Assembly (NCBI GenBank): GCA_965203355.1
Contig: OZ241889.1
Span: 3,616,001-3,680,000 of the forward strand
DNA from: Candidatus Latescibacterota bacterium
GTDB taxonomy: Bacteria > Latescibacterota > UBA2968 > UBA8231
Length of the DNA: 64,000 nt
Direction: 5' to 3'
Of the stretch, positions 1-64,000 are shown one piece after another. The notes under the pieces were generated by a model that was not told the DNA's origin, ran no database searches, and worked only from the letters and a program-made list of their open reading frames with translations. Numbering within the stretch: position 1 is the first letter of the stretch; every line of letters starts with the position of its first letter. The position numbers and the translations under genes were made by a program.

Positions 1-590
1 CGCAAGCCGCCACCGAGAGCGTGGTCATTCGCGTCGCCGGTGCCGAGGTTGAGCCGGTCTCCCTAAAGCTGTTGCCCGACTCGCTAGTAGCGGAACTGCC
101 GCAAGTCGTCCGGCGACAAGAGGTCGAAATCGACCTACGAGTCAACGTATTCGCCAGTCCCTATCTCTTTTCGGCCTTTGTCGGCCACACCGACGAGCTG
201 GAATTCTGGCAGCAGGTCGATCCGGCCGGGCGGGCGGCCACCACGGTATTTCTACCTGAAGTGCCCGCGTCCGCGCGCCTGCTCGACAAAGTCGCTATTT
301 CGCCTAAGGTCCTCACGCCCAACGGCGACGGAATCGGCGACCACGCCTATATTCGCTTTGCGGTGTTAAAGACAGACGCCCCGATAGCCGTCGATATTTA
401 CGCGCTCGACGGGCGGCTGGTCGGCGCGTTGGCTGGCGGCCGCCGTAGCGACGGCTACCTCGTCTATGCGTGGAATGGCGCAGACGCCGAGGGCCGGCGC
501 GTACCCCCGGGAATATACGTGTGCCGCATCCAAATCAGCGCCCAAGCCGCAGTCCAAAACTCGGCGCAAATCATCCATGTAGCGTACTAG
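1..590 (+). CDS. 3' part of a secreted protein with C-terminal FlgD Ig-like domain (begins upstream of the window)
   Basis: Motifs 'SPKVLTPNGDGIGD', 'IYALDGRLV' and 'WNGADAEGRRVPPGIYVCRI' are typical of FlgD_ig / gliding-motility C-terminal domains. Confidence 0.7.
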   Translation, partial: QAATESVVIRVAGAEVEPVSLKLLPDSLVAELPQVVRRQEVEIDLRVNVFASPYLFSAFVGHTDELEFWQQVDPAGRAATTVFLPEVPASARLLDKVAISPKVLTPNGDGIGDHAYIRFAVLKTDAPIAVDIYALDGRLVGALAGGRRSDGYLVYAWNGADAEGRRVPPGIYVCRIQISAQAAVQNSAQIIHVAY

Positions 591-648
591 CAAAATGGCA
601 GCTAGCTCCTAGCGCATTCGCCAAAGCCTCTTGAGGGAGGGGTATCTC

Positions 649-3282
649 ATGTATTTGTCTCGCATCCGATCGGTATTGTGTACAGCGCTTGCGTTGTTGG
701 CGCTAGACTGGAGTAACGCTCCGGCTCAGTTGACTACGGGCTATCGACCCATAGCCGAGCCGGGAATTTACGGGGTGCGAATCCATCCCGGTGCCCTAGC
801 ACCCAACCGCCGCAAATTCTACCTACCGCAAAACCTTTTCTACGAATACGGCTGGCGGGGCTGGGAGTACAGCAACTACGCCCGCGATGAGTACGAGCGC
901 TACGTCGATATACAGCTAGAGGGCAACCGCCATTACGATGCCTTCGGCAACTACATCGCCCGCGGCTGGACGATCTACGACTGGACCGAGAACAACCCCC
1001 TGCGCCAAGGCAGCGGCATCTTCAAAAGCCCGCGCTACAGCAGTTGGTTCGACCGCGTGGTGATCTCGTCTGCCCACAAGGGCCAGTTCCACACCGCGCT
1101 GACCGTAGGCGACGCCATTCGCACCACCCTGACCCCACTGACCTTCTCCAAGCCGACCTTCAACGGCATCCAGTGGGACTTCCTATCCGATAAGTACGCG
1201 TTCACGTTTCTCGGCTCGCGCATTAGCTCGCCGGCCAATCCGGCCGCAACCCAGTCCGAAGCCCCCGCCCTCGTGGAAAACTCCACCCGCCTGCTCGGCG
1301 GCCGGGGCGTGGCCCAAGTGGGCGACTTCGCCAAGGTAGGGGCGACATGGGTCAGTGCCCATAACGCGCGGAGCACCCTCGGCATGGGGGACAATTCGCT
1401 CAAGGGCGTCTTGACCACGCCGCAGAACACGGGCAGCGTCGAGACCGTGACGATCCTCATCTCAGACGATTCGCCCGAGTCGAGCGACAACGGCGCACTC
1501 CTGTTTTTCGATCGAGTGCTGATCGACGGCGAGATTCACCCGGAAATCACCCCGATTGTCCGCGGCGGGATCCGCGTCGGCGGCAGTTTAGAGGCGAGGG
1601 GGGTGGACAGCATCGAACTGATCTACGACATCCGCAACAGCTTCCGGCCCACTGAAAAGGTGCCGACCTATCAAGAGGCGAGCAAAATCGAGTTTGAGTT
1701 GATCTTGGCCAACGATTACCGAGTGGCCGTCACGTCCAACGTGCAGACCGATCGCTTGGGCGACCCGGTTTTTTTGCCCGTGGCCCAAGCCGAAGGCGAA
1801 ATATCCGACGGGTCGAACCAACAGTTTTTGCGCTTTGAGTACGGGTTGCCCACCGGCAGCGATGTAATCGGGGTAGACTTCGAGATTCTGAGCCTCGGCG
1901 GGCTAGACCTGCGCGCCGAGTTCGTCCGCAACCGACGCTTCCGGCGCTTCCCCAACCAAAACCTAGCGCAACACACCCTCGCCGAAGACAAAGGAGAGGC
2001 CGGTTATATCACCGCGTCTTATACCTCTTATCCGTGGTTTGCCTACGGCGAGATGTTCACCATGGACCCCGATTACAGCACGACCGCGTTCATGGCCAAC
2101 TCGCTGGGCGGCATTGATTACAGCAGCGAGATTTTTCACCTCTTCGAATTCGTCGATGACAACGACGACCAAGACCGCTTTGCCGACTGGCAACGGGCCG
2201 GTCAATTCGGCAGCGGGGTGGGTGCTTCAGGCGGCTCAGTGGGTTCCGATTTAGAAGTATTCCCCGGGCTAGACGAGAACAACGACTTCGTCTCCGACTT
2301 CAATCAAAACCGCAACTCGCGGCCAGACTACGACGAGCCTTTCCTGCGCTACGCGGTCGATCCGCCGGCTTTCCTGTTCGGCATGGACATGAACAACAAC
2401 ACCCTGATCGACCGCTTTGAAGACGACCGTCAGCCCGACTATCCCTACGACCGCGATCACCGGGGCTACAATGCCTACGGCGGCCTGATGCTCAACGAGG
2501 ATGCACAGCTAACCTTGGGCCGCTTGAGCGAACGCCAGCTAAGCTCAGCGCGTCAGAGCAAGGCCAACTACGGTTTGTTCACCGTGCGCTGGAACTTCCC
2601 GGGCCTGCAGATCGCGCTCTTTGAGCACGCGAAACTCGTGTCGGACAACATCCCGGAAGACCGTCTGCGTTGGCTAGACCCAACGGGCCGGACGGACTTT
2701 ACCGATCCGCTCGACAACCAAAACACTTTCGTCAACAGCATGTACTTGCAGGCAAACTACAACCGCATCCGCAACTTCAGCGCAACCGCCAAGGTCAAAC
2801 ACGAGATTTTCAACCAGCGCGGTGAGCAGACCGACAAGCGCGACCGTTCGTTTTTCGGGCTGATTACCAAAGCCGACTACATCATTCCCATCGGCGCGGA
2901 CCTGACCATCTGGCCCAAGTGGAAGAGTACCTTCAGACGCGAGACGCCCACCGATCCAGCGCAGGCCAATATCCGCGAGCTAGAGGAAACCCTGTTCTTG
3001 ATTGCACGCTATGCGATCCTCGAACAGACTTGGATCGCGCTCGGTCTAGAGTTCAGTTGGTTTGAGAACTTACGCGACCGGCCGGCCGAGCTACAAGTCG
3101 GTTATATCGAGGACTTTACCAGCCGCGTCTATTCGATTCTGTTCTCAAATACTTCGGCCTATTTGGGCTACCAACTGACCTTAAATGCGGGCCTTCAGCT
3201 AGAGGAGCAAAACTTCGAGGCTGAACAGCGCAACACCTCGCTCGGCTTCATTCGCATCTTTGCCAGCACTGGGCAGGAGTAA
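649..3282 (+). CDS. Large exported protein of unknown function with acidic Ca-binding-like loops and a beta-strand-rich C-terminus (possible outer-membrane protein)
   Basis: 883-aa ORF from 631; GAGGAGG RBS before ATG 649; signal peptide; DDNDDQD, DENNDF and DMNNN loops; alternating hydrophobic C-terminal strands. Confidence 0.6.
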   Translation: MYLSRIRSVLCTALALLALDWSNAPAQLTTGYRPIAEPGIYGVRIHPGALAPNRRKFYLPQNLFYEYGWRGWEYSNYARDEYERYVDIQLEGNRHYDAFGNYIARGWTIYDWTENNPLRQGSGIFKSPRYSSWFDRVVISSAHKGQFHTALTVGDAIRTTLTPLTFSKPTFNGIQWDFLSDKYAFTFLGSRISSPANPAATQSEAPALVENSTRLLGGRGVAQVGDFAKVGATWVSAHNARSTLGMGDNSLKGVLTTPQNTGSVETVTILISDDSPESSDNGALLFFDRVLIDGEIHPEITPIVRGGIRVGGSLEARGVDSIELIYDIRNSFRPTEKVPTYQEASKIEFELILANDYRVAVTSNVQTDRLGDPVFLPVAQAEGEISDGSNQQFLRFEYGLPTGSDVIGVDFEILSLGGLDLRAEFVRNRRFRRFPNQNLAQHTLAEDKGEAGYITASYTSYPWFAYGEMFTMDPDYSTTAFMANSLGGIDYSSEIFHLFEFVDDNDDQDRFADWQRAGQFGSGVGASGGSVGSDLEVFPGLDENNDFVSDFNQNRNSRPDYDEPFLRYAVDPPAFLFGMDMNNNTLIDRFEDDRQPDYPYDRDHRGYNAYGGLMLNEDAQLTLGRLSERQLSSARQSKANYGLFTVRWNFPGLQIALFEHAKLVSDNIPEDRLRWLDPTGRTDFTDPLDNQNTFVNSMYLQANYNRIRNFSATAKVKHEIFNQRGEQTDKRDRSFFGLITKADYIIPIGADLTIWPKWKSTFRRETPTDPAQANIRELEETLFLIARYAILEQTWIALGLEFSWFENLRDRPAELQVGYIEDFTSRVYSILFSNTSAYLGYQLTLNAGLQLEEQNFEAEQRNTSLGFIRIFASTGQE

Positions 3283-3567
3283 GCGGAAATCCATTGAGAC
3301 CGTCGATACACATTCTCCTTTGGACGCTGACGGCCCTAAACTGCGGACTCTTGCTTTCCCGCTCCAATCCTTGTAATTATCAACCGGGTGCCGTCATGTA
3401 CAGAAACCACTATCGCATTGATCTTAAAAGACGGCTGTAATTTTATCGTCGAGCCGTCTTCATTCATTCAAATCTGACCATTTCTTATTCCCCTCTCCGG
3501 GGCACAGCCAAACCAAAACTCACAGAAAGGAGGTTATAACCTAAAGGAATTAGTAGCCTACGTCGGG

Positions 3568-4209
3568 ATGAGTATTCCGATTAACTTCAAAACCAAAGGA
3601 GCACTTACAGTGGATACGCTGCAGCTAGTCCTGTCCATTGGCGTCGTAATGATAGGCATATGGTTTGTCTATGATTTACGACGCGAGATGAAGGATATAG
3701 GACTGATTCGGTCCTTCCACGTTTTCCCTGAGATGGGAAACAACGACCAATCCGCCATCGCTCGTGTAGTAGAATTACTTAGGGAGGCGGACAGCAAACT
3801 CGAAGTATTCGATGACGGCGACTCATTCCCTGCGTCAACGTACAACGACCAATCATTTCTCAAGGCCGTGAAGGAAAAACTTCAAAACAACCCCAATTTT
3901 CGGATTCGATGCTTCTTTAATTGCGATGACTCTGATTTGGAATTTACCAAGATGTTCAGGGATGATCCACAAGTAGAGATTTATGTTCGGAAAGACGGAT
4001 CAAGGCCACCGGACAGGCACTACAAAATCATTGATGAAGGAAAAAAAGCCTATCTGTCGAAGCACAGCTTAGGGCACCATGTACGAAGGTACAAAGAAAT
4101 TACTCGTGCTGAATTGTCCCTAAGCCAAGAAGCCCGCGCATCCGAACTCCTTTTCGGAGACCTTCGTCAGCAAGTCGAAAGATTTAGAAGAATTGGAGAG
4201 CATAGTTAA
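3568..4209 (+). CDS. Membrane-anchored hypothetical protein with a possible PLD-like domain
   Basis: 213 aa; N-terminal TM helix; 'HYKIIDEGKKAYLS' resembles a degenerate HxK..D motif; AT-richer than flanks. Confidence 0.5.
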   Translation: MSIPINFKTKGALTVDTLQLVLSIGVVMIGIWFVYDLRREMKDIGLIRSFHVFPEMGNNDQSAIARVVELLREADSKLEVFDDGDSFPASTYNDQSFLKAVKEKLQNNPNFRIRCFFNCDDSDLEFTKMFRDDPQVEIYVRKDGSRPPDRHYKIIDEGKKAYLSKHSLGHHVRRYKEITRAELSLSQEARASELLFGDLRQQVERFRRIGEHS

Positions 4210-4520
4210 TGCAGTCTATGTACCCAGAGTTTCCACCGCCCCAGCTTTATATCCTACTGGCTATCTCAACTACACTGCTTGGGATCGCGGTGTCGTATCT
4301 GTCAAGTTCCAAACAAAACCTTAAAGGAACTGATATACTCTTTCTTTTAGCTTGGTTGCATGTAACCATAAGTGTCATGGACGTGGCCTTCCGTGAGGGA
4401 GGCGAAGGGTTGTGGGGCTATGTGATTCCTCATCTGCTCATCTTGGTATCTTTCATTTATAGCCTTACGCGAATAGTTCGCATGGCGAAGGGACGAGCTA
4501 AAGAAGACGCCCTCTCGTAA
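4209..4520 (+). CDS. Small three-TM membrane protein
   Basis: 103 aa with three hydrophobic segments; TAATG stop/start overlap with the upstream gene. Confidence 0.55.
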   Translation: MQSMYPEFPPPQLYILLAISTTLLGIAVSYLSSSKQNLKGTDILFLLAWLHVTISVMDVAFREGGEGLWGYVIPHLLILVSFIYSLTRIVRMAKGRAKEDALS

Positions 4521-4624
4521 CTCAAAAAAGATTGAACTTGCTACGCACTCCCAAAAGACGTAATATAGGCGTCTTAAAGGATGAATCGTTGCTAGCCTTA
4601 TCACTAATCCCACGGAGGGAACGC

Positions 4625-5551
4625 ATGAAAAAACTCCTTTTTCTTTGTTTCGTTTGCGCCGCAGCATTCGCCTTAGCCAGCCCGGCTAAGGCACACGTCG
4701 GTGCTGAGTATTTCATCCCAGGCGTACCCAATCCCAGTGCCATGACCATCGACGGCCTCGAAGACGATTGGGGCTGGCTAGATGAGGAATTTATCCTCAC
4801 CACCGAGGGCATGTTCACTGCTGGAGGCGAAACCATTGCCAAGGAAGACTACGACGTCAGCATTCTGATGGCGTGGAGTACGCCGCCGGACAATCGTTTC
4901 TACTTCTTCATCCGCGTTCAAGACGACACCCTGCGTCTGATCGAAGAAGACCAAAAGCGCTGGTGGAACGACGATTGCATCCAGATCACATTCGACCCAG
5001 ACCATTCGGGTGGCGACTTCTTGGGGGAAAACGTCGATCAGGTCCTCAACGCCCAGCGCTATCACCTGCGCGTCAAGCCGCTGCCGGGCCAGCCTGTGGC
5101 CTTCAACAGCCTGCTCGAGTACATCGACTTGCCGTCGATCGGCTGGAGTTCGGACATGTTTGAGGGCGAGCCTACGGGCGACATCTTCGAGATCGCCTAC
5201 ACGGTCAATCCGCCGGATGCCGAGCATTTCTCGACCAACGTCTCGTACACCTTTGAGTTCCGCAACGCCTTTTGGGACATCCACGGTGTAACCCAAGACG
5301 AGGCGGTTCGGCACATGTTTGCCGCCGACCAAGTAACCCACATCGGCGTACGTCCGCTCGATGGCGACGGCGGTGAGACCGGGGCCAAGCACCAACTCTA
5401 TCCGCTGGGCGGCTCCACGGGTCAGGACCAGAAGGGCGATCAGATGCTCGACTACATCCTGCTGGAAGCCGACGAACCCGAGGAAATTACAGCCGTCGAA
5501 GCCACGAGTTGGGGTCGAGTCAAGAGCCATTTGAACAGACAGCTCGACTAA
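4625..5551 (+). CDS. Secreted DOMON/CBM9-like sugar-binding protein with C-terminal 'AVEATSWGRVK' tail
   Basis: GGAGG RBS and MKKLLFL...AKA signal peptide; 'TIDGLEDDW', 'FYFFIRVQDD' and 'WNDDCIQITFDPD' resemble CBM9/DOMON motifs. Confidence 0.6.
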   Translation: MKKLLFLCFVCAAAFALASPAKAHVGAEYFIPGVPNPSAMTIDGLEDDWGWLDEEFILTTEGMFTAGGETIAKEDYDVSILMAWSTPPDNRFYFFIRVQDDTLRLIEEDQKRWWNDDCIQITFDPDHSGGDFLGENVDQVLNAQRYHLRVKPLPGQPVAFNSLLEYIDLPSIGWSSDMFEGEPTGDIFEIAYTVNPPDAEHFSTNVSYTFEFRNAFWDIHGVTQDEAVRHMFAADQVTHIGVRPLDGDGGETGAKHQLYPLGGSTGQDQKGDQMLDYILLEADEPEEITAVEATSWGRVKSHLNRQLD

Positions 5552-5584
5552 GCAAGGCTGAATGGCATCAGCTATCTGGCCAAG

Positions 5585-5616
5585 CGAGGAGGGGCGGTTG
5601 CCCCTCCTCGTCTTGT
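5585..5616 (+). terminator. Probable intrinsic terminator hairpin
   Basis: Perfect 11-bp stem CGAGGAGGGGC-GGTT-GCCCCTCCTCG followed by TCTTGT, 33 nt after the stop. Confidence 0.6.
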
Positions 5617-5644
5617 ATTAGCCAACAAAGAAGCGAGGATAGCT

Positions 5645-6400
5645 ATGAAGACATTGGGTAGCGTACTCCTATTGCTAATCGCGCTCGCCGGATGCGGCTT
5701 GAAGTTTGGCTATCGGCACTTTTCCGGTCCGGTGGTACCCGCGGCAATCGCGGACGACAACTACTTGATCGGCGACGATCACAGCATCACTTTCGTCAAA
5801 GATCGCCTAGAAGTAGCGATGCTACCCATGTCGGCCGAGGCCCTGAACCGGCAATTCGCCGGCGTCTCAGCAGCCCCAGCCGGTTTTACCCTACCCAATC
5901 CCTACGCCGTGGCGACCAACCCCTACACCTATGGCGACTGGACGCCACCCGGCGAAGAGCAGGCGCCGACGCGGTTTACCGTTTTTTTAGTCAAGGTCAA
6001 AAACTACGCCTATCCCAAAGTCCGCCTAAATCCAGCCAACATCGAATTGATCGCCCCTAACGGGCGGCGATATAAGGCACTCACTCTTCTCGCCCTGACC
6101 GAGTACTATTGGCCTTACGCCCAGGCCTACGGCGGCAATGCGCGCAAGGGCTTTAAGGCGCGGCGCGACCTCTTGCAGCGCACTCTATTTGCCGACGACA
6201 TGATCTTCAGCGGCCAAGAGCAAGAAGGGTATTTGGTCTTTCCCCCGCTCGACCGCGACATCGAGGAATTTACGCTGTGGGTGCGCGAAATGGCCCTGAG
6301 ATTCGACTTCCGCGACGCGCCGGTGGAGACTGTCGATATCCCCTATGATTTCCAGCGCGAAGTGTACTACGCCCGCGCCCCACGCAAAAACGAGAGCTAA
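5645..6400 (+). CDS. Lipoprotein of unknown function
   Basis: Lipobox LAGC after a hydrophobic signal peptide; GAGG RBS. Confidence 0.65.
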   Translation: MKTLGSVLLLLIALAGCGLKFGYRHFSGPVVPAAIADDNYLIGDDHSITFVKDRLEVAMLPMSAEALNRQFAGVSAAPAGFTLPNPYAVATNPYTYGDWTPPGEEQAPTRFTVFLVKVKNYAYPKVRLNPANIELIAPNGRRYKALTLLALTEYYWPYAQAYGGNARKGFKARRDLLQRTLFADDMIFSGQEQEGYLVFPPLDRDIEEFTLWVREMALRFDFRDAPVETVDIPYDFQREVYYARAPRKNES

Positions 6401-6401
6401 G

Positions 6402-8096
6402 ATGGCGGCGCAGGCTATCGGTTGTTTGCTTCGGGGCATTATCGTTTGTCTCGGGGCCTTATCGCTCGCTGCCTGTAGTTCCCCCCAAAGCGACAAAAGC
6501 ATCGTAGCCCGCGTGGGTGAAGTCGCTATCACCTTCGAAGATGTACAGCGATTCAAAAGCGACATGCCTCCCCTCTTGCTCTCCGAGCGCGAGGGCGTCG
6601 CCGCACTCGAGGAATATCTCCAAGCCATGATCGACATGGAGCTCATGTTGCTAGAGGCACGAGGGAGGCAGCTCGATAGCGACCCAGATTTTATAGCGCA
6701 ATACGAACAGGCGCGAACAGAAAAGCTCTTCCAAGAATTCGTCAAGCAGGAAATCCAAGACAAAATCGAACTGCCGCCCGAGGAAATAAAGCGGCAGTGG
6801 GGGGCGAGCAAGTGGAATCGGCTCCTAAAACTCGCACGCATTCGCTCGAGTTCCGCCGACGAGGCCGCCCAAGTCGTGCGTGCCCTAGCGCGTGGGACCT
6901 CGTTTGAGGAAATGGCCGGCCAACCCCTGAGCTTCGAGCCGCCAGGAAATCTCCAAGGGGTGCAGAACGCCTATGTGGGACGAAACAACATCGAAGAGTT
7001 CGGGATTTCTCTTGATGTGGCCGAAGTCCTCTTCGAGCTCGCTAAAGGCGAGATTAGCGCGCCGTTAAAGGTCGAAGCCGGTTACGACATCTATAAGGTA
7101 TTGGACGAACGTCCCGCGCCAGCGAGCTATTACTTGATCTTTTCCCAAGGGACGCTAATGGCCGCCTTTGGCGAACGTCGGCGAGAACTCATTGCCGAAT
7201 TGATGCGGGAATACAAGGTCAAACTGGACCCTCATAGCATCTCCTATTTAGCCGCCATCGTCGCCCAAGACAATGTGGAAGCGATCGACCCGGAGGGCAT
7301 TGTGGGACGCTACGACGGGGGCCAGATAACGCTAGCGGATTTCCTAGCGCTCTACCCGAAAGTGCGACGGGTCGCCTCAGTGGGCACTGACAGTAGCGGT
7401 ATTGATGAGTTCGTCCGGCTCTACCTAGTGGCCGAGGTGCTCTTCCCCGTGGCAATCGAACGCCGCGGCTTGGCGCAGGAGCCAGCGATAGCCAACTGGT
7501 TGCGGATCAAAAAACGCGCGATGCTCATCGAAGAACTGCGCCACCGCGATGTAGAGGAACACATCGATCGGAGCGAAGACGTGCTTCGGCGCTACTACGA
7601 GGCCAATCTGCACCGCTTCATGGAAGATCGAGAAGTGACCGTGCAGGAGATTCTAGTTGCCACCCGCGAAGAGGCAGAAGCACTAGCGGCACGCATTCGA
7701 GCGGGTGAAGACATCGCGACCTTGGCTGCAAGCCACAGCATCCGCCAAGGCAACGACAAAGGCCGCTTTCACATCCACTCCTTCGAGCGGGTGGTTTTCG
7801 GCGAACTGTTGACAGAAGCCCTAGCCGCAGACGTTGGCGTGTTCACCGGTCCGGTGCCCATCACGGCGACCCCACATCGCCAAGAGGGGTTCTCGCTGTT
7901 TAAGGTGCTAAAAAAGACCCCGGAAAAGCCCAAGCCATACGACGCCGTGGTCAAACAAGTGCGCTACTGGTGGTCCAAGGGGGAAGAAAATCGCCTCTAC
8001 AACGAACTGATGGACCGCCTGCGGGAAAAGTATGCCGCACAAATCGCTATCCACGAGGATCACTTGGTGGCTATGTATGCCGCAACTCAGCTATAG
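6402..8096 (+). CDS. PpiC/parvulin-type peptidyl-prolyl isomerase lipoprotein (SurA/PrsA-like foldase)
   Basis: LAAC lipobox; 'IVARVGEVAIT'; 'VTVQEILVATREEAEALAARIRAGEDIATLAASHS' rotamase motif, with a second degenerate copy. Confidence 0.75.
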   Translation: MAAQAIGCLLRGIIVCLGALSLAACSSPQSDKSIVARVGEVAITFEDVQRFKSDMPPLLLSEREGVAALEEYLQAMIDMELMLLEARGRQLDSDPDFIAQYEQARTEKLFQEFVKQEIQDKIELPPEEIKRQWGASKWNRLLKLARIRSSSADEAAQVVRALARGTSFEEMAGQPLSFEPPGNLQGVQNAYVGRNNIEEFGISLDVAEVLFELAKGEISAPLKVEAGYDIYKVLDERPAPASYYLIFSQGTLMAAFGERRRELIAELMREYKVKLDPHSISYLAAIVAQDNVEAIDPEGIVGRYDGGQITLADFLALYPKVRRVASVGTDSSGIDEFVRLYLVAEVLFPVAIERRGLAQEPAIANWLRIKKRAMLIEELRHRDVEEHIDRSEDVLRRYYEANLHRFMEDREVTVQEILVATREEAEALAARIRAGEDIATLAASHSIRQGNDKGRFHIHSFERVVFGELLTEALAADVGVFTGPVPITATPHRQEGFSLFKVLKKTPEKPKPYDAVVKQVRYWWSKGEENRLYNELMDRLREKYAAQIAIHEDHLVAMYAATQL

Positions 8097-9435
8097 GGCC
8101 CTGGTTTTTTTTGCTAGCGTATTGCTTTGCGCTTGCAACGGCGACAGCGACCACTTAGCAGCAGCCAAGCGTCTAGCGGCAGCGGGCCAATACACCGATG
8201 CCGTGGCCGCGTGCCACCAAATACTCGCGGCCAATAGCCAGCACCTTGAAGCCCTCTTGCTCTTGGCCCGCCTCAATCTGATTCAAGGCCGTCTAGCACG
8301 GGCGGCGCAACTGGCCGAACAAGCCGTTCAGCTAGCCCCGGATCACGCCGATACCTATCTCCTTTTGGGCGACGTCTACATCCGGCAGCGACGCAACGCG
8401 GATGCTGCAATCATCTATCAAGAAGGGCTGCACGCGACCGTCGAGCGGGGCGACTTCTACCGCAAACTCGCCATAGCCTACGCCGACGACGGCCACTATA
8501 GCGAAGCCGTAGAAGCGCTTCAGCAAGCCCTCCAATACGCCGGCGACGCAGCCATCCACTACAATTTGGGCGTGGTGTATGAGCGGCAGGCGCGCTACGA
8601 CGAGGCCAGCCGCGCATTTGCCCGCACCACCGAGCTAGACACCTCCTATGGCGACGCTTATTTCCGGCTAGGGCAAATCCAAAGCAAGCAGGGCCTATTC
8701 GCGGAGGCTGCGGCCAACTTCGCACGCATGATCAGCTTGGACCCAAACTACGCCCCTCCCTACACTGGACTTGGTCAAGTCCGCCTGCAGCAGGGTCGCT
8801 TAGATGAAGCCGAGCGCCTTTTCAGTCAAGCCATTGCCATGGACCCCTTTGCGGGCGAAGCCTACCACCGACTTGGTACGCTCTTTTTGCGGCGGGGCGA
8901 TCAAGACCGCGGCGAGCCACTCTTGGCCATGTTCAAACGCATCCAACCCGTCAGTGCCGATATCGAGCGTTTCCGCTATATCCTCAAACTCTACCCCGAC
9001 GACGCCAACGCACACTACAACCTAGGGGTACTCTACGGAGGGCTTGGTCGCTACGCCGAGGCCGGCGTCGAGTACGCTGCGGCCTTGCGCATCAACGACC
9101 AAGACCTCAGCGCCCGCAACAACTTGGCCAACATTCTCCTGCGACAGGGACGCATTGACGAAGCGATCCACCACTACGAGATCGCGCTGGCACTCAATCC
9201 GCGCTATGCCCAAGGCTTTAACAATCTGGGCTCGGCTTATCTGCTGAACGGCGATTTGCAGCAAGCCGTCCAAGCTTTTGCCAAGGCACTCAAGCTAGCA
9301 CCTGACAATGCCGACACTCACTTCAATCTCGCCCGTCTTTACAAAAGCCAAGGGCTAGAGGCAAGGGCCACTGCTGAGATGAAGATCTACAATCAGCTTG
9401 TACAGGCTGCCCAAAAAAAAGCACACCGTGAGTGA
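8077..9435 (+). CDS. Tetratricopeptide-repeat lipoprotein
   Basis: Many TPR motifs (AHYNLGVLY, ARNNLANIL, GFNNLGSAY); LCAC lipobox. Confidence 0.8.
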   Translation: MPQLSYRALVFFASVLLCACNGDSDHLAAAKRLAAAGQYTDAVAACHQILAANSQHLEALLLLARLNLIQGRLARAAQLAEQAVQLAPDHADTYLLLGDVYIRQRRNADAAIIYQEGLHATVERGDFYRKLAIAYADDGHYSEAVEALQQALQYAGDAAIHYNLGVVYERQARYDEASRAFARTTELDTSYGDAYFRLGQIQSKQGLFAEAAANFARMISLDPNYAPPYTGLGQVRLQQGRLDEAERLFSQAIAMDPFAGEAYHRLGTLFLRRGDQDRGEPLLAMFKRIQPVSADIERFRYILKLYPDDANAHYNLGVLYGGLGRYAEAGVEYAAALRINDQDLSARNNLANILLRQGRIDEAIHHYEIALALNPRYAQGFNNLGSAYLLNGDLQQAVQAFAKALKLAPDNADTHFNLARLYKSQGLEARATAEMKIYNQLVQAAQKKAHRE

Positions 9436-9532
9436 AGAACAGCTAAGCTTGCTGCTCTACGGCACCGCAACCATCTCCGGGGCGGTCGTTTCCACTCGAC
9501 ATGAGCAACGTCCCTAATTGGCAGGAGTAGCC

Positions 9533-10780
9533 ATGGACAAAGTGCGCTTGGCCCTCGTCGGCTGCGGCGGCATGGGCACTCGCCATCTGCACGGCCTCAA
9601 GCAGCTAGCCGACTCCCCCTTTGACGCCATCGAACTGAGCGCGGTCTGCGACATCAGCGCGGAAAACGCCGCGATGGCTGCCGCCCAAGCCGAGAAGCTC
9701 CTCGGGATCCGCCCCAAGGTCTGCGCGAATATGGAGGCGATGGTCCAACAAGTGCCGGACTTGGAGGCCGTGGACGTGGTGACCGATCCTTCAGTGCATC
9801 ACACTGTCGTCTGCGAGGCTCTCGACTTGGGATTGCACGTGCTGGTGGAAAAGCCGCTGGCCATCACCGTGCGAGCCTGCCAGCAAATCCTCGACGCAGC
9901 CACGCGCAACGAGCGCATAGTCTCGGTAGCTGAAAATTTCCGCCGCGACCCTTCGGCACGCATCGTGCGCCACCTACTCAACACCGGTGCCATCGGTACG
10001 CCCTACATGGCACTCTATCACTCCCTCGGCGCGGGCAATCCCATTTTCATCACCCCTTGGCGTCACCGCCGGGAGTTGGGCGGCTTTATTCTCGACATGG
10101 CCGTCCACTTCACCCACATGATCCGCTACCAACTCGGGGATGTTGCCGAGGTCTATGCCGATGCGCGGATGATAGAGCCGGAGCGACAAAAATCAGCATC
10201 CCTGTCCATGGACTACGAGTTCTACAAAAAGCGCTTCGCGGCCATGCCCGAGCGCATCCCGGCGGCGGCCGAGGACGCGACCCAAGCAATCTTCAAGATG
10301 GAGAGCGGCGCGACCCTGAACTGGATCGTCGGGATCGCCGGCCACGCCGACACACACCGCGAACTAATCATGGGCACCGACGGCAGCATTGATGGCTTTG
10401 GCGCGCGTGGGGGGCGCGTAACGCTTGCGCGGCGCGATGCCGCGCCCCTCAGCCAAGAGGCCATCCTCGCGGCGGCTCAGGGCGCGGACCTATCATTCGA
10501 CCCGCTGACGCGCTACCTATTTCCAAGCGGAGTCTCGGCCGGCGACCCGCTCGTTGATTTGAAGCTAATCGCCTACGAGCTACGCGAAATGGCGGAAGCC
10601 ATTCGCGGCCAACGCACCGTCGAAGTGGATGGCCGCTGTGGCTTGAAGGATGTGGCTGCGCTCTACGCGGTGTTTGAATCCTGGCGTGCCGGTGGCCCGG
10701 TGGCACTCAGCGCGGTCGAGTCCTGCCAATCGTATGCCTACCAAGCGGAGATAGACGCCACTTTGGGGATTGGACCGTAG
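9533..10780 (+). CDS. Gfo/Idh/MocA-family oxidoreductase
   Basis: 'LALVGCGGMG' Rossmann motif, 'HVLVEKPLA', 'GGFILDMAVH'. Confidence 0.9.
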   Translation: MDKVRLALVGCGGMGTRHLHGLKQLADSPFDAIELSAVCDISAENAAMAAAQAEKLLGIRPKVCANMEAMVQQVPDLEAVDVVTDPSVHHTVVCEALDLGLHVLVEKPLAITVRACQQILDAATRNERIVSVAENFRRDPSARIVRHLLNTGAIGTPYMALYHSLGAGNPIFITPWRHRRELGGFILDMAVHFTHMIRYQLGDVAEVYADARMIEPERQKSASLSMDYEFYKKRFAAMPERIPAAAEDATQAIFKMESGATLNWIVGIAGHADTHRELIMGTDGSIDGFGARGGRVTLARRDAAPLSQEAILAAAQGADLSFDPLTRYLFPSGVSAGDPLVDLKLIAYELREMAEAIRGQRTVEVDGRCGLKDVAALYAVFESWRAGGPVALSAVESCQSYAYQAEIDATLGIGP

Positions 10781-10829
10781 GCTGGCTTGCAAAGGTGAGG
10801 CCTAACTCGCAACAGGAAAGGAGCCTATC

Positions 10830-10987
10830 ATGCCTGAACCACTTCCACGGATTTTCTCCGTGCATTGCGGCAAGCGATACGCCAGCGCATCAACGAGACC
10901 AATAAGCTCTACATTTCGCAGTTCAAGTGGCTTATGAGTGCTATTGGCCTTGCAACCGGCATCCCCATCGCCGCGATACATTCCTGA
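10830..10987 (+). pseudogene. Possible frameshifted remnant of a small coiled-coil/C-terminal-TM protein gene
   Basis: Strong AGGAAAGGAG RBS before ATG 10830; another frame reads DFLRALRQAIRQRINETNKLYISQFKWLMSAIGLATGIPIAAIHS*. Confidence 0.3.
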
Positions 10988-11015
10988 AGCCTCCGCGCCA
11001 AGAGAGGAGTATGCC

Positions 11016-11558
11016 ATGTGGAACCTCGTCAAAATCCCGGTCGAGCCGCTCGTCCCCGAGACATTTGCTCCCTTCGGCCACGTGATTCGCACCTTTGAGG
11101 AGCGCAAGCCTGACAAGGTCAAAGGCGGTTACGCCACCAACGCCTATCCGGTCCTCGCCGCGCCCGGCACCCAGCCCAAAGATGGCCCCGGCTGGTACGC
11201 ACTCCACCCGCAGCGCGTACCCCTTTCCGAAGGACTGGAACGCGCTCATTTTGCCTTTCACACGGACGCCGGCCAGTCGTTTTACCCCAGTTTGCACACA
11301 CCGAGCGTGTTTCTCGTCGGAGCGATCCAAGCCGACATCCAAGCCGAGGAGCTCCGCGCTTTTTACTCGGCAGGCGATGTGGGCGTCTGCTTACATCTGG
11401 GCGTGTGGCACACTATGCCCATCTGCGTCGAAGGCCGCGACGTGTATCAAACCACGCGCGGCGATCAAGATTATCAAGCGCACTCCGTGGAAATCGACTT
11501 CGATTTGGATCGCGGCCAATCCATTGCGCCGGATATGGGCCGTTTTAAGGGAGCTTAA
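11016..11558 (+). CDS. Ureidoglycolate lyase (AllA)-like cupin protein
   Basis: 'EPLVPETFAPFGHVI', 'QSFYP', 'LRAF' and 'GVWHTMP' match the AllA family pattern; GAGGAG RBS. Confidence 0.65.
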   Translation: MWNLVKIPVEPLVPETFAPFGHVIRTFEERKPDKVKGGYATNAYPVLAAPGTQPKDGPGWYALHPQRVPLSEGLERAHFAFHTDAGQSFYPSLHTPSVFLVGAIQADIQAEELRAFYSAGDVGVCLHLGVWHTMPICVEGRDVYQTTRGDQDYQAHSVEIDFDLDRGQSIAPDMGRFKGA

Positions 11559-11562
11559 GCCA

Positions 11563-11883
11563 ATGCGACGAGTTGGTTTTCAGATGCAGGTCAAAAAGGA
11601 TCGAATCGCCGAGTATAAAGAAATGCACCGCCAAGTGTGGCCCGAAGTCTGCGCGGCCCTCACGCGCCACGGTTGGCACCGCTACTCGCTCTTTATGAAC
11701 GCAGACGGCCTCGTCTTCGGTTACTTTGAGACCGAAGCGGATTTTGCCACCGCCCTCAGCGGCTTTCTCGCGGAAGAGGCCACCCAGCACTGGGGGGAAG
11801 CCAACGAAGGGTTGGTCGAAATACCGGAGAGCGGCCCCAAAGACGCGCTAATCGAACTTGAAGAGGTCTTCCACCTCGATTAG
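11563..11883 (+). CDS. rhaM: L-rhamnose mutarotase family protein
   Basis: 'MRRVGFQMQVKKDRIAEYKEMHRQVWPEV...YSLF...LEEVFHLD'; GGAG RBS. Confidence 0.75.
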   Translation: MRRVGFQMQVKKDRIAEYKEMHRQVWPEVCAALTRHGWHRYSLFMNADGLVFGYFETEADFATALSGFLAEEATQHWGEANEGLVEIPESGPKDALIELEEVFHLD

Positions 11884-11907
11884 CACCACGCGCCCGGCGC
11901 CGCGACC

Positions 11908-12540
11908 TTAGCGGTTCTCATCGCCCTGTGGGCCGCGGTACGGCCTCATCACAAACGCCGCGCCCGTAGGCGAATGCCGTGGGTTTTCGTACACAGTCAA
12001 CAGCACACCCGCTTCCACATCCGTTGTGCGCTGCGTCCGCCCCGAAGGCCAGTGTACGCGCACGGCATCCGCTCGTTGATGTGAGCCTAAGCCGACAATC
12101 AAGGTCGCGCTGTTCTGGGCTGAAAAGCCCTCGCCCGCTCGGTGCTCGCGCAGCAGCGTCCGCCCGCCGACATCCACTTCCACTTGTGCGCCATACCCAT
12201 CGCGCGCACTCCACTCGCGTGAAACCTCGTCGCGATCGTGGCCCCCCACAAACCGCAACGCCAGGATGCGGCCGGCCTTGCTGCGGTTGGCAAACAATTC
12301 GCAGAGCGGCTCGTTGGCATTGACGACGGCCAAATCAATGCGCCCATCGCGGTCGAAGTCCAAGGTGGCGAAAGCTCGGCCATCCGCGGGCGAATCCGCC
12401 GCCGACAAACCCGACACGTCGATAAAGTCCCGGCCTTCTACATTGAGGAACAGACGGTTGCGCTGGTATCCGCTAAGCGAAGCCCCGGCGTCGAGCCGCG
12501 CCCCCACGTTGTACGTCCCATCCGTCCGGCCATGACGCAC
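11908..12540 (-). CDS. Last FG-GAP blade plus ASPIC/UnbV domain; probably the C-terminal part of a UGA read-through protein spanning 11908-14580
   Basis: 'DGRAFATLDFDRDGRIDLAVVN', 'RDGYGAQV', 'GEGFSAQNS...GLG...VHWPSG'; in frame with the upstream ORF across a single TGA. Confidence 0.75.
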   Translation of the reverse strand: MRHGRTDGTYNVGARLDAGASLSGYQRNRLFLNVEGRDFIDVSGLSAADSPADGRAFATLDFDRDGRIDLAVVNANEPLCELFANRSKAGRILALRFVGGHDRDEVSREWSARDGYGAQVEVDVGGRTLLREHRAGEGFSAQNSATLIVGLGSHQRADAVRVHWPSGRTQRTTDVEAGVLLTVYENPRHSPTGAAFVMRPYRGPQGDENR

Positions 12541-12564
12541 GACCGCGCGCCAAAACAGACTTCA
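12533..12564 (-). promoter_or_regulatory. In-frame UGA plus candidate bacterial SECIS hairpin
   Basis: UGA-AGUCUGUUU-UGGCGCGC-GGUC-GUGCGUCA: 8-bp stem with two G-U pairs and a GGUC loop 17 nt after the UGA. Confidence 0.6.
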
Positions 12565-14580
12565 GGTATCCTCGGCCAGCGCGACTTCGGCTGGCGGCGT
12601 GTAGTAGCCACTCAGAGCGTAGATGTCGAGGTCGCCGTCGTTATCAAAATCCAAAAACTGCCCCCCCCAACCCCAGCCCCCATCTTCCACCGGCGAGTCT
12701 GCGACGAGGGAAAAACCCTCGCTACCGTTCCGCAAGAGAGAGCTGCCCCGGGCCAACGGCGCAAACGCCGCACCCGCCCGCCCCGCCGCTTCTGCAATGC
12801 GGCGCCCCGCACTGCTGTGCATGTTGGTCACGTACAAATCTTGCCGGCCATCCCCGTCGTAATCGGCCCAGCTCGCACCCATGCCAAAGCCCGGGTCCGC
12901 AGCACCGCTCTCGGCGGTGACATCGACGAGGGCACCGCCGTCATTGCGGAGCAAGTTATTAGCGGCAAAGTCGTTGGCGAGGTAGAGATCCGGGTCGCCA
13001 TCGCGATCGTAATCAGCCCAAGTCGCCTGTAACGTATTGCGCCACACCGCCGCGTTTGCAGCAAAGCGCCCGGCACCGAAATTGCGCAGCAGGACATTGG
13101 GCGGCCCAGGCGCGTCGTGGATGAGATGGCCGATGCGGTCGCGACTTAGGTCGTACAGAGTGCGAGCGTGGTCGGCCGGCAGAAAATCGGCCAACAGCGC
13201 ACCGCCCCAAGGCGCGTCGCCGAGCGCGGCGGGCACCGCTTCGAGCAACATCCGCGCCGCATACGTGGAGAAGTACACATCGAGCAGACCGTCGCCGTTG
13301 TAATCAGCCGCCGAGACCGAAGCCGCGAGCAACGGCAAGACGCCAACGCCCAAGTCGCGGCGGACGAAGTACCCGTCCTCGTTGACCAAGTAGAGACTCG
13401 GCGCGAGCGTGCGGCCGAGAAATACATCCGGGTCGCCATCGTTGTCAAAGTCGGCGAAGAGCGCGGCCGCGGTGTGATGCTCCACATCGAGACCATATTG
13501 GGCTGCGTGCTCCGTGAACGTGCCGTCGCCGCCATTGTGCAACAGCATGTTCTGACCTTGGCGCACGGCAAGGTACAGATCGTCGTACCCATCGCCGTCG
13601 ATATCCACGACGCTGATGCCCGGATGGCGATCAAAGGCTTGGCGCGTAAAATAGCGATGCGGCGCGACAAACGCCGAGTCGCGAAAGGACTGGCGCACCA
13701 GTTCGGCGTGGCGCGCAAACCTCGCTTGGGCGCGATCCGCAGCGCGTGGGAGCACTTCGTCGAGCATTTCGGCAAACAGCGCGTGTTCCCGCGTCAGCAT
13801 CTCCAGCGATTCAGTCTCCCAGCGTCGAATCCGCCAAACGGCATCTTCCTGCTGCTGCCAGTCGAGCACCAGCCAAGCCCGAACTTGGGCGCGCGCCCCG
13901 TCTTGGGTCTGCGCCGAGGCGTCAAAGCGCAAGCGGGCTTGGTAAATCGTCTCTTCCGCGTTGAGAAAATGCCCGGTCTCAAGGTGGAAGGCCGCATAGT
14001 CGCAGGAACGCAGCGCGGCAAAAAGCGGCTCCCATAGCTGGAGGTCGACGCCGCTGACCTGCTCGGCGGGTGCAACGCGCCAGCGCTGACGCTTAAGGCC
14101 CAATGCCGGTACAATCTCAGTCGCCTCGGCCGTCTGCTCGGCGTCTGCAACATCCACGGTCGCGGCAAAAAGCGCCCGCGCTGGCGCGGCCGGCAGTGCG
14201 CCTTGGTACATCCCCAAGGCAAGCAGCGGCAGGGCCTCGCCGCTCAGGTCCTGCTGCACCGCTTCGCTGCGATCAATAGCCGCCAACAGCCGATTGCGCT
14301 CCTGCACCTTTTGCAGGGAGCGGACCGTGCCGTACCCGCCGAGCACAGCAACGCAAACGACGGGCACAATGGAAATCAGCGGCAGCCGAGGACCCCGCCA
14401 AACGAGCCAACCACCGCCAACGAGCAAGGCGATCTGCAGGACGATGATACCCTCAGTGCCAAGCGGCTGGGTCGAAAAAAAATGAGCGAAGGCCAGCGGA
14501 TTGCCGGCCAAGCCACTGAGCAGCAGGCCCACACCGGCGAGACGCCCGGCCACGCGATGGCGTTTAGTCATGGGTCTCAT
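12562..14580 (-). CDS. FG-GAP/VCBS-repeat beta-propeller (CRTAC1-family) protein with N-terminal TM helices; N-terminal part of a probable selenoprotein
   Basis: Repeated DxDGDGxxD motifs (DIDGDGYDDL, DFDNDGDPDV, DYNGDGLLDV, DYDRDGDPDL, DYDGDGRQDL, DFDNDGDLDI); ends in TGA. Confidence 0.8.
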   Translation of the reverse strand: MRPMTKRHRVAGRLAGVGLLLSGLAGNPLAFAHFFSTQPLGTEGIIVLQIALLVGGGWLVWRGPRLPLISIVPVVCVAVLGGYGTVRSLQKVQERNRLLAAIDRSEAVQQDLSGEALPLLALGMYQGALPAAPARALFAATVDVADAEQTAEATEIVPALGLKRQRWRVAPAEQVSGVDLQLWEPLFAALRSCDYAAFHLETGHFLNAEETIYQARLRFDASAQTQDGARAQVRAWLVLDWQQQEDAVWRIRRWETESLEMLTREHALFAEMLDEVLPRAADRAQARFARHAELVRQSFRDSAFVAPHRYFTRQAFDRHPGISVVDIDGDGYDDLYLAVRQGQNMLLHNGGDGTFTEHAAQYGLDVEHHTAAALFADFDNDGDPDVFLGRTLAPSLYLVNEDGYFVRRDLGVGVLPLLAASVSAADYNGDGLLDVYFSTYAARMLLEAVPAALGDAPWGGALLADFLPADHARTLYDLSRDRIGHLIHDAPGPPNVLLRNFGAGRFAANAAVWRNTLQATWADYDRDGDPDLYLANDFAANNLLRNDGGALVDVTAESGAADPGFGMGASWADYDGDGRQDLYVTNMHSSAGRRIAEAAGRAGAAFAPLARGSSLLRNGSEGFSLVADSPVEDGGWGWGGQFLDFDNDGDLDIYALSGYYTPPAEVALAEDT

Positions 14581-14695
14581 AGGCTCAGGCTAGTGAATGG
14601 ATTGAGCGCAGTTTTTGTCGCGGCAAGCGAGCATAGTATATTAGACGCCCAATACTAGTAGAAGTAGAAAAACCAACTCAAACGGAGACTACACC

Positions 14696-15775
14696 ATGCC
14701 GGCCCGTCCCCAAATACTCATCGCCTGCAACAAGCACGTGCGCGAGCAGTACCTCGCCGCCGCTGATCTTGAACGCCTCGCCGCCTTCGCCGATTGGGAC
14801 TGGTTCGAATGCAAAGGCGGCGGCATTTACGACACCAACGCAGATCCCGAGATCGCCCGGGCGCTAGGCGATCGGTTGGGTCGGTACGACGGCTTGATCG
14901 TCTGCCACGGCTGCCCGACGGTCAACGCCGCGATCCTCGATCAAGCCCCCAACCTAAAGATCATCGGCGAACTCGAAGGCGACCGCTTTGCCAGCCGCAT
15001 TGATGTCGAAGCCGCCTGGGCGCGCGGCGTCTGCACGGTCGATACGACCAACGGCTCGTCGTATCCAGTGTCCGAATGGGCCTTGGCGCTCATCCTCATC
15101 GCCCTGCGCAACGCGGGTGCCCAATTCCGCCGCCTCATCGCCGGCGACGTGCGCGCTCGTCCGCCCACCGATTTTGGCTTCATCCACGGCGATCTGACCG
15201 GCAAGCGCGTCGGCCTGATCGGCTGCGGACACATTGGCCGACGGCTCATCCAGTTTTTGCGCCCCTTCCACACCGAAGTGTGGGTGTTCGATCCCTATCT
15301 GGCGCGCGAGTTGGCCGACGCGGTCGGCTTTCTCAAAACCTCGTTGGACAACGTGATGTCCCAGTGCGACGCCATCGTCTGCCTGGCTCCGCACACCCCG
15401 CGCACCGAGCGCATGCTTGGCCAACGGGAGTTAGACCTGATCCGGCCGGGTGCGGTATTCGTCAATGTGTCGCGGGGCAAAGTGGTGGACTCAGACGCGC
15501 TGGTGAGGCGGCTCAAGCGGGGCGACATCGTCGCCGGTTTAGACGTGTTCGACCCGGACGCGGGCGCGGACAACGCCTATGGCGACAAAGAGATCCTCGG
15601 CCTCGAAAACGCCTTCGTCACCCCCCACATCGCCGGCGTAACCGCGCAGAGCTATCCGCGCTTTTTCACGCTGATGGTCGATGAGCTCGACCGCTTCTTC
15701 CACGGGCACGAGACCCTCTTCGACCTAACGCCGCGCTCCATCGCCAACCGCCGAGGCCGCGAGTTAGCTGAATAG
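14696..15775 (+). CDS. D-isomer-specific 2-hydroxyacid dehydrogenase
   Basis: 'GKRVGLIGCGHIG', 'FVNVSRG', 'AGLDVF', 'TPHIAG'. Confidence 0.88.
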   Translation: MPARPQILIACNKHVREQYLAAADLERLAAFADWDWFECKGGGIYDTNADPEIARALGDRLGRYDGLIVCHGCPTVNAAILDQAPNLKIIGELEGDRFASRIDVEAAWARGVCTVDTTNGSSYPVSEWALALILIALRNAGAQFRRLIAGDVRARPPTDFGFIHGDLTGKRVGLIGCGHIGRRLIQFLRPFHTEVWVFDPYLARELADAVGFLKTSLDNVMSQCDAIVCLAPHTPRTERMLGQRELDLIRPGAVFVNVSRGKVVDSDALVRRLKRGDIVAGLDVFDPDAGADNAYGDKEILGLENAFVTPHIAGVTAQSYPRFFTLMVDELDRFFHGHETLFDLTPRSIANRRGRELAE

Positions 15776-15785
15776 CGAGGTCCGC

Positions 15786-17345
15786 TCAGTCAAACGGCGG
15801 GAAGAAGGTCAGATCCGCGCCAAAGTTATCCATGGCCACCACCTCGTCGCCGCGCAGACGGGCGCGGATCGAGCGGGTCCGATGCCGCAGGACCAACTCT
15901 GTTTCGGCCAAGTCAAAGCCAATCTCAATCGGCGCGTGCAACGGCGGTTGGGCCAAAAAAAGAAACCTGCCCTCTAGGCGCGGCCGCGCAACCCCTTTTA
16001 CCACTAAGTCAGACGGCGCGACCCAGCCGGGCAGGCGCACCCACAACGGCCCCGGCCGCTTAACCTCAATGCGCAGGACATCGTGCGTATAGGGCGATTC
16101 AACGCGCACGGCCTCGGTCTCGTGGTCAAAGAGCAAATTGACCCGGTGCCCAGCCGGGCTGCTCCGCACCATCTCCCGGTACACCTCGCACAAAGACGCC
16201 ACCGCTCCGCCGACAATATCCATGTTAAAGCCAACCGCCTCCGCTCCGACCGGCTCGTGGCCGTACGGCGCGGGAAAGCCAAACGCTCCTCGGTGCCGCT
16301 CGGCCACGTTGCGCCGACCGTCCGCGCCCTCGGGGTTGGCCGGTTCGTCAATAAAGGAAGTGTCGCGCAACTGCGACGGCAGCATATGCCCCCGCACCAT
16401 GCGCTCGGCGTCTTGAAAGTACTCGCTCCAGCCCCAGCGCCCCAAGATCAGGGCGGTCTCGACCATATCGCCGGTATTGTTCACTTCGCCGCGGTCGGGT
16501 GGTGCCTCGGGATGTGTGCTTTCGACGACCCAGCCCAACGGGTCGCGCATGGCCCACAGGCCATTATCGTAAAACGCCTTGACGCGCAGCAGGAGCGCGG
16601 CGTCGCCCGTCAAATCAGCCAACTGCGCCAGCGACGACATGACGCAGGTGACCGAATGCGTGTGGTCGCCCAGCAACGCCCGGTCGTGGCCGCCGTCCGC
16701 CGTGAAAAACTCACCCGTAATTTTCTCGGCCAATTCCAACGCCAATTCCAAGGCCGGGCCATAGTCCGTAGCCCGATAGTACTTGACTAAAGGCCCCAAG
16801 GCCCGGGCTTCCCCCGGTATGAACAGACTCTCCCACACCTCCAGCCCCTGCCCCTGTAGCGTCGGCCGATCCCAGCCCTCGTCCGCGCTCCAATAGCGGC
16901 GAAACGCCTCAATACTGGCCTCAGCTAGCTGCCGGGCCCGGTCCGAGTCGCGGTATTGCACCAGCGGATAGAGTGCGTGGAAGCCCTCGCGGATATTGTG
17001 CGGAATGAAGTTGACCAGCGGACCGCCCAACTCGGCCCGGTTGAGCGGCATGGCAATGGGGCCACTGTGCGAATAGAACGCCGCGGCCGCGTGTTTTTCA
17101 ATGGCCGCTTCATCTATTTCGACGCCCACCGCGTCTTCGGCGTTGAGCAAGGCATTGAGATGGCGGCCGGGCACGTGCGCCTCCGAATGCGCGGCACTAA
17201 AGCGCAGCTCGGCTTGGGGACGCACCCGCGAGCCGAAAAACGGTATATCATGGTCGTCGGCATTGAAGACACTCGACATCGTGCGGCAACCCAATTCAAT
17301 GGCGCGGCGCACATCCGTGGTATTGACGTCTTGTAAACGAGCCAT
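15786..17345 (-). CDS. GH127/beta-L-arabinofuranosidase-like (alpha/alpha)6-barrel protein, divergent
   Basis: 'DHTHS', 'GEVNNTGDMV', 'YFQDAERMVRGHMLPSQ' and C-terminal 'LWVRLPGWV' resemble the DUF1680/GH127 layout. Confidence 0.45.
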   Translation of the reverse strand: MARLQDVNTTDVRRAIELGCRTMSSVFNADDHDIPFFGSRVRPQAELRFSAAHSEAHVPGRHLNALLNAEDAVGVEIDEAAIEKHAAAAFYSHSGPIAMPLNRAELGGPLVNFIPHNIREGFHALYPLVQYRDSDRARQLAEASIEAFRRYWSADEGWDRPTLQGQGLEVWESLFIPGEARALGPLVKYYRATDYGPALELALELAEKITGEFFTADGGHDRALLGDHTHSVTCVMSSLAQLADLTGDAALLLRVKAFYDNGLWAMRDPLGWVVESTHPEAPPDRGEVNNTGDMVETALILGRWGWSEYFQDAERMVRGHMLPSQLRDTSFIDEPANPEGADGRRNVAERHRGAFGFPAPYGHEPVGAEAVGFNMDIVGGAVASLCEVYREMVRSSPAGHRVNLLFDHETEAVRVESPYTHDVLRIEVKRPGPLWVRLPGWVAPSDLVVKGVARPRLEGRFLFLAQPPLHAPIEIGFDLAETELVLRHRTRSIRARLRGDEVVAMDNFGADLTFFPPFD

Positions 17346-17353
17346 GGTCGTCT

Positions 17354-19147
17354 CTAGTTAAAGGGGCCGCCATGCACAAAGGCCCGCTGCCCCACAATCC
17401 CCGCACCCTGCACAATGTCATAGCGCGCCCCGGCCGCAAGCTGTTCGAGGCTTTCGACCGTCCCATCCGGCCAGCGAATTTCCAAGCGGTCGAGCCGCTC
17501 AGCCGCGCCCAAGCCAACGGTCACGGTCAGCGAACTGTGGCTCAAATAGGAAGATCCCGTGCGCACCATGAACACCTGCTCCTGCGTACCCACCCGCGCC
17601 GTCACCTTTGCGCCGATGGCGTCTCGGTTGGGTGCCTTGCCCGTCAGGTTGAGCGCGACTGCGCGGCCGGTCGGCCCCTCGTTGCGCAGCAGGTACGCCG
17701 GACCGCCATTGGTCGTCAGCAGCACGTCCAAGTCGCCGTCCGCGTCGATATCGCCGACAGCCAGCCCCCGCGCCACGAGCGGCTTGCGGAACGGATCGCC
17801 GGCCTGCTCCGACACTTCGACCATGCGCCCGTCGCCGTCATTCCAAAACAACTGCGGGGCCTGCTGGTACTCGATCTCCTTCTGCGTCGAGTTGATCTCG
17901 GGCTCAATGTGCCCATTGGCCAAGATCAGATCTTGGTACCCGTCGAGGTCGTAGTCGAAAAAGCGCAGGCCAAAGGTCAGCGGCTGTAGCGTTGCCTGCA
18001 TCAGCCGAGCTTGGCCCGCCGCATCGACGAAAACCGCGCGGCCGGCTTGGCGGTAGAGCGAGAGGGCCTCGCGGCTGAAGTTGCCAATGGCGATGGAGAG
18101 CACACCGTCGTTGGCTACCGAGGCAATATCCACGCCCATGCCCGCGCGCGCCCGTCCGGTCTCGTCATAGCCAATGCCGGCCGCAAGACCCCGCTCGGCA
18201 AAGCGACCGCCCCCTAAATTTTGCAACAGGAAATTGGGCTGCGTGTCGTTGGTGACGACCAAGTCAATGCGACCGTCGTCTTCAAAATCGGTCATGGCCA
18301 CGCCCATGGACTTGCCCTCGGGCAACAACAGGCCCGCTTCTTGGGTTATCTCCCGGAAGCGGCCCGCGCCCAGATTGCGGTAGAGCCTCGGCGTCGAGCC
18401 GGGATACTGCTGTGGCGTGGCGTAGGACTTTTCCGTGCCGTCGAGCGTGGTGTAAATGTCGGTGCTGGGCGACCAGCGCACGTAGTTGGTCACCAACAGA
18501 TCGAGCCAGCCATCGCCATCCACATCGACCCAAGCCGCGCCTGTCGACCATTCGGGATTCTCATGGCCCGCGTCATCCCGCCACACCGCACCGGCCACGC
18601 CCGCGGCCCGCGCTACATCGACAAAGCGGCCCGCGTCGTTGCGCAACAGCAGATTGGGCCCCAAGGTCGTCAGGTAAATATCCAAGTCGCCATCGGCGTC
18701 GTAATCGGCAATCGTCGCGCCCATGCCATAGACGGAAAAGTCTAGGCCCGCGCGCTTGGTTGCATCATCAAAGGTGCCGTTGCCGAGATTGCGGTAGAGC
18801 TTGCTGGGGGCCTTTTCGCCGCTCCAGCCTTCGCTGTTGACCAAAAGCACGTCCAGCCAGCCATCCCGATCGTAATCAAAAAGCGCGCAGCCGCTGCCCA
18901 TAGTTTCCGGCATCCACTTGTCGCCGCGTGCCCCGGTCTCGTGCGCGAACTCAAGACCGGCCGACCGCGCCACATCGACAAAGCGCACCGCCGGCGCCGC
19001 TTTCCGGCTGCGGCCGACTGCGTAGTCCGCGGCCGGTTGGGTGTATTCGGGCACCGGGGCGACCTCTTTGGGTTGCTCGTCGCCGCAGGCCACCCACAGC
19101 AACGCGCCGACCAAGAGGCCCCCGATCATATTATGAGCTTGCGGCAT
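17354..19147 (-). CDS. CRTAC1-family lipoprotein (FG-GAP repeats plus ASPIC/UnbV)
   Basis: WVAC lipobox; 'MPETMGSGCALFDYDRDG', 'GMGVD', 'RGLAVGDIDADGDLD', 'NRDAIGAKV', 'GSSYLSHS', 'IRWPDG'. Confidence 0.88.
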   Translation of the reverse strand: MPQAHNMIGGLLVGALLWVACGDEQPKEVAPVPEYTQPAADYAVGRSRKAAPAVRFVDVARSAGLEFAHETGARGDKWMPETMGSGCALFDYDRDGWLDVLLVNSEGWSGEKAPSKLYRNLGNGTFDDATKRAGLDFSVYGMGATIADYDADGDLDIYLTTLGPNLLLRNDAGRFVDVARAAGVAGAVWRDDAGHENPEWSTGAAWVDVDGDGWLDLLVTNYVRWSPSTDIYTTLDGTEKSYATPQQYPGSTPRLYRNLGAGRFREITQEAGLLLPEGKSMGVAMTDFEDDGRIDLVVTNDTQPNFLLQNLGGGRFAERGLAAGIGYDETGRARAGMGVDIASVANDGVLSIAIGNFSREALSLYRQAGRAVFVDAAGQARLMQATLQPLTFGLRFFDYDLDGYQDLILANGHIEPEINSTQKEIEYQQAPQLFWNDGDGRMVEVSEQAGDPFRKPLVARGLAVGDIDADGDLDVLLTTNGGPAYLLRNEGPTGRAVALNLTGKAPNRDAIGAKVTARVGTQEQVFMVRTGSSYLSHSSLTVTVGLGAAERLDRLEIRWPDGTVESLEQLAAGARYDIVQGAGIVGQRAFVHGGPFN

Positions 19148-19184
19148 ACCATGTGCGTCCTTCGGCGAGCGGCCCGGCCAACCC

Positions 19185-22046
19185 TCAACCTTCCCCCAAT
19201 GGATGAACGTGGATCTTGAGAGCCTCGCGGTTGGCGTGCGGATGCGCCAGCCGGTAGCGGCGCGTCAGTTCCTGAGCCGACTCGTCGATCTGGTAATACT
19301 GGTACGCCTGCTCGGCGACGAGTGCCTCGTCCTCGCGGCCCAGGGCGCGCAGCGAAAGCATCCGATGGTAGTGGGCGACGCGGTCCTCCGGGTCAATGGC
19401 CAGCACGCGGTCGAGAGCCGCCAAAGCCTCGGCAAAGCGGCCGTCGAGGTACAACACCCGACCGAGGTTGCGCCACGTAGCCCGGTCCTCGGGAAAGTCG
19501 CGCAGCACCCGGCGATACGCCTGCGCGGCCGCTTCGTAGCGGCCATCCTCCTGCAACACCACACCCCAGACCCAAGCCGTCTGCCCATCGCCGCTAACGA
19601 GGGCCTCGCAGTCCGCCAAATGCCCGTAGGCCCGCTCCAGGTCGCCGTCGCGCACGGCCACCTTGGCCAAGTTGCGGCAGCCGTCTAAGCGCTCGGGCGC
19701 GAGCCGTTCCACCCTGGCAAAAGCCCGGGCGGCCCCTTGGGTGTCGTCTTGCAGCAGCAAGCCAATGCCATAGTCGTTGAAGCGCGTCCAGTCGCCCACA
19801 TCCGGCGCACTCGGCGCGGACGGTCCGCCCACCCCCAACGTCACCTCGCTGCGGGCGATCTCGGTCACCGGCAAGTCCGGCACTTGGTCGAAGCGGCGGA
19901 AACCTGCGCGGTTGTTGTTAAAGGCAAATTCCGTATAAGCGCGGTCGAACTTGCGCCACAGCAACCGCGCCCGCAGCGTCAGCGTGCGCCCGGCGTAACC
20001 TGCGGGCACCGCGAAACTGTAGTGGGCTACATCGGCTGCACCCGGCCCAATGGTGCGCACGTACACGGCAGTGACGATGTCTTGGGCGTTGCGCCGATGG
20101 ATGGCTTCGCCTTTTGCATCGACCATCAGTGCCTTGTAAAAGTGCGCCGCTGGATCGACGTGCCCGTCGTCTTGGACCGCCCCGTTCAAAGCTATCACCG
20201 CGCCATCGTCGCTCACCACCGAGACCTCGAGCCAGCCCTCGTTGGAATCGTTGGTCCCGCCCGGGAACGTGTGCCCAACGCCTTTGTTGCGCACCACTAC
20301 GTCGAAGGTGTACTCGCCGCCGGGCACCAGCACAGGTTGGCTTTTGTCCAATGCGTAGTGCGCTCCTTCTTGGTGGTGCAGTGCGAACACATCGACGCGG
20401 AGTTTTTCGTCTTGCAGAAATTCCTCGATCCGCGCGATGGTCTCCTCGTCGCCGCGGATGTAGGGCAAGGCCGTGTTGACCGCCAAAAAGCGATGCGACT
20501 TGACGTACCCATCCCGCGCCGACACGTCGCCAGCGACCGCTTCCTCCAGCGGCATGTGGCAGTCTTGGCAGACCCGCTTGACCTCCGGCAAGTAGAACGT
20601 CCTCGCAGCGTTGAGTGCCACGCCGCTGTCGTGCCAACTGTCGTATTCGTTTTGGCCGCGCAGCCAGCGGTAGCCATTGACGCGCGTGTCGAGGCTGACC
20701 TTGTGGCAGGTCGCGCAAAACTCAGAAGTGCGGAAGAAGGGCTTGAGCATCTGCTTCTTGTGGACGATGGGCCGCGCCTTCAGCGCGGTGTCGTGCAAGA
20801 AGCGGCCCACGCCTTCTTTGGCCTCGGCGAACAGATAGGGATCCTCCTGCTCGTCGGCGATGTTGTAGTTGCCGTTGCCGGTCTGGTCGTGAATGGCGTC
20901 GATGGCGTGGCAACCTAGGCAGGTCAGCCCGGCTTGGGCTTGGGGCGAGGCGCGGTCGATCTCGGCGGTCATTTGGCCCGCCAGCATCAGCGCTGGATCG
21001 TGGCAGCCCGAACACCACTTGGACTTGATCTGGCCCTCCTCGCCCGCCAAGTCCTTGTAATAGGCGATATGCGCGTCAACCTCGGCATTGCTCTCGGTCG
21101 AGTTGCGGCGCATGTGATTGATCGTCGCCTCGTAGAAGGGGTTGTTAAACGACGCAAAGCGATGCGCTGACGTCGCCCACTGTTCGACGATGGCCGCGTG
21201 GCAGCGGGCGCACGTCTGCGCGCCAATCGGCTCGTTGACCACAAAGCCGTACTCGTCGATGTCTTCAGCGAGTTTTTCCGGCTGTGCGCGATCGCCGCGC
21301 GTGATAATCCGCGCGGGCAACACATCGCCGGTCGTAGTCGTAGTAGCCGCTGGGAAAAAGGGACTTTCAGCCGGAACAAAATTGGCGGGAACAAATTCGT
21401 CTGGGGCAAAGTCCGCGACCTGTCGCGCCTTGGAACCTGGGCCAGTGTGCTTGCCAGCGGCAAAGGCCTGCTCGGCCGCCGGCGTGTACTGCTCGCCGCT
21501 ATAGGTCAGTCCGTGTAGCACCACGGCCAGCACCAACAACCCGACCACGGCCGCCGGCACCACGCGATAGGTCCGCGCCGCGGGCTTCCACAGCGAGAGA
21601 CGGCGGTGCGCCAAGTAAAAGAGCGGGACTAAAACCGCCGCCGCCACGTGGCTCCAGTACGCCACTGGATTGCCGCGATTGCTCGCCGCACTGAGGATGA
21701 ACAGCCCACTGATGGCCAAGACGATGCCCAGCGCCAGCGTAGCAATACCCGTGTAGATGGCCCGCTTGCGGCTCTTGCGCCACACCGCCGGTAAGTGCCA
21801 AGCCACAAAGCCCAGCGCCAGCACCACCAACACCAAGCCGACGCCCGTATGCGACAGCACCATGCCTTGGTAAAACTTGGGCAGGGAAATGTCGGTCAGG
21901 GCGAAATAATCGAAATCAAGAGCGTCGGCCAGCCGATTGATCAGCAAATAGAGCGTATCGGCGACCATGAAGACGCCCAAGGCCACCACGACCTGCAAGG
22001 CCCGTTGCTGGCGAGTGCTCAGGCGACTCGGGGTTTTCTTTGGCAT
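19185..22046 (-). CDS. Membrane-bound multiheme cytochrome c (c554-like, 5 CxxCH) with C-terminal TPRs
   Basis: About 5 N-terminal TM helices containing His residues; CARCH, CSGCH, CLGCH, CATCH, CQDCH; 'GVGHTFPGG'; TPR tail. Confidence 0.85.
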   Translation of the reverse strand: MPKKTPSRLSTRQQRALQVVVALGVFMVADTLYLLINRLADALDFDYFALTDISLPKFYQGMVLSHTGVGLVLVVLALGFVAWHLPAVWRKSRKRAIYTGIATLALGIVLAISGLFILSAASNRGNPVAYWSHVAAAVLVPLFYLAHRRLSLWKPAARTYRVVPAAVVGLLVLAVVLHGLTYSGEQYTPAAEQAFAAGKHTGPGSKARQVADFAPDEFVPANFVPAESPFFPAATTTTTGDVLPARIITRGDRAQPEKLAEDIDEYGFVVNEPIGAQTCARCHAAIVEQWATSAHRFASFNNPFYEATINHMRRNSTESNAEVDAHIAYYKDLAGEEGQIKSKWCSGCHDPALMLAGQMTAEIDRASPQAQAGLTCLGCHAIDAIHDQTGNGNYNIADEQEDPYLFAEAKEGVGRFLHDTALKARPIVHKKQMLKPFFRTSEFCATCHKVSLDTRVNGYRWLRGQNEYDSWHDSGVALNAARTFYLPEVKRVCQDCHMPLEEAVAGDVSARDGYVKSHRFLAVNTALPYIRGDEETIARIEEFLQDEKLRVDVFALHHQEGAHYALDKSQPVLVPGGEYTFDVVVRNKGVGHTFPGGTNDSNEGWLEVSVVSDDGAVIALNGAVQDDGHVDPAAHFYKALMVDAKGEAIHRRNAQDIVTAVYVRTIGPGAADVAHYSFAVPAGYAGRTLTLRARLLWRKFDRAYTEFAFNNNRAGFRRFDQVPDLPVTEIARSEVTLGVGGPSAPSAPDVGDWTRFNDYGIGLLLQDDTQGAARAFARVERLAPERLDGCRNLAKVAVRDGDLERAYGHLADCEALVSGDGQTAWVWGVVLQEDGRYEAAAQAYRRVLRDFPEDRATWRNLGRVLYLDGRFAEALAALDRVLAIDPEDRVAHYHRMLSLRALGREDEALVAEQAYQYYQIDESAQELTRRYRLAHPHANREALKIHVHPLGEG

Positions 22047-22105
22047 GGCTTATGGCCGGCGGGATGGCCGGATTGAGTCCTGTAAAGATAGGAGGTGCGC
22101 ACGGC

Positions 22106-22828
22106 CTATGCCCATTGCCCTCGCACCCAGCCGACGACCTTTTCGACCAGGACCTGCGTGTGCGCGCTAAAGACGTGGTCTGCTCCGTCGATGACGATGA
22201 GTTCGGCATTGCCGCCAGCTCGGGCGAGGATGTCGTGCGAATCGGCCAGCGGCACCACGTCGTCTTCGCTGCCATGCACCAGCAGCCAAGGCACGACAAT
22301 CTCAGACCCGCGTCGCACCACGCTGTCGATTTGGGCCATGTCATCCATGTAAACTTGCGAGAGCGGGTAGTCAGGCTCTTCCCACATGCAGCCCTCGCCG
22401 GGCACCACCTCCCCGAACTCGCGCTCGGCAAAGGCGTGGGTATGCACCATACCTGCCAAGGAGACGAGCAGGCCGATGCGCTCGTCGCGGCAGGCGCACA
22501 AGACGCCGACCGCCCCCCCCATGCTGTGCCCGACATAGCAGACCGAGTAGCCGTCTAAAGCACTGAGCACCGCGCCGAGATCTTCGACTTCTTTGGAGAT
22601 CGTTGCATCGGCAAAGCGGCCCTCGGACGCGCCGTTGCCAGCAAAGGAAAAGCGCAGCGCGTGGATGCCAGCGGCCGCTAACCCCTCGGCCAGCGCGGCG
22701 ACAAAGGGGCGATCCTTGTTGCCGGTCACGCCGTGCCCCAAGACAGCCATGTGCCGCGATCCTTCCGCGCCGGCGTGAAAAGTGTAGTCCAGCACTTCGC
22801 CGGACGGGTTGCGAATGGTTCCGAACAT
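22106..22828 (-). CDS. Alpha/beta hydrolase
   Basis: GHSMG nucleophile motif, 'HGSEDDVV', 'GADH'. Confidence 0.85.
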   Translation of the reverse strand: MFGTIRNPSGEVLDYTFHAGAEGSRHMAVLGHGVTGNKDRPFVAALAEGLAAAGIHALRFSFAGNGASEGRFADATISKEVEDLGAVLSALDGYSVCYVGHSMGGAVGVLCACRDERIGLLVSLAGMVHTHAFAEREFGEVVPGEGCMWEEPDYPLSQVYMDDMAQIDSVVRRGSEIVVPWLLVHGSEDDVVPLADSHDILARAGGNAELIVIDGADHVFSAHTQVLVEKVVGWVRGQWA

Positions 22829-22911
22829 GGGGTTACTCCTTCACGGGTATTATATGATCATTTTTATGTAACGCTCAGTGTGGCAATCAGCAGCCGGTGT
22901 TCTAGTATTTC

Positions 22912-23688
22912 TTATATCCACGCTTGAGGTTGTTGTTTGAGGACGCGCTCGGCGAGTGGACCGAAGTACGACCGGGTTGTTGTGAAGAAAGGGACCAACC
23001 GGCCAGCGTCATCCGGCATCAGTACGGAGCGCATCCAAGCATCCATAATATCCGAATCGTCCGGGTCGCCAATTTGATCCGCCTCTTCCTCGAGATTGTT
23101 CCACTGCTTCTCCCGCACTGACCTAAGCCGTTTCGCGTTGAGGTTCAAAATCTCGATGGTGCGAGTCACGCGAACGGCGGGAATACCCGCCGATTTGCAC
23201 GCATTCTCATTGACTTCGATCCGTCCATCAACAAGCACTTTTGTAAGTGACGGTAGCGCGGGCAATTTCCGAGGCTCTAAAAACTCTGCGTCATTGAGGT
23301 CTCTCTTCTTCTGACCACAGCTCATATTATCCTTTACTGGCTCAAGATACCGATCTTCATCGCTGCTTCTTTCAGAGGAAGCAAACACGGATGATGTTCC
23401 GCCTTTGCAGCAAGCGATCATGTTGGTGATGTCCACCTCTCTTGATGCTCCTTGCTGCTGACCTCTCCGCGGAATGATGTGCTCAATCTGGCGATCTAGA
23501 TCTGTAAGATTGATCTCGCAGTAGCCGCACAACCCGTGCTGAACATCAATCAATTTTTCAATGAGTTCGCTATAGGATGCACCAGCATTGTGGTCGCGGA
23601 AATCATTCCAACTTGCATTGTCGCCTACAACTTTGAGGTATTCGGCAAGGCCGGGAGTGGGCTTGTTTCGTTCGCTGATCCTCTTCAT
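22912..23688 (-). CDS. HNH endonuclease of TIGR02646/PtuB type
   Basis: 'QHGLCGYCE', 'IEHIIPR', 'NMIACC', 'SCGQKK', 'TIEILNLN'; ATGA overlap with the upstream ATPase. Confidence 0.8.
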   Translation of the reverse strand: MKRISERNKPTPGLAEYLKVVGDNASWNDFRDHNAGASYSELIEKLIDVQHGLCGYCEINLTDLDRQIEHIIPRRGQQQGASREVDITNMIACCKGGTSSVFASSERSSDEDRYLEPVKDNMSCGQKKRDLNDAEFLEPRKLPALPSLTKVLVDGRIEVNENACKSAGIPAVRVTRTIEILNLNAKRLRSVREKQWNNLEEEADQIGDPDDSDIMDAWMRSVLMPDDAGRLVPFFTTTRSYFGPLAERVLKQQPQAWI

Positions 23689-24980
23689 TGCGACTCGGCC
23701 ATCTGCTTGAACATCTTGCGTCGCCGGATTTCGAGGTCGGCCCTATTAAGAGCGTAATCGCGTGGTGAGATCTGTTCGAGCTTACGCCTAAGTGCCAAGG
23801 CTTCTTCGGATTCTCCCTCACCCTCGCTAACCAGACGCCGGTATCGATTCAAGACTTTCGTGAAGTCGTTATCGGGCCGTTCATTTACACCCATCACCAC
23901 GGAAAGAACGTCCCCCGCCTCAGCCCCATAAGTCGCCCCCTCTGGTGGCCCGGCAACAATGCGGTCCCTCTCCCTATACAACTTCACAATGCACTGCGGC
24001 TCGACCGTGGTCAGCACCTGCGGGCTGTGAGTGGAAACAATGAACTGCGTATTCGGAAATGTCCGCGCCAGATCTATCAACACCCGCTGCTGCCAAGAAG
24101 GGTGTAAGTGAAGTTCTACCTCGTCAATCAGGACAATCGCCTCGGATGCGAGCGGGTCGTCCAAATGCGGATTGCCCTGCACCATTCGCCGCGCCAGATC
24201 GGCCGCCAGTGCCAGCACAATGCGATAGCCACCGCTCAACTGGTCGAGCGAGAGCTTTTCTACTTGTCCTTGCTCCGATTCCCAAGACACCACAAAACGA
24301 GGCGGATTCGACTCAGTACGAGGATCGGACACTTCCGGAAGCATAGACGAGATCGCTTTGCGCACCGCAGATACTTCTTTTAGCTGATAATCAAAATCGC
24401 GGAGTTCCTTTTGTTCCCTCAATTCCTCGTCCTCCTTGAAATAGAACCAAGCGAAAAGATCCTCAAAGTCCGTGCGGGCAGAAAGCGCCCCTTTCAGCGC
24501 ATCTAACCGTAGAATTTGACGCGGCAACTGGCGCGGTGATACCACCGATTCTGGTACATCTGAAACTATCCGATCAGTACCATAAAGGACACCCATCGGC
24601 ATATCATTGCGCTCTGCATGGCTATTCTCGACTAGTGCCTTGTCCAGATCTTCCTGGTGGGCCAACATCCTTTCCTCCGCCTTCCTCCGCTTAACCACCG
24701 ACTTAGTCCCTTGTTGCTCAAGAACACATCCGTCCGTTAAAGTAAGCGATACCCGCGGATTTCCTGCGCCCTCGCGCCAATCCCCTTCGCAAAAATAAAT
24801 GAAGACATCGAGAAATGGTCCGAGCATATCCTCATGTCCTAATCCCACCGCAATCGCGCTCAGAACGCTCGTCTTACCACACCCATTGTCGCCGTGCAAA
24901 ACTGTCAACGACGGGGCGAGCGGCAGTTTGAGTTTCTCAATGGCGCGATAGTTTTCGATCTCCACAGATTTCAGTTTCAC
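23685..24980 (-). CDS. ABC/AAA-family ATPase of PtuA type
   Basis: GGAGG RBS then GTG; Walker A GDNGCGKT; signature LSGG; Walker B/D-loop IVLIDEVELHLHPSWQ; H-loop STHSPQV. Confidence 0.85.
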   Translation of the reverse strand: MKLKSVEIENYRAIEKLKLPLAPSLTVLHGDNGCGKTSVLSAIAVGLGHEDMLGPFLDVFIYFCEGDWREGAGNPRVSLTLTDGCVLEQQGTKSVVKRRKAEERMLAHQEDLDKALVENSHAERNDMPMGVLYGTDRIVSDVPESVVSPRQLPRQILRLDALKGALSARTDFEDLFAWFYFKEDEELREQKELRDFDYQLKEVSAVRKAISSMLPEVSDPRTESNPPRFVVSWESEQGQVEKLSLDQLSGGYRIVLALAADLARRMVQGNPHLDDPLASEAIVLIDEVELHLHPSWQQRVLIDLARTFPNTQFIVSTHSPQVLTTVEPQCIVKLYRERDRIVAGPPEGATYGAEAGDVLSVVMGVNERPDNDFTKVLNRYRRLVSEGEGESEEALALRRKLEQISPRDYALNRADLEIRRRKMFKQMAESQ

Positions 24981-24991
24981 AAGCGCACCTC

Positions 24992-26176
24992 CTAGGCTCT
25001 CCTTGTTCCTATCCCCAAAAACTCCCACGTCTGCCGCGCCACCACCAATTCCTCGTCGGTGCGCAGCACGTAAATGGGCACTCGGCTCGACGCGGCGTGT
25101 AGGCTGCCTTCCCCTTGCACGGCCTCATTTTCAGCCGCATCCATCACCACCCCCAAAAATCCCAAGTCGCGCAGAATTTCGCCGCGCACTACAGCCGAGT
25201 GCTCGCCCATGCCGCCGGTAAAGCTGATCGCGTCTAGCCCACCCATCTCCACCACAAAAGCCCCTAGCCAATCGCGCGCCGCCGTCGCCAGCACGGCTAT
25301 GGCCAAGGTACAGCGCCCGTCGCCGCTTTCCGCGCCCGCCTCAATGTCGCGCATATCGCTGTGCCCGCAAAGCCCCACTAGGCCGCCCTCGTTAGCGCAC
25401 TGCGCCAACACCTCGTCCCACGGTCGGCCCTCGTTGCGCATCACCAAGTCGAGCGCATACGGGTCTAAGTCGCCGATGCGGTTGTTTTGCGGCAACCCCC
25501 CCTGCGGACTTAACCCGTGCGACGCCCCCTGCGAGACCCCGTCCTTTATCGCACACAGCGACGAGGACCCGCCCAAGTGCATGTTGACGTGTTTGAGGTC
25601 AGCGCGGCCGACCCGTTCCGCGACCTTTTCAGCGGCGTAGCGATGGCTAGCCCCGTGGAAGCCGTAGCGCTGGATGCCGTACTGCTCGTACCAAGCGTAG
25701 GGCACCGCGTACATTTTGCGCCGCTGCGGCATGGCACCGTGAAACGCCGTCTCAAAACAGCCGACTCGCCGCGCCTTGGGAGCCGCCCGCGCAAACTGCC
25801 GAATCGCCGCTACATACGCGGGATTGTGCGCCGGGGCTAGCGGATAAAAGTCTTCCATCCGCCCGACCACGTCCTCGTCGAGCTCGACCACCCCAGAAAC
25901 AGCGCGGGCGTGTACCGCCTTAAAACCCACGGCGTCCAAGGCTTCTACCCCGCCCTCGGCCAAACGCGCCAGGGCCTCGTCAATCGCACGGGCGTGGTCG
26001 GGCAGTTCCACGGCCTGCGCAACAACCTCGGCGGCCTCGCCGATCTGGCAGGTGTGGATCGAGCCTGGTCCGCCGATCCGATCCATGCTGCCCCGCGCCA
26101 AAACCACTTCCTCGGGCATGGCAAAGACCTTGTACTTAAACGAGGTGCTGCCGAGATTGGCAACGAGGATTTTCAT
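24992..26176 (-). CDS. ackA: Acetate/propionate kinase family
   Basis: 'MKILVANLGSTSFKY', 'LAPAHNP', 'FETAFH', 'RYGFHGASH', 'HLGGSSS', 'FTGGMGE', 'TDEE'. Confidence 0.85.
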   Translation of the reverse strand: MKILVANLGSTSFKYKVFAMPEEVVLARGSMDRIGGPGSIHTCQIGEAAEVVAQAVELPDHARAIDEALARLAEGGVEALDAVGFKAVHARAVSGVVELDEDVVGRMEDFYPLAPAHNPAYVAAIRQFARAAPKARRVGCFETAFHGAMPQRRKMYAVPYAWYEQYGIQRYGFHGASHRYAAEKVAERVGRADLKHVNMHLGGSSSLCAIKDGVSQGASHGLSPQGGLPQNNRIGDLDPYALDLVMRNEGRPWDEVLAQCANEGGLVGLCGHSDMRDIEAGAESGDGRCTLAIAVLATAARDWLGAFVVEMGGLDAISFTGGMGEHSAVVRGEILRDLGFLGVVMDAAENEAVQGEGSLHAASSRVPIYVLRTDEELVVARQTWEFLGIGTRRA

Positions 26177-26177
26177 C

Positions 26178-27377
26178 TTAGGGCCGCGCGGGGCTGCCGT
26201 CGGGCAAGCGCGTCTGCGTCCACCCGATGACCTCGTCGGCACAGGGGTACTGGGCCGCTAAGTCCTCGTCGATGTCGATCCCCAACCCGGGTCCGTCGCT
26301 CGGATACAGGTATCCATTGCGCACCTCGGGCAACCCCGGAAACATCTCGTACACGTGCTGCGGGAATCGGCACCACTCTTGGATCCCAAAGTTAGGCGCC
26401 CACAAGTCCAAATGCAGGTTGGCCGCGTGCCCCACCGGCGAGGTGTCGCCCGGGCCGTGCCAAGCCGTGCGCACCCCGTACATCTGCCCAAAAGCGGCGA
26501 CATGGCGCGCTGGCGTGATCCCGCCCATCTGGCTGACGTGCATGCGCATGAAGTCGATGAGCCGTCCCTCAATGAGCGGCCGCCACTCGTGCGGATGGTT
26601 GAACAACTCGCCCATAGCCTGCGGCGTCGCGCACTGCTGGCGGATATGGCGGAACCACTCAATGTCTTCGGGCGCGAGCGCGTCCTCCAAAAAGAACAGT
26701 TTGAACTCCTCCACGTCCTTGGCAAAACCCACCGCCTCAATCGGGTGTAGCCGCTCGTGGACATCGTGCAGCAGTTCCACTGCAAAGCCCAGTTCTGCGC
26801 GGATGTGCGCGAACATCCGCAGGTGGTTCATCGCGTACTCTTTGCGGTTGTAGTACGCACCTTCGGGCGCGCCCTCGGGCTTGACCAAGGTCGTTGCCTT
26901 GCCGCCGTACCCGCCCATCTGGCAGCGGATGTAGCGATAGCCTTGCTCCTGAAACTGGCGGATGCTATCGACGACAGCCTCGGGCGTGTCGCCCCCGGCG
27001 TGGCCGTACACGGCCGCGCCCTCGCGGCACTTGCCGCCCAAAAGCTGATAAACCGGCATCCCCGCCCGTTTGCCCTTGATGTCCCACAGCGCCTGATCGA
27101 CGCCAGAGATGGCGTTGTTGAGCACTGGGCCGTTGCGCCAATAGCCGTTGACCATCAACATCTGCCACGTTTCTTCGATGCGGTCCACGTCGCGGCCAAT
27201 GAGAAAGGGCTTGAGATGCTGCTCAAGGGCCGCATGGACGGCGTGGAAGCGCTGGGTAAAAGTCGCGCAACCGAGTCCGAACAGACCGTCATCCGACGTT
27301 GTGATCTTGACGATGACCAAGCGGGAGCCAGCGGGTTGGGTGAGAATGGTGCGGACGTCTTTAATGGTAACGGGCAT
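26178..27377 (-). CDS. Enolase-superfamily acid-sugar dehydratase (RspA/mannonate dehydratase ManD-like)
   Basis: 'YWRNGPVLNNAISGVDQALWDIKGK', 'LLHDVHERL', 'FFLED', 'MGELF', 'WHGPGDTSPVG'. Confidence 0.88.
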   Translation of the reverse strand: MPVTIKDVRTILTQPAGSRLVIVKITTSDDGLFGLGCATFTQRFHAVHAALEQHLKPFLIGRDVDRIEETWQMLMVNGYWRNGPVLNNAISGVDQALWDIKGKRAGMPVYQLLGGKCREGAAVYGHAGGDTPEAVVDSIRQFQEQGYRYIRCQMGGYGGKATTLVKPEGAPEGAYYNRKEYAMNHLRMFAHIRAELGFAVELLHDVHERLHPIEAVGFAKDVEEFKLFFLEDALAPEDIEWFRHIRQQCATPQAMGELFNHPHEWRPLIEGRLIDFMRMHVSQMGGITPARHVAAFGQMYGVRTAWHGPGDTSPVGHAANLHLDLWAPNFGIQEWCRFPQHVYEMFPGLPEVRNGYLYPSDGPGLGIDIDEDLAAQYPCADEVIGWTQTRLPDGSPARP

Positions 27378-27412
27378 GAGCGCTCCTTAGTTGGTGGTGA
27401 AAATCAGGGGGT

Positions 27413-27442
27413 ATTCTGCACATCGGCCCGCGTTTTTGTCAA
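27413..27442 (-). promoter_or_regulatory. Putative sigma70 promoter for the dehydratase-ackA operon
   Basis: TTGACA-18 nt-CAGAAT on the minus strand, ~35 nt upstream of the start codon. Confidence 0.45.
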
Positions 27443-27493
27443 GGGTGCGCCGTCCTTGTCGAGGCGGGCGGCGACGGTTAACTTAATCCCTCC

Positions 27494-28303
27494 ATGCCGT
27501 GGCAACAAGCACTCATCTTAGGGCTGGTCCAAGGGCTGACGGAATTTTTGCCCATCAGCAGTACAGCGCACCTGCGAGTAGTCCCTCATTTTCTCGGATG
27601 GGACGATCCGGGCACGGCGTTTTCTGCGGTGATTCAGCTAGGGACGCTCGCGGCCGTGTTCGCGTATTTCACCGCCGATGTCAAAAAACTGCTCGTCGCC
27701 GCAGTACACGGGGTGATGCACCGCAACTTCAACCACAGCCCGGACTGCCGCATGGCGTGGTCCATTGCCGTGGGCACCATTCCCATTGCCGCGCTCGGCC
27801 TCGGCGGACGCGACTTTATCGAGACCGAGGCGCGCCAACTCCCCCTCATCGCCGCAAGCCTGATCGTCCTCGCGCTGTTTTTGCTACTGGCCGAGCGCGT
27901 GGGGCGGCGCGAGCGCACCATGCAAGAGCTCGGCTTCTGGTCGATTCAACTCATCGGCCTGTGTCAAGCGCTCGCCCTGATCCCCGGGTGTTCGCGGTCT
28001 GGCTCGACGATCATGGGTGGACTTTTTGTCGGCCTCCAGCGCGCGGATGCGGCCCGCTTCTCCTTCTTGCTCGGCCTGCCAGCCATTGGCGCCAGCGGCC
28101 TCCTGCAACTATTCGACCTGCTCGAAGGCGGTCTAGGCCGGGCCGGGCTGCTGAGTTTGGGCTTGGGGATTTTCGCCGCGGCCACGAGCGGCTATTTATC
28201 CATTGGCCTCTTACTCCGCTTCCTCCAGCGCCACGGCACGTACTCGTTTGCCGCTTATCGCATCCTGCTCGGCGGACTCATCTTCTACTCACTGTACGGC
28301 TAA
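27494..28303 (+). CDS. uppP: Undecaprenyl-diphosphate phosphatase
   Basis: 'LGLVQGLTEFLPISSTAH', 'QALALIPGCSRSGSTI', 'AARFSFLL'. Confidence 0.95.
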   Translation: MPWQQALILGLVQGLTEFLPISSTAHLRVVPHFLGWDDPGTAFSAVIQLGTLAAVFAYFTADVKKLLVAAVHGVMHRNFNHSPDCRMAWSIAVGTIPIAALGLGGRDFIETEARQLPLIAASLIVLALFLLLAERVGRRERTMQELGFWSIQLIGLCQALALIPGCSRSGSTIMGGLFVGLQRADAARFSFLLGLPAIGASGLLQLFDLLEGGLGRAGLLSLGLGIFAAATSGYLSIGLLLRFLQRHGTYSFAAYRILLGGLIFYSLYG

Positions 28304-28320
28304 TTCCAACGGAGCTATTC

Positions 28321-29097
28321 ATGTATCCCAACCCCCTGAAATCGCGTTTGCAGCGTGGCGAAATCCTCCTCGGCACCAGCCTGCCGGCCCCCACCCCCCA
28401 CGCGGCCGGGTCGGTCATCACCACTGGCCCCGATTTCCTCTGGGCCGACACCGAGCACATGCCCCACGCCACCGAAGCACTCGACTCAATTTTGGTGCTG
28501 GCGCGGATGCGCGGCGTCGCGCCGATGGTGCGCGTGGCGTGGAACGATCCCGCGCTGATTAAGAAGGCGTACGACGCCGGGGCAGTCGCCGTAATGGTGC
28601 CCCAAGTCGATACGGCCGCCGAAGCCACGGCCGCGGTCGAGGCCGCCCGCTACGCACCCGAAGGCCGACGCGGTCTCTCGCCCATGTGGACCCACATCGC
28701 CGGCGCGGACTGGAACGAAGTCATCAAAACCGCCAATGCGGAAACGCTCGTCGTCCTCCAGCTCGAAAGCCAGCGAGCCTACGACAATTTGGATGAGATC
28801 AAGCGCGTGCCCGGCATTGACGTGATTTTCGTCGGGCCGTTGGACCTGTCGGCCACCGTGGGGACGATCACCGACACCGGGTCGCGGCCAGTGCAGCAAA
28901 TCATGCGCACCGTGCCGCAACAGCTAGCGGACACGGGTATCGCCGTGGGCACTACGCTGATGGGCGTGTCCGAGATCCAAGAGAAGATTCGCTGGGGCTA
29001 TCGCTTCCTCAATGTCGGCAATGCCCTCCGCTACGGCGTACAAGTCCTCGCCGATCACCTAGCGACCTTGCGCGCCGATCCACGCGGCGACAAATAA
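28321..29097 (+). CDS. HpcH/HpaI-family aldolase
   Basis: GGAG RBS; 'DFLWADTEH', 'PMVRV', 'YAPEGRRG', 'QLES', 'IFVGPLDLS'. Confidence 0.88.
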   Translation: MYPNPLKSRLQRGEILLGTSLPAPTPHAAGSVITTGPDFLWADTEHMPHATEALDSILVLARMRGVAPMVRVAWNDPALIKKAYDAGAVAVMVPQVDTAAEATAAVEAARYAPEGRRGLSPMWTHIAGADWNEVIKTANAETLVVLQLESQRAYDNLDEIKRVPGIDVIFVGPLDLSATVGTITDTGSRPVQQIMRTVPQQLADTGIAVGTTLMGVSEIQEKIRWGYRFLNVGNALRYGVQVLADHLATLRADPRGDK

Positions 29098-29105
29098 CGG
29101 TAAAA

Positions 29106-30169
29106 GACGGCGAGGAACGCTTCGCCCGCTTGCAAGCGGGCCGTAGGCTGTCGATCTGACGTTCATAAAGAAAATGGGACCTCAAACCGAAAATTGAGGT
29201 CCCATTTTCGTAACTCGCGGTGCCGTGGGTGCTACTTGAGCAGCAGCAGCTTGATGTCGACAAACGCTTCGTCCGCCTGCAAGCGGGCCGTAGGCTGTCG
29301 ATCTGACGTTCATACGAAAATGGGACCTCAAACCGAAAATTGAGGTCCCATTTCCGTAACTTGCGGTGTCGCGGGTGCTGCTTGAGCAGCAGCAGCTTGA
29401 TGTCGACAAACGCTTCGTCCGCCTGCAAGCGGGCCGTAGCCTGTCGATCTGACGTTCATAAGAAAATGGGACCCCAGAACATCGGGGTCCCATTTTCGTA
29501 ACTCGCGGTGTCGCGGGGCTACTTGAGCAGCAGCAGCTTGATGTCGACAAACGCTTCGCCCGCTTGCAAGCGGTCCGTAGGCTGTCGATCTGACGTTCAT
29601 AAGAAAATGGGACCCCAGAACATCGGGGTCCCATTTCCGTAACTCGCGGTGTCGCGGGGGCTACTTGAGCAGCAGCAGCTTCTGGACGGCGAGGAAATCG
29701 CCGCCCGCTTGCAAGCGGGCCGTAGCCTGTCGATCTGACGTTCATAAGAAAATGGGACCCCAGAAAACTGAGGTCCCATTTCCGTAACTCGCCAACATCG
29801 TGTCGCGTGTGCTACTTGAGCAGCAACATCTTCTTGACGGCGAGGAACGCTTCGTCCGCTTGCAAGCGGGCCGTAGGCTGTCGATCTGACGTTCATAAGA
29901 AAATGGGACCTCAAACCGAAAATTAAGGTCCCATTTCCGTAACTTGCGGTGTCGCGGGTGCTGCTTGAGCAGCAACATCTTCTTGACGGCGAGGAAATCG
30001 CCGCCCGCTTGCAAGCGGGCCGTAGCCTGTCGATCTGACGTTCATAAGAAAATGGGACCCCAGAAAACTGAGGTCCCATTTCCGTAACTCGCCAACATCG
30101 TGTCGCGTGTGCTACTTGAGCAGCAACATCTTCTTGATGTCGAGGAAATCACCGCCCGCTTGCAAGCGG
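29106..30169. repeat. Tandem array of 7 full and 1 partial ~141-151-bp units: palindrome + variant gene 3' end + terminator hairpin + constant linker
   Basis: TGCAAGCGG recurs at 29131, 29278, 29424, 29565, 29710, 29861, 30010 and 30161; near-invariant CTGTCGATCTGACGTTCATA..AAAATGGGACC; 29701-29836 identical to 30001-30136. Confidence 0.95.
30050..30081 (-). terminator. Terminator hairpin after the surface-protein gene (repeated in each array unit)
   Basis: Minus strand AAAUGGGACCUCAG-UUUU-CUGGGGUCCCAUUU followed by UCUU, ~30 nt after the TAG. Confidence 0.7.
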
Positions 30170-33100
30170 TAGAAATACATTCCCGACGACACGCTCTGGC
30201 CGCTATCGTTGGTCGCGTCCCACTCCACCGCGTAACGACCCGCCGCCTGATGCTCGGCGACCAGCGTCCGCACCGGCTGACCCAACACGTTATACACCGT
30301 CAGCCCCACGTCCGCCGCCTGCGGCAACGCATACTGAATCGTCGTCTGCGGATTGAACGGGTTCGGATAGTTGGCTGCCAGCGAGAACACGGCCGGGCGC
30401 GTCTGTAACGACACCGGCGCGGGCAATGCCAGCCGGTTGAAGCCCAACGCCCGGTCATACGTCTGGCTGTCGGTGACTTCGAGCGTCGTGTGCGCGATCT
30501 CGGTCGTCGGCCGGAAGACTAAGCGCAGCATCAGCTCGCCGTCCGAAACGACGTCGCCGTGAGCGGCTACCGTCAACACGCCCGCTTGGTCGGCCAGCAC
30601 CTGCGGCGTAGCGAATGCGCTGCCGCCCAGCGGCTGATCGGTCCGCGCCTCGACGAAGGTCAACTGGTCGGCGTCATAGGCTACCTGCAAGCCGTAGCCT
30701 TTGACCGCCACGAAGTCGGCTAACCGCACATTAACGACGAACTCTTCTCCCACGCTCGGCAGGGCGGCTGGCGCGTCCAAATACAGTCGCGCGTCCCCAT
30801 TCAGCCCGGTCCGCAACGGCACCGGCTTGCCTGAGACCGCGAGGCTGCGACCGAAATGGTCGGCCAACACGAAGAAATCGTCGAAGTCAATCGTCCCATT
30901 CGGCGCCAGGTCAAACGCCGGATCAAACCCGGCGTCGCCCGCCGTCAAGCCGAAGCGGTCGGCCAACACGAAGAAATCGTCGAACCCAATGCGCCCGTCG
31001 GCGCCGAACAGCCCCAACAGAGCCTGTCCTTGACTATCGGCCACCCGGTTGCGCACGGCCAGCGCGGTATGCTCGACCGAACCGGTCTCGTTGTCTAAGT
31101 CGAAAGCACGCACCTGATAGGTATAATGCACCCCATGCTGCGCCGTCTCATCGACGAAAGACGAACGTCCCGCCTCCACCTCGGCGACCACGGAAAACGC
31201 TTCTGCTCCGACGGCTCGGCGATAGATGCGGTAGCCATGCACACCGACGACCGGCTCGACCGGCGCCGGGCCTAGCGCGCCAGCCACAACCCCTTGCAGC
31301 ACCTGATCCGACGGCGACAGCGTCCACGTCAGCGCGATGCGACCACCCTGATCGTCCGGCGCATCCAACACCTGCAACGCCGACACGGCCAATGGCGCGA
31401 TGTCGTCGGTCGCCCGCACAGCCTCGGCCGTCCAAGTAATCGACGAACTCAGCACACTACTGACGACATTTAGCTTCGGCGCCACGCCGCGAGCGTAAGC
31501 CAATGCTTCCGGCAGCAACGACGCCAGCACCGGCCCTTCCTGCGCGGCATTCCGGCTGGCTTGCAGTGTCTTGGCCATCTGCGCGTAAGGCGCGGTCAGG
31601 TCGTCGGCCTCGACGAACACGGCTTTGGCCATCGTGTGCGTGGTGCGCCCCCCGCGCTCGGCGGCAATGCCCCAGCGCGTCGAGACGTTATCCAGCGTCG
31701 CCACGATGGCGCGGCCCATCGCTACGCCGGGCACGGCATCCACTCGCGCCCACGGCACCATCTCATTTTCCAGCACCGGCAATGCGCGGAAGATGCGATA
31801 GCCGTCCAGCGACTTATGATCGGCCGACAACTCCCAAGACAGCATCACGAAACCGCCTTGGTCGCCTTGGCCGTCTGCACCTTTGTAGTCTTCGGCGACC
31901 AGATTGGTCGGCGCCGACAGCGGCGGCTCCACCACCGCCATGCCCACCGGCAGCGACTGACTCGCGCCGCTGGCATCTACGACCGTGTAAGTCGCGACCG
32001 TCTCGCCCATCACCGTCGGCGTCCCGGAAATCGTCCGGGTGGCCGGGTCAAACGACAGCCCGGCCGGCAGCCCCGACACGCTATACGTCAGCGGCGGAGT
32101 GCCCCCGGAGACGGCCGGCAACGTCAGGTTTGCCGGCACGTTAATGGTGAATTGAATCATGTTGTCGGTGTGCGAATCCGCCGGATTGGCTTTGCCGACT
32201 CCGCCGAACGCACCGAACAACGCACCGAGGTCGACAAAATCCAGCATCGCGTTGACTGTAATCGCGAACGTCAGCGAGACGCTTTTATCGCCAGCCATCG
32301 CCGTGTAGGTGACTTCAACGGCCCCATCGGTCGCCGCGTCTGGTGTGCCCGAAATCGTCCGGGTCGCCGCGTCAAACGACAGCCCGGCCGGTAGCCCCGA
32401 CACGCTGTACATGATGGTTCCCTCGCCGCCCAACGCCACCGGCAGCACCAACGGCGTAATCGCCGTGCCCGCCGTGTAGGTGTGTGCGGCGACCGAAGTG
32501 CCCTCGACAAAAGCCAAGGCGATCATCATGTCCTCATCGCCGTCCATCATGCCGCTGTCCATGTCGGTCAGCACCAGCGTCGCCGAATCCGAAGTCAAGC
32601 CGGGCAGCATCGCGTTGAGGATGATCGTCTCGTCGCCCTCGGCCATACTGTCGGCTGTCGGATTAACCAACAGGCGGGTCGAACCCATGATCGAACCGGC
32701 GGCAATGGTAATTATCGGATCGAACAAGGCCGAATAGTCCGTGTCGCGCATGGCACTGCTCGAAACCTCATCAATCGAGATGGTCGCCGTGGCGTCCTCG
32801 GCCAATGGCTTGCCGTCCAGCGCGGCCATGACCATCACTTCGGTCAATTCTGCCGTCTCGGGGATCGCGCTCGGCATCACCGACAGCACCAGAGACGTGC
32901 TGGCGGTCTCGTCGTCGGAAATGCGGATATCTACTTGACCCCAGCCGCCCGAAGCCGCCGCCCGGATCCCTACATACTTATGACCGGCCGCCGCAGCGTT
33001 GTCGATCGGCGACAGGAAAAGCGTCGTCCAGCCCATCGTCTCGCCGGCCGGAATGGTGACGATCCCCGCCAATGTCGCGGTGTAATCCACGTCGCGGGTG

Positions 33101-35943
33101 GCCATCGCGCCGCTGGCTGGCGGCACAATCGTGAAGCGGACCATCTCGGCGGCCGGAGCCGCGCCCGACAGAGTCGCCGTAACCCGGATTTCGGTCGTCT
33201 CGCCGTTTTCGCGCACGGCCGATTGCGAAGCCATCACACTCGCGACGCCAATCGTCACCGGCGCGGCTTCACCCACCGTGATGGTGAAGGTCCGTCCGCC
33301 GATGTCGCCGTCGCTATCAATCGCCGTATAGACGACCGTGGCCATGCCCGCCAGCGTCGGCGTACCCGAAAGCGTCCGGGTGGCCGCGTCAAACGACAGA
33401 CCCAGCGGCAAGGTCGCCGAAACGCTGTACATCAGCGTTCCTTGGCCGCCCATGGCCGCGGGCAAGACCTCGCTGAACGCCTGACCCACCGTCGCTTCAA
33501 AAGCCAACGCAGCATCGCCAAAGCTCGGCTGTCCCGTGTCCGCTGGCGTTTCGGACGAATCGTCCGTCATCACCGCGTCTTTCAGCGTGATCTTCGCGGT
33601 GCTGACCACGATCTTTTTGTTCTCTTGGTTCTTGAGATTGTCCGTGATCTGCTTCAGCGTGATCGTCTCGTCGTTGTCGGCTTTGCCGTCGTAGATCGGC
33701 GTAACCGTGATCGTCGTCTGGCCAACGACCTCGCCGCGCGGAATCGTCAGCGAGCTAAGCATCGCCGTGTAGTCCAGTTCCCGATCCGCCGAACCGGCCG
33801 CATCCTCATCCAAACCCAGCGCGATGGTCGCATCCGCGTCGAGCACCTTGCCGTCCAACGTGGCGGTCACCGTCACGGTCGTCGCTCCGGCGTCCTCTTT
33901 GATTTCGCCCGGGCTGACCGACAGCGTGATGTTTTTGCTCAGCGTCTCATCGTCGGTAATCGTGAACTTCGCATCCTTCATCTGCGTCGATTCCGAGCCG
34001 ACCTTCGCTTGCACCGTGAACGTCCACGGATTATTCACAGCGCTGTTGTTCGTCGGGGTGACGCGCAGCATGGCCGTGCCTTTGGTGGTGCCGGCCGGGA
34101 TCGTCAAGCCCTCGAGGATCTCCACTTCGTAATTCACGTCGCGCGTCCCCTCACCCGCCGTAATCTGAAAGTCCACCGCCTTAGAGCCGGTTAAAGCCGT
34201 CTCCAATTCAACGTTCATCGCAACGTCAGTCGCCCCGACTTCCTCGCGTATCGACTTCGGACTCAGCGTAAAATTCTTGATCCGCGCCACTGCAACATCC
34301 TCGACCGTGACGATGCCGGAGTTGATCGTAAGCGGAATGACAAAAGTGTCCACATACTTTAGCGTTCTGTGTGTGTCCGGGTCTATTGCCCGCTTCTTAA
34401 CGAAAGTATCCTCGACGTCGGAATCGCCGTTAAAGTCGATGCTAAAACCCCAATTTGTTTCCCCGATTCCGTCTTCCGAGGTCTTGATGTCCGCGCACAC
34501 TTGTAGCTTCGTGTCCGTTGCATCAAATAAGCAGAGACCTACCTCGGATAACATCTTACCCTCGGGCACCTTATACGTATCCAAATAATCGCCATCCCTG
34601 AAAAAGTCGATCCCCAAGTCGGCTTCTGCCAACACGGTCCCCGCAGGTGCGAAGTCGGAATCTTTATAATTATTAGCACCATAACCTGTAGCCCTATCGG
34701 CTTTTATCCCAACATACCCGTCACCATCGGCGTCGGTTCCAACATCCCCATCGCCGTTTAAGTCTATGCCCATTGTCTTGACGCTGTAAGTCTGGTTGTT
34801 TGTGGAGATACTGAATGGTGTATATGTGACATGCTCTGGCGCATTAGACTGCACTGGCAGCATAAAACCATCGTCCTCAAAGGTACCATCGAGATTAAGG
34901 TCGATCCGGACCCGCCGCCCCTCGCTGTTCTGCCGTTTTAACTTCACGACCAGCTTATTGTCACTGGGCTTTAGCACGATCTTGCCCGCCTTATTTTTCG
35001 GAGCGAGGGTGAACGTAGTCGTCGCGTCGAACTTACGCTGCGGAACGGTCAGCTTCCCCAAGCCGCTAAGCGAGTAATGCACATCGCGCGTCAACGTATC
35101 GCTGGTAGCCCCTTTGCCCTCGACAGGAGCCAGTCGGGTTTCAATGGCTTGGGTGGTTTGGGTCTTAAACGCGCGGCCATTCAACGTCCCCGTCAATTCA
35201 ATCGGAGTCGCATCCGCCTGCTTGCTGAGCTTGGACGGCGCAAAAGAAAGGTCAAGCGCACTCGGCAACTGATCATCGTCGATGATCTCCACATACATTC
35301 TCGAATACGTTCTAATAATGTGTTCTTGTACGTCAAAGCGTATAACAGGATGCTCGCCGCCAATGTATTCGGCCGAACTTTTGAAACCAATTTTATAGTT
35401 ACCCCCTTCAAACCGAAACACGACCGGGATATTAACTCCACCGTCTAAATCCTCTTTATCGCCAGGTCGCCTAAAGTTGGCCTGCCTCCTTATACTCGCA
35501 GCCATATCATTAAAAGCATTCAGACTCGCAGCCTGCCGCTCATAGTGATTGAAGACTTTTTTGGAGAAATCGCACTCGGTGGCTGTGGCTGAGCAAGGCC
35601 CGACTCGCTTATTGTTTATCGGGGTTATGGTCAGCGTTCCTGTCGTCTTTTTGTCGCCCTTCTTAACCACGAGATTGGGGGTAGATAAGGTGAAGAACTC
35701 ACCGTAATACTTTGAGTAGGGACGCTCCGCATCGAAAAGCATCCCAACGGGAATATCTTCGGTCGCCGCCGTCCCCCCCTTTGTTTCTAAGGTCACCGTA
35801 ATATCTTGTGCCCCTCCGTCCTCGCGGATCAAAACCCGGTCAAAGGAGACGAATAGGCTATCTTGGGCCGCGGCCTCCCCGGCCAACAGCAAACAAGGCA
35901 AAAAAGCCAAACGCCGCATCGCATAAATAAATGAACGTACCAT
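30112..35943 (-). CDS. 1943-aa secreted surface protein/adhesin: Calx-beta-like repeats, He_PIG Ig domains, FN3-like, EF-hand/dockerin-like, cohesin-like and FlgD/T9SS-type C-terminal domain
   Basis: AAGGGAGG RBS; signal peptide ending AAAQ; repeated 'TVTATL..G...RDVDY...TIP'; 3x 'LP.GLSFD.ATRT.SGTP'; 2x 'FDDFFVLAD.FG'; 'NYPNPFNP...WDATNDSG..VSSGMYFYRLQAG...KKMLLLK'. Confidence 0.88.
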   Translation of the reverse strand: MVRSFIYAMRRLAFLPCLLLAGEAAAQDSLFVSFDRVLIREDGGAQDITVTLETKGGTAATEDIPVGMLFDAERPYSKYYGEFFTLSTPNLVVKKGDKKTTGTLTITPINNKRVGPCSATATECDFSKKVFNHYERQAASLNAFNDMAASIRRQANFRRPGDKEDLDGGVNIPVVFRFEGGNYKIGFKSSAEYIGGEHPVIRFDVQEHIIRTYSRMYVEIIDDDQLPSALDLSFAPSKLSKQADATPIELTGTLNGRAFKTQTTQAIETRLAPVEGKGATSDTLTRDVHYSLSGLGKLTVPQRKFDATTTFTLAPKNKAGKIVLKPSDNKLVVKLKRQNSEGRRVRIDLNLDGTFEDDGFMLPVQSNAPEHVTYTPFSISTNNQTYSVKTMGIDLNGDGDVGTDADGDGYVGIKADRATGYGANNYKDSDFAPAGTVLAEADLGIDFFRDGDYLDTYKVPEGKMLSEVGLCLFDATDTKLQVCADIKTSEDGIGETNWGFSIDFNGDSDVEDTFVKKRAIDPDTHRTLKYVDTFVIPLTINSGIVTVEDVAVARIKNFTLSPKSIREEVGATDVAMNVELETALTGSKAVDFQITAGEGTRDVNYEVEILEGLTIPAGTTKGTAMLRVTPTNNSAVNNPWTFTVQAKVGSESTQMKDAKFTITDDETLSKNITLSVSPGEIKEDAGATTVTVTATLDGKVLDADATIALGLDEDAAGSADRELDYTAMLSSLTIPRGEVVGQTTITVTPIYDGKADNDETITLKQITDNLKNQENKKIVVSTAKITLKDAVMTDDSSETPADTGQPSFGDAALAFEATVGQAFSEVLPAAMGGQGTLMYSVSATLPLGLSFDAATRTLSGTPTLAGMATVVYTAIDSDGDIGGRTFTITVGEAAPVTIGVASVMASQSAVRENGETTEIRVTATLSGAAPAAEMVRFTIVPPASGAMATRDVDYTATLAGIVTIPAGETMGWTTLFLSPIDNAAAAGHKYVGIRAAASGGWGQVDIRISDDETASTSLVLSVMPSAIPETAELTEVMVMAALDGKPLAEDATATISIDEVSSSAMRDTDYSALFDPIITIAAGSIMGSTRLLVNPTADSMAEGDETIILNAMLPGLTSDSATLVLTDMDSGMMDGDEDMMIALAFVEGTSVAAHTYTAGTAITPLVLPVALGGEGTIMYSVSGLPAGLSFDAATRTISGTPDAATDGAVEVTYTAMAGDKSVSLTFAITVNAMLDFVDLGALFGAFGGVGKANPADSHTDNMIQFTINVPANLTLPAVSGGTPPLTYSVSGLPAGLSFDPATRTISGTPTVMGETVATYTVVDASGASQSLPVGMAVVEPPLSAPTNLVAEDYKGADGQGDQGGFVMLSWELSADHKSLDGYRIFRALPVLENEMVPWARVDAVPGVAMGRAIVATLDNVSTRWGIAAERGGRTTHTMAKAVFVEADDLTAPYAQMAKTLQASRNAAQEGPVLASLLPEALAYARGVAPKLNVVSSVLSSSITWTAEAVRATDDIAPLAVSALQVLDAPDDQGGRIALTWTLSPSDQVLQGVVAGALGPAPVEPVVGVHGYRIYRRAVGAEAFSVVAEVEAGRSSFVDETAQHGVHYTYQVRAFDLDNETGSVEHTALAVRNRVADSQGQALLGLFGADGRIGFDDFFVLADRFGLTAGDAGFDPAFDLAPNGTIDFDDFFVLADHFGRSLAVSGKPVPLRTGLNGDARLYLDAPAALPSVGEEFVVNVRLADFVAVKGYGLQVAYDADQLTFVEARTDQPLGGSAFATPQVLADQAGVLTVAAHGDVVSDGELMLRLVFRPTTEIAHTTLEVTDSQTYDRALGFNRLALPAPVSLQTRPAVFSLAANYPNPFNPQTTIQYALPQAADVGLTVYNVLGQPVRTLVAEHQAAGRYAVEWDATNDSGQSVSSGMYFYRLQAGGDFLDIKKMLLLK

Positions 35944-36046
35944 TACTTAACCTCCCTTAGGAAAAGGCATCGCCCAATGGCGAAAGTGAAGTGATAAGAA
36001 AATGATTTCGGTTGGTGGCCAGTGGCTGGGCCGGGCCGGGCAGAAC

Positions 36047-36082
36047 AAAAAACCGCCATCGGCAACGCGCTCGGCGATGGCG
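36047..36082 (-). terminator. Terminator-like hairpin with U-tract upstream of the surface-protein start codon
   Basis: Minus strand CGCCAUCG...CGAUGGCG-GUUUUUU about 105 nt before the ATG. Confidence 0.6.
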
Positions 36083-36193
36083 TTCTCTGTGCTATTGACG
36101 CTGTGTCCATGTCTTGTTAATCCGACTAAGAATGCCGCAAGCGGCGCCGGTTGCATCCCCACATGCAACGCGCCGCTGTGAATTATTCTGCAT

Positions 36194-36222
36194 AATTAAT
36201 AAATTCAAAACGGATATGTCAA
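36194..36222 (-). promoter_or_regulatory. Putative sigma70 promoter for the surface-protein gene
   Basis: Perfect TTGACA (36222-36217) followed 15-17 nt later by TATTAATT in an AT-rich tract. Confidence 0.4.
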
Positions 36223-36256
36223 ACGAATAATACTAGAGTGCAATGTCCCAAAAATC

Positions 36257-36271
36257 GGGGGGGGGGGGGGG
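36257..36271. repeat. G15 homopolymer tract
   Basis: 15 consecutive G in the AT-rich intergenic region. Confidence 0.85.
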
Positions 36272-36396
36272 TAAGTTGTTGTTTTTTAACGACTTACGCT
36301 AATTAAAGTTCGACATCGTTGCCAGCGCAAAATAAGTGTTAATTATTTCACTTCTCTAATAATTAACAACTTCAAGCTCGGATCGCAACGCTGCGA

Positions 36397-37851
36397 TCAG
36401 CGCGTACTTTTACCCGTCAGCACGAACCACACCGTTTGCAACATAATCTTGAAGTCCAGCTTGAGCGACATGTTTTCAATGTAATACAAATCGTATTCCA
36501 GCCGCTCGCGGGCAATGCCCACCACGTCCTTAGAATCGAGATCGAACTCATGCTTGGACTGCGCCCAACCCAACAGGCCGGGCTTGACGTTAAAACGCCG
36601 CATGTACAAGGGAATCTGCTTTTTGAACTGCTCGACGAAAAACGGGCGTTCCGGGCGCGGGCCGACCAAACTCATGTCGCCGCGCAAGAAGTTGATGCAC
36701 TGGGGAATCTCGTCTAAGTGTAGGGCGCGTAGCACCCGGCCAACCCGGGTCACCCGTGGATCGGCCCCGGTGACCCAAACCGGCCCGGTCTTTTTCTCCG
36801 CATCCACGTACATCGAGCGGAATTTGAGCATCGCAAAGGTCCGGCCCCCCGCGCCGACGCGCTCTTGGCGAAAAAACACCGGCCCCTTCGAGGTCAGCTT
36901 GATCGCCGCGGCCACCAACATCCACAACGGAGCCAAGCCCGTGAGCACGACAACGGCCACCAACAGATCGATGAGCCGCTTGACCGTCCGCTGCCAAGCG
37001 GGCATCAGCTCGGGCTTGAGCTCCATCAGCGGCACGCCGTTAATCTGCGTCGTACGCACGTGACCGGCCACAATGTCGTACAAGTCGGGCGTGATGCCAA
37101 AGGAGACCGGCAACCCCTCGGCCTCCTCCACGATCTGCATGATCTCTTCGTGCGAATTGGCTTGCAGGGCGATGAGCACCGCCTCAATGCCCTCGGCCCC
37201 GAGGATGGTCCGCAGATCGCGTACGGCCCCGAGCACCGGCAGGCCGTCAATGGCCGCGTGCTCGTTCTCGCCGTGCGCCCGCACCAACCCCACAATCTCA
37301 TACCCCTGCGCCGGTGCCGCCCGCAACGCCCGCAACAGCCTTATACCGCGCCCATTCACGCCCACGATGGCCGTGCGCCGGAGGCCAATGCCGCGCAACA
37401 AAAGCTGCCGCTCAAAGCTACGCAGCAGCAGCCGCCCGCCGGCCACCAGCGCGACCATACCCAGCCAATAGAACAAGACCAGCAATCGAGTGAGGCGCAT
37501 GTCGCGGTCAAAGGTGGCGACCATGGCCAGCAAGATGCCCAAGGTGACGACCTTGAGGACCTCGGACATTTCGTCGAAGCGCGAACTAGCGGGCGAGGAT
37601 TGATAGAAGCCAAAAAACAGAAACAGCAGCAGCCAGCAACCGCTTATCAGCGGCAACACGTCCGAATAATAACCCAACGCATACCAGAAAGTCGGCTCCC
37701 CTACCGCGTCTGGATAGAGCCGTTCGTAGTTGTGGCGCACGATCGCCAGCCCACCGCCGGCCAGCTTCATCCACAAAAAGAACACCGACGCCAAGCTGGC
37801 GGCAGCCGTGTCACTCAACAACAGCAGGACCACTCGTTTCAGACGCGACAT
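36397..37851 (-). CDS. Polyprenyl-phosphate glycosylphosphotransferase (WcaJ/WbaP-type priming sugar transferase)
   Basis: N-terminal TMs; 'VKRLID', 'GPVFFRQERVG', 'KFRSM', 'DPRVTRVGR', 'LDEIPQ', 'MSLVGPRPERP', 'YDLYYIEN'. Confidence 0.92.
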   Translation of the reverse strand: MSRLKRVVLLLLSDTAAASLASVFFLWMKLAGGGLAIVRHNYERLYPDAVGEPTFWYALGYYSDVLPLISGCWLLLFLFFGFYQSSPASSRFDEMSEVLKVVTLGILLAMVATFDRDMRLTRLLVLFYWLGMVALVAGGRLLLRSFERQLLLRGIGLRRTAIVGVNGRGIRLLRALRAAPAQGYEIVGLVRAHGENEHAAIDGLPVLGAVRDLRTILGAEGIEAVLIALQANSHEEIMQIVEEAEGLPVSFGITPDLYDIVAGHVRTTQINGVPLMELKPELMPAWQRTVKRLIDLLVAVVVLTGLAPLWMLVAAAIKLTSKGPVFFRQERVGAGGRTFAMLKFRSMYVDAEKKTGPVWVTGADPRVTRVGRVLRALHLDEIPQCINFLRGDMSLVGPRPERPFFVEQFKKQIPLYMRRFNVKPGLLGWAQSKHEFDLDSKDVVGIARERLEYDLYYIENMSLKLDFKIMLQTVWFVLTGKSTR

Positions 37852-37858
37852 AAACCCT

Positions 37859-38998
37859 TTACCTCGCGGGCTGCCAGACGCGGTGGCGGCGCCCCATGAG
37901 GAAGCTCAGCAGCCCCAGCAGCGTACCCCAGTTGGTAGCAGTGAAATAGGCCGGCACGTAGAACAGCCCATAGCGCCCGAGCCGCTCCGGCCACAACAGG
38001 CCCAGCACCGCCAAGCCATAGAAAGCCACTTGCAGCGCGAGCAACAGGCCGTAGTATTCGCGCCCGGCCAACGGGATATTGACCGCCAGCACGACCAACA
38101 GCCAGACCGGCACCAGCCAGCGAAGCAGCTTGTGGGAAAACATCTGAAACGCAAAAAAAAAGTGCGTCAATGGGTTGAGCACGCCCGCCTCGGTCCACAG
38201 CCCGTAGAGCGAGCGCGAGACAATGCGGCGGCGGCGGCGGCACTCATCGCCAAAGCGGCCGCTGCTGTACTCGGTGGCCACGGCCGTTGGCTCGTACGCA
38301 ATGCGAAAGCCGCGCCGCCAAGCCCGCAGGGGCGCGACAAAATCGCTGATAACATCGCCGGGCAACTCGACGAACAGCGCGCGCCGAAGCGCGTAGATCG
38401 CCCCATTGGCGCCTAGCGCAGAGCTGAGCAAGCTCTCCCGCCGCTTGAGAAACTGCTCGTAGCACCAGTACAGGCCCTCGCCCTTGCCCGCGCCTTGCTC
38501 GTCCGGGTTGGCGTATTGCAACTCGCCGCAGACGCAGCCGATTCGCCCGTCGGCAAAAGGGGCCAACAGCCGCTTGAGCGCGCTGGGCGCGTACAGGCTA
38601 TTGGCGTCAGAAAACGCGACAAACTCCCCTCTCGCCAAGCGCACCCCGGCGTTTTGCGCCTCGGTCTTGCCCCGGCGGACCGCCTGCCGGTGTAGCCGCA
38701 CCCCGCGCCCGGCAAATTCGGCGGCAATGCGGTCGGTGCCATCGGTCGAGGCATCCGAGACGACGATGATGTCGAGCCGCTCAGCCGGATAGTCCATGGC
38801 CAGCGCATTTTCTAGCTTAGCGCGCAACACGGCTTCTTCGTTGTGCGCGGCAATAATCAACGAGGCGGCGGGCCATTCGCCGAGCGGCGCGTACTCGGGC
38901 CGCTGGCGGCCAGCCGCCAAGAGCCACAGCAAAACCGGATAGATCAGATAGGTATAGACGATGAGGAATAAAGCGGCCCAAAAAATGGCGACGAGCAT
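37859..38998 (-). CDS. Glycosyltransferase family 2
   Basis: 'IIAAHNEE', 'VSDASTDGT', 'GKTEAQN', 'FSDAN', 'GANGAIYA', 'SHKLLRW'. Confidence 0.9.
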   Translation of the reverse strand: MLVAIFWAALFLIVYTYLIYPVLLWLLAAGRQRPEYAPLGEWPAASLIIAAHNEEAVLRAKLENALAMDYPAERLDIIVVSDASTDGTDRIAAEFAGRGVRLHRQAVRRGKTEAQNAGVRLARGEFVAFSDANSLYAPSALKRLLAPFADGRIGCVCGELQYANPDEQGAGKGEGLYWCYEQFLKRRESLLSSALGANGAIYALRRALFVELPGDVISDFVAPLRAWRRGFRIAYEPTAVATEYSSGRFGDECRRRRRIVSRSLYGLWTEAGVLNPLTHFFFAFQMFSHKLLRWLVPVWLLVVLAVNIPLAGREYYGLLLALQVAFYGLAVLGLLWPERLGRYGLFYVPAYFTATNWGTLLGLLSFLMGRRHRVWQPAR

Positions 38999-39108
38999 GG
39001 GATTCTAGCGGTAGGAGACCGTTCTCGTTATATTTTCGTCCTTTGTGTCCATTTGTGCAACCGCGCATGGTCCGCGCTGAATGGGCCTAAGTCGCCCGCA
39101 GTTTCGCC

Positions 39109-40266
39109 TTAGCCCAGCACGTCCTCGTACAGCGCGTAGATCTGCGCCGCCACCCGGCGATAGTCGTAACGCGACTCGGCCTGCCGGCGGATCGCCGCGC
39201 GGTCGTAGCGGTCGTATTCGTCTAGCACCGCGAGGATGCCCGCCGCCAAGTCCTCGGCGTCGCCGACCGCCACGAGCCGCCCGACCGCCTCATTGACGAT
39301 CTCGGCCGGGCCTCCGCAGCGCGTGGCGACCACCGGCAAGCCACAAGCCATGGCTTCGATTAGCGACGTGGTCAAGCCTTCGCTAAAACTGGGCAGCACG
39401 AACAGATCGGCAGCGGCCATATAAGGCGGCAACTCCTCCCACGGCACCGCATCCTCAAACGACACATGCTCGGACAGGTTCAAGGCCCTGACTTGCGGGC
39501 GGAAAGGCTCGGCGGTCCCGGTCGCCGGGTGGCCGCCGATCAAGGTCAACGAGACATCGCGGCCCTGACGGCGCACCTTAGCCAGTGCCGCCAGCAAGAC
39601 GCGCAACCCCTTTGCCTCGACAAATCGGCCCACGTACAGTAGGCGCCACTTTTCTTTATGGGGCGGGTGCGAACCAGCCGCCGCAAAGAGCCGACAGTCA
39701 ACGCCATTGGGAATGCAGCGAACCTTGTCGGCCAAAACACCCAACTGCACAACCTCGCGGCGCAACTCTTGGCTGACGGCAATAACGGCCGCCGCTTGCG
39801 TTAGGGCTTCAACTATCCGTTGCCGCCACTGGGGCTTGAGCTGGGGCAAAACTTTGACGTCGGAACCGTGGACCGTAATGACGACGGGCCGACCGATTTG
39901 CGCGCCATACTCAATAGCGGCTCGACCGTCGGGATAGGCGCAGTGCGCGTGAATGAGGTCCGGCACCTCCTCGACCGCGTTGCACAAAGCTCTGAGGTGA
40001 AAACGCCACTGCTCGGAAAAGAAAATTCGCCGTGGTACGGCAAAGCGGCGGGGGTGCCGCACCTCGATTCCGTCTAGCACTTGGCGGCGGGGGACGCGGC
40101 GATAGGCACTCCACAACCCAAATCCCGGCAGGGGAAACCAAGGCACCGGTGCCACAACCGCTAGTTGACAATGCGCTGTGAGGAAACGCACCTGATTGTG
40201 GACAAAACTTCCGTAGAGCTTGGATACGACGTTGGGGTAGAGATGCGATAGCACCAAAACTTTCAC
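39109..40266 (-). CDS. Glycosyltransferase family 4
   Basis: 'TVHGSD', 'IPNGVD', 'LYVGRFVEAKG', 'FVLPSFSEG...EAMACGLPVVAT'. Confidence 0.92.
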   Translation of the reverse strand: MKVLVLSHLYPNVVSKLYGSFVHNQVRFLTAHCQLAVVAPVPWFPLPGFGLWSAYRRVPRRQVLDGIEVRHPRRFAVPRRIFFSEQWRFHLRALCNAVEEVPDLIHAHCAYPDGRAAIEYGAQIGRPVVITVHGSDVKVLPQLKPQWRQRIVEALTQAAAVIAVSQELRREVVQLGVLADKVRCIPNGVDCRLFAAAGSHPPHKEKWRLLYVGRFVEAKGLRVLLAALAKVRRQGRDVSLTLIGGHPATGTAEPFRPQVRALNLSEHVSFEDAVPWEELPPYMAAADLFVLPSFSEGLTTSLIEAMACGLPVVATRCGGPAEIVNEAVGRLVAVGDAEDLAAGILAVLDEYDRYDRAAIRRQAESRYDYRRVAAQIYALYEDVLG

Positions 40267-41714
40267 GGCTGGTCCTCGCGCTCTTCAAGCGCTGGCACGG
40301 CAAACATAACTCCTGTGAACATCCACAAGAAATTGTTGGCAAACTCGCCGGTGAAGGTGAGGCTGACTTGGAAGGTGACGAAAATCGCCACCAGCGCAAT
40401 CATCACACTGCGCAAGTACTCGTCCTGCATGAGCCTGATATGCTTGAGCGCAAAAGCCAAGACGCGCCAGACGATCCAGATGGCGGCCAACATCCCCACA
40501 ATCCCGAGCTCGGCGATGATGGTCGCAAACAAGGTATGCGACTCGCGCGTCGGCAACCAATGGGGAAAACCGGCTGGCTTGTAGTCTTCAAAGACGACCG
40601 GAAAAGCACGCCAACCGACCCCGAGCAAGGGATGGGTTAAGAACATTTTGAATCCGGCGATGGCAAAGTAAACCCGCGCGGTACTCGAAGCTCGGCTGTC
40701 CGCGCCAAACTCCCCAAACAGCGAGAAGATCGAATAGAACCGCTCGAAAATGTAATCGGCAAAAGAGACGTAGTTCTTGATGGCCAAGATGGCGACGCAA
40801 AATGCTATCGCAACGTAAAAGAGATAGCGCAATTTACCTGACAAAAGCAGCAACACGACCAGCCCCACGCCCAGCGCGACCCAATTGCTGCGGCTGAAGG
40901 TGAGGACCAAGGCCACGATGCCCAATCCAATAGCCAGCAACAACAGCAGCCGCTTCCACCAGCACAGCTTGGGTACCAAAAAAATTCCAGCCATGAAGAG
41001 GATACTCACGGCGAGAAAGGTGCCGAAGATATTGGGATTGCGATAGGTCCCAGAAGCGCGCGGCGTATTGGCTCCCACGCTAGAAACCACGCTCGCCGGC
41101 AGGTAGAATTGCTCCGAGATGATCTGGAACACAGCCAGCACGGACGCGCCCGCCAAGACGACTCCGAGTGACACAATCGTCAGGTTGAGCACGCGACGCG
41201 AGTCGATGAGCACTTGGGTCATATAGAGAAATAAGGACAAAAAGACGATGCGAAAGAAACTAATCGTGGCTTCGGGTTGGTTGGGTGAATAAGTGAGAGA
41301 AACCGCCATACAACCGAGAAACAGCACGAGCGGTGCTTGTATTTCGAGCGGTGGGAAAGTGCGGCGCTTTTGAAGAAAAATGTGGCTGGCTAACCCAATG
41401 AAGAGCAGGACAAACGACAGATGAAAGCCGGTGACCGACACCCCGAGGGCGGTTGTTTGGATGACGCGCCCGGCCGAATCCAAGGCCGTGGTGACAATGA
41501 TTGCTGGAATCGCGAGCCAAGGATATAAGGTCAGGAGGCACAACCCGAGCCACAACACAATGACGAGCACCGCGCCCCCCAAACCCCACAATGCTTGTTC
41601 GCGTGGCAAGAAGAGAACAGCGACCAAAAACGCTACTTGGACCAATAGAAAAACAGCAAACCCTTTGTAGCCCATTTTGGTCAAATTGGCGCGCTGTTGG
41701 ACCCATTGCGTCAT
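40263..41714 (-). CDS. O-antigen ligase/polymerase family membrane protein
   Basis: Multi-TM; 'RASGTYRNPN', 'LTFSRS', 'HPLLGVG', 'SHTLF..IIAELGIVG'. Confidence 0.85.
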   Translation of the reverse strand: MTQWVQQRANLTKMGYKGFAVFLLVQVAFLVAVLFLPREQALWGLGGAVLVIVLWLGLCLLTLYPWLAIPAIIVTTALDSAGRVIQTTALGVSVTGFHLSFVLLFIGLASHIFLQKRRTFPPLEIQAPLVLFLGCMAVSLTYSPNQPEATISFFRIVFLSLFLYMTQVLIDSRRVLNLTIVSLGVVLAGASVLAVFQIISEQFYLPASVVSSVGANTPRASGTYRNPNIFGTFLAVSILFMAGIFLVPKLCWWKRLLLLLAIGLGIVALVLTFSRSNWVALGVGLVVLLLLSGKLRYLFYVAIAFCVAILAIKNYVSFADYIFERFYSIFSLFGEFGADSRASSTARVYFAIAGFKMFLTHPLLGVGWRAFPVVFEDYKPAGFPHWLPTRESHTLFATIIAELGIVGMLAAIWIVWRVLAFALKHIRLMQDEYLRSVMIALVAIFVTFQVSLTFTGEFANNFLWMFTGVMFAVPALEEREDQP

Positions 41715-41721
41715 GTCGTAA

Positions 41722-43062
41722 TTACGCGCGAATAAAGGCGAGAACCTCGTCCCGCTTTTCGGCCATGCGGTCCGCCGAGCGGGCCTCTAGGTTGAGTCGC
41801 AACAGCGGCTCGGTATTGGAGGGCCGCACGTTGAAGTGCCAGTCGTCGTAGCAGACCGAAATCCCATCGAGGCGCAGGATGCGACCGTCTTGGTAGCGGT
41901 CGGCTAAGGCGGCAATTTTGGCGGCCGGGTCCGCGACCTCGGAGTTGATTTCAGAGGACGTGAAGTACTGGCGCTCTAGTGGCGCTAGCAGCTCGGAGAG
42001 CTGGACCCCGCGCTGCGACAGCAATTCTAGCATCACCAGCGACGGCACAATGCCGGAATCCGCGCCAAAGAAGTCGCGGAAGTAGTAGTGACCGCTCAGT
42101 TCGCCAGCGAAAACAGCGCCTTCCTCAAACATCCTCGGCTTGAGAAACGAATGGCCGACGCGCTCGATCAGCGGGGTGCCGCCAGCGGCTTTTACGAGGT
42201 CGGGCACGGCCCACGAGCAGCGCACGTCGTACACGATTTTGGCCCCGGGGTCGCGCTCCAACATGTAGCAGGCCATCAGCGCGGTCGCAAAATCGCCGGG
42301 CACAAAGCGGCCCCGATCGTCAATGATGAAGAAGCGGTCGCCATCGCCGTCAAAGGCAAACCCGACGTCGGCCCCTTCGGCCAGGACGCGGCGCTCTAAA
42401 TCGGCGCGGTTTTGCGGCTGCATGGGATCGAGGCCGTGGTTGGGCAGGCGACCATCCGGCTTTAGGTACATGCCGACAAACTCAATGGGCAACCGCTCGT
42501 ACACCGCTTGCAAGATCGGCCCGACCATGCCATTGCCCGTATCGGCTACTACCTTGAGCGGCTTGATGCGGGCCGGGTCCACGAGGCTCAACACCTTGTC
42601 GATGAAGCCCGAGGTCACGTCCTCAACTCGAACCGCGCCCGGCCTGCGCCCCTCGCCCCAGCTTTCCGCAGTCACGAGGCGGCGCAGATCTTGGATCCCG
42701 GATTCGCCGCTGAGCAGGTAGGGCATTTGGCGCACCATCTTGAAGCCGCAGTATTCGGGCGGGTTGTGCGAAGCCGTCACCATCGCGCCCGGCCGGTCCA
42801 AGGTGGCACAGGCATAGTAGTACTGATCGGTACTGACCATGCCGATGTCGATGACGTCCGCGCCTTGATCGACGAGGCCGCGCACGAGGTGCTCTTTTAT
42901 GGCCGGACTCGAAAGGCGCATGTCGCGCCCGACGACGACCTCCTCGCACTTTAGCAAAGCCACCAAGGCGCGGCCTATGGCGTAGGCCACCTCTTGGCTC
43001 AGAGGGTCGGGATAGATGCCGCGGATATCGTACGCTTTGAAGATGGAAGGATCGACCTGCAT
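41722..43062 (-). CDS. manB: Phosphomannomutase/phosphoglucomutase
   Basis: 'IFKAYDIRG', 'TASHNP', 'FDGDGDR', 'GELSGHYYF', 'RPSNTEPLLRLN'. Confidence 0.92.
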   Translation of the reverse strand: MQVDPSIFKAYDIRGIYPDPLSQEVAYAIGRALVALLKCEEVVVGRDMRLSSPAIKEHLVRGLVDQGADVIDIGMVSTDQYYYACATLDRPGAMVTASHNPPEYCGFKMVRQMPYLLSGESGIQDLRRLVTAESWGEGRRPGAVRVEDVTSGFIDKVLSLVDPARIKPLKVVADTGNGMVGPILQAVYERLPIEFVGMYLKPDGRLPNHGLDPMQPQNRADLERRVLAEGADVGFAFDGDGDRFFIIDDRGRFVPGDFATALMACYMLERDPGAKIVYDVRCSWAVPDLVKAAGGTPLIERVGHSFLKPRMFEEGAVFAGELSGHYYFRDFFGADSGIVPSLVMLELLSQRGVQLSELLAPLERQYFTSSEINSEVADPAAKIAALADRYQDGRILRLDGISVCYDDWHFNVRPSNTEPLLRLNLEARSADRMAEKRDEVLAFIRA

Positions 43063-43064
43063 AC

Positions 43065-44135
43065 TCAGACAAAGTGGCGCAGCGTAATGTCGAGCGCACG
43101 CACATCGCCCGCCGCCGATTGGTGCTGCACTAGAATCGGGCTTTGGTACGCGCCCTGCAGGATAGGGTCCGCCCCGGTGTTGGCACTGTCTGAGACCAGC
43201 AGCCGGATGTGGCGCTTGAGGCGCAAGATGCGCTGGGCGGGCGTTGACAACACCGAAAAGATGCGGTTGATGACGGACCGACCCACCGGCACTTGGTCGA
43301 GTAATTCGTTGTAGAAGCGGAGGGAATCGTACGCCGCGTACGCGTGCATCTTGCCGGGGATGGAGGCCGGAGACCGCAAGAGCCGCTTGCCGCGCTGGAA
43401 CACGTAGCGCAGCGGATCGCTGAGGGCTTGGGGTAAGTCGTTGCGCATCAATAGGGTCTCGTACTCATTGACGGTCATGCCGACGTGCTTTTCCTCTGGC
43501 GCGAGGCGGATGTCAATGCAGCCTTTGTCAATGCCGCATTGACGCAGCCACTCGGCGAGCGTCGCAAAGAGGCCGTAGCGCGGGTCCTTGAGGTTGAAAG
43601 CATCAATCGCATGGCTACCACTCACCGGAATCTCCACCCGCCCGCGATGGACGATTTCGGCGCGATTGTAGGCCATGATCGCAGTATGCCGACGGCGCAC
43701 GTAATCCTTGTAGATGCCATCTAGCTCAATGAAGTACACCGGCTCCTCGGGGCGGTGGATATAGGTCACGCAGTTTTTGAGACCGGCGGCGATAAAGGTC
43801 AGGTGCGAGTCGGCGTTGACCGGCTCCTTTTCCTTTTCGCCCGCGCTCAGCTCGTCGCGTAGCTGCATGCGGTCGTGGAAATAGCCGGCGTTGTAGGGAA
43901 ATATCTTTTGGATGGCGCGGATGAAAGGGTCGATCTGCTTGCGGCTGTGGCCCAAGCGCCTACTCATGCCCTGCTCTAGATAGCCGGCCGTGGTGTGCAA
44001 CGAACAGTACGCGGCCTTGCGAAAGGCACCCAACTCGTCGCCGACTTGCTGGCGAATCAACTCGGAGGCGTTGATAAGGGCAAAGCGTCGCGGGGGGCGG
44101 ATGGTTAGGTTGATTTCTACGGGTTGCCGAGCCAT
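43065..44135 (-). CDS. YjbQ/UPF0047-like protein, apparently with two tandem domains
   Basis: 'HTTAGYLEQ', 'NADSHLTFI' and 'YFIELDG..R' in the N-half; degenerate 'HVGMTVNE...LQGAYQSPILVQ...RALDI' in the C-half. Confidence 0.55.
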   Translation of the reverse strand: MARQPVEINLTIRPPRRFALINASELIRQQVGDELGAFRKAAYCSLHTTAGYLEQGMSRRLGHSRKQIDPFIRAIQKIFPYNAGYFHDRMQLRDELSAGEKEKEPVNADSHLTFIAAGLKNCVTYIHRPEEPVYFIELDGIYKDYVRRRHTAIMAYNRAEIVHRGRVEIPVSGSHAIDAFNLKDPRYGLFATLAEWLRQCGIDKGCIDIRLAPEEKHVGMTVNEYETLLMRNDLPQALSDPLRYVFQRGKRLLRSPASIPGKMHAYAAYDSLRFYNELLDQVPVGRSVINRIFSVLSTPAQRILRLKRHIRLLVSDSANTGADPILQGAYQSPILVQHQSAAGDVRALDITLRHFV

Positions 44136-44250
44136 AAAACAAATCCTGAGTCGCGTTTGTATCGAGTGCCGACACGCACTATCTTGCCGATGCCTAAAAA
44201 TACCCTCTAGTAAATGCGTACGCAACCAAAGACGTTCCTTATTAATTCCC

Positions 44251-44748
44251 ATGAAAACCTTGCTCATCATGCGCCACGCCAAATCGGCTTATCCGCCCGG
44301 GCTAAGCGACGATTTCGACCGCCCGCTCAACAAGCGCGGCCGTGCGGATTTGCCGCGCATCGCCCACCTGCTCGCAGCGTACGGCCCGCGTCCCGATCTC
44401 GTGCTGACCTCGACCGCCCGCCGGGCGCGGCAGACAGCCACCGGCCTGGCCGAATCCCTCGGCCTGCCGGCGAGTGCCTTGCGCTTGGACGACGCGCTCT
44501 ACCTCGCCTCCCCCAGCGCGTTGACCCAAGCGGCAACCGACCTGCCAGACCGCGTCCAGACCAGCCTCATCGTCGCCCACAATCCAGGGCTGGAGGCGTG
44601 GATCGGTGCGCTGACCGGGGCGCACATCGCCCTGCCCACTGGCGGCTTAGCCGCCGTCGAATTGGGCATCCACACTTGGGCAGCAATAAGTCGCGGACGC
44701 TTGCTCTACTTCGCCGGGCCGCGGCTGATAAAAGCCCTAACTAAATGA
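44251..44748 (+). CDS. sixA: Phosphohistidine phosphatase SixA family
   Basis: 'MKTLLIMRHAKS...DFDRPLNKRG...STARRARQT...LY.A...VAHNPG'. Confidence 0.85.
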   Translation: MKTLLIMRHAKSAYPPGLSDDFDRPLNKRGRADLPRIAHLLAAYGPRPDLVLTSTARRARQTATGLAESLGLPASALRLDDALYLASPSALTQAATDLPDRVQTSLIVAHNPGLEAWIGALTGAHIALPTGGLAAVELGIHTWAAISRGRLLYFAGPRLIKALTK

Positions 44749-44814
44749 CAATGACAGTTGACGAATGTCGCGGGGATGGCTTATTTTTCAACAACTCACC
44801 CGGAGACAACGCGC

Positions 44815-45288
44815 ATGAACCTGTTGGACATTCTGTCGCCCGAATCCATCCTAGTTGACCTCAAAGGAGAATCCAAAGAGGAAATCATCACCGAATTGGT
44901 CAACTCGCTTCCAGCCGGCGACGCGATCACCGACCGCGCCCAAGCATTGCAAGCCGTAATTGAACGCGAAAAAATCATGAGCACGGGTATTGGCGACGGC
45001 ATCGCCATCCCCCACGGCAAGTCGGCCGCGGTGACCGAATTGGTCGCCGCTATGGGCACCCAGCGGCGGGGCATGGATTTCGACGCCCTCGACGGCGAGC
45101 CAGCCTATGTGTTCTTCCTGCTGGTTTCTCCGACCAACATCTCCGGCCCCCACATCAAGGCACTGGCGCGGATTTCGCGCTTGCTCAAAAACGAAGCATT
45201 CAAGAAAAAGCTCATCGACGCAAATTCAGCCGAGGAAATCATCGCCACCATCCAAGCGGCCGAGCGCGATATTCCTGCTGCGAACTAG
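44815..45288 (+). CDS. PTS IIA component (Fru/Ntr, PtsN-like)
   Basis: 'EREKIMSTGIGDGIAIPHGK', 'DFDALDGEP', 'HIKALARISRLL'. Confidence 0.88.
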   Translation: MNLLDILSPESILVDLKGESKEEIITELVNSLPAGDAITDRAQALQAVIEREKIMSTGIGDGIAIPHGKSAAVTELVAAMGTQRRGMDFDALDGEPAYVFFLLVSPTNISGPHIKALARISRLLKNEAFKKKLIDANSAEEIIATIQAAERDIPAAN

Positions 45289-45306
45289 TGCCGCCCCTTC
45301 CCCATC

Positions 45307-47376
45307 TTGCAGTTTCTCAATCCCGCGGTCCTTTTCGGCCTAGCCGCCGCCGCCCTACCGCTAGCCATCCACCTGCTGCATCGAGGGCGTGCCCAGCCCC
45401 ATCCTTTCAGCGATTTCGCCTTTCTGCGCCAGTTACAGCAAAGCCGCATGAGGCGGCTGCAACTGCGCCAGTGGCTGGTTCTCTTGCTGCGCACGCTCAT
45501 CATCGCGCTCATCGTCTGCGCCTTTGCGCGCCCGACGTATCGGGCTGGCAGCGGATGGGGCGGCGGTGATCGCCCGGTGGCCGTTCACGCGCTCTTGGAC
45601 CTGTCGTATAGCACTCGCTACCAGCGGCCTGCGGGCTCTTCTTTCGATCAACTCCAGCGTCAGCTCGGCGACCTGTTGGCCGTTTTACCCCCGCGCGATC
45701 AAGTGGTCGTGCAGCCTTTTGCCCAACGGCCCCGCGCCCCTTTTGCCGGCGACCGCGACTACTTAGCCGAGCGTCTGGCCGAGCTCGCGCCAACGCAAGA
45801 GGCGACCGACTTGCGCCCGGCCTTGCACGCAGCCGCTCAACGCTTCGACCAAGAATCCGCACTCGCAGCGCACGAGCTTTTCCTCTTTACCGATTTGGCC
45901 CAATACAACTGGGATCAACTCGGCGACTCGGTCCCGTCCTTTGCCGATGTGCGCGTCTATGTCGCTGGCCCGCACACCCAGCCGCGGCCAAACGCCTACG
46001 TCGAGCGCGTCGCAGCGCCGAGTTGGATGCTCGCGGCCAACGCCAAAGCCACCTTGCAAACCACCATTGCCCACAGTGGCGCGGGCACAACACTCGACCT
46101 GTTTGTCGATGGACAGCGCGTGCGCCGCCATAGCGTGGATCCGCAGGCACCGGGCACGACCCAACTAGCACTCAGCTTTTCGCCGCGCCGCCCCGGGCGG
46201 CTGAGTGGGCACGTTGCGCTCGCCGACGATGCGCTCGCGCTCGACAACCGCCGCTATTTCACGCTCGACCTACCCACCTCCATCACCGTGCTGCTATTAA
46301 GCGAACAGCCCGAAGGCGCGTACTATGTGCGCCGGGCACTCGGGGCGGCGGCGCGCTCCGATCCGGTCGTAAAAATCCGCACCGATCTTTTTGTCAACCT
46401 CGACGCCCCCACCCTCGCTGGCGTAGATGTGCTCGTGCTCTGCAATCTCGCCCGGCTGAGCGCGGCGCAAAAGGCGACCTTGGACGAGTTCGTCGCCCAG
46501 GGTGGGGGCGTGGTTCTCTTTCCCGCGCCGCACAGCGACCTCGGCTACTACAACCGAGACCTCTTGCCCGGCCTGACGGCGGGACGCTTCAAAAACCGGA
46601 TCGGCGCACCCGGCAACGCAGCCCACTATCAAGTCTTAGACGCGGACGAGCCGCACCACCCGCTTTTCAACGATCTCCTCGCCAGCGACGGCGATCAACC
46701 GCACTTCTACGCCTATTTCGCCCTAGTTCCCGCGCCCGACCTTTGGCCTTTGGTCCGCTTCGGCGATGGGCAACGCGCCTTGGTGCTATCTTGGCAGGAG
46801 CAAGGGCGCGTCGCGCTTGCGGCCTTCCCCATTGACCCGCAGTGGAACGACTTGCACCAACGCGGGCTATTCGCCCCCCTCCTGCACCGCTTGATGCGCG
46901 AGTTGAGCCTGCCGCCGGATCGCCACGCAACCTATTTGGTGGGAGAAACCGTTTATCGCCGCTTGGCCGATGTGCCCATGGCAGCGGTCGTAGAGGCCGA
47001 GACGCCGTCGGGCGAGCGCCTGCGCTTAGAGCCGGAGCCTATCGGCGGCCAATACCTGTGGAAAATTCCCCAAGTCAGCGAGGTTGGCATTTGGCGACTA
47101 CGCGCTGCGGGCGCCGAGGTTGATGCGTTCGCCGTCAACTTCGACGCCCGCGAATCCGCGCTAGCACCCGTCGCACCCGAGTACATACAGCGCATTTTCC
47201 CGGACGCCGAAGTCCATTTCCTCAACCCAAGCGACGACCCGCGCCACGCGGTCTTGGGCAACCGCCATGGCCGCGAGCTGTGGCGCGCATTCCTGCTTTT
47301 GGCCGTTGGCCTCCTCCTCGCCGAACAGTGGATCGCCCGGGCGCCGCGCGACGTTGTGGTGCGCCAAGCGGCATAG
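45307..47376 (+). CDS. BatA-type N-terminal double-TM protein with vWA-like and Ig/GATase-like domains
   Basis: 'FLNPAVLFGLAAAALPLAIHL...LLLLRTL...FARP', 'LLDLSYS', 'DDALALDNRRY', C-terminal 'ELWR..LLLA..LLLAE'. Confidence 0.8.
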   Translation: MQFLNPAVLFGLAAAALPLAIHLLHRGRAQPHPFSDFAFLRQLQQSRMRRLQLRQWLVLLLRTLIIALIVCAFARPTYRAGSGWGGGDRPVAVHALLDLSYSTRYQRPAGSSFDQLQRQLGDLLAVLPPRDQVVVQPFAQRPRAPFAGDRDYLAERLAELAPTQEATDLRPALHAAAQRFDQESALAAHELFLFTDLAQYNWDQLGDSVPSFADVRVYVAGPHTQPRPNAYVERVAAPSWMLAANAKATLQTTIAHSGAGTTLDLFVDGQRVRRHSVDPQAPGTTQLALSFSPRRPGRLSGHVALADDALALDNRRYFTLDLPTSITVLLLSEQPEGAYYVRRALGAAARSDPVVKIRTDLFVNLDAPTLAGVDVLVLCNLARLSAAQKATLDEFVAQGGGVVLFPAPHSDLGYYNRDLLPGLTAGRFKNRIGAPGNAAHYQVLDADEPHHPLFNDLLASDGDQPHFYAYFALVPAPDLWPLVRFGDGQRALVLSWQEQGRVALAAFPIDPQWNDLHQRGLFAPLLHRLMRELSLPPDRHATYLVGETVYRRLADVPMAAVVEAETPSGERLRLEPEPIGGQYLWKIPQVSEVGIWRLRAAGAEVDAFAVNFDARESALAPVAPEYIQRIFPDAEVHFLNPSDDPRHAVLGNRHGRELWRAFLLLAVGLLLAEQWIARAPRDVVVRQAA

Positions 47377-47388
47377 ACAAGGAGACAC

Positions 47389-47865
47389 GTGGAAAAAGTG
47401 AAAAACTATTTTGCTCGAGAACTAGTAGATACTATAGGAGCATTGTTATCTTTTTCGTGCGCGATCCACTGCGTGGCCATGCCGCTTTTAGTGACCATAC
47501 TGCCGTTAGTGGGGCTGGGGTTCCTCGCCAGTGAACGCGCGGAACTAATCATTATTGGCGCAATCGCGCTCGCATTAGGCCGCGTCGTTTGGGGCATTAG
47601 GCACCACAGGAGTTGGCGCGCATTTCTCATCCTCGTCGTGGCCGTAGCGTTCATCGCCACCGCCCACATTACGGCGGAAGGAATCTTTGAAGTAATCCTG
47701 CACGCAGCCGGCGGCGGCCTACTGGCGGCCGCCCATCTCCTAAATCGACACCTGTGTGCGATATGTCCCGCCTGTGAGCGCGAACACCCGGGTGATGATC
47801 ATTTCCCAAAATCCACCTCGCCTCATCCGCCCGCCGCTAGCGCGCGAAAAAATTCAAACGTATAA
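47389..47865 (+). CDS. MerC-domain membrane protein
   Basis: 'DTIGALLSFSCAIHCVAMPLL' and 'AAHLLN'; four TMs. Confidence 0.75.
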   Translation: MEKVKNYFARELVDTIGALLSFSCAIHCVAMPLLVTILPLVGLGFLASERAELIIIGAIALALGRVVWGIRHHRSWRAFLILVVAVAFIATAHITAEGIFEVILHAAGGGLLAAAHLLNRHLCAICPACEREHPGDDHFPKSTSPHPPAASARKNSNV

Positions 47866-48140
47866 ATGCCGTGGTCGTGCCCGTCGGCCCATTCAATGCG
47901 AATGCCGTAGCGCCCAACGTAGCTAATCCCTCGCACCTCGGCTGTGGCCGACGCGGCCTCGGGCGGCAAGAGCGTCAATCCGCCCGCATTCGCGTCGCGC
48001 AATTCCCGACAGTGAGCGCACGGACACGCGCGCCGCAAGCCCGCCAAATCGCAGCGGCTCTCGCGACCATTGCTCCACGCAATGATCAACTCGCCGGCCC
48101 GGTCATCCACGGCAATGTCCCGCGGCTTTGCCTTGTTCAA
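47823..48140 (-). CDS. DUF971 / gamma-butyrobetaine hydroxylase N-terminal-like protein
   Basis: 'LRRACPCAHC', 'VGRYGIRIEWADGHDHGIYTF'. Confidence 0.85.
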   Translation of the reverse strand: MNKAKPRDIAVDDRAGELIIAWSNGRESRCDLAGLRRACPCAHCRELRDANAGGLTLLPPEAASATAEVRGISYVGRYGIRIEWADGHDHGIYTFEFFRALAAGG

Positions 48141-49456
48141 CGCGGCGCTCCCACCACCTTAGCACTCAGCTCGTAGGGCGCGGCCGCGGTGATCTCCACT
48201 TCGACGAAAGAACCCACCGGAGGCATGCCTTCCGAGATTACCACCTGGCCGTCGATTTCCGGGGCGTCGCGCTCCATCCGCCCATGGCACACTTCCCCTA
48301 CGTGTGCATCGATCAAGACCTGCTGCCGCGTGCCGACGAGCGCGTCGTTTTTCTCCGTGCCCACGCGCTCCTGTAGTTGCGTCAGGCGGCTGTAGCGCTC
48401 CTGCTTGATTTCTTCGCCGACCGCGTCCCCGAGCGCACACGCCGCCGTCCCATCTTCCGGTGAGTAGAGAAAGCCGGTCGCATAGTCAAAGCGCGTCTCC
48501 GCGACAAACGCGAGTAGCTCCTCAAAATCGTCCTCGGTTTCTCCGGGAAAGCCAACGATGAACGTCGAGCGCAGCCCAACCCCCGGCAACCGCGCCCGCA
48601 GCCATGCCAGCAAATCGAGCGTCTTTTGGCGCGTCGTCGCCCGCTTCATGCGCTTGAGCACCGGGTCGGCGATGTGTTGCAGCGGCATGTCGATGTACCG
48701 GCACATCTTGTCGCACGTGGCGTAGAAGTCGATCAGTTCCTCGGTCCAAAACGCCGGATACGTGTACATCAAGCGCATCCACTCAATGCCCTCGACCGCG
48801 GCGAGTGCCTGCAAAAGGCGCACGAGCTGGGGCCGGCCGTAGAGATCGGCTCCGTAGCGCACCGAGTCCTGCGAAACCAACACCAACTCCCGCACCCCCT
48901 CGGCCGCGAGCCGCTCGGCCTCGGCCACAAGCTGTTCGATGGGCTCGCTCGCGTGTCGCCCGCGAATGGCCGGGATGGCGCAAAAGGCGCATTGGTGATC
49001 GCAGCCGTCCGATATGCGTAGATACGCCCAGTGCTTGGGCGTCAGCGAAGTCCGCGGCAAGCCAGCCCAGTACTGGGGCCGCTGGACGCCCAACACATCG
49101 TCGACGTGGCGGACGATGGCGGCTTCGTCGGCGATCGTCAGCAGCTTGTCGGCTTCCACCAACTCCTGCGCCAACTCTTCGTAGTAGCGCGTCGCTAGAC
49201 ACCCGGTGACAATCAACCCCTCGCACGGCCCTTCTTGCTTGAGCCGATGCGCGTCCATAATCGCGGCCAGGGATTCTTCTTTGGCTGACTCGATAAAGCC
49301 GCAGGTATTGACCACCACCACGTCCGCTTCTTCTGGCACGTCCGTTAGCTGATAGGCGTGGCCCTGCAAAAGCCCCAGCATCCGCTCGGAATCGACCGTG
49401 TTTTTCGGACACCCCAAGCTGACTAGGTGTACTTTGTGGGGCTGGTTTTCGCTCAT
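48137..49456 (-). CDS. rimO: Ribosomal protein S12 methylthiotransferase
   Basis: 'SLGCPKNTVDSE', 'NTCGFIESAKEES', radical SAM 'CDHQCAFC', 'YIDMPLQH', 'FIVGFPGETE', TRAM 'DAPEIDG'. Confidence 0.95.
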   Translation of the reverse strand: MSENQPHKVHLVSLGCPKNTVDSERMLGLLQGHAYQLTDVPEEADVVVVNTCGFIESAKEESLAAIMDAHRLKQEGPCEGLIVTGCLATRYYEELAQELVEADKLLTIADEAAIVRHVDDVLGVQRPQYWAGLPRTSLTPKHWAYLRISDGCDHQCAFCAIPAIRGRHASEPIEQLVAEAERLAAEGVRELVLVSQDSVRYGADLYGRPQLVRLLQALAAVEGIEWMRLMYTYPAFWTEELIDFYATCDKMCRYIDMPLQHIADPVLKRMKRATTRQKTLDLLAWLRARLPGVGLRSTFIVGFPGETEDDFEELLAFVAETRFDYATGFLYSPEDGTAACALGDAVGEEIKQERYSRLTQLQERVGTEKNDALVGTRQQVLIDAHVGEVCHGRMERDAPEIDGQVVISEGMPPVGSFVEVEITAAAPYELSAKVVGAPR

Positions 49457-49477
49457 TTGGATGCGGTGTGTGAACGG

Positions 49478-52264
49478 TTAAAGTTGACCACCATGACGAA
49501 TCAACAACTCTGCCGTTTCACTAGCTCCTTTTTCTTTTGCATAATGGAGCGGCTTATGGCCGCCAAAAAAACCAGTGCTGTCTTCTGCGTTGACATTTGC
49601 GCCCTGTTTCAGGAGGAATTCAGCCGTCTCGTACGCATTCTCCAACGCCGCAAAATGAAGCGGGGTAACGCCATTTTCGGTCTTGGCGTGGACGTCGGCA
49701 CCGTTTTGGAGCAACACGGCAGCTACCTCCCGAGCATTTGCCGACGCCGCAGCACACAGCGGGGTATAGCCATATTTGGCATTGGCGTCGACGTAGGCAC
49801 CGTTTTGGAGCAACACGGCAGCCGTCTCGTGCGCATTCTCTAACGCCGCAGTATGAAGAGGGGTATAGCCATCTTTGTCCCTGGCGTGGACGTCGGCACC
49901 GTTTTGGAGCAACACGGCAGCTACCTCCCGAGCATTTGCCGACGCCGCAGCATGAAGCGGGGTAACGAGCGGAGTAACGCCATCTTCAGTACTGGCGTGG
50001 ACATCTACGCCCCGTTTCAAGAGGAATTCAACCGTCTCCCGCGCATTTGCCGACGCCGCAGTATGAAGCGGGGTATAGCCATCTTTGTCCCTGGCGTGGA
50101 CGTCGGCACCGTTTTGGAGCAACACGGCAACCGTCTCCCGCGCATTCGCCAACGCCGCAGCATGAAGCGGGGTAACGCCATCTTCAGGCTTGGCGTGGAT
50201 GTCGGTGCCCCGTTTCAGGAGGAATTCAGCCATCTCCCGCGCATTTGCCGACGCCGCAGCATGAAGCGGGGTATAGCCATTTTCGGCCTTGGCGTGGACG
50301 TCGGCACCACTTTGGAGCAAAACAGTAGCCGTCTCTCTCGCATTCTCCAACGCTGCAAAATGAAGCGGGGTAACGCCATATTCGGACTTGGCGTAAACGT
50401 CGGCACCACTTTGGAGCAAAACGGCAACCGTCTCCCGCGCATTCACCAACGCTGCAAAATGAAGCGGGGTATCGCCATATTCGGACTTGGCGTGGACGTC
50501 GGCACCACTTTGGAGCAACACGGCAGCCGTCTCCCGCGCATTCAACGCCGCAGCATGAAGCGGGGTAACGCCATCTTTGCCCTTGGCGTGAACGTCGGCA
50601 CCGTTTTGGAGCAACACGGCAGCCATCTCCCGCGCATTCGCCAACGCCGCAGCATGAAGCGGGGTATCGCCATCTTTGTCCTTGGCGTGGACGTCGGCAC
50701 CGTTTTGGAGCAACACAACAGCCGTCTCGTGCGCATTCGCAAACGCCGCAACATGAAGCGGGGTACAATCTTTTAGCTCACGATCATCCTCTCCCATTTT
50801 ATCGAGAATTGTCGTAAGGTGCGGCGAGATACTGGCGTGTAGTGTGGCCTTCGCGTCAATGTCGGAATTCTGGTCCAGCAGGGATTGAGCGAGTGCAGGC
50901 AGATTCAGACACGCAGCGTGATGTAGGTCGGTCACGCCTTTATTGTATATGATATCTGGAGATGGCTTGCGACCCACCTTCGCAACAAACTCTCTTTCCT
51001 CGCTCTCTTCTGCCGCTTCCCGCACCGTTGGTTCCGACTTTGCAAAATTCAGCGACTGGAAAATTTCATCTATTGCGCTGAGCATCTTTTGCCGGATCTG
51101 TACCATCTGTTTCTTGATGGGCGCGAAATCTCTCTTTTGCGAGTCTATGAGCTTGCTGATTTTTTCTCCTAAAACGTCCGCATCGTCTGGTTTTAGCTCA
51201 GAAAGATGAAAGTCGATATCTTTGAGTTCGTTTGTCATCCACTTGGCCGTTCTTTCGTCTTTGAGAATGGCATTCACATACATCTCAAAGACGCCCTCAA
51301 TCTCCTGCTTCAAGTCTGTGTTCGCTTGTTTGGGCTGGTTTTGCTCTCGGAAAAAGTCCGCCAACGACATCTCGTCATATGAGAATTCCTCACGGCGGCG
51401 AGAACTATACGCGCTGATTCCAAGAGGCTCGAAATCCACGTCGGCAAGCGTATTCTTCACCTCGTTCAGTATGTCCTCCAATTCACTGAGGTGCTTGATG
51501 TCCGCCTTGTTCAGAACTACGTAAAACGGTAAAGACCTCAATTCCAAACCCTCCAGAAACTCCAAATCTTCATCGGGGACCGTACCAGCAGAATCCAGCC
51601 CAATCATCCAGATGAGCGCATCCCGATCTTTGAGAAAATCAGCCGCCGTAGTCCGGTCTTCACTGCGTCCTCCCGGATTGTAGCCCGGCGTATCAATCAA
51701 GCAGATGTTGTCAAACAAGCTGTCGCGCAAAGGAACCTCCACTGTAATGGAGGGCATGATGTACTTGAGATCGAAGGGAAAGGTGTCGATGAAACTGTGG
51801 GATAGTTGCGAATATAGTGCCGGGTCGATATCCACCGTATTGCCGGTGCGGGAAAAACCCTTGATCGCCATCTCCGAATTGGCAATAACAAAAGAAGGAA
51901 TGGCCGTGGCCGGTTGGACTCGCTCCGGCAGCAAATGATCATATCCCTCGATAAAACTGTTGACAAACGCCGACTTGCCACTGCTGAATCCACCACCAAT
52001 GGCAATGGATCGCTTGGCGGAAAGATGAGGAAAGACTACCAGTTCTTTCAACCGATTGGCCAGTCTTTCCAAACGCTGCACCGCGGCCGCTTCCTCGGCT
52101 AACGACGACTCCGCATCGGCAAATTCCCGAAACTCTCCGTTCAAGAGGTCCTCAAACTTCTTGAACTCTACGTGTTCATTGGATTTAGCCGTCAGCAGGT
52201 CGGAAACTAACTTGTATTTCTTCTGCAAATCCTCATACTCTAAACGCAACCCACTTTCATCCAT
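49478..52264 (-). CDS. Dynamin-like GTPase fused to about 14 C-terminal ankyrin repeats
   Basis: G1 GGFSSGKS, G3 DTPG, G4 NKAD, coiled coil, then G.TPLH.AA..N..E....LL..GAD repeats. Confidence 0.85.
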   Translation of the reverse strand: MDESGLRLEYEDLQKKYKLVSDLLTAKSNEHVEFKKFEDLLNGEFREFADAESSLAEEAAAVQRLERLANRLKELVVFPHLSAKRSIAIGGGFSSGKSAFVNSFIEGYDHLLPERVQPATAIPSFVIANSEMAIKGFSRTGNTVDIDPALYSQLSHSFIDTFPFDLKYIMPSITVEVPLRDSLFDNICLIDTPGYNPGGRSEDRTTAADFLKDRDALIWMIGLDSAGTVPDEDLEFLEGLELRSLPFYVVLNKADIKHLSELEDILNEVKNTLADVDFEPLGISAYSSRRREEFSYDEMSLADFFREQNQPKQANTDLKQEIEGVFEMYVNAILKDERTAKWMTNELKDIDFHLSELKPDDADVLGEKISKLIDSQKRDFAPIKKQMVQIRQKMLSAIDEIFQSLNFAKSEPTVREAAEESEEREFVAKVGRKPSPDIIYNKGVTDLHHAACLNLPALAQSLLDQNSDIDAKATLHASISPHLTTILDKMGEDDRELKDCTPLHVAAFANAHETAVVLLQNGADVHAKDKDGDTPLHAAALANAREMAAVLLQNGADVHAKGKDGVTPLHAAALNARETAAVLLQSGADVHAKSEYGDTPLHFAALVNARETVAVLLQSGADVYAKSEYGVTPLHFAALENARETATVLLQSGADVHAKAENGYTPLHAAASANAREMAEFLLKRGTDIHAKPEDGVTPLHAAALANARETVAVLLQNGADVHARDKDGYTPLHTAASANARETVEFLLKRGVDVHASTEDGVTPLVTPLHAAASANAREVAAVLLQNGADVHARDKDGYTPLHTAALENAHETAAVLLQNGAYVDANAKYGYTPLCAAASANAREVAAVLLQNGADVHAKTENGVTPLHFAALENAYETAEFLLKQGANVNAEDSTGFFGGHKPLHYAKEKGASETAELLIRHGGQL
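49500..50770 (-). repeat. Intragenic ~99-bp tandem repeats encoding ankyrin units
   Basis: Recurring 'atgaagcggggta..gccat' and 'gacgtcggcaccgttttggagcaacacggca' at ~96-111-bp spacing. Confidence 0.9.
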
Positions 52265-54319
52265 GATCAATCCCTTTCAATTCTTCCCTAATGCGGGCGA
52301 TTCGACCCAACTCCATTGTCTTGTTCTTAATGGAGCCCTCGAGAGAGGCGAGGTCCTTGTTGAACTTTTCCAGCAGCCGATCAGCTAACCGAACTCCATA
52401 CATCGCCTTGGTGAGATCATCAATGTACCCCCTCACTTTCTTGCGAAGCTCTCTACAAGAATCCTTAGAATAGCTGCATGCCTCATTAAAAAATGAGGTC
52501 GCCTCCTCACCTTTCAATACACCCCGAGGCGTCAGATCTTTGGGCAATTGGATATTATATTTGAATGGTGGAATGGATATGGAATTAACGGCATTTTTTA
52601 TAATCTCTCGAACTCTCCATGCTTCTACATCCTCATCACCCAATTCTTGCCGTAAAATTTTAGTTAGTTCTTTGTTGAGTTCATTCCGCCACAGGTCCAT
52701 TTGGGCTTCTGTTTTCTCTACAATATCCTCTACCATTTTTTCAACAGACTCCGTCAATATCCCAACGACAGCATTCGTGCGGATGGTCTCAACAGATCTC
52801 GTCTTATTCTCCTTAAATATGATACCTGTTTGAAAATTTTCATATATTTCGCTTTTCTCTTCAGCGATACCCTCTCGTACCGACCGATCTCGACTTTCTA
52901 GCTCCTTGTTAAGTTCACGTCTCAGGTTTTCTTTAACCTGTTTAACCGATTCTTCATGCGCCTCGCCAATTAGAGAAGCCGTCTTTTCCAAGGATTCGAT
53001 CAAACTGTCACGCCGCTTCTTAAAACCCTCAATTTCTATACTCTCAATTTGGGTATGCCGCTCATTCGCATACTTGAGTAAGTCGTTTTTCAACTTGTGT
53101 AGAGACTGGAGTTTTGCGCCGCTGTACTCTGTTTGTCTGTCCTTGATGATGATGTCCTTTTTTTCGCGCACACCAGCGACGATTTCCCGAATGTACGCTA
53201 TGTTGGACAGCTTCTCCAGATTGATACACGATAATTCCGCATCTTCAGCGGAGAAATAGTTTCGATACTCAAACAACAAATTGTCCCAAACATGCTGCAT
53301 TCCCTCATCCCACGCATCTTTTTTATCAAAGCTCTGCTTCAGGCTTTCGCAAATGCCCGCAGAGTGAATGATTCTACCTTGCTGAAGTAACTGATCATAG
53401 GTATTGCCCACTTCGGGATTGCGCTCCTTCAAATCCTCAATAATCATCTCCAAATGCCTTCCGAGCACATCCGTAGTGAGGCGGTCCAATACGCGGTCCA
53501 AGTCCCCGTTGCTTTCATCCTTCAAATTGCCATAAAGCTGCGTATCGACTTGCGACGCTATCACGTATAGCTCCCGGATGCTTTCCTGCCCAGTAATGCG
53601 ATCCATCAAATTCAAATCTGCCGAACTCATAAACTGACCGGCCGGACTGACGATCAACACCACATCGCATTGACTCAAATGCTGTCGGGTTCGCGCCTCA
53701 CGCGACTTTACCGGATCGTTAATACCGGGCGTATCCACAATTTCTATATCCCGCAGATTCTCTTGCGGTAGCCAAATGTTGACACTTTTGGTAACGGGCA
53801 TGTAACGGCCGGTCGCGCCGACGTAATCATCCAATTGGCGACGCAAATCGGCAAGATCGGAAAACTTGAGAACGGTCTTTTTCTCGATCTCGCTGAGGTC
53901 GAGCCCAGACTTTTCGATTTTATCGTATTGTTCATAGGCGGCAACCAAGGCGTCGTTGCCATCCTTCATCGCCCGTTTCACCCTACTGCTCGCCCGCTCT
54001 TCTGGGGACCTGCGCGAGCGTATCTCTTCTGCTTGTTCCTCGGCTAAAAAGTCTTTATAAAGCCGATCTGCTCGTGTCTTATATGCCCTGTACTGGTTCT
54101 GGATATGTCTCAAGTCCTCTTGGGTAAAAAACTCTACTTCTGCCGATAGACTCTCCCCGTAAGAAAGCGTCGTCAAGGCCGCTGTCATGGGAGTTGCCGC
54201 CTTGGGCAGAATGCTTTCCCCTGCAAAGAGCAGGGCGTTTAGCAGCGAGGATTTTCCAGATTTGACCCGTCCCACAATACCGATCCTGAGTAGGCGGTTT
54301 TCATCTTCAATAGCCGTTA

Positions 54320-55247
54320 GAAGCGTTTTTAAAATTCATTTTTTTTAGCGATTCGCTTGAGTATCAAATGGATCATCGCGATTTGGATAAAGGCTTCACT
54401 ATTGCAAGTTAGGTGCTCGTAGTCTTTGGCATGGACTCGATAGTTGAGTAGCCAAGCAAACGTTCGTTCGACGACCCAACGACGAGGGAGCACCTCAAAG
54501 CCGGAGCCTTGTCTGGATACGACTTCAAGGTCTATTTTGTGCGTTTTTTTTTTGAGCCACCCATTGCCTAAGCGGCGCGCCTTTATAGGCTCCATCCACC
54601 CACAGCTTGCGTAACCTTTGTACCGTGGGTGAAAAGTAGGTTTTCAACAAGGTCTTCAAGCCGTCGGCATCCGAGGTCGAAGCAGCGGTCACCACACACT
54701 CAATCAGACGACCCTCGGTGTCGACCAACAGATGGCGTTTGCGTCCTTTAACCTTCTTGCCGGCATCGTATCCAACACTTTTACCTTGGGTGGCCGTGGT
54801 AACGCTCTGCGCGTCCACGATCCCCGCCGACGGGGTCGGTGCCCGGCCGTGCTGGATGCGATCCTGCCTGGTTAGGGCGTCGAGTATCTGTGGCCAAACC
54901 CCTTGTTGACGCCAGCGATTGAAGTAGCCATACACCGTTTGCCAAGGCCCAAAACACCGCGGCAGCATCGGCCAAGGACACCCGGTTTTAGCCCGATACA
55001 GTAGACCATTCATCACCAAACGCACCGCCCGAGGTGGCCGACCCGGACCCCCTTGACGCCAACGGCCCCGAGGCAGCAGACGAGCAAGTAACAGCCATTG
55101 TGCATCGGTCAAATCCGTCGCATATTCTACACCGGGCGTACCCATATATAACCCCCCTTTCAGGCTTTGTGATGAAACCTAAAGGTCGGTTCATGGGTAC
55201 GTCCTTTCAAGGGAAAATCAACTAAAAGTGAATTTTAAAAAGGCTTC
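54320..55247 (-). mobile_element. IS5-family insertion sequence (IS1031-like), 928 bp
   Basis: 19-bp TIRs GAAGC(G/C)TTTTTAAAATTCA; 3-bp TTA target duplication at 54317-54319 and 55248-55250; DDE transposase inside. Confidence 0.92.
54329..55145 (-). CDS. IS5-family transposase split into two frames at an A10 run
   Basis: '[10 protein letters not shown]', '[20 protein letters not shown]', 'IVDAQSV', '[21 protein letters not shown]', 'VDGAY'; second frame '[13 protein letters not shown]'. Confidence 0.9.
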
Positions 55248-55470
55248 TTAGGTTTGCTTGCAATTCCTTCGCCGCCGGGATGCCGTGTTCTTGGGCGAGG
55301 TTTGCCGCCTCATCGCCGAGAAAATCGCCATAGCGATCTATGACCTGATCTAGATTGTCTCTGTATGCGACGATACCACGAGCTTGCATGGCGTTGTCTC
55401 CCTTTGGGTCAAGTAGGTTAAAGTTTTAGAGAGAACGGCGATTTAGTAAAATCTGCTAAATCAATCCTCG

Positions 55471-57198
55471 TCAGACTCTTGCAGAGCGCGTAAAGATTGT
55501 CTCGCTTGCCAGCGAGCGGATAGTTTCCCTAACGCCCGTGAGTTGGTCAATGGTTTGCTCAATATCTCGCTGCGCGTCCTTTTTGATTTGCTCAGCAGCG
55601 ACGATTTCATCGCGCTTTGACTTAATGTGCAAATCAATGGCCCCGGCTTGCTCGTTAATCAAGACTCTCACCTGCTCCTCGAAATACCCGGGCAGTTCGC
55701 TTGCCAGCCTATTTTTAACTTCTGGAATAATCCGCCCAACTAGGTCCTCACGCAGCTTCCTCTTTGCTCTCTCTTTTTGCAGAAGGGCAATGAGTTCTGG
55801 TAAGAATACAATGACAACTTCCACTGCCACTGCCACCACGTTAGTAGTAATGGCAAGCAGGACGGTAAGACCCCGCATTTTTCGCATCCCATTTATTATT
55901 TTACCCATAGCTCCCGAAAGCGTTTTGGTCGCCAACGGACCAAACATAGAAGAGTTTACAAATCTATCCATGCCTGTTTCGTCGCCTACATAGGACGACA
56001 AAGTACGCGCAGTACTCTCAATATGATCGCTTAGTTCTTTGACAATCTCGGCGTTCAAGTCGATAAGTTTGGCTTTTACGTGACGCAAAACTGAGGAGCG
56101 GACGATTTCCCCCATCTGTTGCTGTACAGCATCTGTTCCCTCCTGTGAGATGGCCGTGTTGACCAACGCATCTACCTGAGCACTCAAGTCGCCGCCCACC
56201 TTATCCACAATAGAGCGGACGGAGTTTGTGGAATACTTCGCACGAATATCCTGAACTAGCTGATCCTTTTTCCGCTCTAACTCCCTCAGTCCCTCAGCAA
56301 GCTGGTCTATGGCCTCCTGATTCTCGCTTTCGCTCCTTCTCAGCGAGCTAATCCAAGTGTTCAAGCTGGCGTCGAGCGCGTAGAAATCGCCCTCCAAGCG
56401 AGGCCGCCAAAGCCGATCAAAAAGAGCCTCTGGATCAATGGCCTTGAGCATCTTGCCCAGTGCCGCCCCGCCCTCTTTGCCCACCGACACGACCGAATCG
56501 GCAAAATCAAAATCGTCCTTCAGTCGCTCCTCGACATTCTGCACAATGGTCTCTACCTCCGAAGCCGAGCGCAAATTCGCCTTGCTCACAAATACGGAAA
56601 ACCCCTTGTCAAACTCGTGAAATTCAGCCAACTGCCGCAGGGTCGATTGGGTGACGGTCCCTTCCTCCACGCTGATCAGGACCGCGTAATGACTCCCGCG
56701 GGCAAGATATGTCAAAATGGCTTGGTGATGTAAGTCCAGCGGCGAGTCAAATCCGGGCATATCCACGAGCACCAGCGGCAGCACTCCTTGCAATTGGGAA
56801 CGGTCGAGAAAGCCCTTTACATATTTATACTGGCGCGCCTTCCCTTTGATCTCGCGGATGTCGCGGATGTCGTAGCGATCCGTCTCCTCATTGGCCTTAA
56901 CCGCCGAAATGTACTCCTCGTGGGAATAGCGCAACTCGGTCGCCAACGCAGTCTCCGGCGTGGTGTTCACCGGCAACAAATCCTGCTCCAAAAAGGAGTT
57001 GATCAACGTGCTCTTACCGGCACTAAACGCGCCGACCACCGGAACGATCAATTCCGCCGCCCGAATCTCCTGCTCCAACTCCTCTACGGAGCGGACATTC
57101 TGTTCCCATTCTTCAGCAAATCCCGAAGATTGGACCTTGTTTAGTTCGGCCTGTACTTCGCCTAAATAGTTGCAAAACGCCTGCTGCGTATTAAGCAT
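55471..57198 (-). CDS. Dynamin-like GTPase with C-terminal hydrophobic segment and coiled coil
   Basis: GGAGA RBS before MLNTQQ; G1 GAFSAGKST, 'PETALATEL', G3 DMPG, 'SKAN'; hydrophobic 'VLLAITTNVVAVAVEVVIVFLPELI'. Confidence 0.85.
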   Translation of the reverse strand: MLNTQQAFCNYLGEVQAELNKVQSSGFAEEWEQNVRSVEELEQEIRAAELIVPVVGAFSAGKSTLINSFLEQDLLPVNTTPETALATELRYSHEEYISAVKANEETDRYDIRDIREIKGKARQYKYVKGFLDRSQLQGVLPLVLVDMPGFDSPLDLHHQAILTYLARGSHYAVLISVEEGTVTQSTLRQLAEFHEFDKGFSVFVSKANLRSASEVETIVQNVEERLKDDFDFADSVVSVGKEGGAALGKMLKAIDPEALFDRLWRPRLEGDFYALDASLNTWISSLRRSESENQEAIDQLAEGLRELERKKDQLVQDIRAKYSTNSVRSIVDKVGGDLSAQVDALVNTAISQEGTDAVQQQMGEIVRSSVLRHVKAKLIDLNAEIVKELSDHIESTARTLSSYVGDETGMDRFVNSSMFGPLATKTLSGAMGKIINGMRKMRGLTVLLAITTNVVAVAVEVVIVFLPELIALLQKERAKRKLREDLVGRIIPEVKNRLASELPGYFEEQVRVLINEQAGAIDLHIKSKRDEIVAAEQIKKDAQRDIEQTIDQLTGVRETIRSLASETIFTRSARV

Positions 57199-57257
57199 AA
57201 TAGCTTTCTCCACAATGTTTGAGTAACACCAGAATAATAGGTGATAAAGTCGTCCCT

Positions 57258-58370
57258 TCAAGCGAGGTTGCGCCCGGAGCACTGCTGCACATACTCAATG
57301 GCCGCGCACACGGTCGCATCGCTTATGCCCTCCACGACCTCCACCGCCCCAATCCGCCGCCCCAGCACAAACCGCAGCCGCCCTTCCACCCGCTTCTTGT
57401 CGGCCTTGGCACAGGCCAAAATCCGCTCGGCCTCCACCTCGGCCAGCCCCCCGGGCACCCCCAACCGCTCCAGCAACGCATCCTGCCGCTGCCGTTCCGC
57501 TTCGGGCCAAAACCCCTCGCGGCAGGCGATTTCGCCCGCGGCGATCAAGCCCAAAATTATCGCTTCCCCGTGTCGGTAGCGGCCGTAGTCCGTGGCGGCT
57601 TCAATCGCGTGCCCAATGGTGTGCCCGTAATTGAGAATCGCCCGCAAGCCCTGCTCCTTCTCGTCGGCGGCCACTACTTCGGCCTTGATCTCGACATTGC
57701 GGCCAATGAGCCAGTCCAAAGTCTCTGGCGCCAACGCCATATCCACGACCTCCTCCAAGTGTTCTTCCAAAAAGGCGAACAGCGCGGCGTCGCGAATCAG
57801 CCCGTGTTTGACCACCTCGGCCAGGCCCGCAACCCGCTCGCGCCGCGGCAGCGAGTGCAGTGCGTTGGTGTCGGCCAAAACCAAGCGCGGCTGGTGAAAG
57901 GTGCCGATCAGGTTTTTGCCCAGCGCGTGGTTGACCCCGGTCTTGCCGCCAATACTCGAATCAACCTGCGCGACGATGGTAGTAGGTACCTGCACGTAGG
58001 GCACGCCGCGCAAATAAGTGGAAGCCACAAAGCCCGCCACGTCGCCGACCACGCCCCCGCCGAGGGCCGCGACCCAAGCCCCACGGTCGAACTCGGCCTC
58101 GATCAGCTGCGTGAAAATGCCCTCGGCCCCGAGCAAGTTCTTAGCCTCCTCGCCCCCAGCACAGACGATCTCTAACACCTCAAACCCAGCCGCACGCAAG
58201 CTCTCCCCGGCTGGTTGCAGGTAGTGCGCCGCTACGATCTCGTCGGACACCAAGGCAACCTGCCGACCCAAGGCCAAATCGCGGCAGCGCAGCCCCAATT
58301 CCCCTAAAATATCGTGGCCGACGAAAATGGGATATGCAGCCCCCGGGATGGCTAAGTCAATCCTTGGCAT
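57258..58370 (-). CDS. aroB: 3-dehydroquinate synthase
   Basis: 'GGEEAKN', 'ALGGGVVGDVAGF', 'PTTIVAQVDSSIGGKTGVN', 'LNYGHTIGHAIE'. Confidence 0.96.
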   Translation of the reverse strand: MPRIDLAIPGAAYPIFVGHDILGELGLRCRDLALGRQVALVSDEIVAAHYLQPAGESLRAAGFEVLEIVCAGGEEAKNLLGAEGIFTQLIEAEFDRGAWVAALGGGVVGDVAGFVASTYLRGVPYVQVPTTIVAQVDSSIGGKTGVNHALGKNLIGTFHQPRLVLADTNALHSLPRRERVAGLAEVVKHGLIRDAALFAFLEEHLEEVVDMALAPETLDWLIGRNVEIKAEVVAADEKEQGLRAILNYGHTIGHAIEAATDYGRYRHGEAIILGLIAAGEIACREGFWPEAERQRQDALLERLGVPGGLAEVEAERILACAKADKKRVEGRLRFVLGRRIGAVEVVEGISDATVCAAIEYVQQCSGRNLA

Positions 58371-58902
58371 AGCGCTCTAACAAGGCGAGAAGGTGTCTGG
58401 CCGTGTCCTCTGGCGTCTCGGCCTGCGAGGTGTACAGCTCGATGTCGGCTTGGTCGTAGAAAGGAGCGCGCTCGCGGAGCAAGGACGCTATCTTGGCGCG
58501 TTGCGCCTGCGGGTCCAACCCCGCGAGCAGGGGCCGGTTAGAGTGGAGACGGACGCGGGCAAAAATCGTCTCCACGTCGGCCTTGAGACACACCAAGATG
58601 CCAGCGCAGCGCACCGCCGCCATATTGTCGGCGCGGGTGATCGCCCCACCGCCCAAGGCCACTACGGCATCCGGGCACTGGCAGGTTTCGAGGACGCAGG
58701 CGCGCTCTAGCTGGCGAAAGTGCGCCTCACCCTCGTCGGCGAAAATCTTCGCAATGGTCTTGCCGGCGCGCTGTTCGACCATCCGGTCGGTGTCCAAAAA
58801 ACAACGTCCTAGCTTCTTCGCGAGGATGTGCCCGACGTGGGTCTTGCCCACGCCCATAAAACCAGCGAGAAACACCGGCCCCTTGGTCATGGCCGCGCTC
58901 AC
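58357..58902 (-). CDS. aroK: Shikimate kinase
   Basis: 'GFMGVGKT', 'DTD', 'GEAHFRQLE', 'GGG', 'NRPLL', 'R.PFY'. Confidence 0.95.
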   Translation of the reverse strand: MSAAMTKGPVFLAGFMGVGKTHVGHILAKKLGRCFLDTDRMVEQRAGKTIAKIFADEGEAHFRQLERACVLETCQCPDAVVALGGGAITRADNMAAVRCAGILVCLKADVETIFARVRLHSNRPLLAGLDPQAQRAKIASLLRERAPFYDQADIELYTSQAETPEDTARHLLALLERYAKD

Positions 58903-60614
58903 ATTCGCTCCAAGGTCTCGATGCCGAGCAGGTCGAGCCCCTGGCGCACGGTGCGCGCCGTCAGTAGGGCCAACAACAACCGGCTCGTCCGCACCGGCTC
59001 ATCTGCGCGGAGCACTGGACACTGCTCGTAGAACTTCATAAAGGCGTCCGCCAATTCGCCGAGATAGGTGCAGAGCACGTGCGGATAGCACTGGCCGGCC
59101 ACGGCCGCGACCACTTCGGGAAACTGCAACAGCTTGATGGCGAGCGCGTTTTCGGCCCGCTCGCCCACGATTATCGCGCCGTCAAGTGCCTCTTCATCCA
59201 CGCCAGCGCGGCGGAACATGCTCTTGATGCGGGCGTATGAGTAGAGCATGTACGGCGCGGTGTTGCCGTCGAGCGCTAGCATCTTGTCCCAGTCGAACAC
59301 GTAGTCCGAGAGGCGGTTGAACGACAACTCCATGTACTTGATGCTGCCAATGCCAATTACGCGGGCGATCTGCCGCCGCTCGGCCTCGGCCATGGTGGGA
59401 TTCTTCGCGCTCACTTGGGCAAAGGCCCGCGCCACACCCTCCTCCAACACGTCCATCAGCTTGACTGTGCCGCCGACCCGCGTCTTAAACGGCCGGTGGT
59501 CCGCGCCGAGAATCGCGCCAAACGCATGGTGCTCCAAAGCGGTCGTCGCCGGCGCATATCCCGCCGCCCGCGCTACCGCGAAGACCTGCTGCAAGTGAAA
59601 CGACTGGCGCGCATCGACGATGTAGAGAATGCGGTCGGCCGCGAGTGCGCCGGCCCGATAGCGCACCGCCGCGAGGTCGCTCGTCGCATAGAGGTAGCCG
59701 CCGTCTGACTTCTGCACGATGACCGGCGTAATCTGGCCGTCCTTGTTTTTGAATTCCGCCAAGAAGACGCACTGTGCGCCGTTGGATTCCACCAGCAAGC
59801 CCTTGGCGCGCAAATCCTCGACCACGCGGGGCAAGTCGTCGTTGTACGCGCTCTCGCCCCGCACGTCTTCGGGCTTCAGGCCGACTCCTAGCGCGGCGTA
59901 TACGCGCTGGCCGTGGGCGAGGGATTCGTCGATAAACTGCTGCCACCGCCCCAGCACCTGCGGGTCGCCACTTTGCAGCTTGACCACGTATTCCCGCGCC
60001 CGATCGGCAAAGGCCGCGTCTTGGTCAAAGCGCTGCCGCGCCGACTGGTAGAACACTTCTAGATCGGCCAATTCCGTGGCTGGATCCGCCCGCTCGGCCA
60101 AGTGGGCAATGAGCATCCCAAACTGCGTCCCCCAGTCGCCCACGTGATTGTGGCGCACAACCTCGTGGCCCAAAAATTCGAGGACGCGCGCGATGGCATC
60201 GCCGATGACTGTGCTGCGCAGATGGCCGATGTGCATTTCCTTGGCCAAGTTGGGATGCGAGTAGTCGAGTACGACCTTTTGCGGCGCGGCTTGGGGTACG
60301 CCGAGGCGCGGATCGGCCAGCACCTGCCCTAGCTGCGCGGCCAGCCACTCGCCCTTGAGTTGGATGTTGATAAAACCCGGCCCGGCGATAGCTACGGACG
60401 CGGCCATATCCGCCAGATCTAATTCCTCCACGACCTGAGCGGCGAGTGCGCGGGGATTGGTCTTCAGCTTCTTGGCGGCGGCCATCACACCGTTGGCCTG
60501 ATAATCGCCGAACTCCGGCCGGGTGGCCGGGCCGACGAGGGCCGGGGAATCCGCGGGCGCACCCGCTCGGGCCAATGCCGCGCTAATGCGCGTTGCTAGT
60601 AATTCGGTTATCAT
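58899..60614 (-). CDS. argS: Arginine--tRNA ligase
   Basis: 'FGDYQAN', 'PNLAKEMHIGHLRS', 'NHVGDWGTQFG', 'KSDGGYLY', 'PFKTR', 'GNTAPY', terminal 'LERM'. Confidence 0.97.
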   Translation of the reverse strand: MITELLATRISAALARAGAPADSPALVGPATRPEFGDYQANGVMAAAKKLKTNPRALAAQVVEELDLADMAASVAIAGPGFINIQLKGEWLAAQLGQVLADPRLGVPQAAPQKVVLDYSHPNLAKEMHIGHLRSTVIGDAIARVLEFLGHEVVRHNHVGDWGTQFGMLIAHLAERADPATELADLEVFYQSARQRFDQDAAFADRAREYVVKLQSGDPQVLGRWQQFIDESLAHGQRVYAALGVGLKPEDVRGESAYNDDLPRVVEDLRAKGLLVESNGAQCVFLAEFKNKDGQITPVIVQKSDGGYLYATSDLAAVRYRAGALAADRILYIVDARQSFHLQQVFAVARAAGYAPATTALEHHAFGAILGADHRPFKTRVGGTVKLMDVLEEGVARAFAQVSAKNPTMAEAERRQIARVIGIGSIKYMELSFNRLSDYVFDWDKMLALDGNTAPYMLYSYARIKSMFRRAGVDEEALDGAIIVGERAENALAIKLLQFPEVVAAVAGQCYPHVLCTYLGELADAFMKFYEQCPVLRADEPVRTSRLLLALLTARTVRQGLDLLGIETLERM

Positions 60615-60632
60615 GCTAGGTGTGTTGTCGGC

Positions 60633-61481
60633 CTAAGCCGGGAAGTGCTCCAGTGCGGCCGCCCGCATCGCCGCGACCGGCGGCTCGACACCCGTCCATA
60701 TCTCAAGTGCCCGCGCACCTTGCCAAGCGAGCATACCCAAGCCGTTGATCGCCGAGGCACCAGCGGCGGCGGCCTGCTGCATGAGCGCGGTCTCCAGCGG
60801 GTTGTACACAAGGTCGGCGACCATCATGCCGGCGTGTAAACACGATGGGTCCGCCAGCGGCGAAACGCCAGCGCGAGGGTGCATTCCGAGGGTCGTGGCG
60901 TTGATGAGCAAACCAGCGTCGCCAATCGGCCCGGTCTCGGCCAGCGACCCGACCCGTACCTTGCCTTCGCGGTCGAGGTCCGCGGCGAGCGCGGCCGCCT
61001 TTTCCACCGTGCGGTTGAGCAAGGACACCTCCTCCACCTCGGCACGCGCCAGCAGCGCGTAGAGCACGGCCCGCGCCGCACCCCCGGCGCCGAGCAGCGC
61101 GACCTTGGGCGGCAACCGGCCCAAACCGCCATCGGCCTTGAGGCTCTGGACGATGCCAAAGGCGTCCGTGTTGTACCCCACGAGCCGTCCAGCGCAATGG
61201 GCAATGGTATTGACCGCACCAATGCGCTGGGCCTCGGCGGAGATCTCGTCGAGATGCGCCATGACCGCCTGCTTGTGCGGCACCGTTACATTCAGCCCAA
61301 CGATGCCAAAAGCGCGCATTCCAGCGAGGGCCGCGGGCAAGGCGGCCGGAGCAACGCGAAACGCCGCGTACACATAGTTGAGCTTCAACGCTCGGAGCGC
61401 GGCGTTGTGCATGGCCGGCGACGCCGTATGTGCGACCGGGTCGCCGATGACGCCGAGCACCCGCGTCGTCCCGCAAATCAC
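60633..61481 (-). CDS. aroE: Shikimate dehydrogenase
   Basis: 'GDPVAHTASPAMHN', 'NVTVPHK', 'GAVNT', 'NTD', 'GAGGAARA', 'DLVYNP', 'GLGMLAWQG'. Confidence 0.94.
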   Translation of the reverse strand: MICGTTRVLGVIGDPVAHTASPAMHNAALRALKLNYVYAAFRVAPAALPAALAGMRAFGIVGLNVTVPHKQAVMAHLDEISAEAQRIGAVNTIAHCAGRLVGYNTDAFGIVQSLKADGGLGRLPPKVALLGAGGAARAVLYALLARAEVEEVSLLNRTVEKAAALAADLDREGKVRVGSLAETGPIGDAGLLINATTLGMHPRAGVSPLADPSCLHAGMMVADLVYNPLETALMQQAAAAGASAINGLGMLAWQGARALEIWTGVEPPVAAMRAAALEHFPA

Positions 61482-61618
61482 CCCAACACATCCTCGATAA
61501 AGCTGTTGGCAATCTCAAAGGATTCGCGCCACGATACGCCGTAGAGCAAGCGGATGGCGAGCAGGCCGCCGCACAACATCACGGCCGCGCACACAAAGAG
61601 CCGAAAAATTCCTCGCAT
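61478..61618 (-). CDS. 46-aa single-TM small protein (below the ORF-track cutoff)
   Basis: AGGAGAAGGAG RBS; MRGIFRLFVCAAVMLCGGLLAIRLLYGVSWRESFEIANSFIEDVLG*; GTGA overlap with the aroE start. Confidence 0.6.
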   Translation of the reverse strand: MRGIFRLFVCAAVMLCGGLLAIRLLYGVSWRESFEIANSFIEDVLG

Positions 61619-61635
61619 ATTCAATCTCCTTCTCC

Positions 61636-62838
61636 TTAAATAGATTGTACGACCTCAAAAAAATCGGGCCAGATGGGCGTCAAGCACGCCCGGCCTTCGA
61701 TGGTCAACTCTCCTCCGGCCAACAGTCCAGCCACGGCAAAAGCCATCGTTAAACCGGGATCGCCCTTGCCGTCGAGGGGGCCGCTTTCGAGCGGGAAGCC
61801 GCCCTCGATGACCAGCCCCTCGGGGAACTGACCGATCCGCGCATTGAGCGCGCGCAGCGTAGCGCACAAATGCTCCACATGCGGCACATCTGCGATGTCG
61901 CGGATGACCGTCGTCCCCTTCGTCTGAGTCGCCAAAACAGCGAGCAACGCGATCTGGTCGGCGACCTTGGCCGCCCGCGCCCCAGCCACGCGCGTGGCCT
62001 TTAACGGACTAGCACTCACGTGCAAATCGCACTCGTTGCCCCCGAGTTCTTTCGCGGCGATCTGCGCCCCAATCTGCCGCAGCAAATCCAAGAAGGCCCG
62101 GGGCCCGGGGCGCGTGGCCACGCGCTTGATGGTTAGCTCCGACCCCTTGCGACACAGCGCAGCCCCCATGAGCGGATAAGCCAATTCGAGTTGCCCGGGC
62201 ACCTCCACATCCGTTGCCTGTAACGCCTGCCCGCCTTCCAGCGACAGCAGCCTACGCCGCTCGACGGCAATCCCGCGCGCGCGCAACAACCGCTCCACGC
62301 GGGTGCCGACTTTTAGCGCGGTCGTCCCCTCGGCAAAGAGCGCGGCCACCGTGGCGCCCAGTGCCAAGGCGTCGGTCGGCGGTGCCGCGGAGAGGACGAA
62401 CCCTTTGGCCGGCTGCCCGCCGGTTACAACGGTCCCCCCGCTCTCCTGTTCGACAGCGAATCCGACCTCGGCCAACAGGCTGAGCAGTGGCCGACACCGC
62501 TCGGCTTCCGCGCCCAATTTCACCCGCGAGCGAAACGTTTGCCCGGCGAGCACGGGAAGCAACAGCAGCGCCGTGTCGCCCAACCCCGCTAAGTCGAGCG
62601 GCTCGGCGGCCTCCTGAAACCCCCGCAACCCAACGCCGCGCACCCCATGAGTGCCCGCCCGCACGGCCAGGTCAACGCCTAAATCGCGCAACAGACCGAC
62701 CACCCGGCCAGCGGCAACAGGCGCGTTGTGGACGGTGCTGTCTCCTTCGCTCAGCGCGGCCAACACGAGGGCCTGCTCGGCGAGATCTCGCTCTCCGGGC
62801 ACGGACACTTGGCTCGCAGGGGTTGCGCTGGCTGCCAT
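61636..62838 (-). CDS. EPSP synthase (AroA)-fold protein with degenerate active-site motifs
   Basis: AroA-like framework ('VSVPG...ALVLAALSEGDSTV', 'VRGVGLRG', 'EVPG', 'LRQIGAQI', 'LAVLATQTKGTT', 'MAFAVAGL', 'WPDFF') in an aro cluster. Confidence 0.7.
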   Translation of the reverse strand: MAASATPASQVSVPGERDLAEQALVLAALSEGDSTVHNAPVAAGRVVGLLRDLGVDLAVRAGTHGVRGVGLRGFQEAAEPLDLAGLGDTALLLLPVLAGQTFRSRVKLGAEAERCRPLLSLLAEVGFAVEQESGGTVVTGGQPAKGFVLSAAPPTDALALGATVAALFAEGTTALKVGTRVERLLRARGIAVERRRLLSLEGGQALQATDVEVPGQLELAYPLMGAALCRKGSELTIKRVATRPGPRAFLDLLRQIGAQIAAKELGGNECDLHVSASPLKATRVAGARAAKVADQIALLAVLATQTKGTTVIRDIADVPHVEHLCATLRALNARIGQFPEGLVIEGGFPLESGPLDGKGDPGLTMAFAVAGLLAGGELTIEGRACLTPIWPDFFEVVQSI

Positions 62839-62841
62839 GGC

Positions 62842-63939
62842 CTAGGGTCTCCGCGCCCCGTACCCGAGCCGAGCCAAAATTCCCAGCGCATGTTCCGCAC
62901 TCTCCGCGCTGTCAAATCCCAACCGCAGCGTCCCTCCCTCGCCCTCGCGCACCTTCATCACCTCGATATCGTTGATGTTTATCCCTTGCGTTCCGAGTGC
63001 CTGCCCGATCTCGGCGACCACGCCCGGCCGATCCTCAGCCAGCACCAAAACCTCGTGCAGCGCGTGAATAAACCCCTTTGAATCCCTCGGGATAGACCCG
63101 CGAATCTCGTTGGCAAAATCGAAATCCGCCCTGAGCTCTTCGGCCGCTAGCCGCTCCCGCACATCCGCGAGCGCGGCGATGTAGCGGTCGATCATCGCGC
63201 GGATCTCGTCGGCATTGGTCGCGCAAATATCCTCCCAGACCGGCGCGAATGGACTCGAGGCAATCCGCGTCAAGTCGCGAAAACCGCCAGCGGCCAACGG
63301 CAAGAAGTGGTCCCGCTCGGCATGCAGTCGCCCGACCATGCTCACCAGCGAGGTCGCCATCATCTGCGGCAAGTGGCTGATCGCAGCGACCGCTCGGTCG
63401 TGTGCCCCAGCGTCTAGTTCCATCACCCGTGCTCCAAACTGCCGCAAGAGCGCAGTCAATGCTTGGTAGCGGTCCGCCGGTACCTTTGGGTCGGGGACCA
63501 AAATGTAAATCGCATTCTGGAAGAGGAACGGGTCGGCTGCCGCCACGCCCGCCTTTTCAGAACCTGCCATTGGATGGCCGCCGACAAAGTACACCTCGTC
63601 GCGGAAATGAGCTTGAGCCGCAGCGACAATGCGCCGCTTGGTGCTCCCCACATCGGTGACGAGAGTCCCCGGCTCGGCCAGCCGCCCCACTTCGGCAATC
63701 AGCGTCAGAATCCGCTTGATCGGCGTGCAGATAAAGACTAGGTCGGCCCCTCGGAGCGCCGGCCCCAACTCATCGTAGCCCCATCCTTCGTCCAGCACGC
63801 CCAACTCCAGCGCCCGGGCGAGGGTCGCCGAACGGCTGACGCCCACAAGCTGCCCGCCAAAGCCCGTGCGCTTGAGCGCCAAGCCTAGGGAGCCGCCGAT
63901 CAGGCCCACGCCGATGATAACTACCCGCCGGAAGAAGGC
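62842..63939 (-). CDS. tyrA: Prephenate dehydrogenase with C-terminal ACT domain (5' end unresolved)
   Basis: 'FFRRVVIIGVGLIGGSLG', 'TDVGSTK', 'GGHPMAGSE', 'HDRAVAAISHLP', 'GGFRDLTRIA', ACT 'DRPGVVA'; no in-frame ATG/GTG/TTG upstream of the first beta-strand. Confidence 0.85.
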   Translation of the reverse strand, partial: AFFRRVVIIGVGLIGGSLGLALKRTGFGGQLVGVSRSATLARALELGVLDEGWGYDELGPALRGADLVFICTPIKRILTLIAEVGRLAEPGTLVTDVGSTKRRIVAAAQAHFRDEVYFVGGHPMAGSEKAGVAAADPFLFQNAIYILVPDPKVPADRYQALTALLRQFGARVMELDAGAHDRAVAAISHLPQMMATSLVSMVGRLHAERDHFLPLAAGGFRDLTRIASSPFAPVWEDICATNADEIRAMIDRYIAALADVRERLAAEELRADFDFANEIRGSIPRDSKGFIHALHEVLVLAEDRPGVVAEIGQALGTQGININDIEVMKVREGEGGTLRLGFDSAESAEHALGILARLGYGARRP

Positions 63940-64000
63940 TCGCTCTCCTCGCGTTCAAAGTTGGTGGTCAATTCGATGAGTAGCCGATAGAGCGCTTCTA
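63921..64000 (-). CDS. 3' end of an upstream gene, possibly chorismate mutase
   Basis: Open frame EALYRLLIELTTNFEREESEPSSGG* resembles an AroQ C-terminal helix; aro/tyr context. Confidence 0.4.
   Translation of the reverse strand, partial: EALYRLLIELTTNFEREESEPSSGG

What the first reader, a model, noticed from the sequence alone, without database searches (positions are those of the whole stretch)
29106..30169. Array of variant copies of a surface-protein gene's own 3' end (secretion-signal tail plus terminator): candidate cassette or recombination system
Seen: after the stop of the 1943-aa gene come 7 further units at 141-151-bp spacing. On the gene strand each unit is palindrome, tail codons, stop, variable spacer, terminator hairpin, then a constant linker (TATGAACGTCAGATCGACAG.CTACGG). 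Tails in order: gene RLQAGGDFLDIKKMLLLK*; RLQAGGDFLAVKKMLLLKQ; RLQADEAFLAVKKMLLLK*; RLQAGGDFLAVQKLLLLK*; RLQAGEAFVDIKLLLLK*; RLQADEAFVDIKLLLLKQ; RLQADEAFVDIKLLLLK*; truncated RLQAGEAFLAV. Changes are block-wise and frame-preserving (one 3-nt indel) and keep the hydrophobic pattern. Blocks (GGD/GEA/DEA, FL/FV, DI/AV, three hairpin loops, several spacers) are reassorted, which random decay of one duplication would not easily produce. Established: this segment forms the final beta-strands of a T9SS-type C-terminal sorting domain. Inference: the units are silent tail cassettes, or scars left by repeated integration, excision or conversion of paralogous surface-protein genes at an expression locus. 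No recombinase gene is adjacent.
Basis: partly seen in the sequence, partly recalled or inferred. Interest (0 to 1): 0.9.

Follow-up and report, generated by a model that had tools for sequence, protein, structure and literature searches.

The report
Tandem tail-and-terminator copies behind adhesin gene
Behind a giant surface-protein gene of an uncultured bacterium lie seven shuffled, probably untranslated copies of the gene's last 18 codons plus its terminator; they look like a by-product of recombination among at least 16 sister genes, not a dedicated switching system.

Summary
The array is real: window 29106-30169, seven full units of 141-151 bp plus a truncated eighth, starting inside the last 18 codons of the 1943-aa gene. 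The gene's end passes the T9SS type A sorting-domain model.

The gene is one of 16 proteins on the same 4.17-Mb contig whose last 97 residues are 94-100% identical. Two spurious ORFs elsewhere on that contig, P0122 and P0124, carry the same linker, palindrome, tail and hairpin, then sequence absent from the window. So there are at least three such loci.

Short-read contigs from two studies reproduce the distal junction exactly. They also show the three hairpin types followed by sequences other than the linker, and unit mosaics not present in the window.

The units are strongly mosaic: 139 of 300 site pairs fail the four-gamete test, Rm = 5. Variation sits in the part shared with paralogue 3' ends; the linker is almost invariant.

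Best reading (0.55): one founding junction, then homologous unequal exchange and gene conversion. The downstream units are probably silent behind a strong terminator. A pilS-like cassette system is not supported, but not excluded.

The parts
30112..35943 (-). 1943-aa surface-protein gene (three He_PIG Ig domains, FlgD_ig/T9SS type A sorting domain at the C-terminus); one of 16 paralogues on the same 4.17-Mb contig
30115..30369 (-). T9SS type A C-terminal sorting domain. HMM envelope is residues 78-151 of the 162-aa query; the last 11 residues lie beyond the envelope.
   Evidence: TIGR04183 36.7 bits, cut-off 23; PF18962 27.4, cut-off 27; FlgD_ig 46.8
30019..30169 (-). Unit 0: the gene's own last 18 codons (RLQAGGDFLDIKKMLLLK), TAG, spacer, terminator hairpin (30050-30081), linker
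29870..30018 (-). Unit 1 (tail GGDFLAVKKMLLLK, stop replaced by CAG; hairpin 29901-29936)
29719..29869 (-). Unit 2 (tail DEAFLAVKKMLLLK, TAG; from the stop codon to the unit's end identical to unit 0)
29574..29718 (-). Unit 3 (tail GGDFLAVQKLLLLK, TAG; hairpin 29605-29636). One residue away from the real tail of paralogues P0014-P0016.
29433..29573 (-). Unit 4 (tail GEAFVDIKLLLLK, 3-nt deletion, TAG)
29287..29432 (-). Unit 5 (tail DEAFVDIKLLLLK, CAG instead of stop)
29140..29286 (-). Unit 6 (tail DEAFVDIKLLLLK, TAG). Its hairpin 29172-29207 is also the first terminator-like hairpin met by the convergent + strand gene.
29106..29139 (-). Truncated unit 7 (RLQAGEAFLAV...), fused 8 bases from the stop of the convergent gene. 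This junction is reproduced exactly by short-read contigs of runs X1, X2 and X4.
27499..29097 (+). Convergent gene with an HpcH/HpaI-type aldolase domain (the true start is probably later than the ORF start)

Best explanation
The array is a recombination-made 'satellite' of the 3' module of a multicopy surface-protein (adhesin-like) gene family.

The module holds the last 18 codons of the T9SS-type sorting domain, the stop codon, a short spacer and a strong bidirectional intrinsic-terminator hairpin. A 27-28-nt linker joins each module to the next, and the join lengthens the palindrome that encodes R-L-Q-A.

Inferred steps:
1. One founding junction between linker and palindrome arose. Either the gene's own end was duplicated at a short microhomology, or a downstream tandem paralogue was deleted down to its tail.
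2. Ordinary homologous (RecA-type) unequal exchange between the roughly 120-bp direct repeats amplified the unit.
3. Unequal exchange between units, plus short-patch gene conversion with the real 3' ends of paralogues, shuffled the blocks and spread units to other family members.

From the sequence alone, only the first tail should be translated. Transcription from the gene should stop at the first hairpin (predicted, not measured), which would leave the other units silent.

Side effects rather than purposes:
- a stack of terminators between two convergent genes;
- the possibility that an unequal exchange puts another unit's tail in frame at the end of the gene.
For: Shown:
- Array anatomy and unit boundaries.
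- All 7 linkers lie head-to-tail on one strand and are exact over 20 nt.
- Mosaicism: 139 of 300 site pairs are incompatible, Rm = 5.
- Variable columns are concentrated in the part homologous to paralogue 3' ends: tail 14 of 41, spacer 12 of 26, hairpin loop 7 of 12. The array-private parts hardly vary: linker 2 of 28, palindrome 1 of 14.
- The hairpins are intact in 7 of 7 units (100% of cells paired). They have 15-19-bp stems followed by a U-rich run; whole-unit folds have z = -4.6 to -5.2.
- 16 proteins on the same 4,171,184-bp contig have a 94-100% identical last 97 aa, against 60-78% overall.
- Gene tails in that genome: DIKKMLLLK in 12, DVKKMLLLK in 1, AVQKMLLLK in 3. The last is unit 3's type.
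- P0122 and P0124 lie on the same contig. Their translations carry linker (MNVRSTAY / MNVRATAY), palindrome, tail and hairpin, followed by sequence absent from the window.
- Short-read contigs carry the same flank and truncated-unit junction with 0 differences in X1, X2 and X4 (two studies).
- Loose ends show each hairpin type followed by sequences other than the linker: place 29167 in 4 of 4 runs, 29605 and 29750 in X2, 29759 in X1.
- One search also shows joints that give unit mosaics absent from the window, for example 30143>29116 at depth 318 against 435 for the flank in X1.

Inferred: the single origin of the junction, the RecA-type mechanism, and the silence of the downstream units.
Against: - No recombination event was observed directly. 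There are no long reads and no strain comparison of array length.
- The near-invariant linker could mean selection on the linker (a binding site or an RNA) rather than youth of the array.
- The distal tail types (GEA/DEA, FV, one K missing, LLLL) were found in none of the 16 gene tails of this genome, nor in the 120 family tails listed of 1090 hits. Their donor is therefore unidentified. They still keep frame and hydrophobic pattern, which hints at some protein-level filtering. This is weak: it rests on one in-frame indel, and 2 of 7 stops are lost.
- No array-derived ORF from any other genome was found. The 19-mer linker is absent from the genome and metagenome collections except for chance single hits. 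Age and taxonomic spread are therefore unknown.
Confidence: 0.55

Rival explanations
1. Programmed variation module (pilS-like). The units are kept as 3' homology blocks or tail cassettes that promote or anchor gene conversion among the adhesin paralogues. The perfect palindrome at the start of each unit would be the site where breaks or exchange begin.
For: - Promoterless partial 3' copies lie in tandem, joined by a conserved linker.
- The units are mosaic.
- A 16-member family has homogenised 3' ends.
- Units occur at three or more loci.
- Tails keep frame and hydrophobic pattern.
- In Neisseria, cleavage at short palindromic sites in pilE and pilS is reported to initiate pilin variation (abstract of PMC13321361; abstract only).
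Against: - The copied piece is only the last 18 residues of a sorting domain that is removed from mature cargo in the studied systems (abstracts of PMC4804311 and PMC8545088).
- 15 of the 16 paralogues are 1413-1943 aa long (one is a 213-aa piece), so there is no single expression site.
- 2 of 7 units lack the stop codon.
- No recombinase, nuclease or restriction-modification gene was recognised next to the array.
- No switching was observed.
Confidence: 0.13
2. A REP/BIME- or BOX-like structured intergenic element, or an array of small RNA genes. It would have a function of its own, such as mRNA 3' protection, termination, protein binding at the linker, or a regulatory RNA, and would happen to have captured the gene's tail.
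For: - There are two palindromes per unit, an almost invariant linker (2 of 28 columns vary) and a location between convergent genes.
- The fold is strong (z about -5).
- Hairpins are kept in 7 of 7 units, with one U-A / C-G / U-G pair series.
- BIMEs are regularly spaced REPs at gene ends that bind several proteins (abstract of PMC2817692).
Against: - All units are in one orientation, not alternating.
- The unit contains 18 codons homologous to the gene's end.
- Neither hairpin nor linker occurs outside the array in 64 kb.
- There is no Rfam match and no sigma-70-like promoter in the region (0 found).
- Covariation is no better than in shuffles (150 of 500).
- No IS200/RAYT-type hit among the window's 48 ORFs.
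Confidence: 0.12
3. In-situ tandem duplication followed only by point mutation and drift, with no exchange with other loci.
For: - The array is head-to-tail with a single junction type.
- The distal units are the most diverged from the gene: 25-32 differing columns for units 4-6, against 7-21 for units 1-3.
Against: - 139 of 300 site pairs are four-gamete incompatible.
- There are clustered multi-nucleotide block differences beside an invariant linker.
- The same hairpin and tail types occur at other loci.
Confidence: 0.1
4. Assembly artefact: ends of paralogues were wrongly stacked by the assembler.
For: The region is multicopy. 670, 416, 254 and 295 contigs were laid on 2.7 kb, and 145, 72, 39 and 51 of them fit two places. 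No single contig spans the array.
Against: - Contigs of 9224, 14192 and 705 nt from three runs (two studies) run from the unique flank into the truncated unit and the linker with 0 differences.
- An 87-nt contig matches 29622-29708 exactly.
- Linker-bearing units exist at other loci of the same contig. A stacking error would not invent a linker.
Confidence: 0.05

Closest known systems
Neisseria pilE/pilS silent pilin cassettes (tandem partial copies joined by short conserved repeats; gene conversion into pilE). The abstracts of PMC3547852, PMC3899283 and PMC13321361 were seen; the tandem layout with RS1 linkers is recalled.
   Same: Promoterless partial 3' copies of an expressed surface-protein gene lie head-to-tail with a conserved linker. 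The copies are mosaics produced by homologous recombination.
   Different: - pilS copies carry the exposed variable region; here only 18 residues of a sorting signal are copied.
- Every unit here carries its own terminator.
- There are 16 paralogues (15 of them 1413-1943 aa) instead of one expression locus.
- No G4, sRNA or restriction-site initiator is known here.
REP arrays / BIMEs of enterobacteria and pseudomonads (abstracts of PMC2817692 and PMC3337134 seen)
   Same: Regularly spaced palindromes with conserved linkers lie at the 3' ends of genes, often between convergent genes. They are mosaic, and could act in termination or mRNA stability.
   Different: - REPs alternate in orientation, are extragenic in origin, number more than 100 per genome and go with RAYT transposases.
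- Here the units are all in one orientation, contain coding sequence of the neighbouring gene, and are tied to one gene family.
- No RAYT was seen in the window.
Families of T9SS cargo genes with near-identical C-terminal extensions, such as the KLIKK proteases of Tannerella forsythia (recalled; brought up by scan note e1-1223306, which cites PMC9890683; that paper was not read)
   Same: Several paralogues in one genome have divergent bodies but nearly identical T9SS sorting domains. This implies concerted evolution of the 3' ends.
   Different: To my knowledge, no tandem array of tail-plus-terminator copies behind such genes has been described. Two full-text searches found none.
Ordinary tandem segmental amplification by microhomology followed by unequal crossing-over
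   Same: There is a single junction type, a head-to-tail layout, a higher-order 300-bp period and alternating G/C at alignment column 149.
   Different: - Units exchange sequence with many dispersed paralogous ends.
- Units are present at several loci.
- Variation is confined to the part shared with those ends.

Membership tests
T9SS type A C-terminal sorting domain (TIGR04183 / PF18962), for the gene's end | Profile match above the curated cut-off | tested here: met
   TIGR04183 36.7 bits against 23; PF18962 27.4 against 27 and FlgD_ig 46.8 against 27
T9SS type A C-terminal sorting domain (TIGR04183 / PF18962), for the gene's end | Domain at the extreme C-terminus of a protein with an N-terminal signal-like start | tested here: met
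   The match ends 11 residues before the stop. The hydrophobic N-terminus is visible in the translation; no signal-peptide predictor was run.
T9SS type A C-terminal sorting domain (TIGR04183 / PF18962), for the gene's end | T9SS machinery (PorU/PorV/SprA/PorKLMN) present in the genome; CTD cleaved on export | not testable with these tools
   No whole genome is held. A passage of PMC11285876 says T9SS 'may also be present' in Gemmatimonadetes.
REP / BIME arrays | Successive palindromes in alternating orientation | tested here: not met
   All 7 linkers are on the minus strand; the units are head-to-tail.
REP / BIME arrays | Extragenic, high-copy (more than 100 per genome), dispersed | tested here: inconclusive
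   There are 0 hairpin or linker copies outside the array in 64 kb, and the unit includes 18 codons of the gene. Genome-wide copy number could not be counted.
REP / BIME arrays | Associated RAYT (IS200/IS605-like tyrosine transposase) | tested here: inconclusive
   None among the 48 ORFs of the window. The rest of the genome was not available.
Silent-cassette antigenic variation (pilE/pilS type) | Promoterless partial copies in tandem with conserved linkers | tested here: met
   no promoter-like site.
Silent-cassette antigenic variation (pilE/pilS type) | Cassettes encode the exposed, variable part of the mature protein | tested here: not met
   The units cover only the last 18 residues of the sorting domain. 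The CTD is cleaved from cargo in P. gingivalis (abstracts of PMC4804311 and PMC8545088).
Silent-cassette antigenic variation (pilE/pilS type) | One expression locus and many silent donors; transfer observed | tested here: not met
   16 paralogues on the same contig, 15 of them 1413-1943 aa. Transfer itself is not testable here.
Diversity-generating retroelement (template and variable repeat at a gene's 3' end) | Reverse transcriptase nearby; differences confined to adenines of the template | tested here: not met
   No RT domain among the 48 ORFs. The differing columns involve all four bases: columns 18-44 show G/A, T/C/A, A/C, T/G, C/T and C/G.
Integron gene cassettes (attC) | IntI integrase beside the array; cassettes bounded by attC with GTTRRRY core sites (consensus recalled) | tested here: not met
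   No integrase in the window. The GTT...AAC ends around the hairpin (GTTACGG, GTTCATA) do not fit the recalled core and lie outermost, not innermost.

The most novel reading that the evidence does not exclude
The tail-plus-terminator units are a maintained 3' recombination module of a symbiont adhesin family. Each unit offers a palindrome where breaks or strand exchange start, plus a homology block. Together the arrays would drive frequent exchange of gene bodies and ends among 16 or more paralogues, a pilS-like diversification system in a phylum where none is known. Units would be recycled through the gene-terminal position, which would explain why even the distal tails stay in frame and hydrophobic.
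Probability: 0.12. Interest if true: 0.8.

Novelty: new variant of a known kind. Interest (0 to 1): 0.4.

Why it matters
If the reading holds, this shows how concerted evolution acts on the 3' ends of a large surface-protein family in an uncultured bacterium. The organism is probably a Gemmatimonadota, and related DNA occurs in runs labelled sponge metagenome.

The sorting-signal tail and its terminator behave as one recombining module. That module can be amplified, shuffled and passed between loci.

It also matters for annotation. Such arrays break short-read assemblies, and they yield spurious ORFs: P0121, P0122 and P0124 are in public protein collections.

If the bolder reading were true, it would be a new kind of recombination-based surface variation outside the classical pathogens.

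Tried and rejected
- Whole genome: none is held, and so no relatives either. The direct test, BLAST of each unit against the chromosome, could not be run.
- Collection scans with the 19-mer linker gave 6 single matches in unrelated genomes and 10 single matches in metagenome contigs. None had unit context.
- Rfam: only two sub-threshold miRNA-model hits on the hairpins (E 0.065 and 0.28). Nothing reached gathering scores in the whole window.
- No tRNA.
- No RNA holder is listed among the runs, so nothing can be said on expression.
- The simple terminator scan did not flag the main hairpins, because its stem extension swallows part of the T-run. The folds show the hairpins.
- Probe search for array-derived ORFs among proteins of 30-101 aa: 0 of 47 candidates.
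- P0123, from the representative search, is an unrelated low-complexity protein on another contig.
- Covariation in the hairpins is not above shuffles.
- DGR, integron and CRISPR-like readings were rejected (see membership tests).
- Literature: 0 papers for Gemmatimonadota + sponge + type IX secretion, and nothing relevant among the 15 listed of 43 for T9SS, gene conversion and tandem repeat.
- Scan notes: none for this genome. One irrelevant sequence look-alike. The word search gave only loose analogies.
- Parts of the array without contig cover in X5 are not interpreted.
Full report
**Observation**

The region 29106-30169 is a tandem array with period 151, 7.2 copies, 87% matches and score 1342. 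It is the only non-coding tandem array in the window.

On the minus strand it begins inside the 1943-aa ORF 30112-35943, at a perfect 14-nt palindrome that encodes R-L-Q-A. The units are 151, 149, 151, 145, 141, 146 and 147 nt long, followed by a truncated 34-nt copy.

Each unit has this order:
- palindrome;
- 17-18 tail codons;
- TAG (5 units) or CAG (2 units);
- a spacer of variable length;
- a hairpin;
- a linker.

The 20-nt core of the linker is exact in 7 of 7 units and absent from the rest of the window at up to 3 mismatches, with 0 expected by chance. The hairpin arm gives 14 hits, all in the array. The array lies between convergent genes: its truncated last unit ends 8 bases from the stop (29097) of an aldolase-domain ORF.

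**The gene and its family**

The gene has three He_PIG Ig domains and a C-terminal FlgD_ig domain. Its end passes the curated cut-off of the T9SS type A sorting-domain model: TIGR04183 36.7 bits against 23, and PF18962 27.4 against 27.

I searched the last 97 residues against the large protein collection, taking longer proteins only. This gave 1090 hits at E <= 1e-10 among 1343 candidates, of which 120 are listed.
- Sixteen of the listed proteins, including the window's own, lie on one 4,171,184-bp contig. Their last 97 residues are 94-100% identical.
- Full-length identity to the window's protein is only 60-78%.
- Named relatives (P0053, P0054, P0058; CTD 86-87% identical) are called Gemmatimonadota or Gemmatimonadetes MAG proteins by their source.
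- Runs labelled sponge metagenome hold related DNA. X5, when laid, shows 19 differences over 812 bases of the flank.

So the organism is probably an uncultured Gemmatimonadota, with relatives in sponge metagenome runs. This is an inference.

The gene tails of the 16 paralogues are ...GGDFLDIKKMLLLK (12)...DVKKMLLLK (1) and ...AVQKMLLLK (3). The last differs from unit 3's tail by one residue. The tail types of the distal units (GEA/DEA, FV, one K missing, LLLL) occur in none of the 16, nor in any of the 120 listed tails.

**The same unit elsewhere in the genome**

No genome is held for the window, so I used the spurious 187-aa ORF that runs through units 3-6 (P0121) as a probe.
- Near-length search: 2 of 985 candidates passed, P0121 itself and P0122.
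- Shorter proteins: 0 of 47.
- Exhaustive search of 1.84 billion representatives: 4 hits, namely P0121 itself, P0122, P0124 and an unrelated low-complexity protein P0123.

P0122 (169 aa) and P0124 (129 aa) lie on the same 4.17-Mb contig. tblastn against the window shows which parts of them match the translations of linker, palindrome, tail, spacer and hairpin, including the linker peptide MNVRSTAY or MNVRATAY. In P0122 the match covers about its first 85 residues, and in P0124 its first 53. The rest of each protein has no match in the window.

Hence at least two more loci of this chromosome carry linker-bearing units, with the same kind of junction. P0122 begins inside a GGDFL-type tail, followed by hairpin, linker and a second tail. 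That is the layout expected behind another paralogue.

By inference from the alternative-frame peptide, P0124's unit would carry a DEA-type start with an AVQK-type end. That is one more combination of the same blocks.

**Evidence from public reads (Logan contigs only)**

- Contigs of 9224 nt (X1), 14192 nt (X2) and 705 nt (X4, another study) run from the unique flank through the truncated unit into the first linker with 0 differences. This confirms the distal junction.
- An 87-nt contig matches 29622-29708 exactly.
- No contig spans the array, so its copy number is unverified.
- Many contigs at least 90% alike pile up on the array and on the last ~900 bases of the gene: 670, 416, 254 and 295 laid, of which 145, 72, 39 and 51 fit two places. 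Summed depth is no copy number, but the contigs show that these parts are multicopy.
- Loose ends show hairpins followed, on the gene strand, by sequences other than the linker: at 29167 in 4 of 4 runs, at 29605 and 29750 in X2, and at 29759 in X1. So all three hairpin types also end ordinary loci.
- By eye, the consensus at 29167 reads in P0124's frame like the residues that follow P0124's hairpin (11 of 14).
- Joints give unit mosaics that the window lacks. For example, 30143>29116 has depth 318 in X1 against 435 for the flank, and 79 against 69 in X2. Its tail combines GEA, FV, DI and KK. These come either from other arrays or from variant arrays in the population.

**Internal structure of the array**

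- 43 of 156 alignment columns vary among the 7 full units. By segment: tail 14 of 41, spacer 12 of 26, hairpin loop 7 of 12, hairpin arms 3 of 16 each, stop 1 of 3, palindrome 1 of 14, linker 2 of 28.
- Of 25 informative sites or indel events, 139 of 300 pairs fail the four-gamete test, and at least 5 recombination events are needed.
- There are three hairpin types. One of them (units 0 and 2) looks like a left arm of one type joined to a right arm of another.
- Column 149 alternates G/C along the array, and TRF also sees a 300-bp period. This suggests amplification in two-unit steps.
- Units 1-3 differ from the gene's own unit at 7-21 columns, and units 4-6 at 25-32.
- All 7 hairpins are fully paired. 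One pair runs through U-A, U-G and C-G, but covariation is not above shuffles (150 of 500).
- Each unit folds with a 15-19-bp hairpin followed by a U-rich run, with whole-unit z = -4.6 to -5.2. On the + strand the same hairpins can serve the convergent gene.
- No promoter-like site lies in the region, and no Rfam family matches.

**Interpretation**

Three findings point to one founding event and against repeated independent insertions or excisions:
- all units share one junction type;
- that junction recurs at other loci;
- all units lie in one orientation.

The mosaicism, and the presence of the same tail and hairpin types at dispersed loci, exclude simple decay of a local duplication.

Variation is confined to the part of the unit that is homologous to the paralogues' real 3' ends, while the array-private linker is nearly invariant. 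This fits short-patch gene conversion from those ends, and between arrays, into a fairly young array. It could also mean that the linker is under selection.

My best explanation (confidence 0.55) is a recombination-made satellite of the family's 3' module, amplified and shuffled by ordinary homologous exchange, in which only the first tail is translated.

How the founding junction arose is open. There are two candidates:
- a microhomology duplication of the gene's own end, since CTAC precedes the palindrome both in the gene and in the linker;
- a deletion that left only the tail of a downstream tandem paralogue.

**Why it is not a dedicated cassette system**

- In the studied T9SS cargos the CTD is cleaved off after export (abstracts of PMC4804311 and PMC8545088), so changing its last 18 residues would not change the exposed protein.
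- The C-terminal end is functionally critical. Removal of two residues inactivates RgpB, and the HBP35 signal maps to the last 22 residues (passages of PMC11285876). That may filter which tails survive at the gene end.
- 2 of 7 units have lost their stop codon.
- The family has 15 members of 1413-1943 aa (plus one 213-aa piece), not one expression site.
- No recombinase was recognised nearby.

What I cannot exclude is that unequal exchange now and then moves another unit into the gene-terminal position. Such intermittent selection would explain why even the distal tails stay in frame. The statistical weight is small, though: it rests on one in-frame indel in the tail, against four indels of 1, 6, 4 and 1 nt outside it.

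A pilS-like role as a recombination anchor remains the boldest reading that the data allow (0.12).

**Comparison and novelty**

- The layout resembles pilS cassette arrays and BIME/REP arrays, but it fails defining features of both (see membership tests).
- It also fails those of DGRs and integron cassettes.
- Full-text searches found no description of tail-plus-terminator arrays behind T9SS cargo genes.
- The scan's earlier notes hold only loose analogies: e1-1223306, a T9SS tail remnant copied before tandem lipoprotein genes, and e1-725190, shared recombining 5' heads of surface-protein genes.

I rate the array a new variant of a known kind, namely tandem intergenic repeats or partial-gene copies shaped by homologous recombination. 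It is of moderate interest.

Noticed in passing
window 22912-25028 (minus strand): A two-gene PtuA/PtuB-like pair (Septu / retron Ec78-effector type): an AAA ATPase (PtuA model 276 bits, below the equivalog cut-off of 500) and an HNH endonuclease (TIGR02646 66 bits, above the cut-off of 52). It lies about 4 kb from the array and is a candidate anti-phage defence system.
   Followed up: partly
window 49478-57282 (minus strand): A cluster of three dynamin-family GTPase genes. One is fused to a long ankyrin-repeat array (930 aa; the 99-bp coding tandem repeat at 49621-50765). The cluster is interrupted by an IS4/5-type transposase ORF at 54525-55145. Ankyrin-rich 'eukaryote-like' proteins would fit a host-associated lifestyle.
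   Followed up: no
window 29182-29745, and proteins P0122 and P0124 elsewhere on the same contig: Spurious ORFs that read through the repeat units in shifting frames are present as predicted proteins in public collections. They are useful as probes for such arrays but are not real genes (no Pfam hit).
   Followed up: yes
window 12562-22046 (minus strand): Several large FG-GAP / ASPIC-UnbV repeat proteins and a 953-aa TPR protein with a weak MtrC/MtrF-like multihaem-domain hit (26 bits, below the cut-off of 30).
   Followed up: no
window 21-6400 (plus strand): Six consecutive ORFs (189-883 aa) with no Pfam family at E <= 1e-5.
   Followed up: no
window 26178-27521: The longest-ORF pick was misleading here. 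The real gene is probably the 399-aa ManD-like dehydratase at 26178-27377 on the minus strand (411 bits), not the overlapping 175-aa and 254-aa ORFs.
   Followed up: partly

Follow-up and report, generated by a model that had tools for sequence, protein, structure and literature searches.

A widespread three-gene dynamin-like operon with a tail-swapping third subunit, a candidate membrane-acting anti-phage system

The three dynamin-family GTPase genes located between aroB and rimO in the window (the whole 64,000-nt stretch of Candidatus Latescibacterota DNA analysed here) belong to a three-gene dynamin-like operon that is a real, mobile and conserved unit across many bacterial phyla. Judged from sequence, the trio is likely an undescribed membrane-acting anti-phage system. 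The reading that we favour, with a probability of about 55%, is that of a three-subunit dynamin-like membrane machine for defence against phage or other mobile elements, in which the tail of the third protein would be an optional recognition module. The main interest lies in the family, a widespread triad with a tail-swapping and predicted trunk-less subunit, and less in the ankyrin array.

The locus between aroB and rimO

The preliminary description of this DNA had proposed an AT-richer block of three GTPase genes between aroB and rimO, and motifs, strand and base composition all bore this out. The three co-directional dynamin-family genes lie on the minus strand with a GC content of 0.51, compared to 0.63 and 0.65 in the flanks, and the flanking genes are those that we take, from their sequence, to be aroB and rimO. 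The G1/G3 motifs read GAFSAGKS/DMPG in gene 1, GRVKSGKS/DTPG in gene 2, and GGFSSGKS/DTPG/NKAD in gene 3, and all three products passed the Pfam Dynamin_N cut-off, a check that had been suggested earlier. The stop of gene 2 and the start of gene 3 overlap, as had been noticed, by 8 nt, and the roughly 14 ankyrin repeats described at the end of gene 3 were counted as 14 (one TDLH-type, 12 TPLH-type, and a terminal KPLH). The features of the locus are as follows.

57258..58370, minus strand: aroB, upstream flank (recognised by sequence; adjoins rimO in the relative G005)
55471..57198, minus strand: gene 1, LeoA/Cj-DLP2-like dynamin-like protein, 575 aa (Pfam Dynamin_N 6e-19; weak PADLOC LeoA/LeoBC matches)
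55728..55836, minus strand: gene 1, predicted lipid-binding paddle, near residues 455-490 (sequence; orthologues peak in hydropathy at the corresponding position)
55248..55389, minus strand: gene 2, 5' piece, from ATG 55389, 47 codons (89% identical to the N-terminus of the intact L001 gene 2)
54320..55247, minus strand: IS5-family element, 928 bp (NCBIfam transpos_IS5_3; 19-bp inverted repeats; TAA target duplication)
54525-55145 and 54329-54595, minus strand: IS5 transposase in two overlapping frames (NCBIfam transpos_IS5_3)
52257..54319, minus strand: gene 2, 3' piece (the intact orthologue has 733 aa)
49478..52264, minus strand: gene 3, whole, from ATG 52264, 928 aa (GTPase core and ankyrin tail)
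51020..52264, minus strand: gene 3 core, about 415 aa, GTPase and helical neck (model pLDDT 87.7; Foldseek)
49478..50944, minus strand: gene 3 tail, 14 ankyrin repeats (Pfam Ank_2 1.6e-115; repeat listing; fusion in 33 orthologues)
48137..49456, minus strand: rimO, downstream flank (recognised by sequence; same flank in the loci L001, L002 and L104)

The closest named genomes were those of Ca. Latescibacterota (86% and 82%). The related locus L001 showed the same aroB-1-2-3-rimO order with an intact gene 2 (733 aa) and a similar ankyrin array; in the relative G005, aroB directly abuts rimO, leaving an empty site. An island inserted between aroB and rimO is supported.

Gene 2 truly starts at ATG 55389 and is interrupted by the IS5 element after codon 47, before the P-loop, so that the 672-aa ORF read as gene 2 is its 3' part alone. 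The element is multi-copy in public sequencing runs, where it showed about 8x depth and other insertion sites, and no joint skipping it was present among the matches listed in the contigs of four such runs, contigs being prone to drop rare alleles. Because IS5 cuts gene 2 ahead of its P-loop, and because a product restarted at GTG 54275 would be without its N-terminal helices and its first GTPase strand, the copy of the trio in the window strain is probably inactive.

The fusion of the gene 3 GTPase to ankyrin repeats is confirmed. Mis-assembly, a reservation raised in the preliminary description, was ruled out by ankyrin-tailed homologues and by a contig spanning the junction. The 33 closest homologues (from the best 120 of 337 matches) all carried ankyrin families at 79-93% core identity, and a 3.66-kb contig from a public run covered positions 50687-54345, including the GTPase-ankyrin junction, with zero differences. 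Because the window itself may derive from that run, the independent evidence for the fusion comes from the orthologues. The whole repeat array was spanned by no public-run contig among the matches listed, and the exact repeat number therefore rests on the window.

Distribution of the trio and diversity of gene 3 tails

Gene-3 homologues numbered 2340 clusters at E<=0.001. The scan of GTDB genomes confirmed 237 gene-3 relatives, the best 80 of which were used as loci. All three genes were present in 65 of these 80 loci (64 by ORF search and L003 by tblastn), and the loci without the full trio were mostly short contigs. According to record titles, the trio occurs in Pseudomonas, Neisseria, Burkholderia, Campylobacter/Helicobacter, spirochaetes, Fibrobacter, Fervidobacterium, Fusobacteriaceae, and planctomycetes. 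Median gaps in 60 loci were 7.5 nt between genes 1 and 2 and -4 nt between genes 2 and 3. The occurrence of the trio is patchy. Within the host's order (the order of G001), 6 of 75 genomes carried it, two of them as distant matches, a count in which incomplete genomes can hide further copies. The trio was found on 13 plasmid records, and one allele occurred in 5 of 5426 E. coli genomes, every copy being plasmid-borne; no phage genome matched gene 3 at E<=1e-8. The operon on E. coli plasmids has a fourth gene, which was considered as a dead gene-3 paralogue; the match covered only 47 columns (probability 1.2%), and this reading was not accepted.

A domain scan of 54 selected homologues and nine locus proteins identified gene 3 tails of the ankyrin, HhH and IF2_N, SWIB, FGE-sulfatase, Sel1/TPR, HEAT, WG, MORN, zinc ribbon, biotin-lipoyl, and EF-Tu domain II types, as well as a second GTPase. 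On a core tree of 187 tips out of 323 (thinned for redundancy and tail-less matches, with tails labelled from motifs, Pfam and, in some cases, by eye), 11 tail classes needed 29 parsimony changes, compared to 84.5 in shuffles; the tails therefore track lineage, yet with many separate gains. The survey for C-terminal domain swapping suggested in the preliminary description was thus positive, with tails in at least 11 classes, and exchange of gene-3 tails between lineages is supported.

Tails of at least 80 aa were present in 45 of 146 representatives and in 27 of 80 loci, and about two thirds of gene-3 homologues had no long tail, so that the ankyrin tail is not a defining feature. Ankyrin tails were restricted to one clade (support 1.0) of ankyrin-rich, mainly Latescibacterota genomes, whose named members were Latescibacterota, two Gemmatimonadota-labelled proteins, and one short Actinomycetota-labelled contig; in two of its sub-clades, HhH tails replace ankyrin. 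All five Latescibacterota genomes tested held between 7 and 74 Ank_2 matches each. The repeat-based sensor proposed earlier is a putative role, and the ankyrin form of the tail is confined to this single clade.

Among close orthologues (32 of 33 compared), the array comprised 3-16 repeats and showed 61% identity, compared to 84% for the core. Its variation was concentrated at the ankyrin binding-face positions, which we take from DARPin design, as is expected of any ankyrin array. Binding-face pN/pS values were 0.99 for the window's array and 1.07-3.96 for those of three relatives, calculated on few, non-independent repeats (9 of 12, 7 of 12, 4 of 7, and 5 of 10 kept), and did not demonstrate that binding-face positions in these four arrays are under positive selection.

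Subunits, genomic context and possible functions

Hydropathy and length were compared across 59 loci in which all three genes are intact. A peak of at least 1.8 in hydropathy over 19 residues was present in 55 of 59 gene 1 products, in none of the 59 gene 2 products, and in 2 of 59 gene 3 products, and gene 1 is predicted to encode the sole subunit with a hydrophobic, putatively lipid-binding membrane paddle. The standard deviation of length was 12 aa for both gene 1 and gene 2 and 136 aa for gene 3. The gene 2 model (L001, pLDDT 86.7) showed a GTPase carrying a helical insertion, a stalk helix of 100 residues, and a tip formed by a beta-hairpin, with SynDLP, BDLP, and Cj-DLP1 as its top fold matches, and its product is predicted to be a long stalk scaffold lacking a paddle. 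The gene 3 core model (pLDDT 87.7) consisted of a GTPase with flanking helices and nothing more; because it best matched engineered truncated mitofusin-1 (top Foldseek hits, TM about 0.4), gene 3 is predicted to encode a natural trunk-less mini-dynamin composed of GTPase and neck, with no paddle. In terms of the dynamin neck, trunk, and tip, gene 1 has a predicted paddle by hydropathy, the gene 2 model a trunk with a beta-hairpin tip and no paddle, and the gene 3 model the neck alone. The closest solved sequences were BDLP and Cj-DLP1/2, the latter at remote similarity (E 1e-5 to 1e-13), and the K-S of G1 and the DxxG motif were invariant or almost so across homologues. A complex prediction that paired residues 1-583 of the L001 gene 2 product with the L001 gene 3 core (score 0.07, mark 0.32) was uninformative either way.

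In the mechanism that we propose, protein 1 would anchor in the inner membrane by its predicted paddle, protein 2 would serve as a long stalked scaffold without a paddle, and protein 3 would be the trunk-less GTPase-plus-neck subunit. The subunits may activate each other through GTPase-domain contacts, by extension from Cj-DLP1/2, in which tetramerisation triggers GTPase activity and lipid binding (PMC6104087). The tail of gene 3 might recognise a protein of the invader, or stand in as a decoy for the host protein that the invader targets, and such binding could tune the place or time of complex assembly; of all the steps, this sensor, receptor or decoy role has the least support. Assembly driven by GTP would in turn remodel the membrane, and lysis would be delayed or phage development blocked. 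Eleos and DynA provide anti-phage precedent for dynamins, and Eleos, which needs both of its P-loops, is reported to protect against jumbo phages (10.1101/2022.05.11.491447); for other conflict systems, FGS domains and repeat arrays have been described as modules that bind the invader (PMC7159879).

A WYL-family regulator was located directly upstream of gene 1, on the same strand and with a gap of at most 650 bp, in 11 of the 55 loci with 1.5 kb of flank (six of the 11 were used to build the profile after Pfam identification, and the other five were Pfam-confirmed) and in none of 20 control regions. About half of BrxR-type WYL genes are reported to sit with defence systems (PMC9122601). None of seven Latescibacterota loci had a WYL gene.

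A PADLOC version dating from 2023 was used to compare 17 loci with 17 control regions of 10 kb, each lying 60 kb from its locus; of 20 such pairs, three (L036, L049, and L072) were dropped. At E<=1e-30, any match was found in 9 of 17 loci and in 1 of 17 controls. With AAA, TnpB, and transporter matches removed, the counts were 6/17 and 1/17 (one-sided p=0.043), or 12/120 proteins near the trio and 1/130 in controls, for a small test set that includes six Pseudomonas loci and against controls that are mostly core genome, so that a contrast of this kind could arise for any accessory gene. The defence neighbours were GmrSD-like, type I/IIG/III RM, DrmD-like, RT, AbiEii, SspH, and GajB genes, and BREX and type I RM flanked two further loci (L042 and L044). 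The enrichment is modest, and the strict rate of 35% compares with the approximately 60% of Eleos copies reported in defence islands by another method (10.1101/2022.05.11.491447). Many loci, the window's included, are set among housekeeping genes without a defence neighbour, and the window copy has no WYL gene. The PADLOC check proposed in the preliminary description gave defence neighbours in some relatives and none at the window locus. Its phage-defence reading, for which such context is indirect support, is upheld in part: the dynamin-like island and the defence-type context of relatives are supported, but the copy that it described is IS-broken.

It is possible, though at odds well short of even, that the trio is instead an accessory machine for membrane stress, repair or vesicle formation, similar in kind to Cj-DLP1/2, IniA or LeoA, its ankyrin array being a lineage-typical, non-sensing accretion. 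The nearest solved sequences, the Ank_2 content of the Latescibacterota genomes tested, the dependence of tail type on host lineage, the tail-less majority of homologues, and the housekeeping genes on both sides of the window locus are all consistent with such a machine, whereas the recurrent WYL regulators and defence neighbours, the repeated gain of unrelated binding domains at one site, and the retention of the ankyrin tail in 33 orthologues despite turnover in repeat number and sequence argue against it. An improbable alternative, given a probable sponge symbiont, is that the ankyrin tail is eukaryote-like and acts on host cells after delivery by trio-made vesicles: sponge-associated Latescibacterota are reported to be rich in ankyrin and other eukaryote-like proteins (PMC12993501) and LeoAB to promote vesicle release (PMC4159319), but the L001 gene 3 product lacks a hydrophobic leader or membrane segment (maximum hydropathy 1.13), same-clade sister proteins carry cytoplasmic-looking HhH/IF2_N tails, and the trio is common in free-living bacteria. 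A decaying relic, with a long ankyrin array grown by slippage after the operon lost function, is very improbable and for the family as a whole already unlikely: gene 2 carries IS5, IS elements or breaks occur in L003, L032, L033, L059, and L064, and L002 lacks gene 1 at the same aroB-rimO site, but L001 is fully intact there with a similar array, ankyrin framework positions have pN/pS values of 0.53-0.74, and genes 1 and 3 of the window are open and 91% and 86% identical to L001.

Within the favoured reading of a defence machine, a more specific and doubtful proposal, drawn by analogy, is that the stalk-less third subunit would be the plug-in receptor of a widespread, undescribed dynamin-triad immune system. 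Plant NLRs carry integrated sensors and decoys. In a comparable manner, lineages might add ankyrin, Sel1/TPR, HEAT, WG, MORN or FGE binders, domains copied from the host (EF-Tu domain II, IF2 N-terminus, HhH, biotin-lipoyl) might serve as bait, and the zinc ribbons of spirochaetes might link the engine to separate sensor proteins, the tails retargeting one membrane-remodelling GTPase engine.

How bacterial dynamins detect or stop phage is open, and the Eleos paper states that the mechanism is unknown (10.1101/2022.05.11.491447). In a family that divides the work among a predicted membrane anchor, a scaffold, and a mini-dynamin whose tail can be exchanged, deleting or swapping that tail would separate recognition from membrane action. 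If the defence reading is true, it adds an unannotated system in many phyla, also on E. coli and Pseudomonas plasmids, that is missed by PADLOC 2.0, and some ankyrin proteins of sponge-type symbionts would face phage and not the animal host.

Comparison with known systems

The preliminary description did not know the fusion from described systems, and in agreement with this, full-text searches of main texts, mostly outside the subscription journals, gave no account of the trio or of a bacterial dynamin-ankyrin fusion. Other papers mention an island of H. pylori, possibly related to the trio, that carries LeoA together with three dynamin-like genes (PMC8935386), and an RdcA-like operon (PMC12922286).

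The trio resembles Eleos in its tandem dynamin-like GTPases, mobile operon, and, tentatively, enrichment near defence genes (10.1101/2022.05.11.491447; PMC4159319), and gene 1 is similar to LeoA in size and has a predicted paddle. However, the trio has three complete GTPase domains and Eleos two, LeoB and LeoC being halves of one, and gene 2 of the trio lacks a paddle, while gene 3 is predicted to be trunk-less and has variable tails. Membership in Eleos was rejected on the three P-loop GTPases in 65/80 loci and on a gene 1 score of 21.2 bits against 325 (DLP_LeoA_gen); PADLOC Leo matches were partial, with a best score of 52.5 bits among 15 proteins from five loci.

The Campylobacter jejuni pair Cj-DLP1/DLP2 (PDB 5OWV; PMC6104087) gave the best PDB sequence match for all three proteins. 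Gene 2 matches Cj-DLP1 in length. The third gene of the Cj operon is HcpA-like, which we take to mean the Sel1-repeat family, and echoes the Sel1 tails of gene 3. In contrast to the trio, the Cj system is a pair without a mini-dynamin, its similarity is remote, and DLP1 has a 119-aa N-terminal assembly domain where, in the gene 2 model, about 51 residues precede the GTPase; membership was rejected on these residues and on the number of genes. B. subtilis DynA, likewise a hetero-type dynamin-like GTPase, delays phage lysis (cited in 10.1101/2022.05.11.491447), but it is a fused two-headed housekeeping protein, and the trio scored 21-25 bits against the 1600 cut-off of NCBIfam DynmDynABac, which rejects membership.

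The DO-GTPase/GAP1 conflict systems likewise combine a GTPase core that stays constant with FGS, repeat or zinc-ribbon modules that vary (PMC7159879, PMC8195603). They differ in GTPase family and in their GAP1 partner: the Walker B of the trio is DTPG/DMPG, without the DO-GTPase glutamate, no GAP1-named Pfam family was found among 225 trio neighbours at E<=1e-12, and the word 'dynamin' is absent from the main texts of both papers. The engineered minimal mitofusin (GTPase and HD1; PDB 5YEW, 5GOM), the top fold match of the gene-3 core, is a laboratory truncation, whereas gene 3 appears to be naturally reduced. Although it falls outside Eleos, DynA, and the Cj pair, the family would, judging by its sequences, work like the paired bacterial dynamin operons.

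Further copies and more distant clusters

The gene-3 homologue matches included a second gene-3 protein with an ankyrin tail (P0082, 49% identity). Its contig is equal in length to the one carrying the window's protein, so the window's own genome probably has a second copy of ankyrin-tailed gene 3. Two copies each were found in genomes G002 and G082. Further, more distant dynamin-like gene clusters of the genomes examined lie at the following positions:

G001:C1:1106692-1109216, more distant dynamin-like gene cluster
G001:C1:3051830-3057289, more distant dynamin-like gene cluster
G017:C8:20808-26327, more distant dynamin-like gene cluster

Loci L107 and L108 also represent such clusters, and their gene-3 relatives have long repetitive N-terminal extensions in place of tails.

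Rearranged and plasmid-borne trios

Variants of the trio were observed in which gene 1 was duplicated, gene 3 was duplicated, or gene 3 was fused to a second GTPase. Trios were also carried on plasmids:

L005:4037-7613, L066:9503-12752 and L058:9830-12484, sites of the variants (duplication or second-GTPase fusion)
L101:5238-6949, P. aeruginosa megaplasmid pPAG5 (carries the trio)
L102:9995-12484, E. coli plasmid NZ_CP148279.1 (carries the trio and a fourth gene)

The pPAG5 trio adjoins integrases, and its annotation splits gene 1 into two pieces. On the E. coli plasmid, gene 3 is tail-less, and the end of the trio is overlapped by an 829-aa gene annotated as "CFI-box-CTERM domain-containing", the N-terminus of whose product resembles gene 3 just faintly. 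This operon provides a version of the trio already in a laboratory host species.

Tails and neighbours in spirochaetes and Pseudomonas

In five spirochaete loci (L059, L063, L067, L079, and L080), gene 3 ends in a C-terminal zinc ribbon. At L059, L063, L079 and L080, genes downstream of gene 3 start with a ribbon resembling it, which is joined to LRR, Sel1+ankyrin, an EF-Tu-like GTPase, or domains of unknown type; ribbon-tailed gene 3 and ribbon-headed downstream proteins may be coupled like-with-like through adaptors. Separately, a stand-alone ankyrin gene abuts gene 3 at L080.

Upstream of gene 1 in four Pseudomonas loci (L013 and L015-L017), a divergent operon encodes a helicase of the SNF2 type together with a PLD-like protein. 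It was not recognized by the PADLOC profiles at E<=1e-30 and is possibly a further defence module.

Other genes in the window

Three further features were identified, all on the minus strand:

11908-22046 (-), cluster of FG-GAP/ASPIC-UnbV and TPR proteins
30112-35943 (-), Ig-repeat protein (1943 aa) ending in FlgD-Ig
22912-25028 (-), AAA_15/AAA_21 ABC-type ATPase (447 aa; Pfam) and overlapping 258-aa gene

One protein of the FG-GAP/TPR cluster is apparently spread over two ORFs (11908-14580). In the gene pair, the ATPase gene comes first and the overlapping 258-aa gene, which had no match in the Pfam search, follows; the two are arranged like a defence pair of ATPase and partner, or like a toxin-antitoxin pair.
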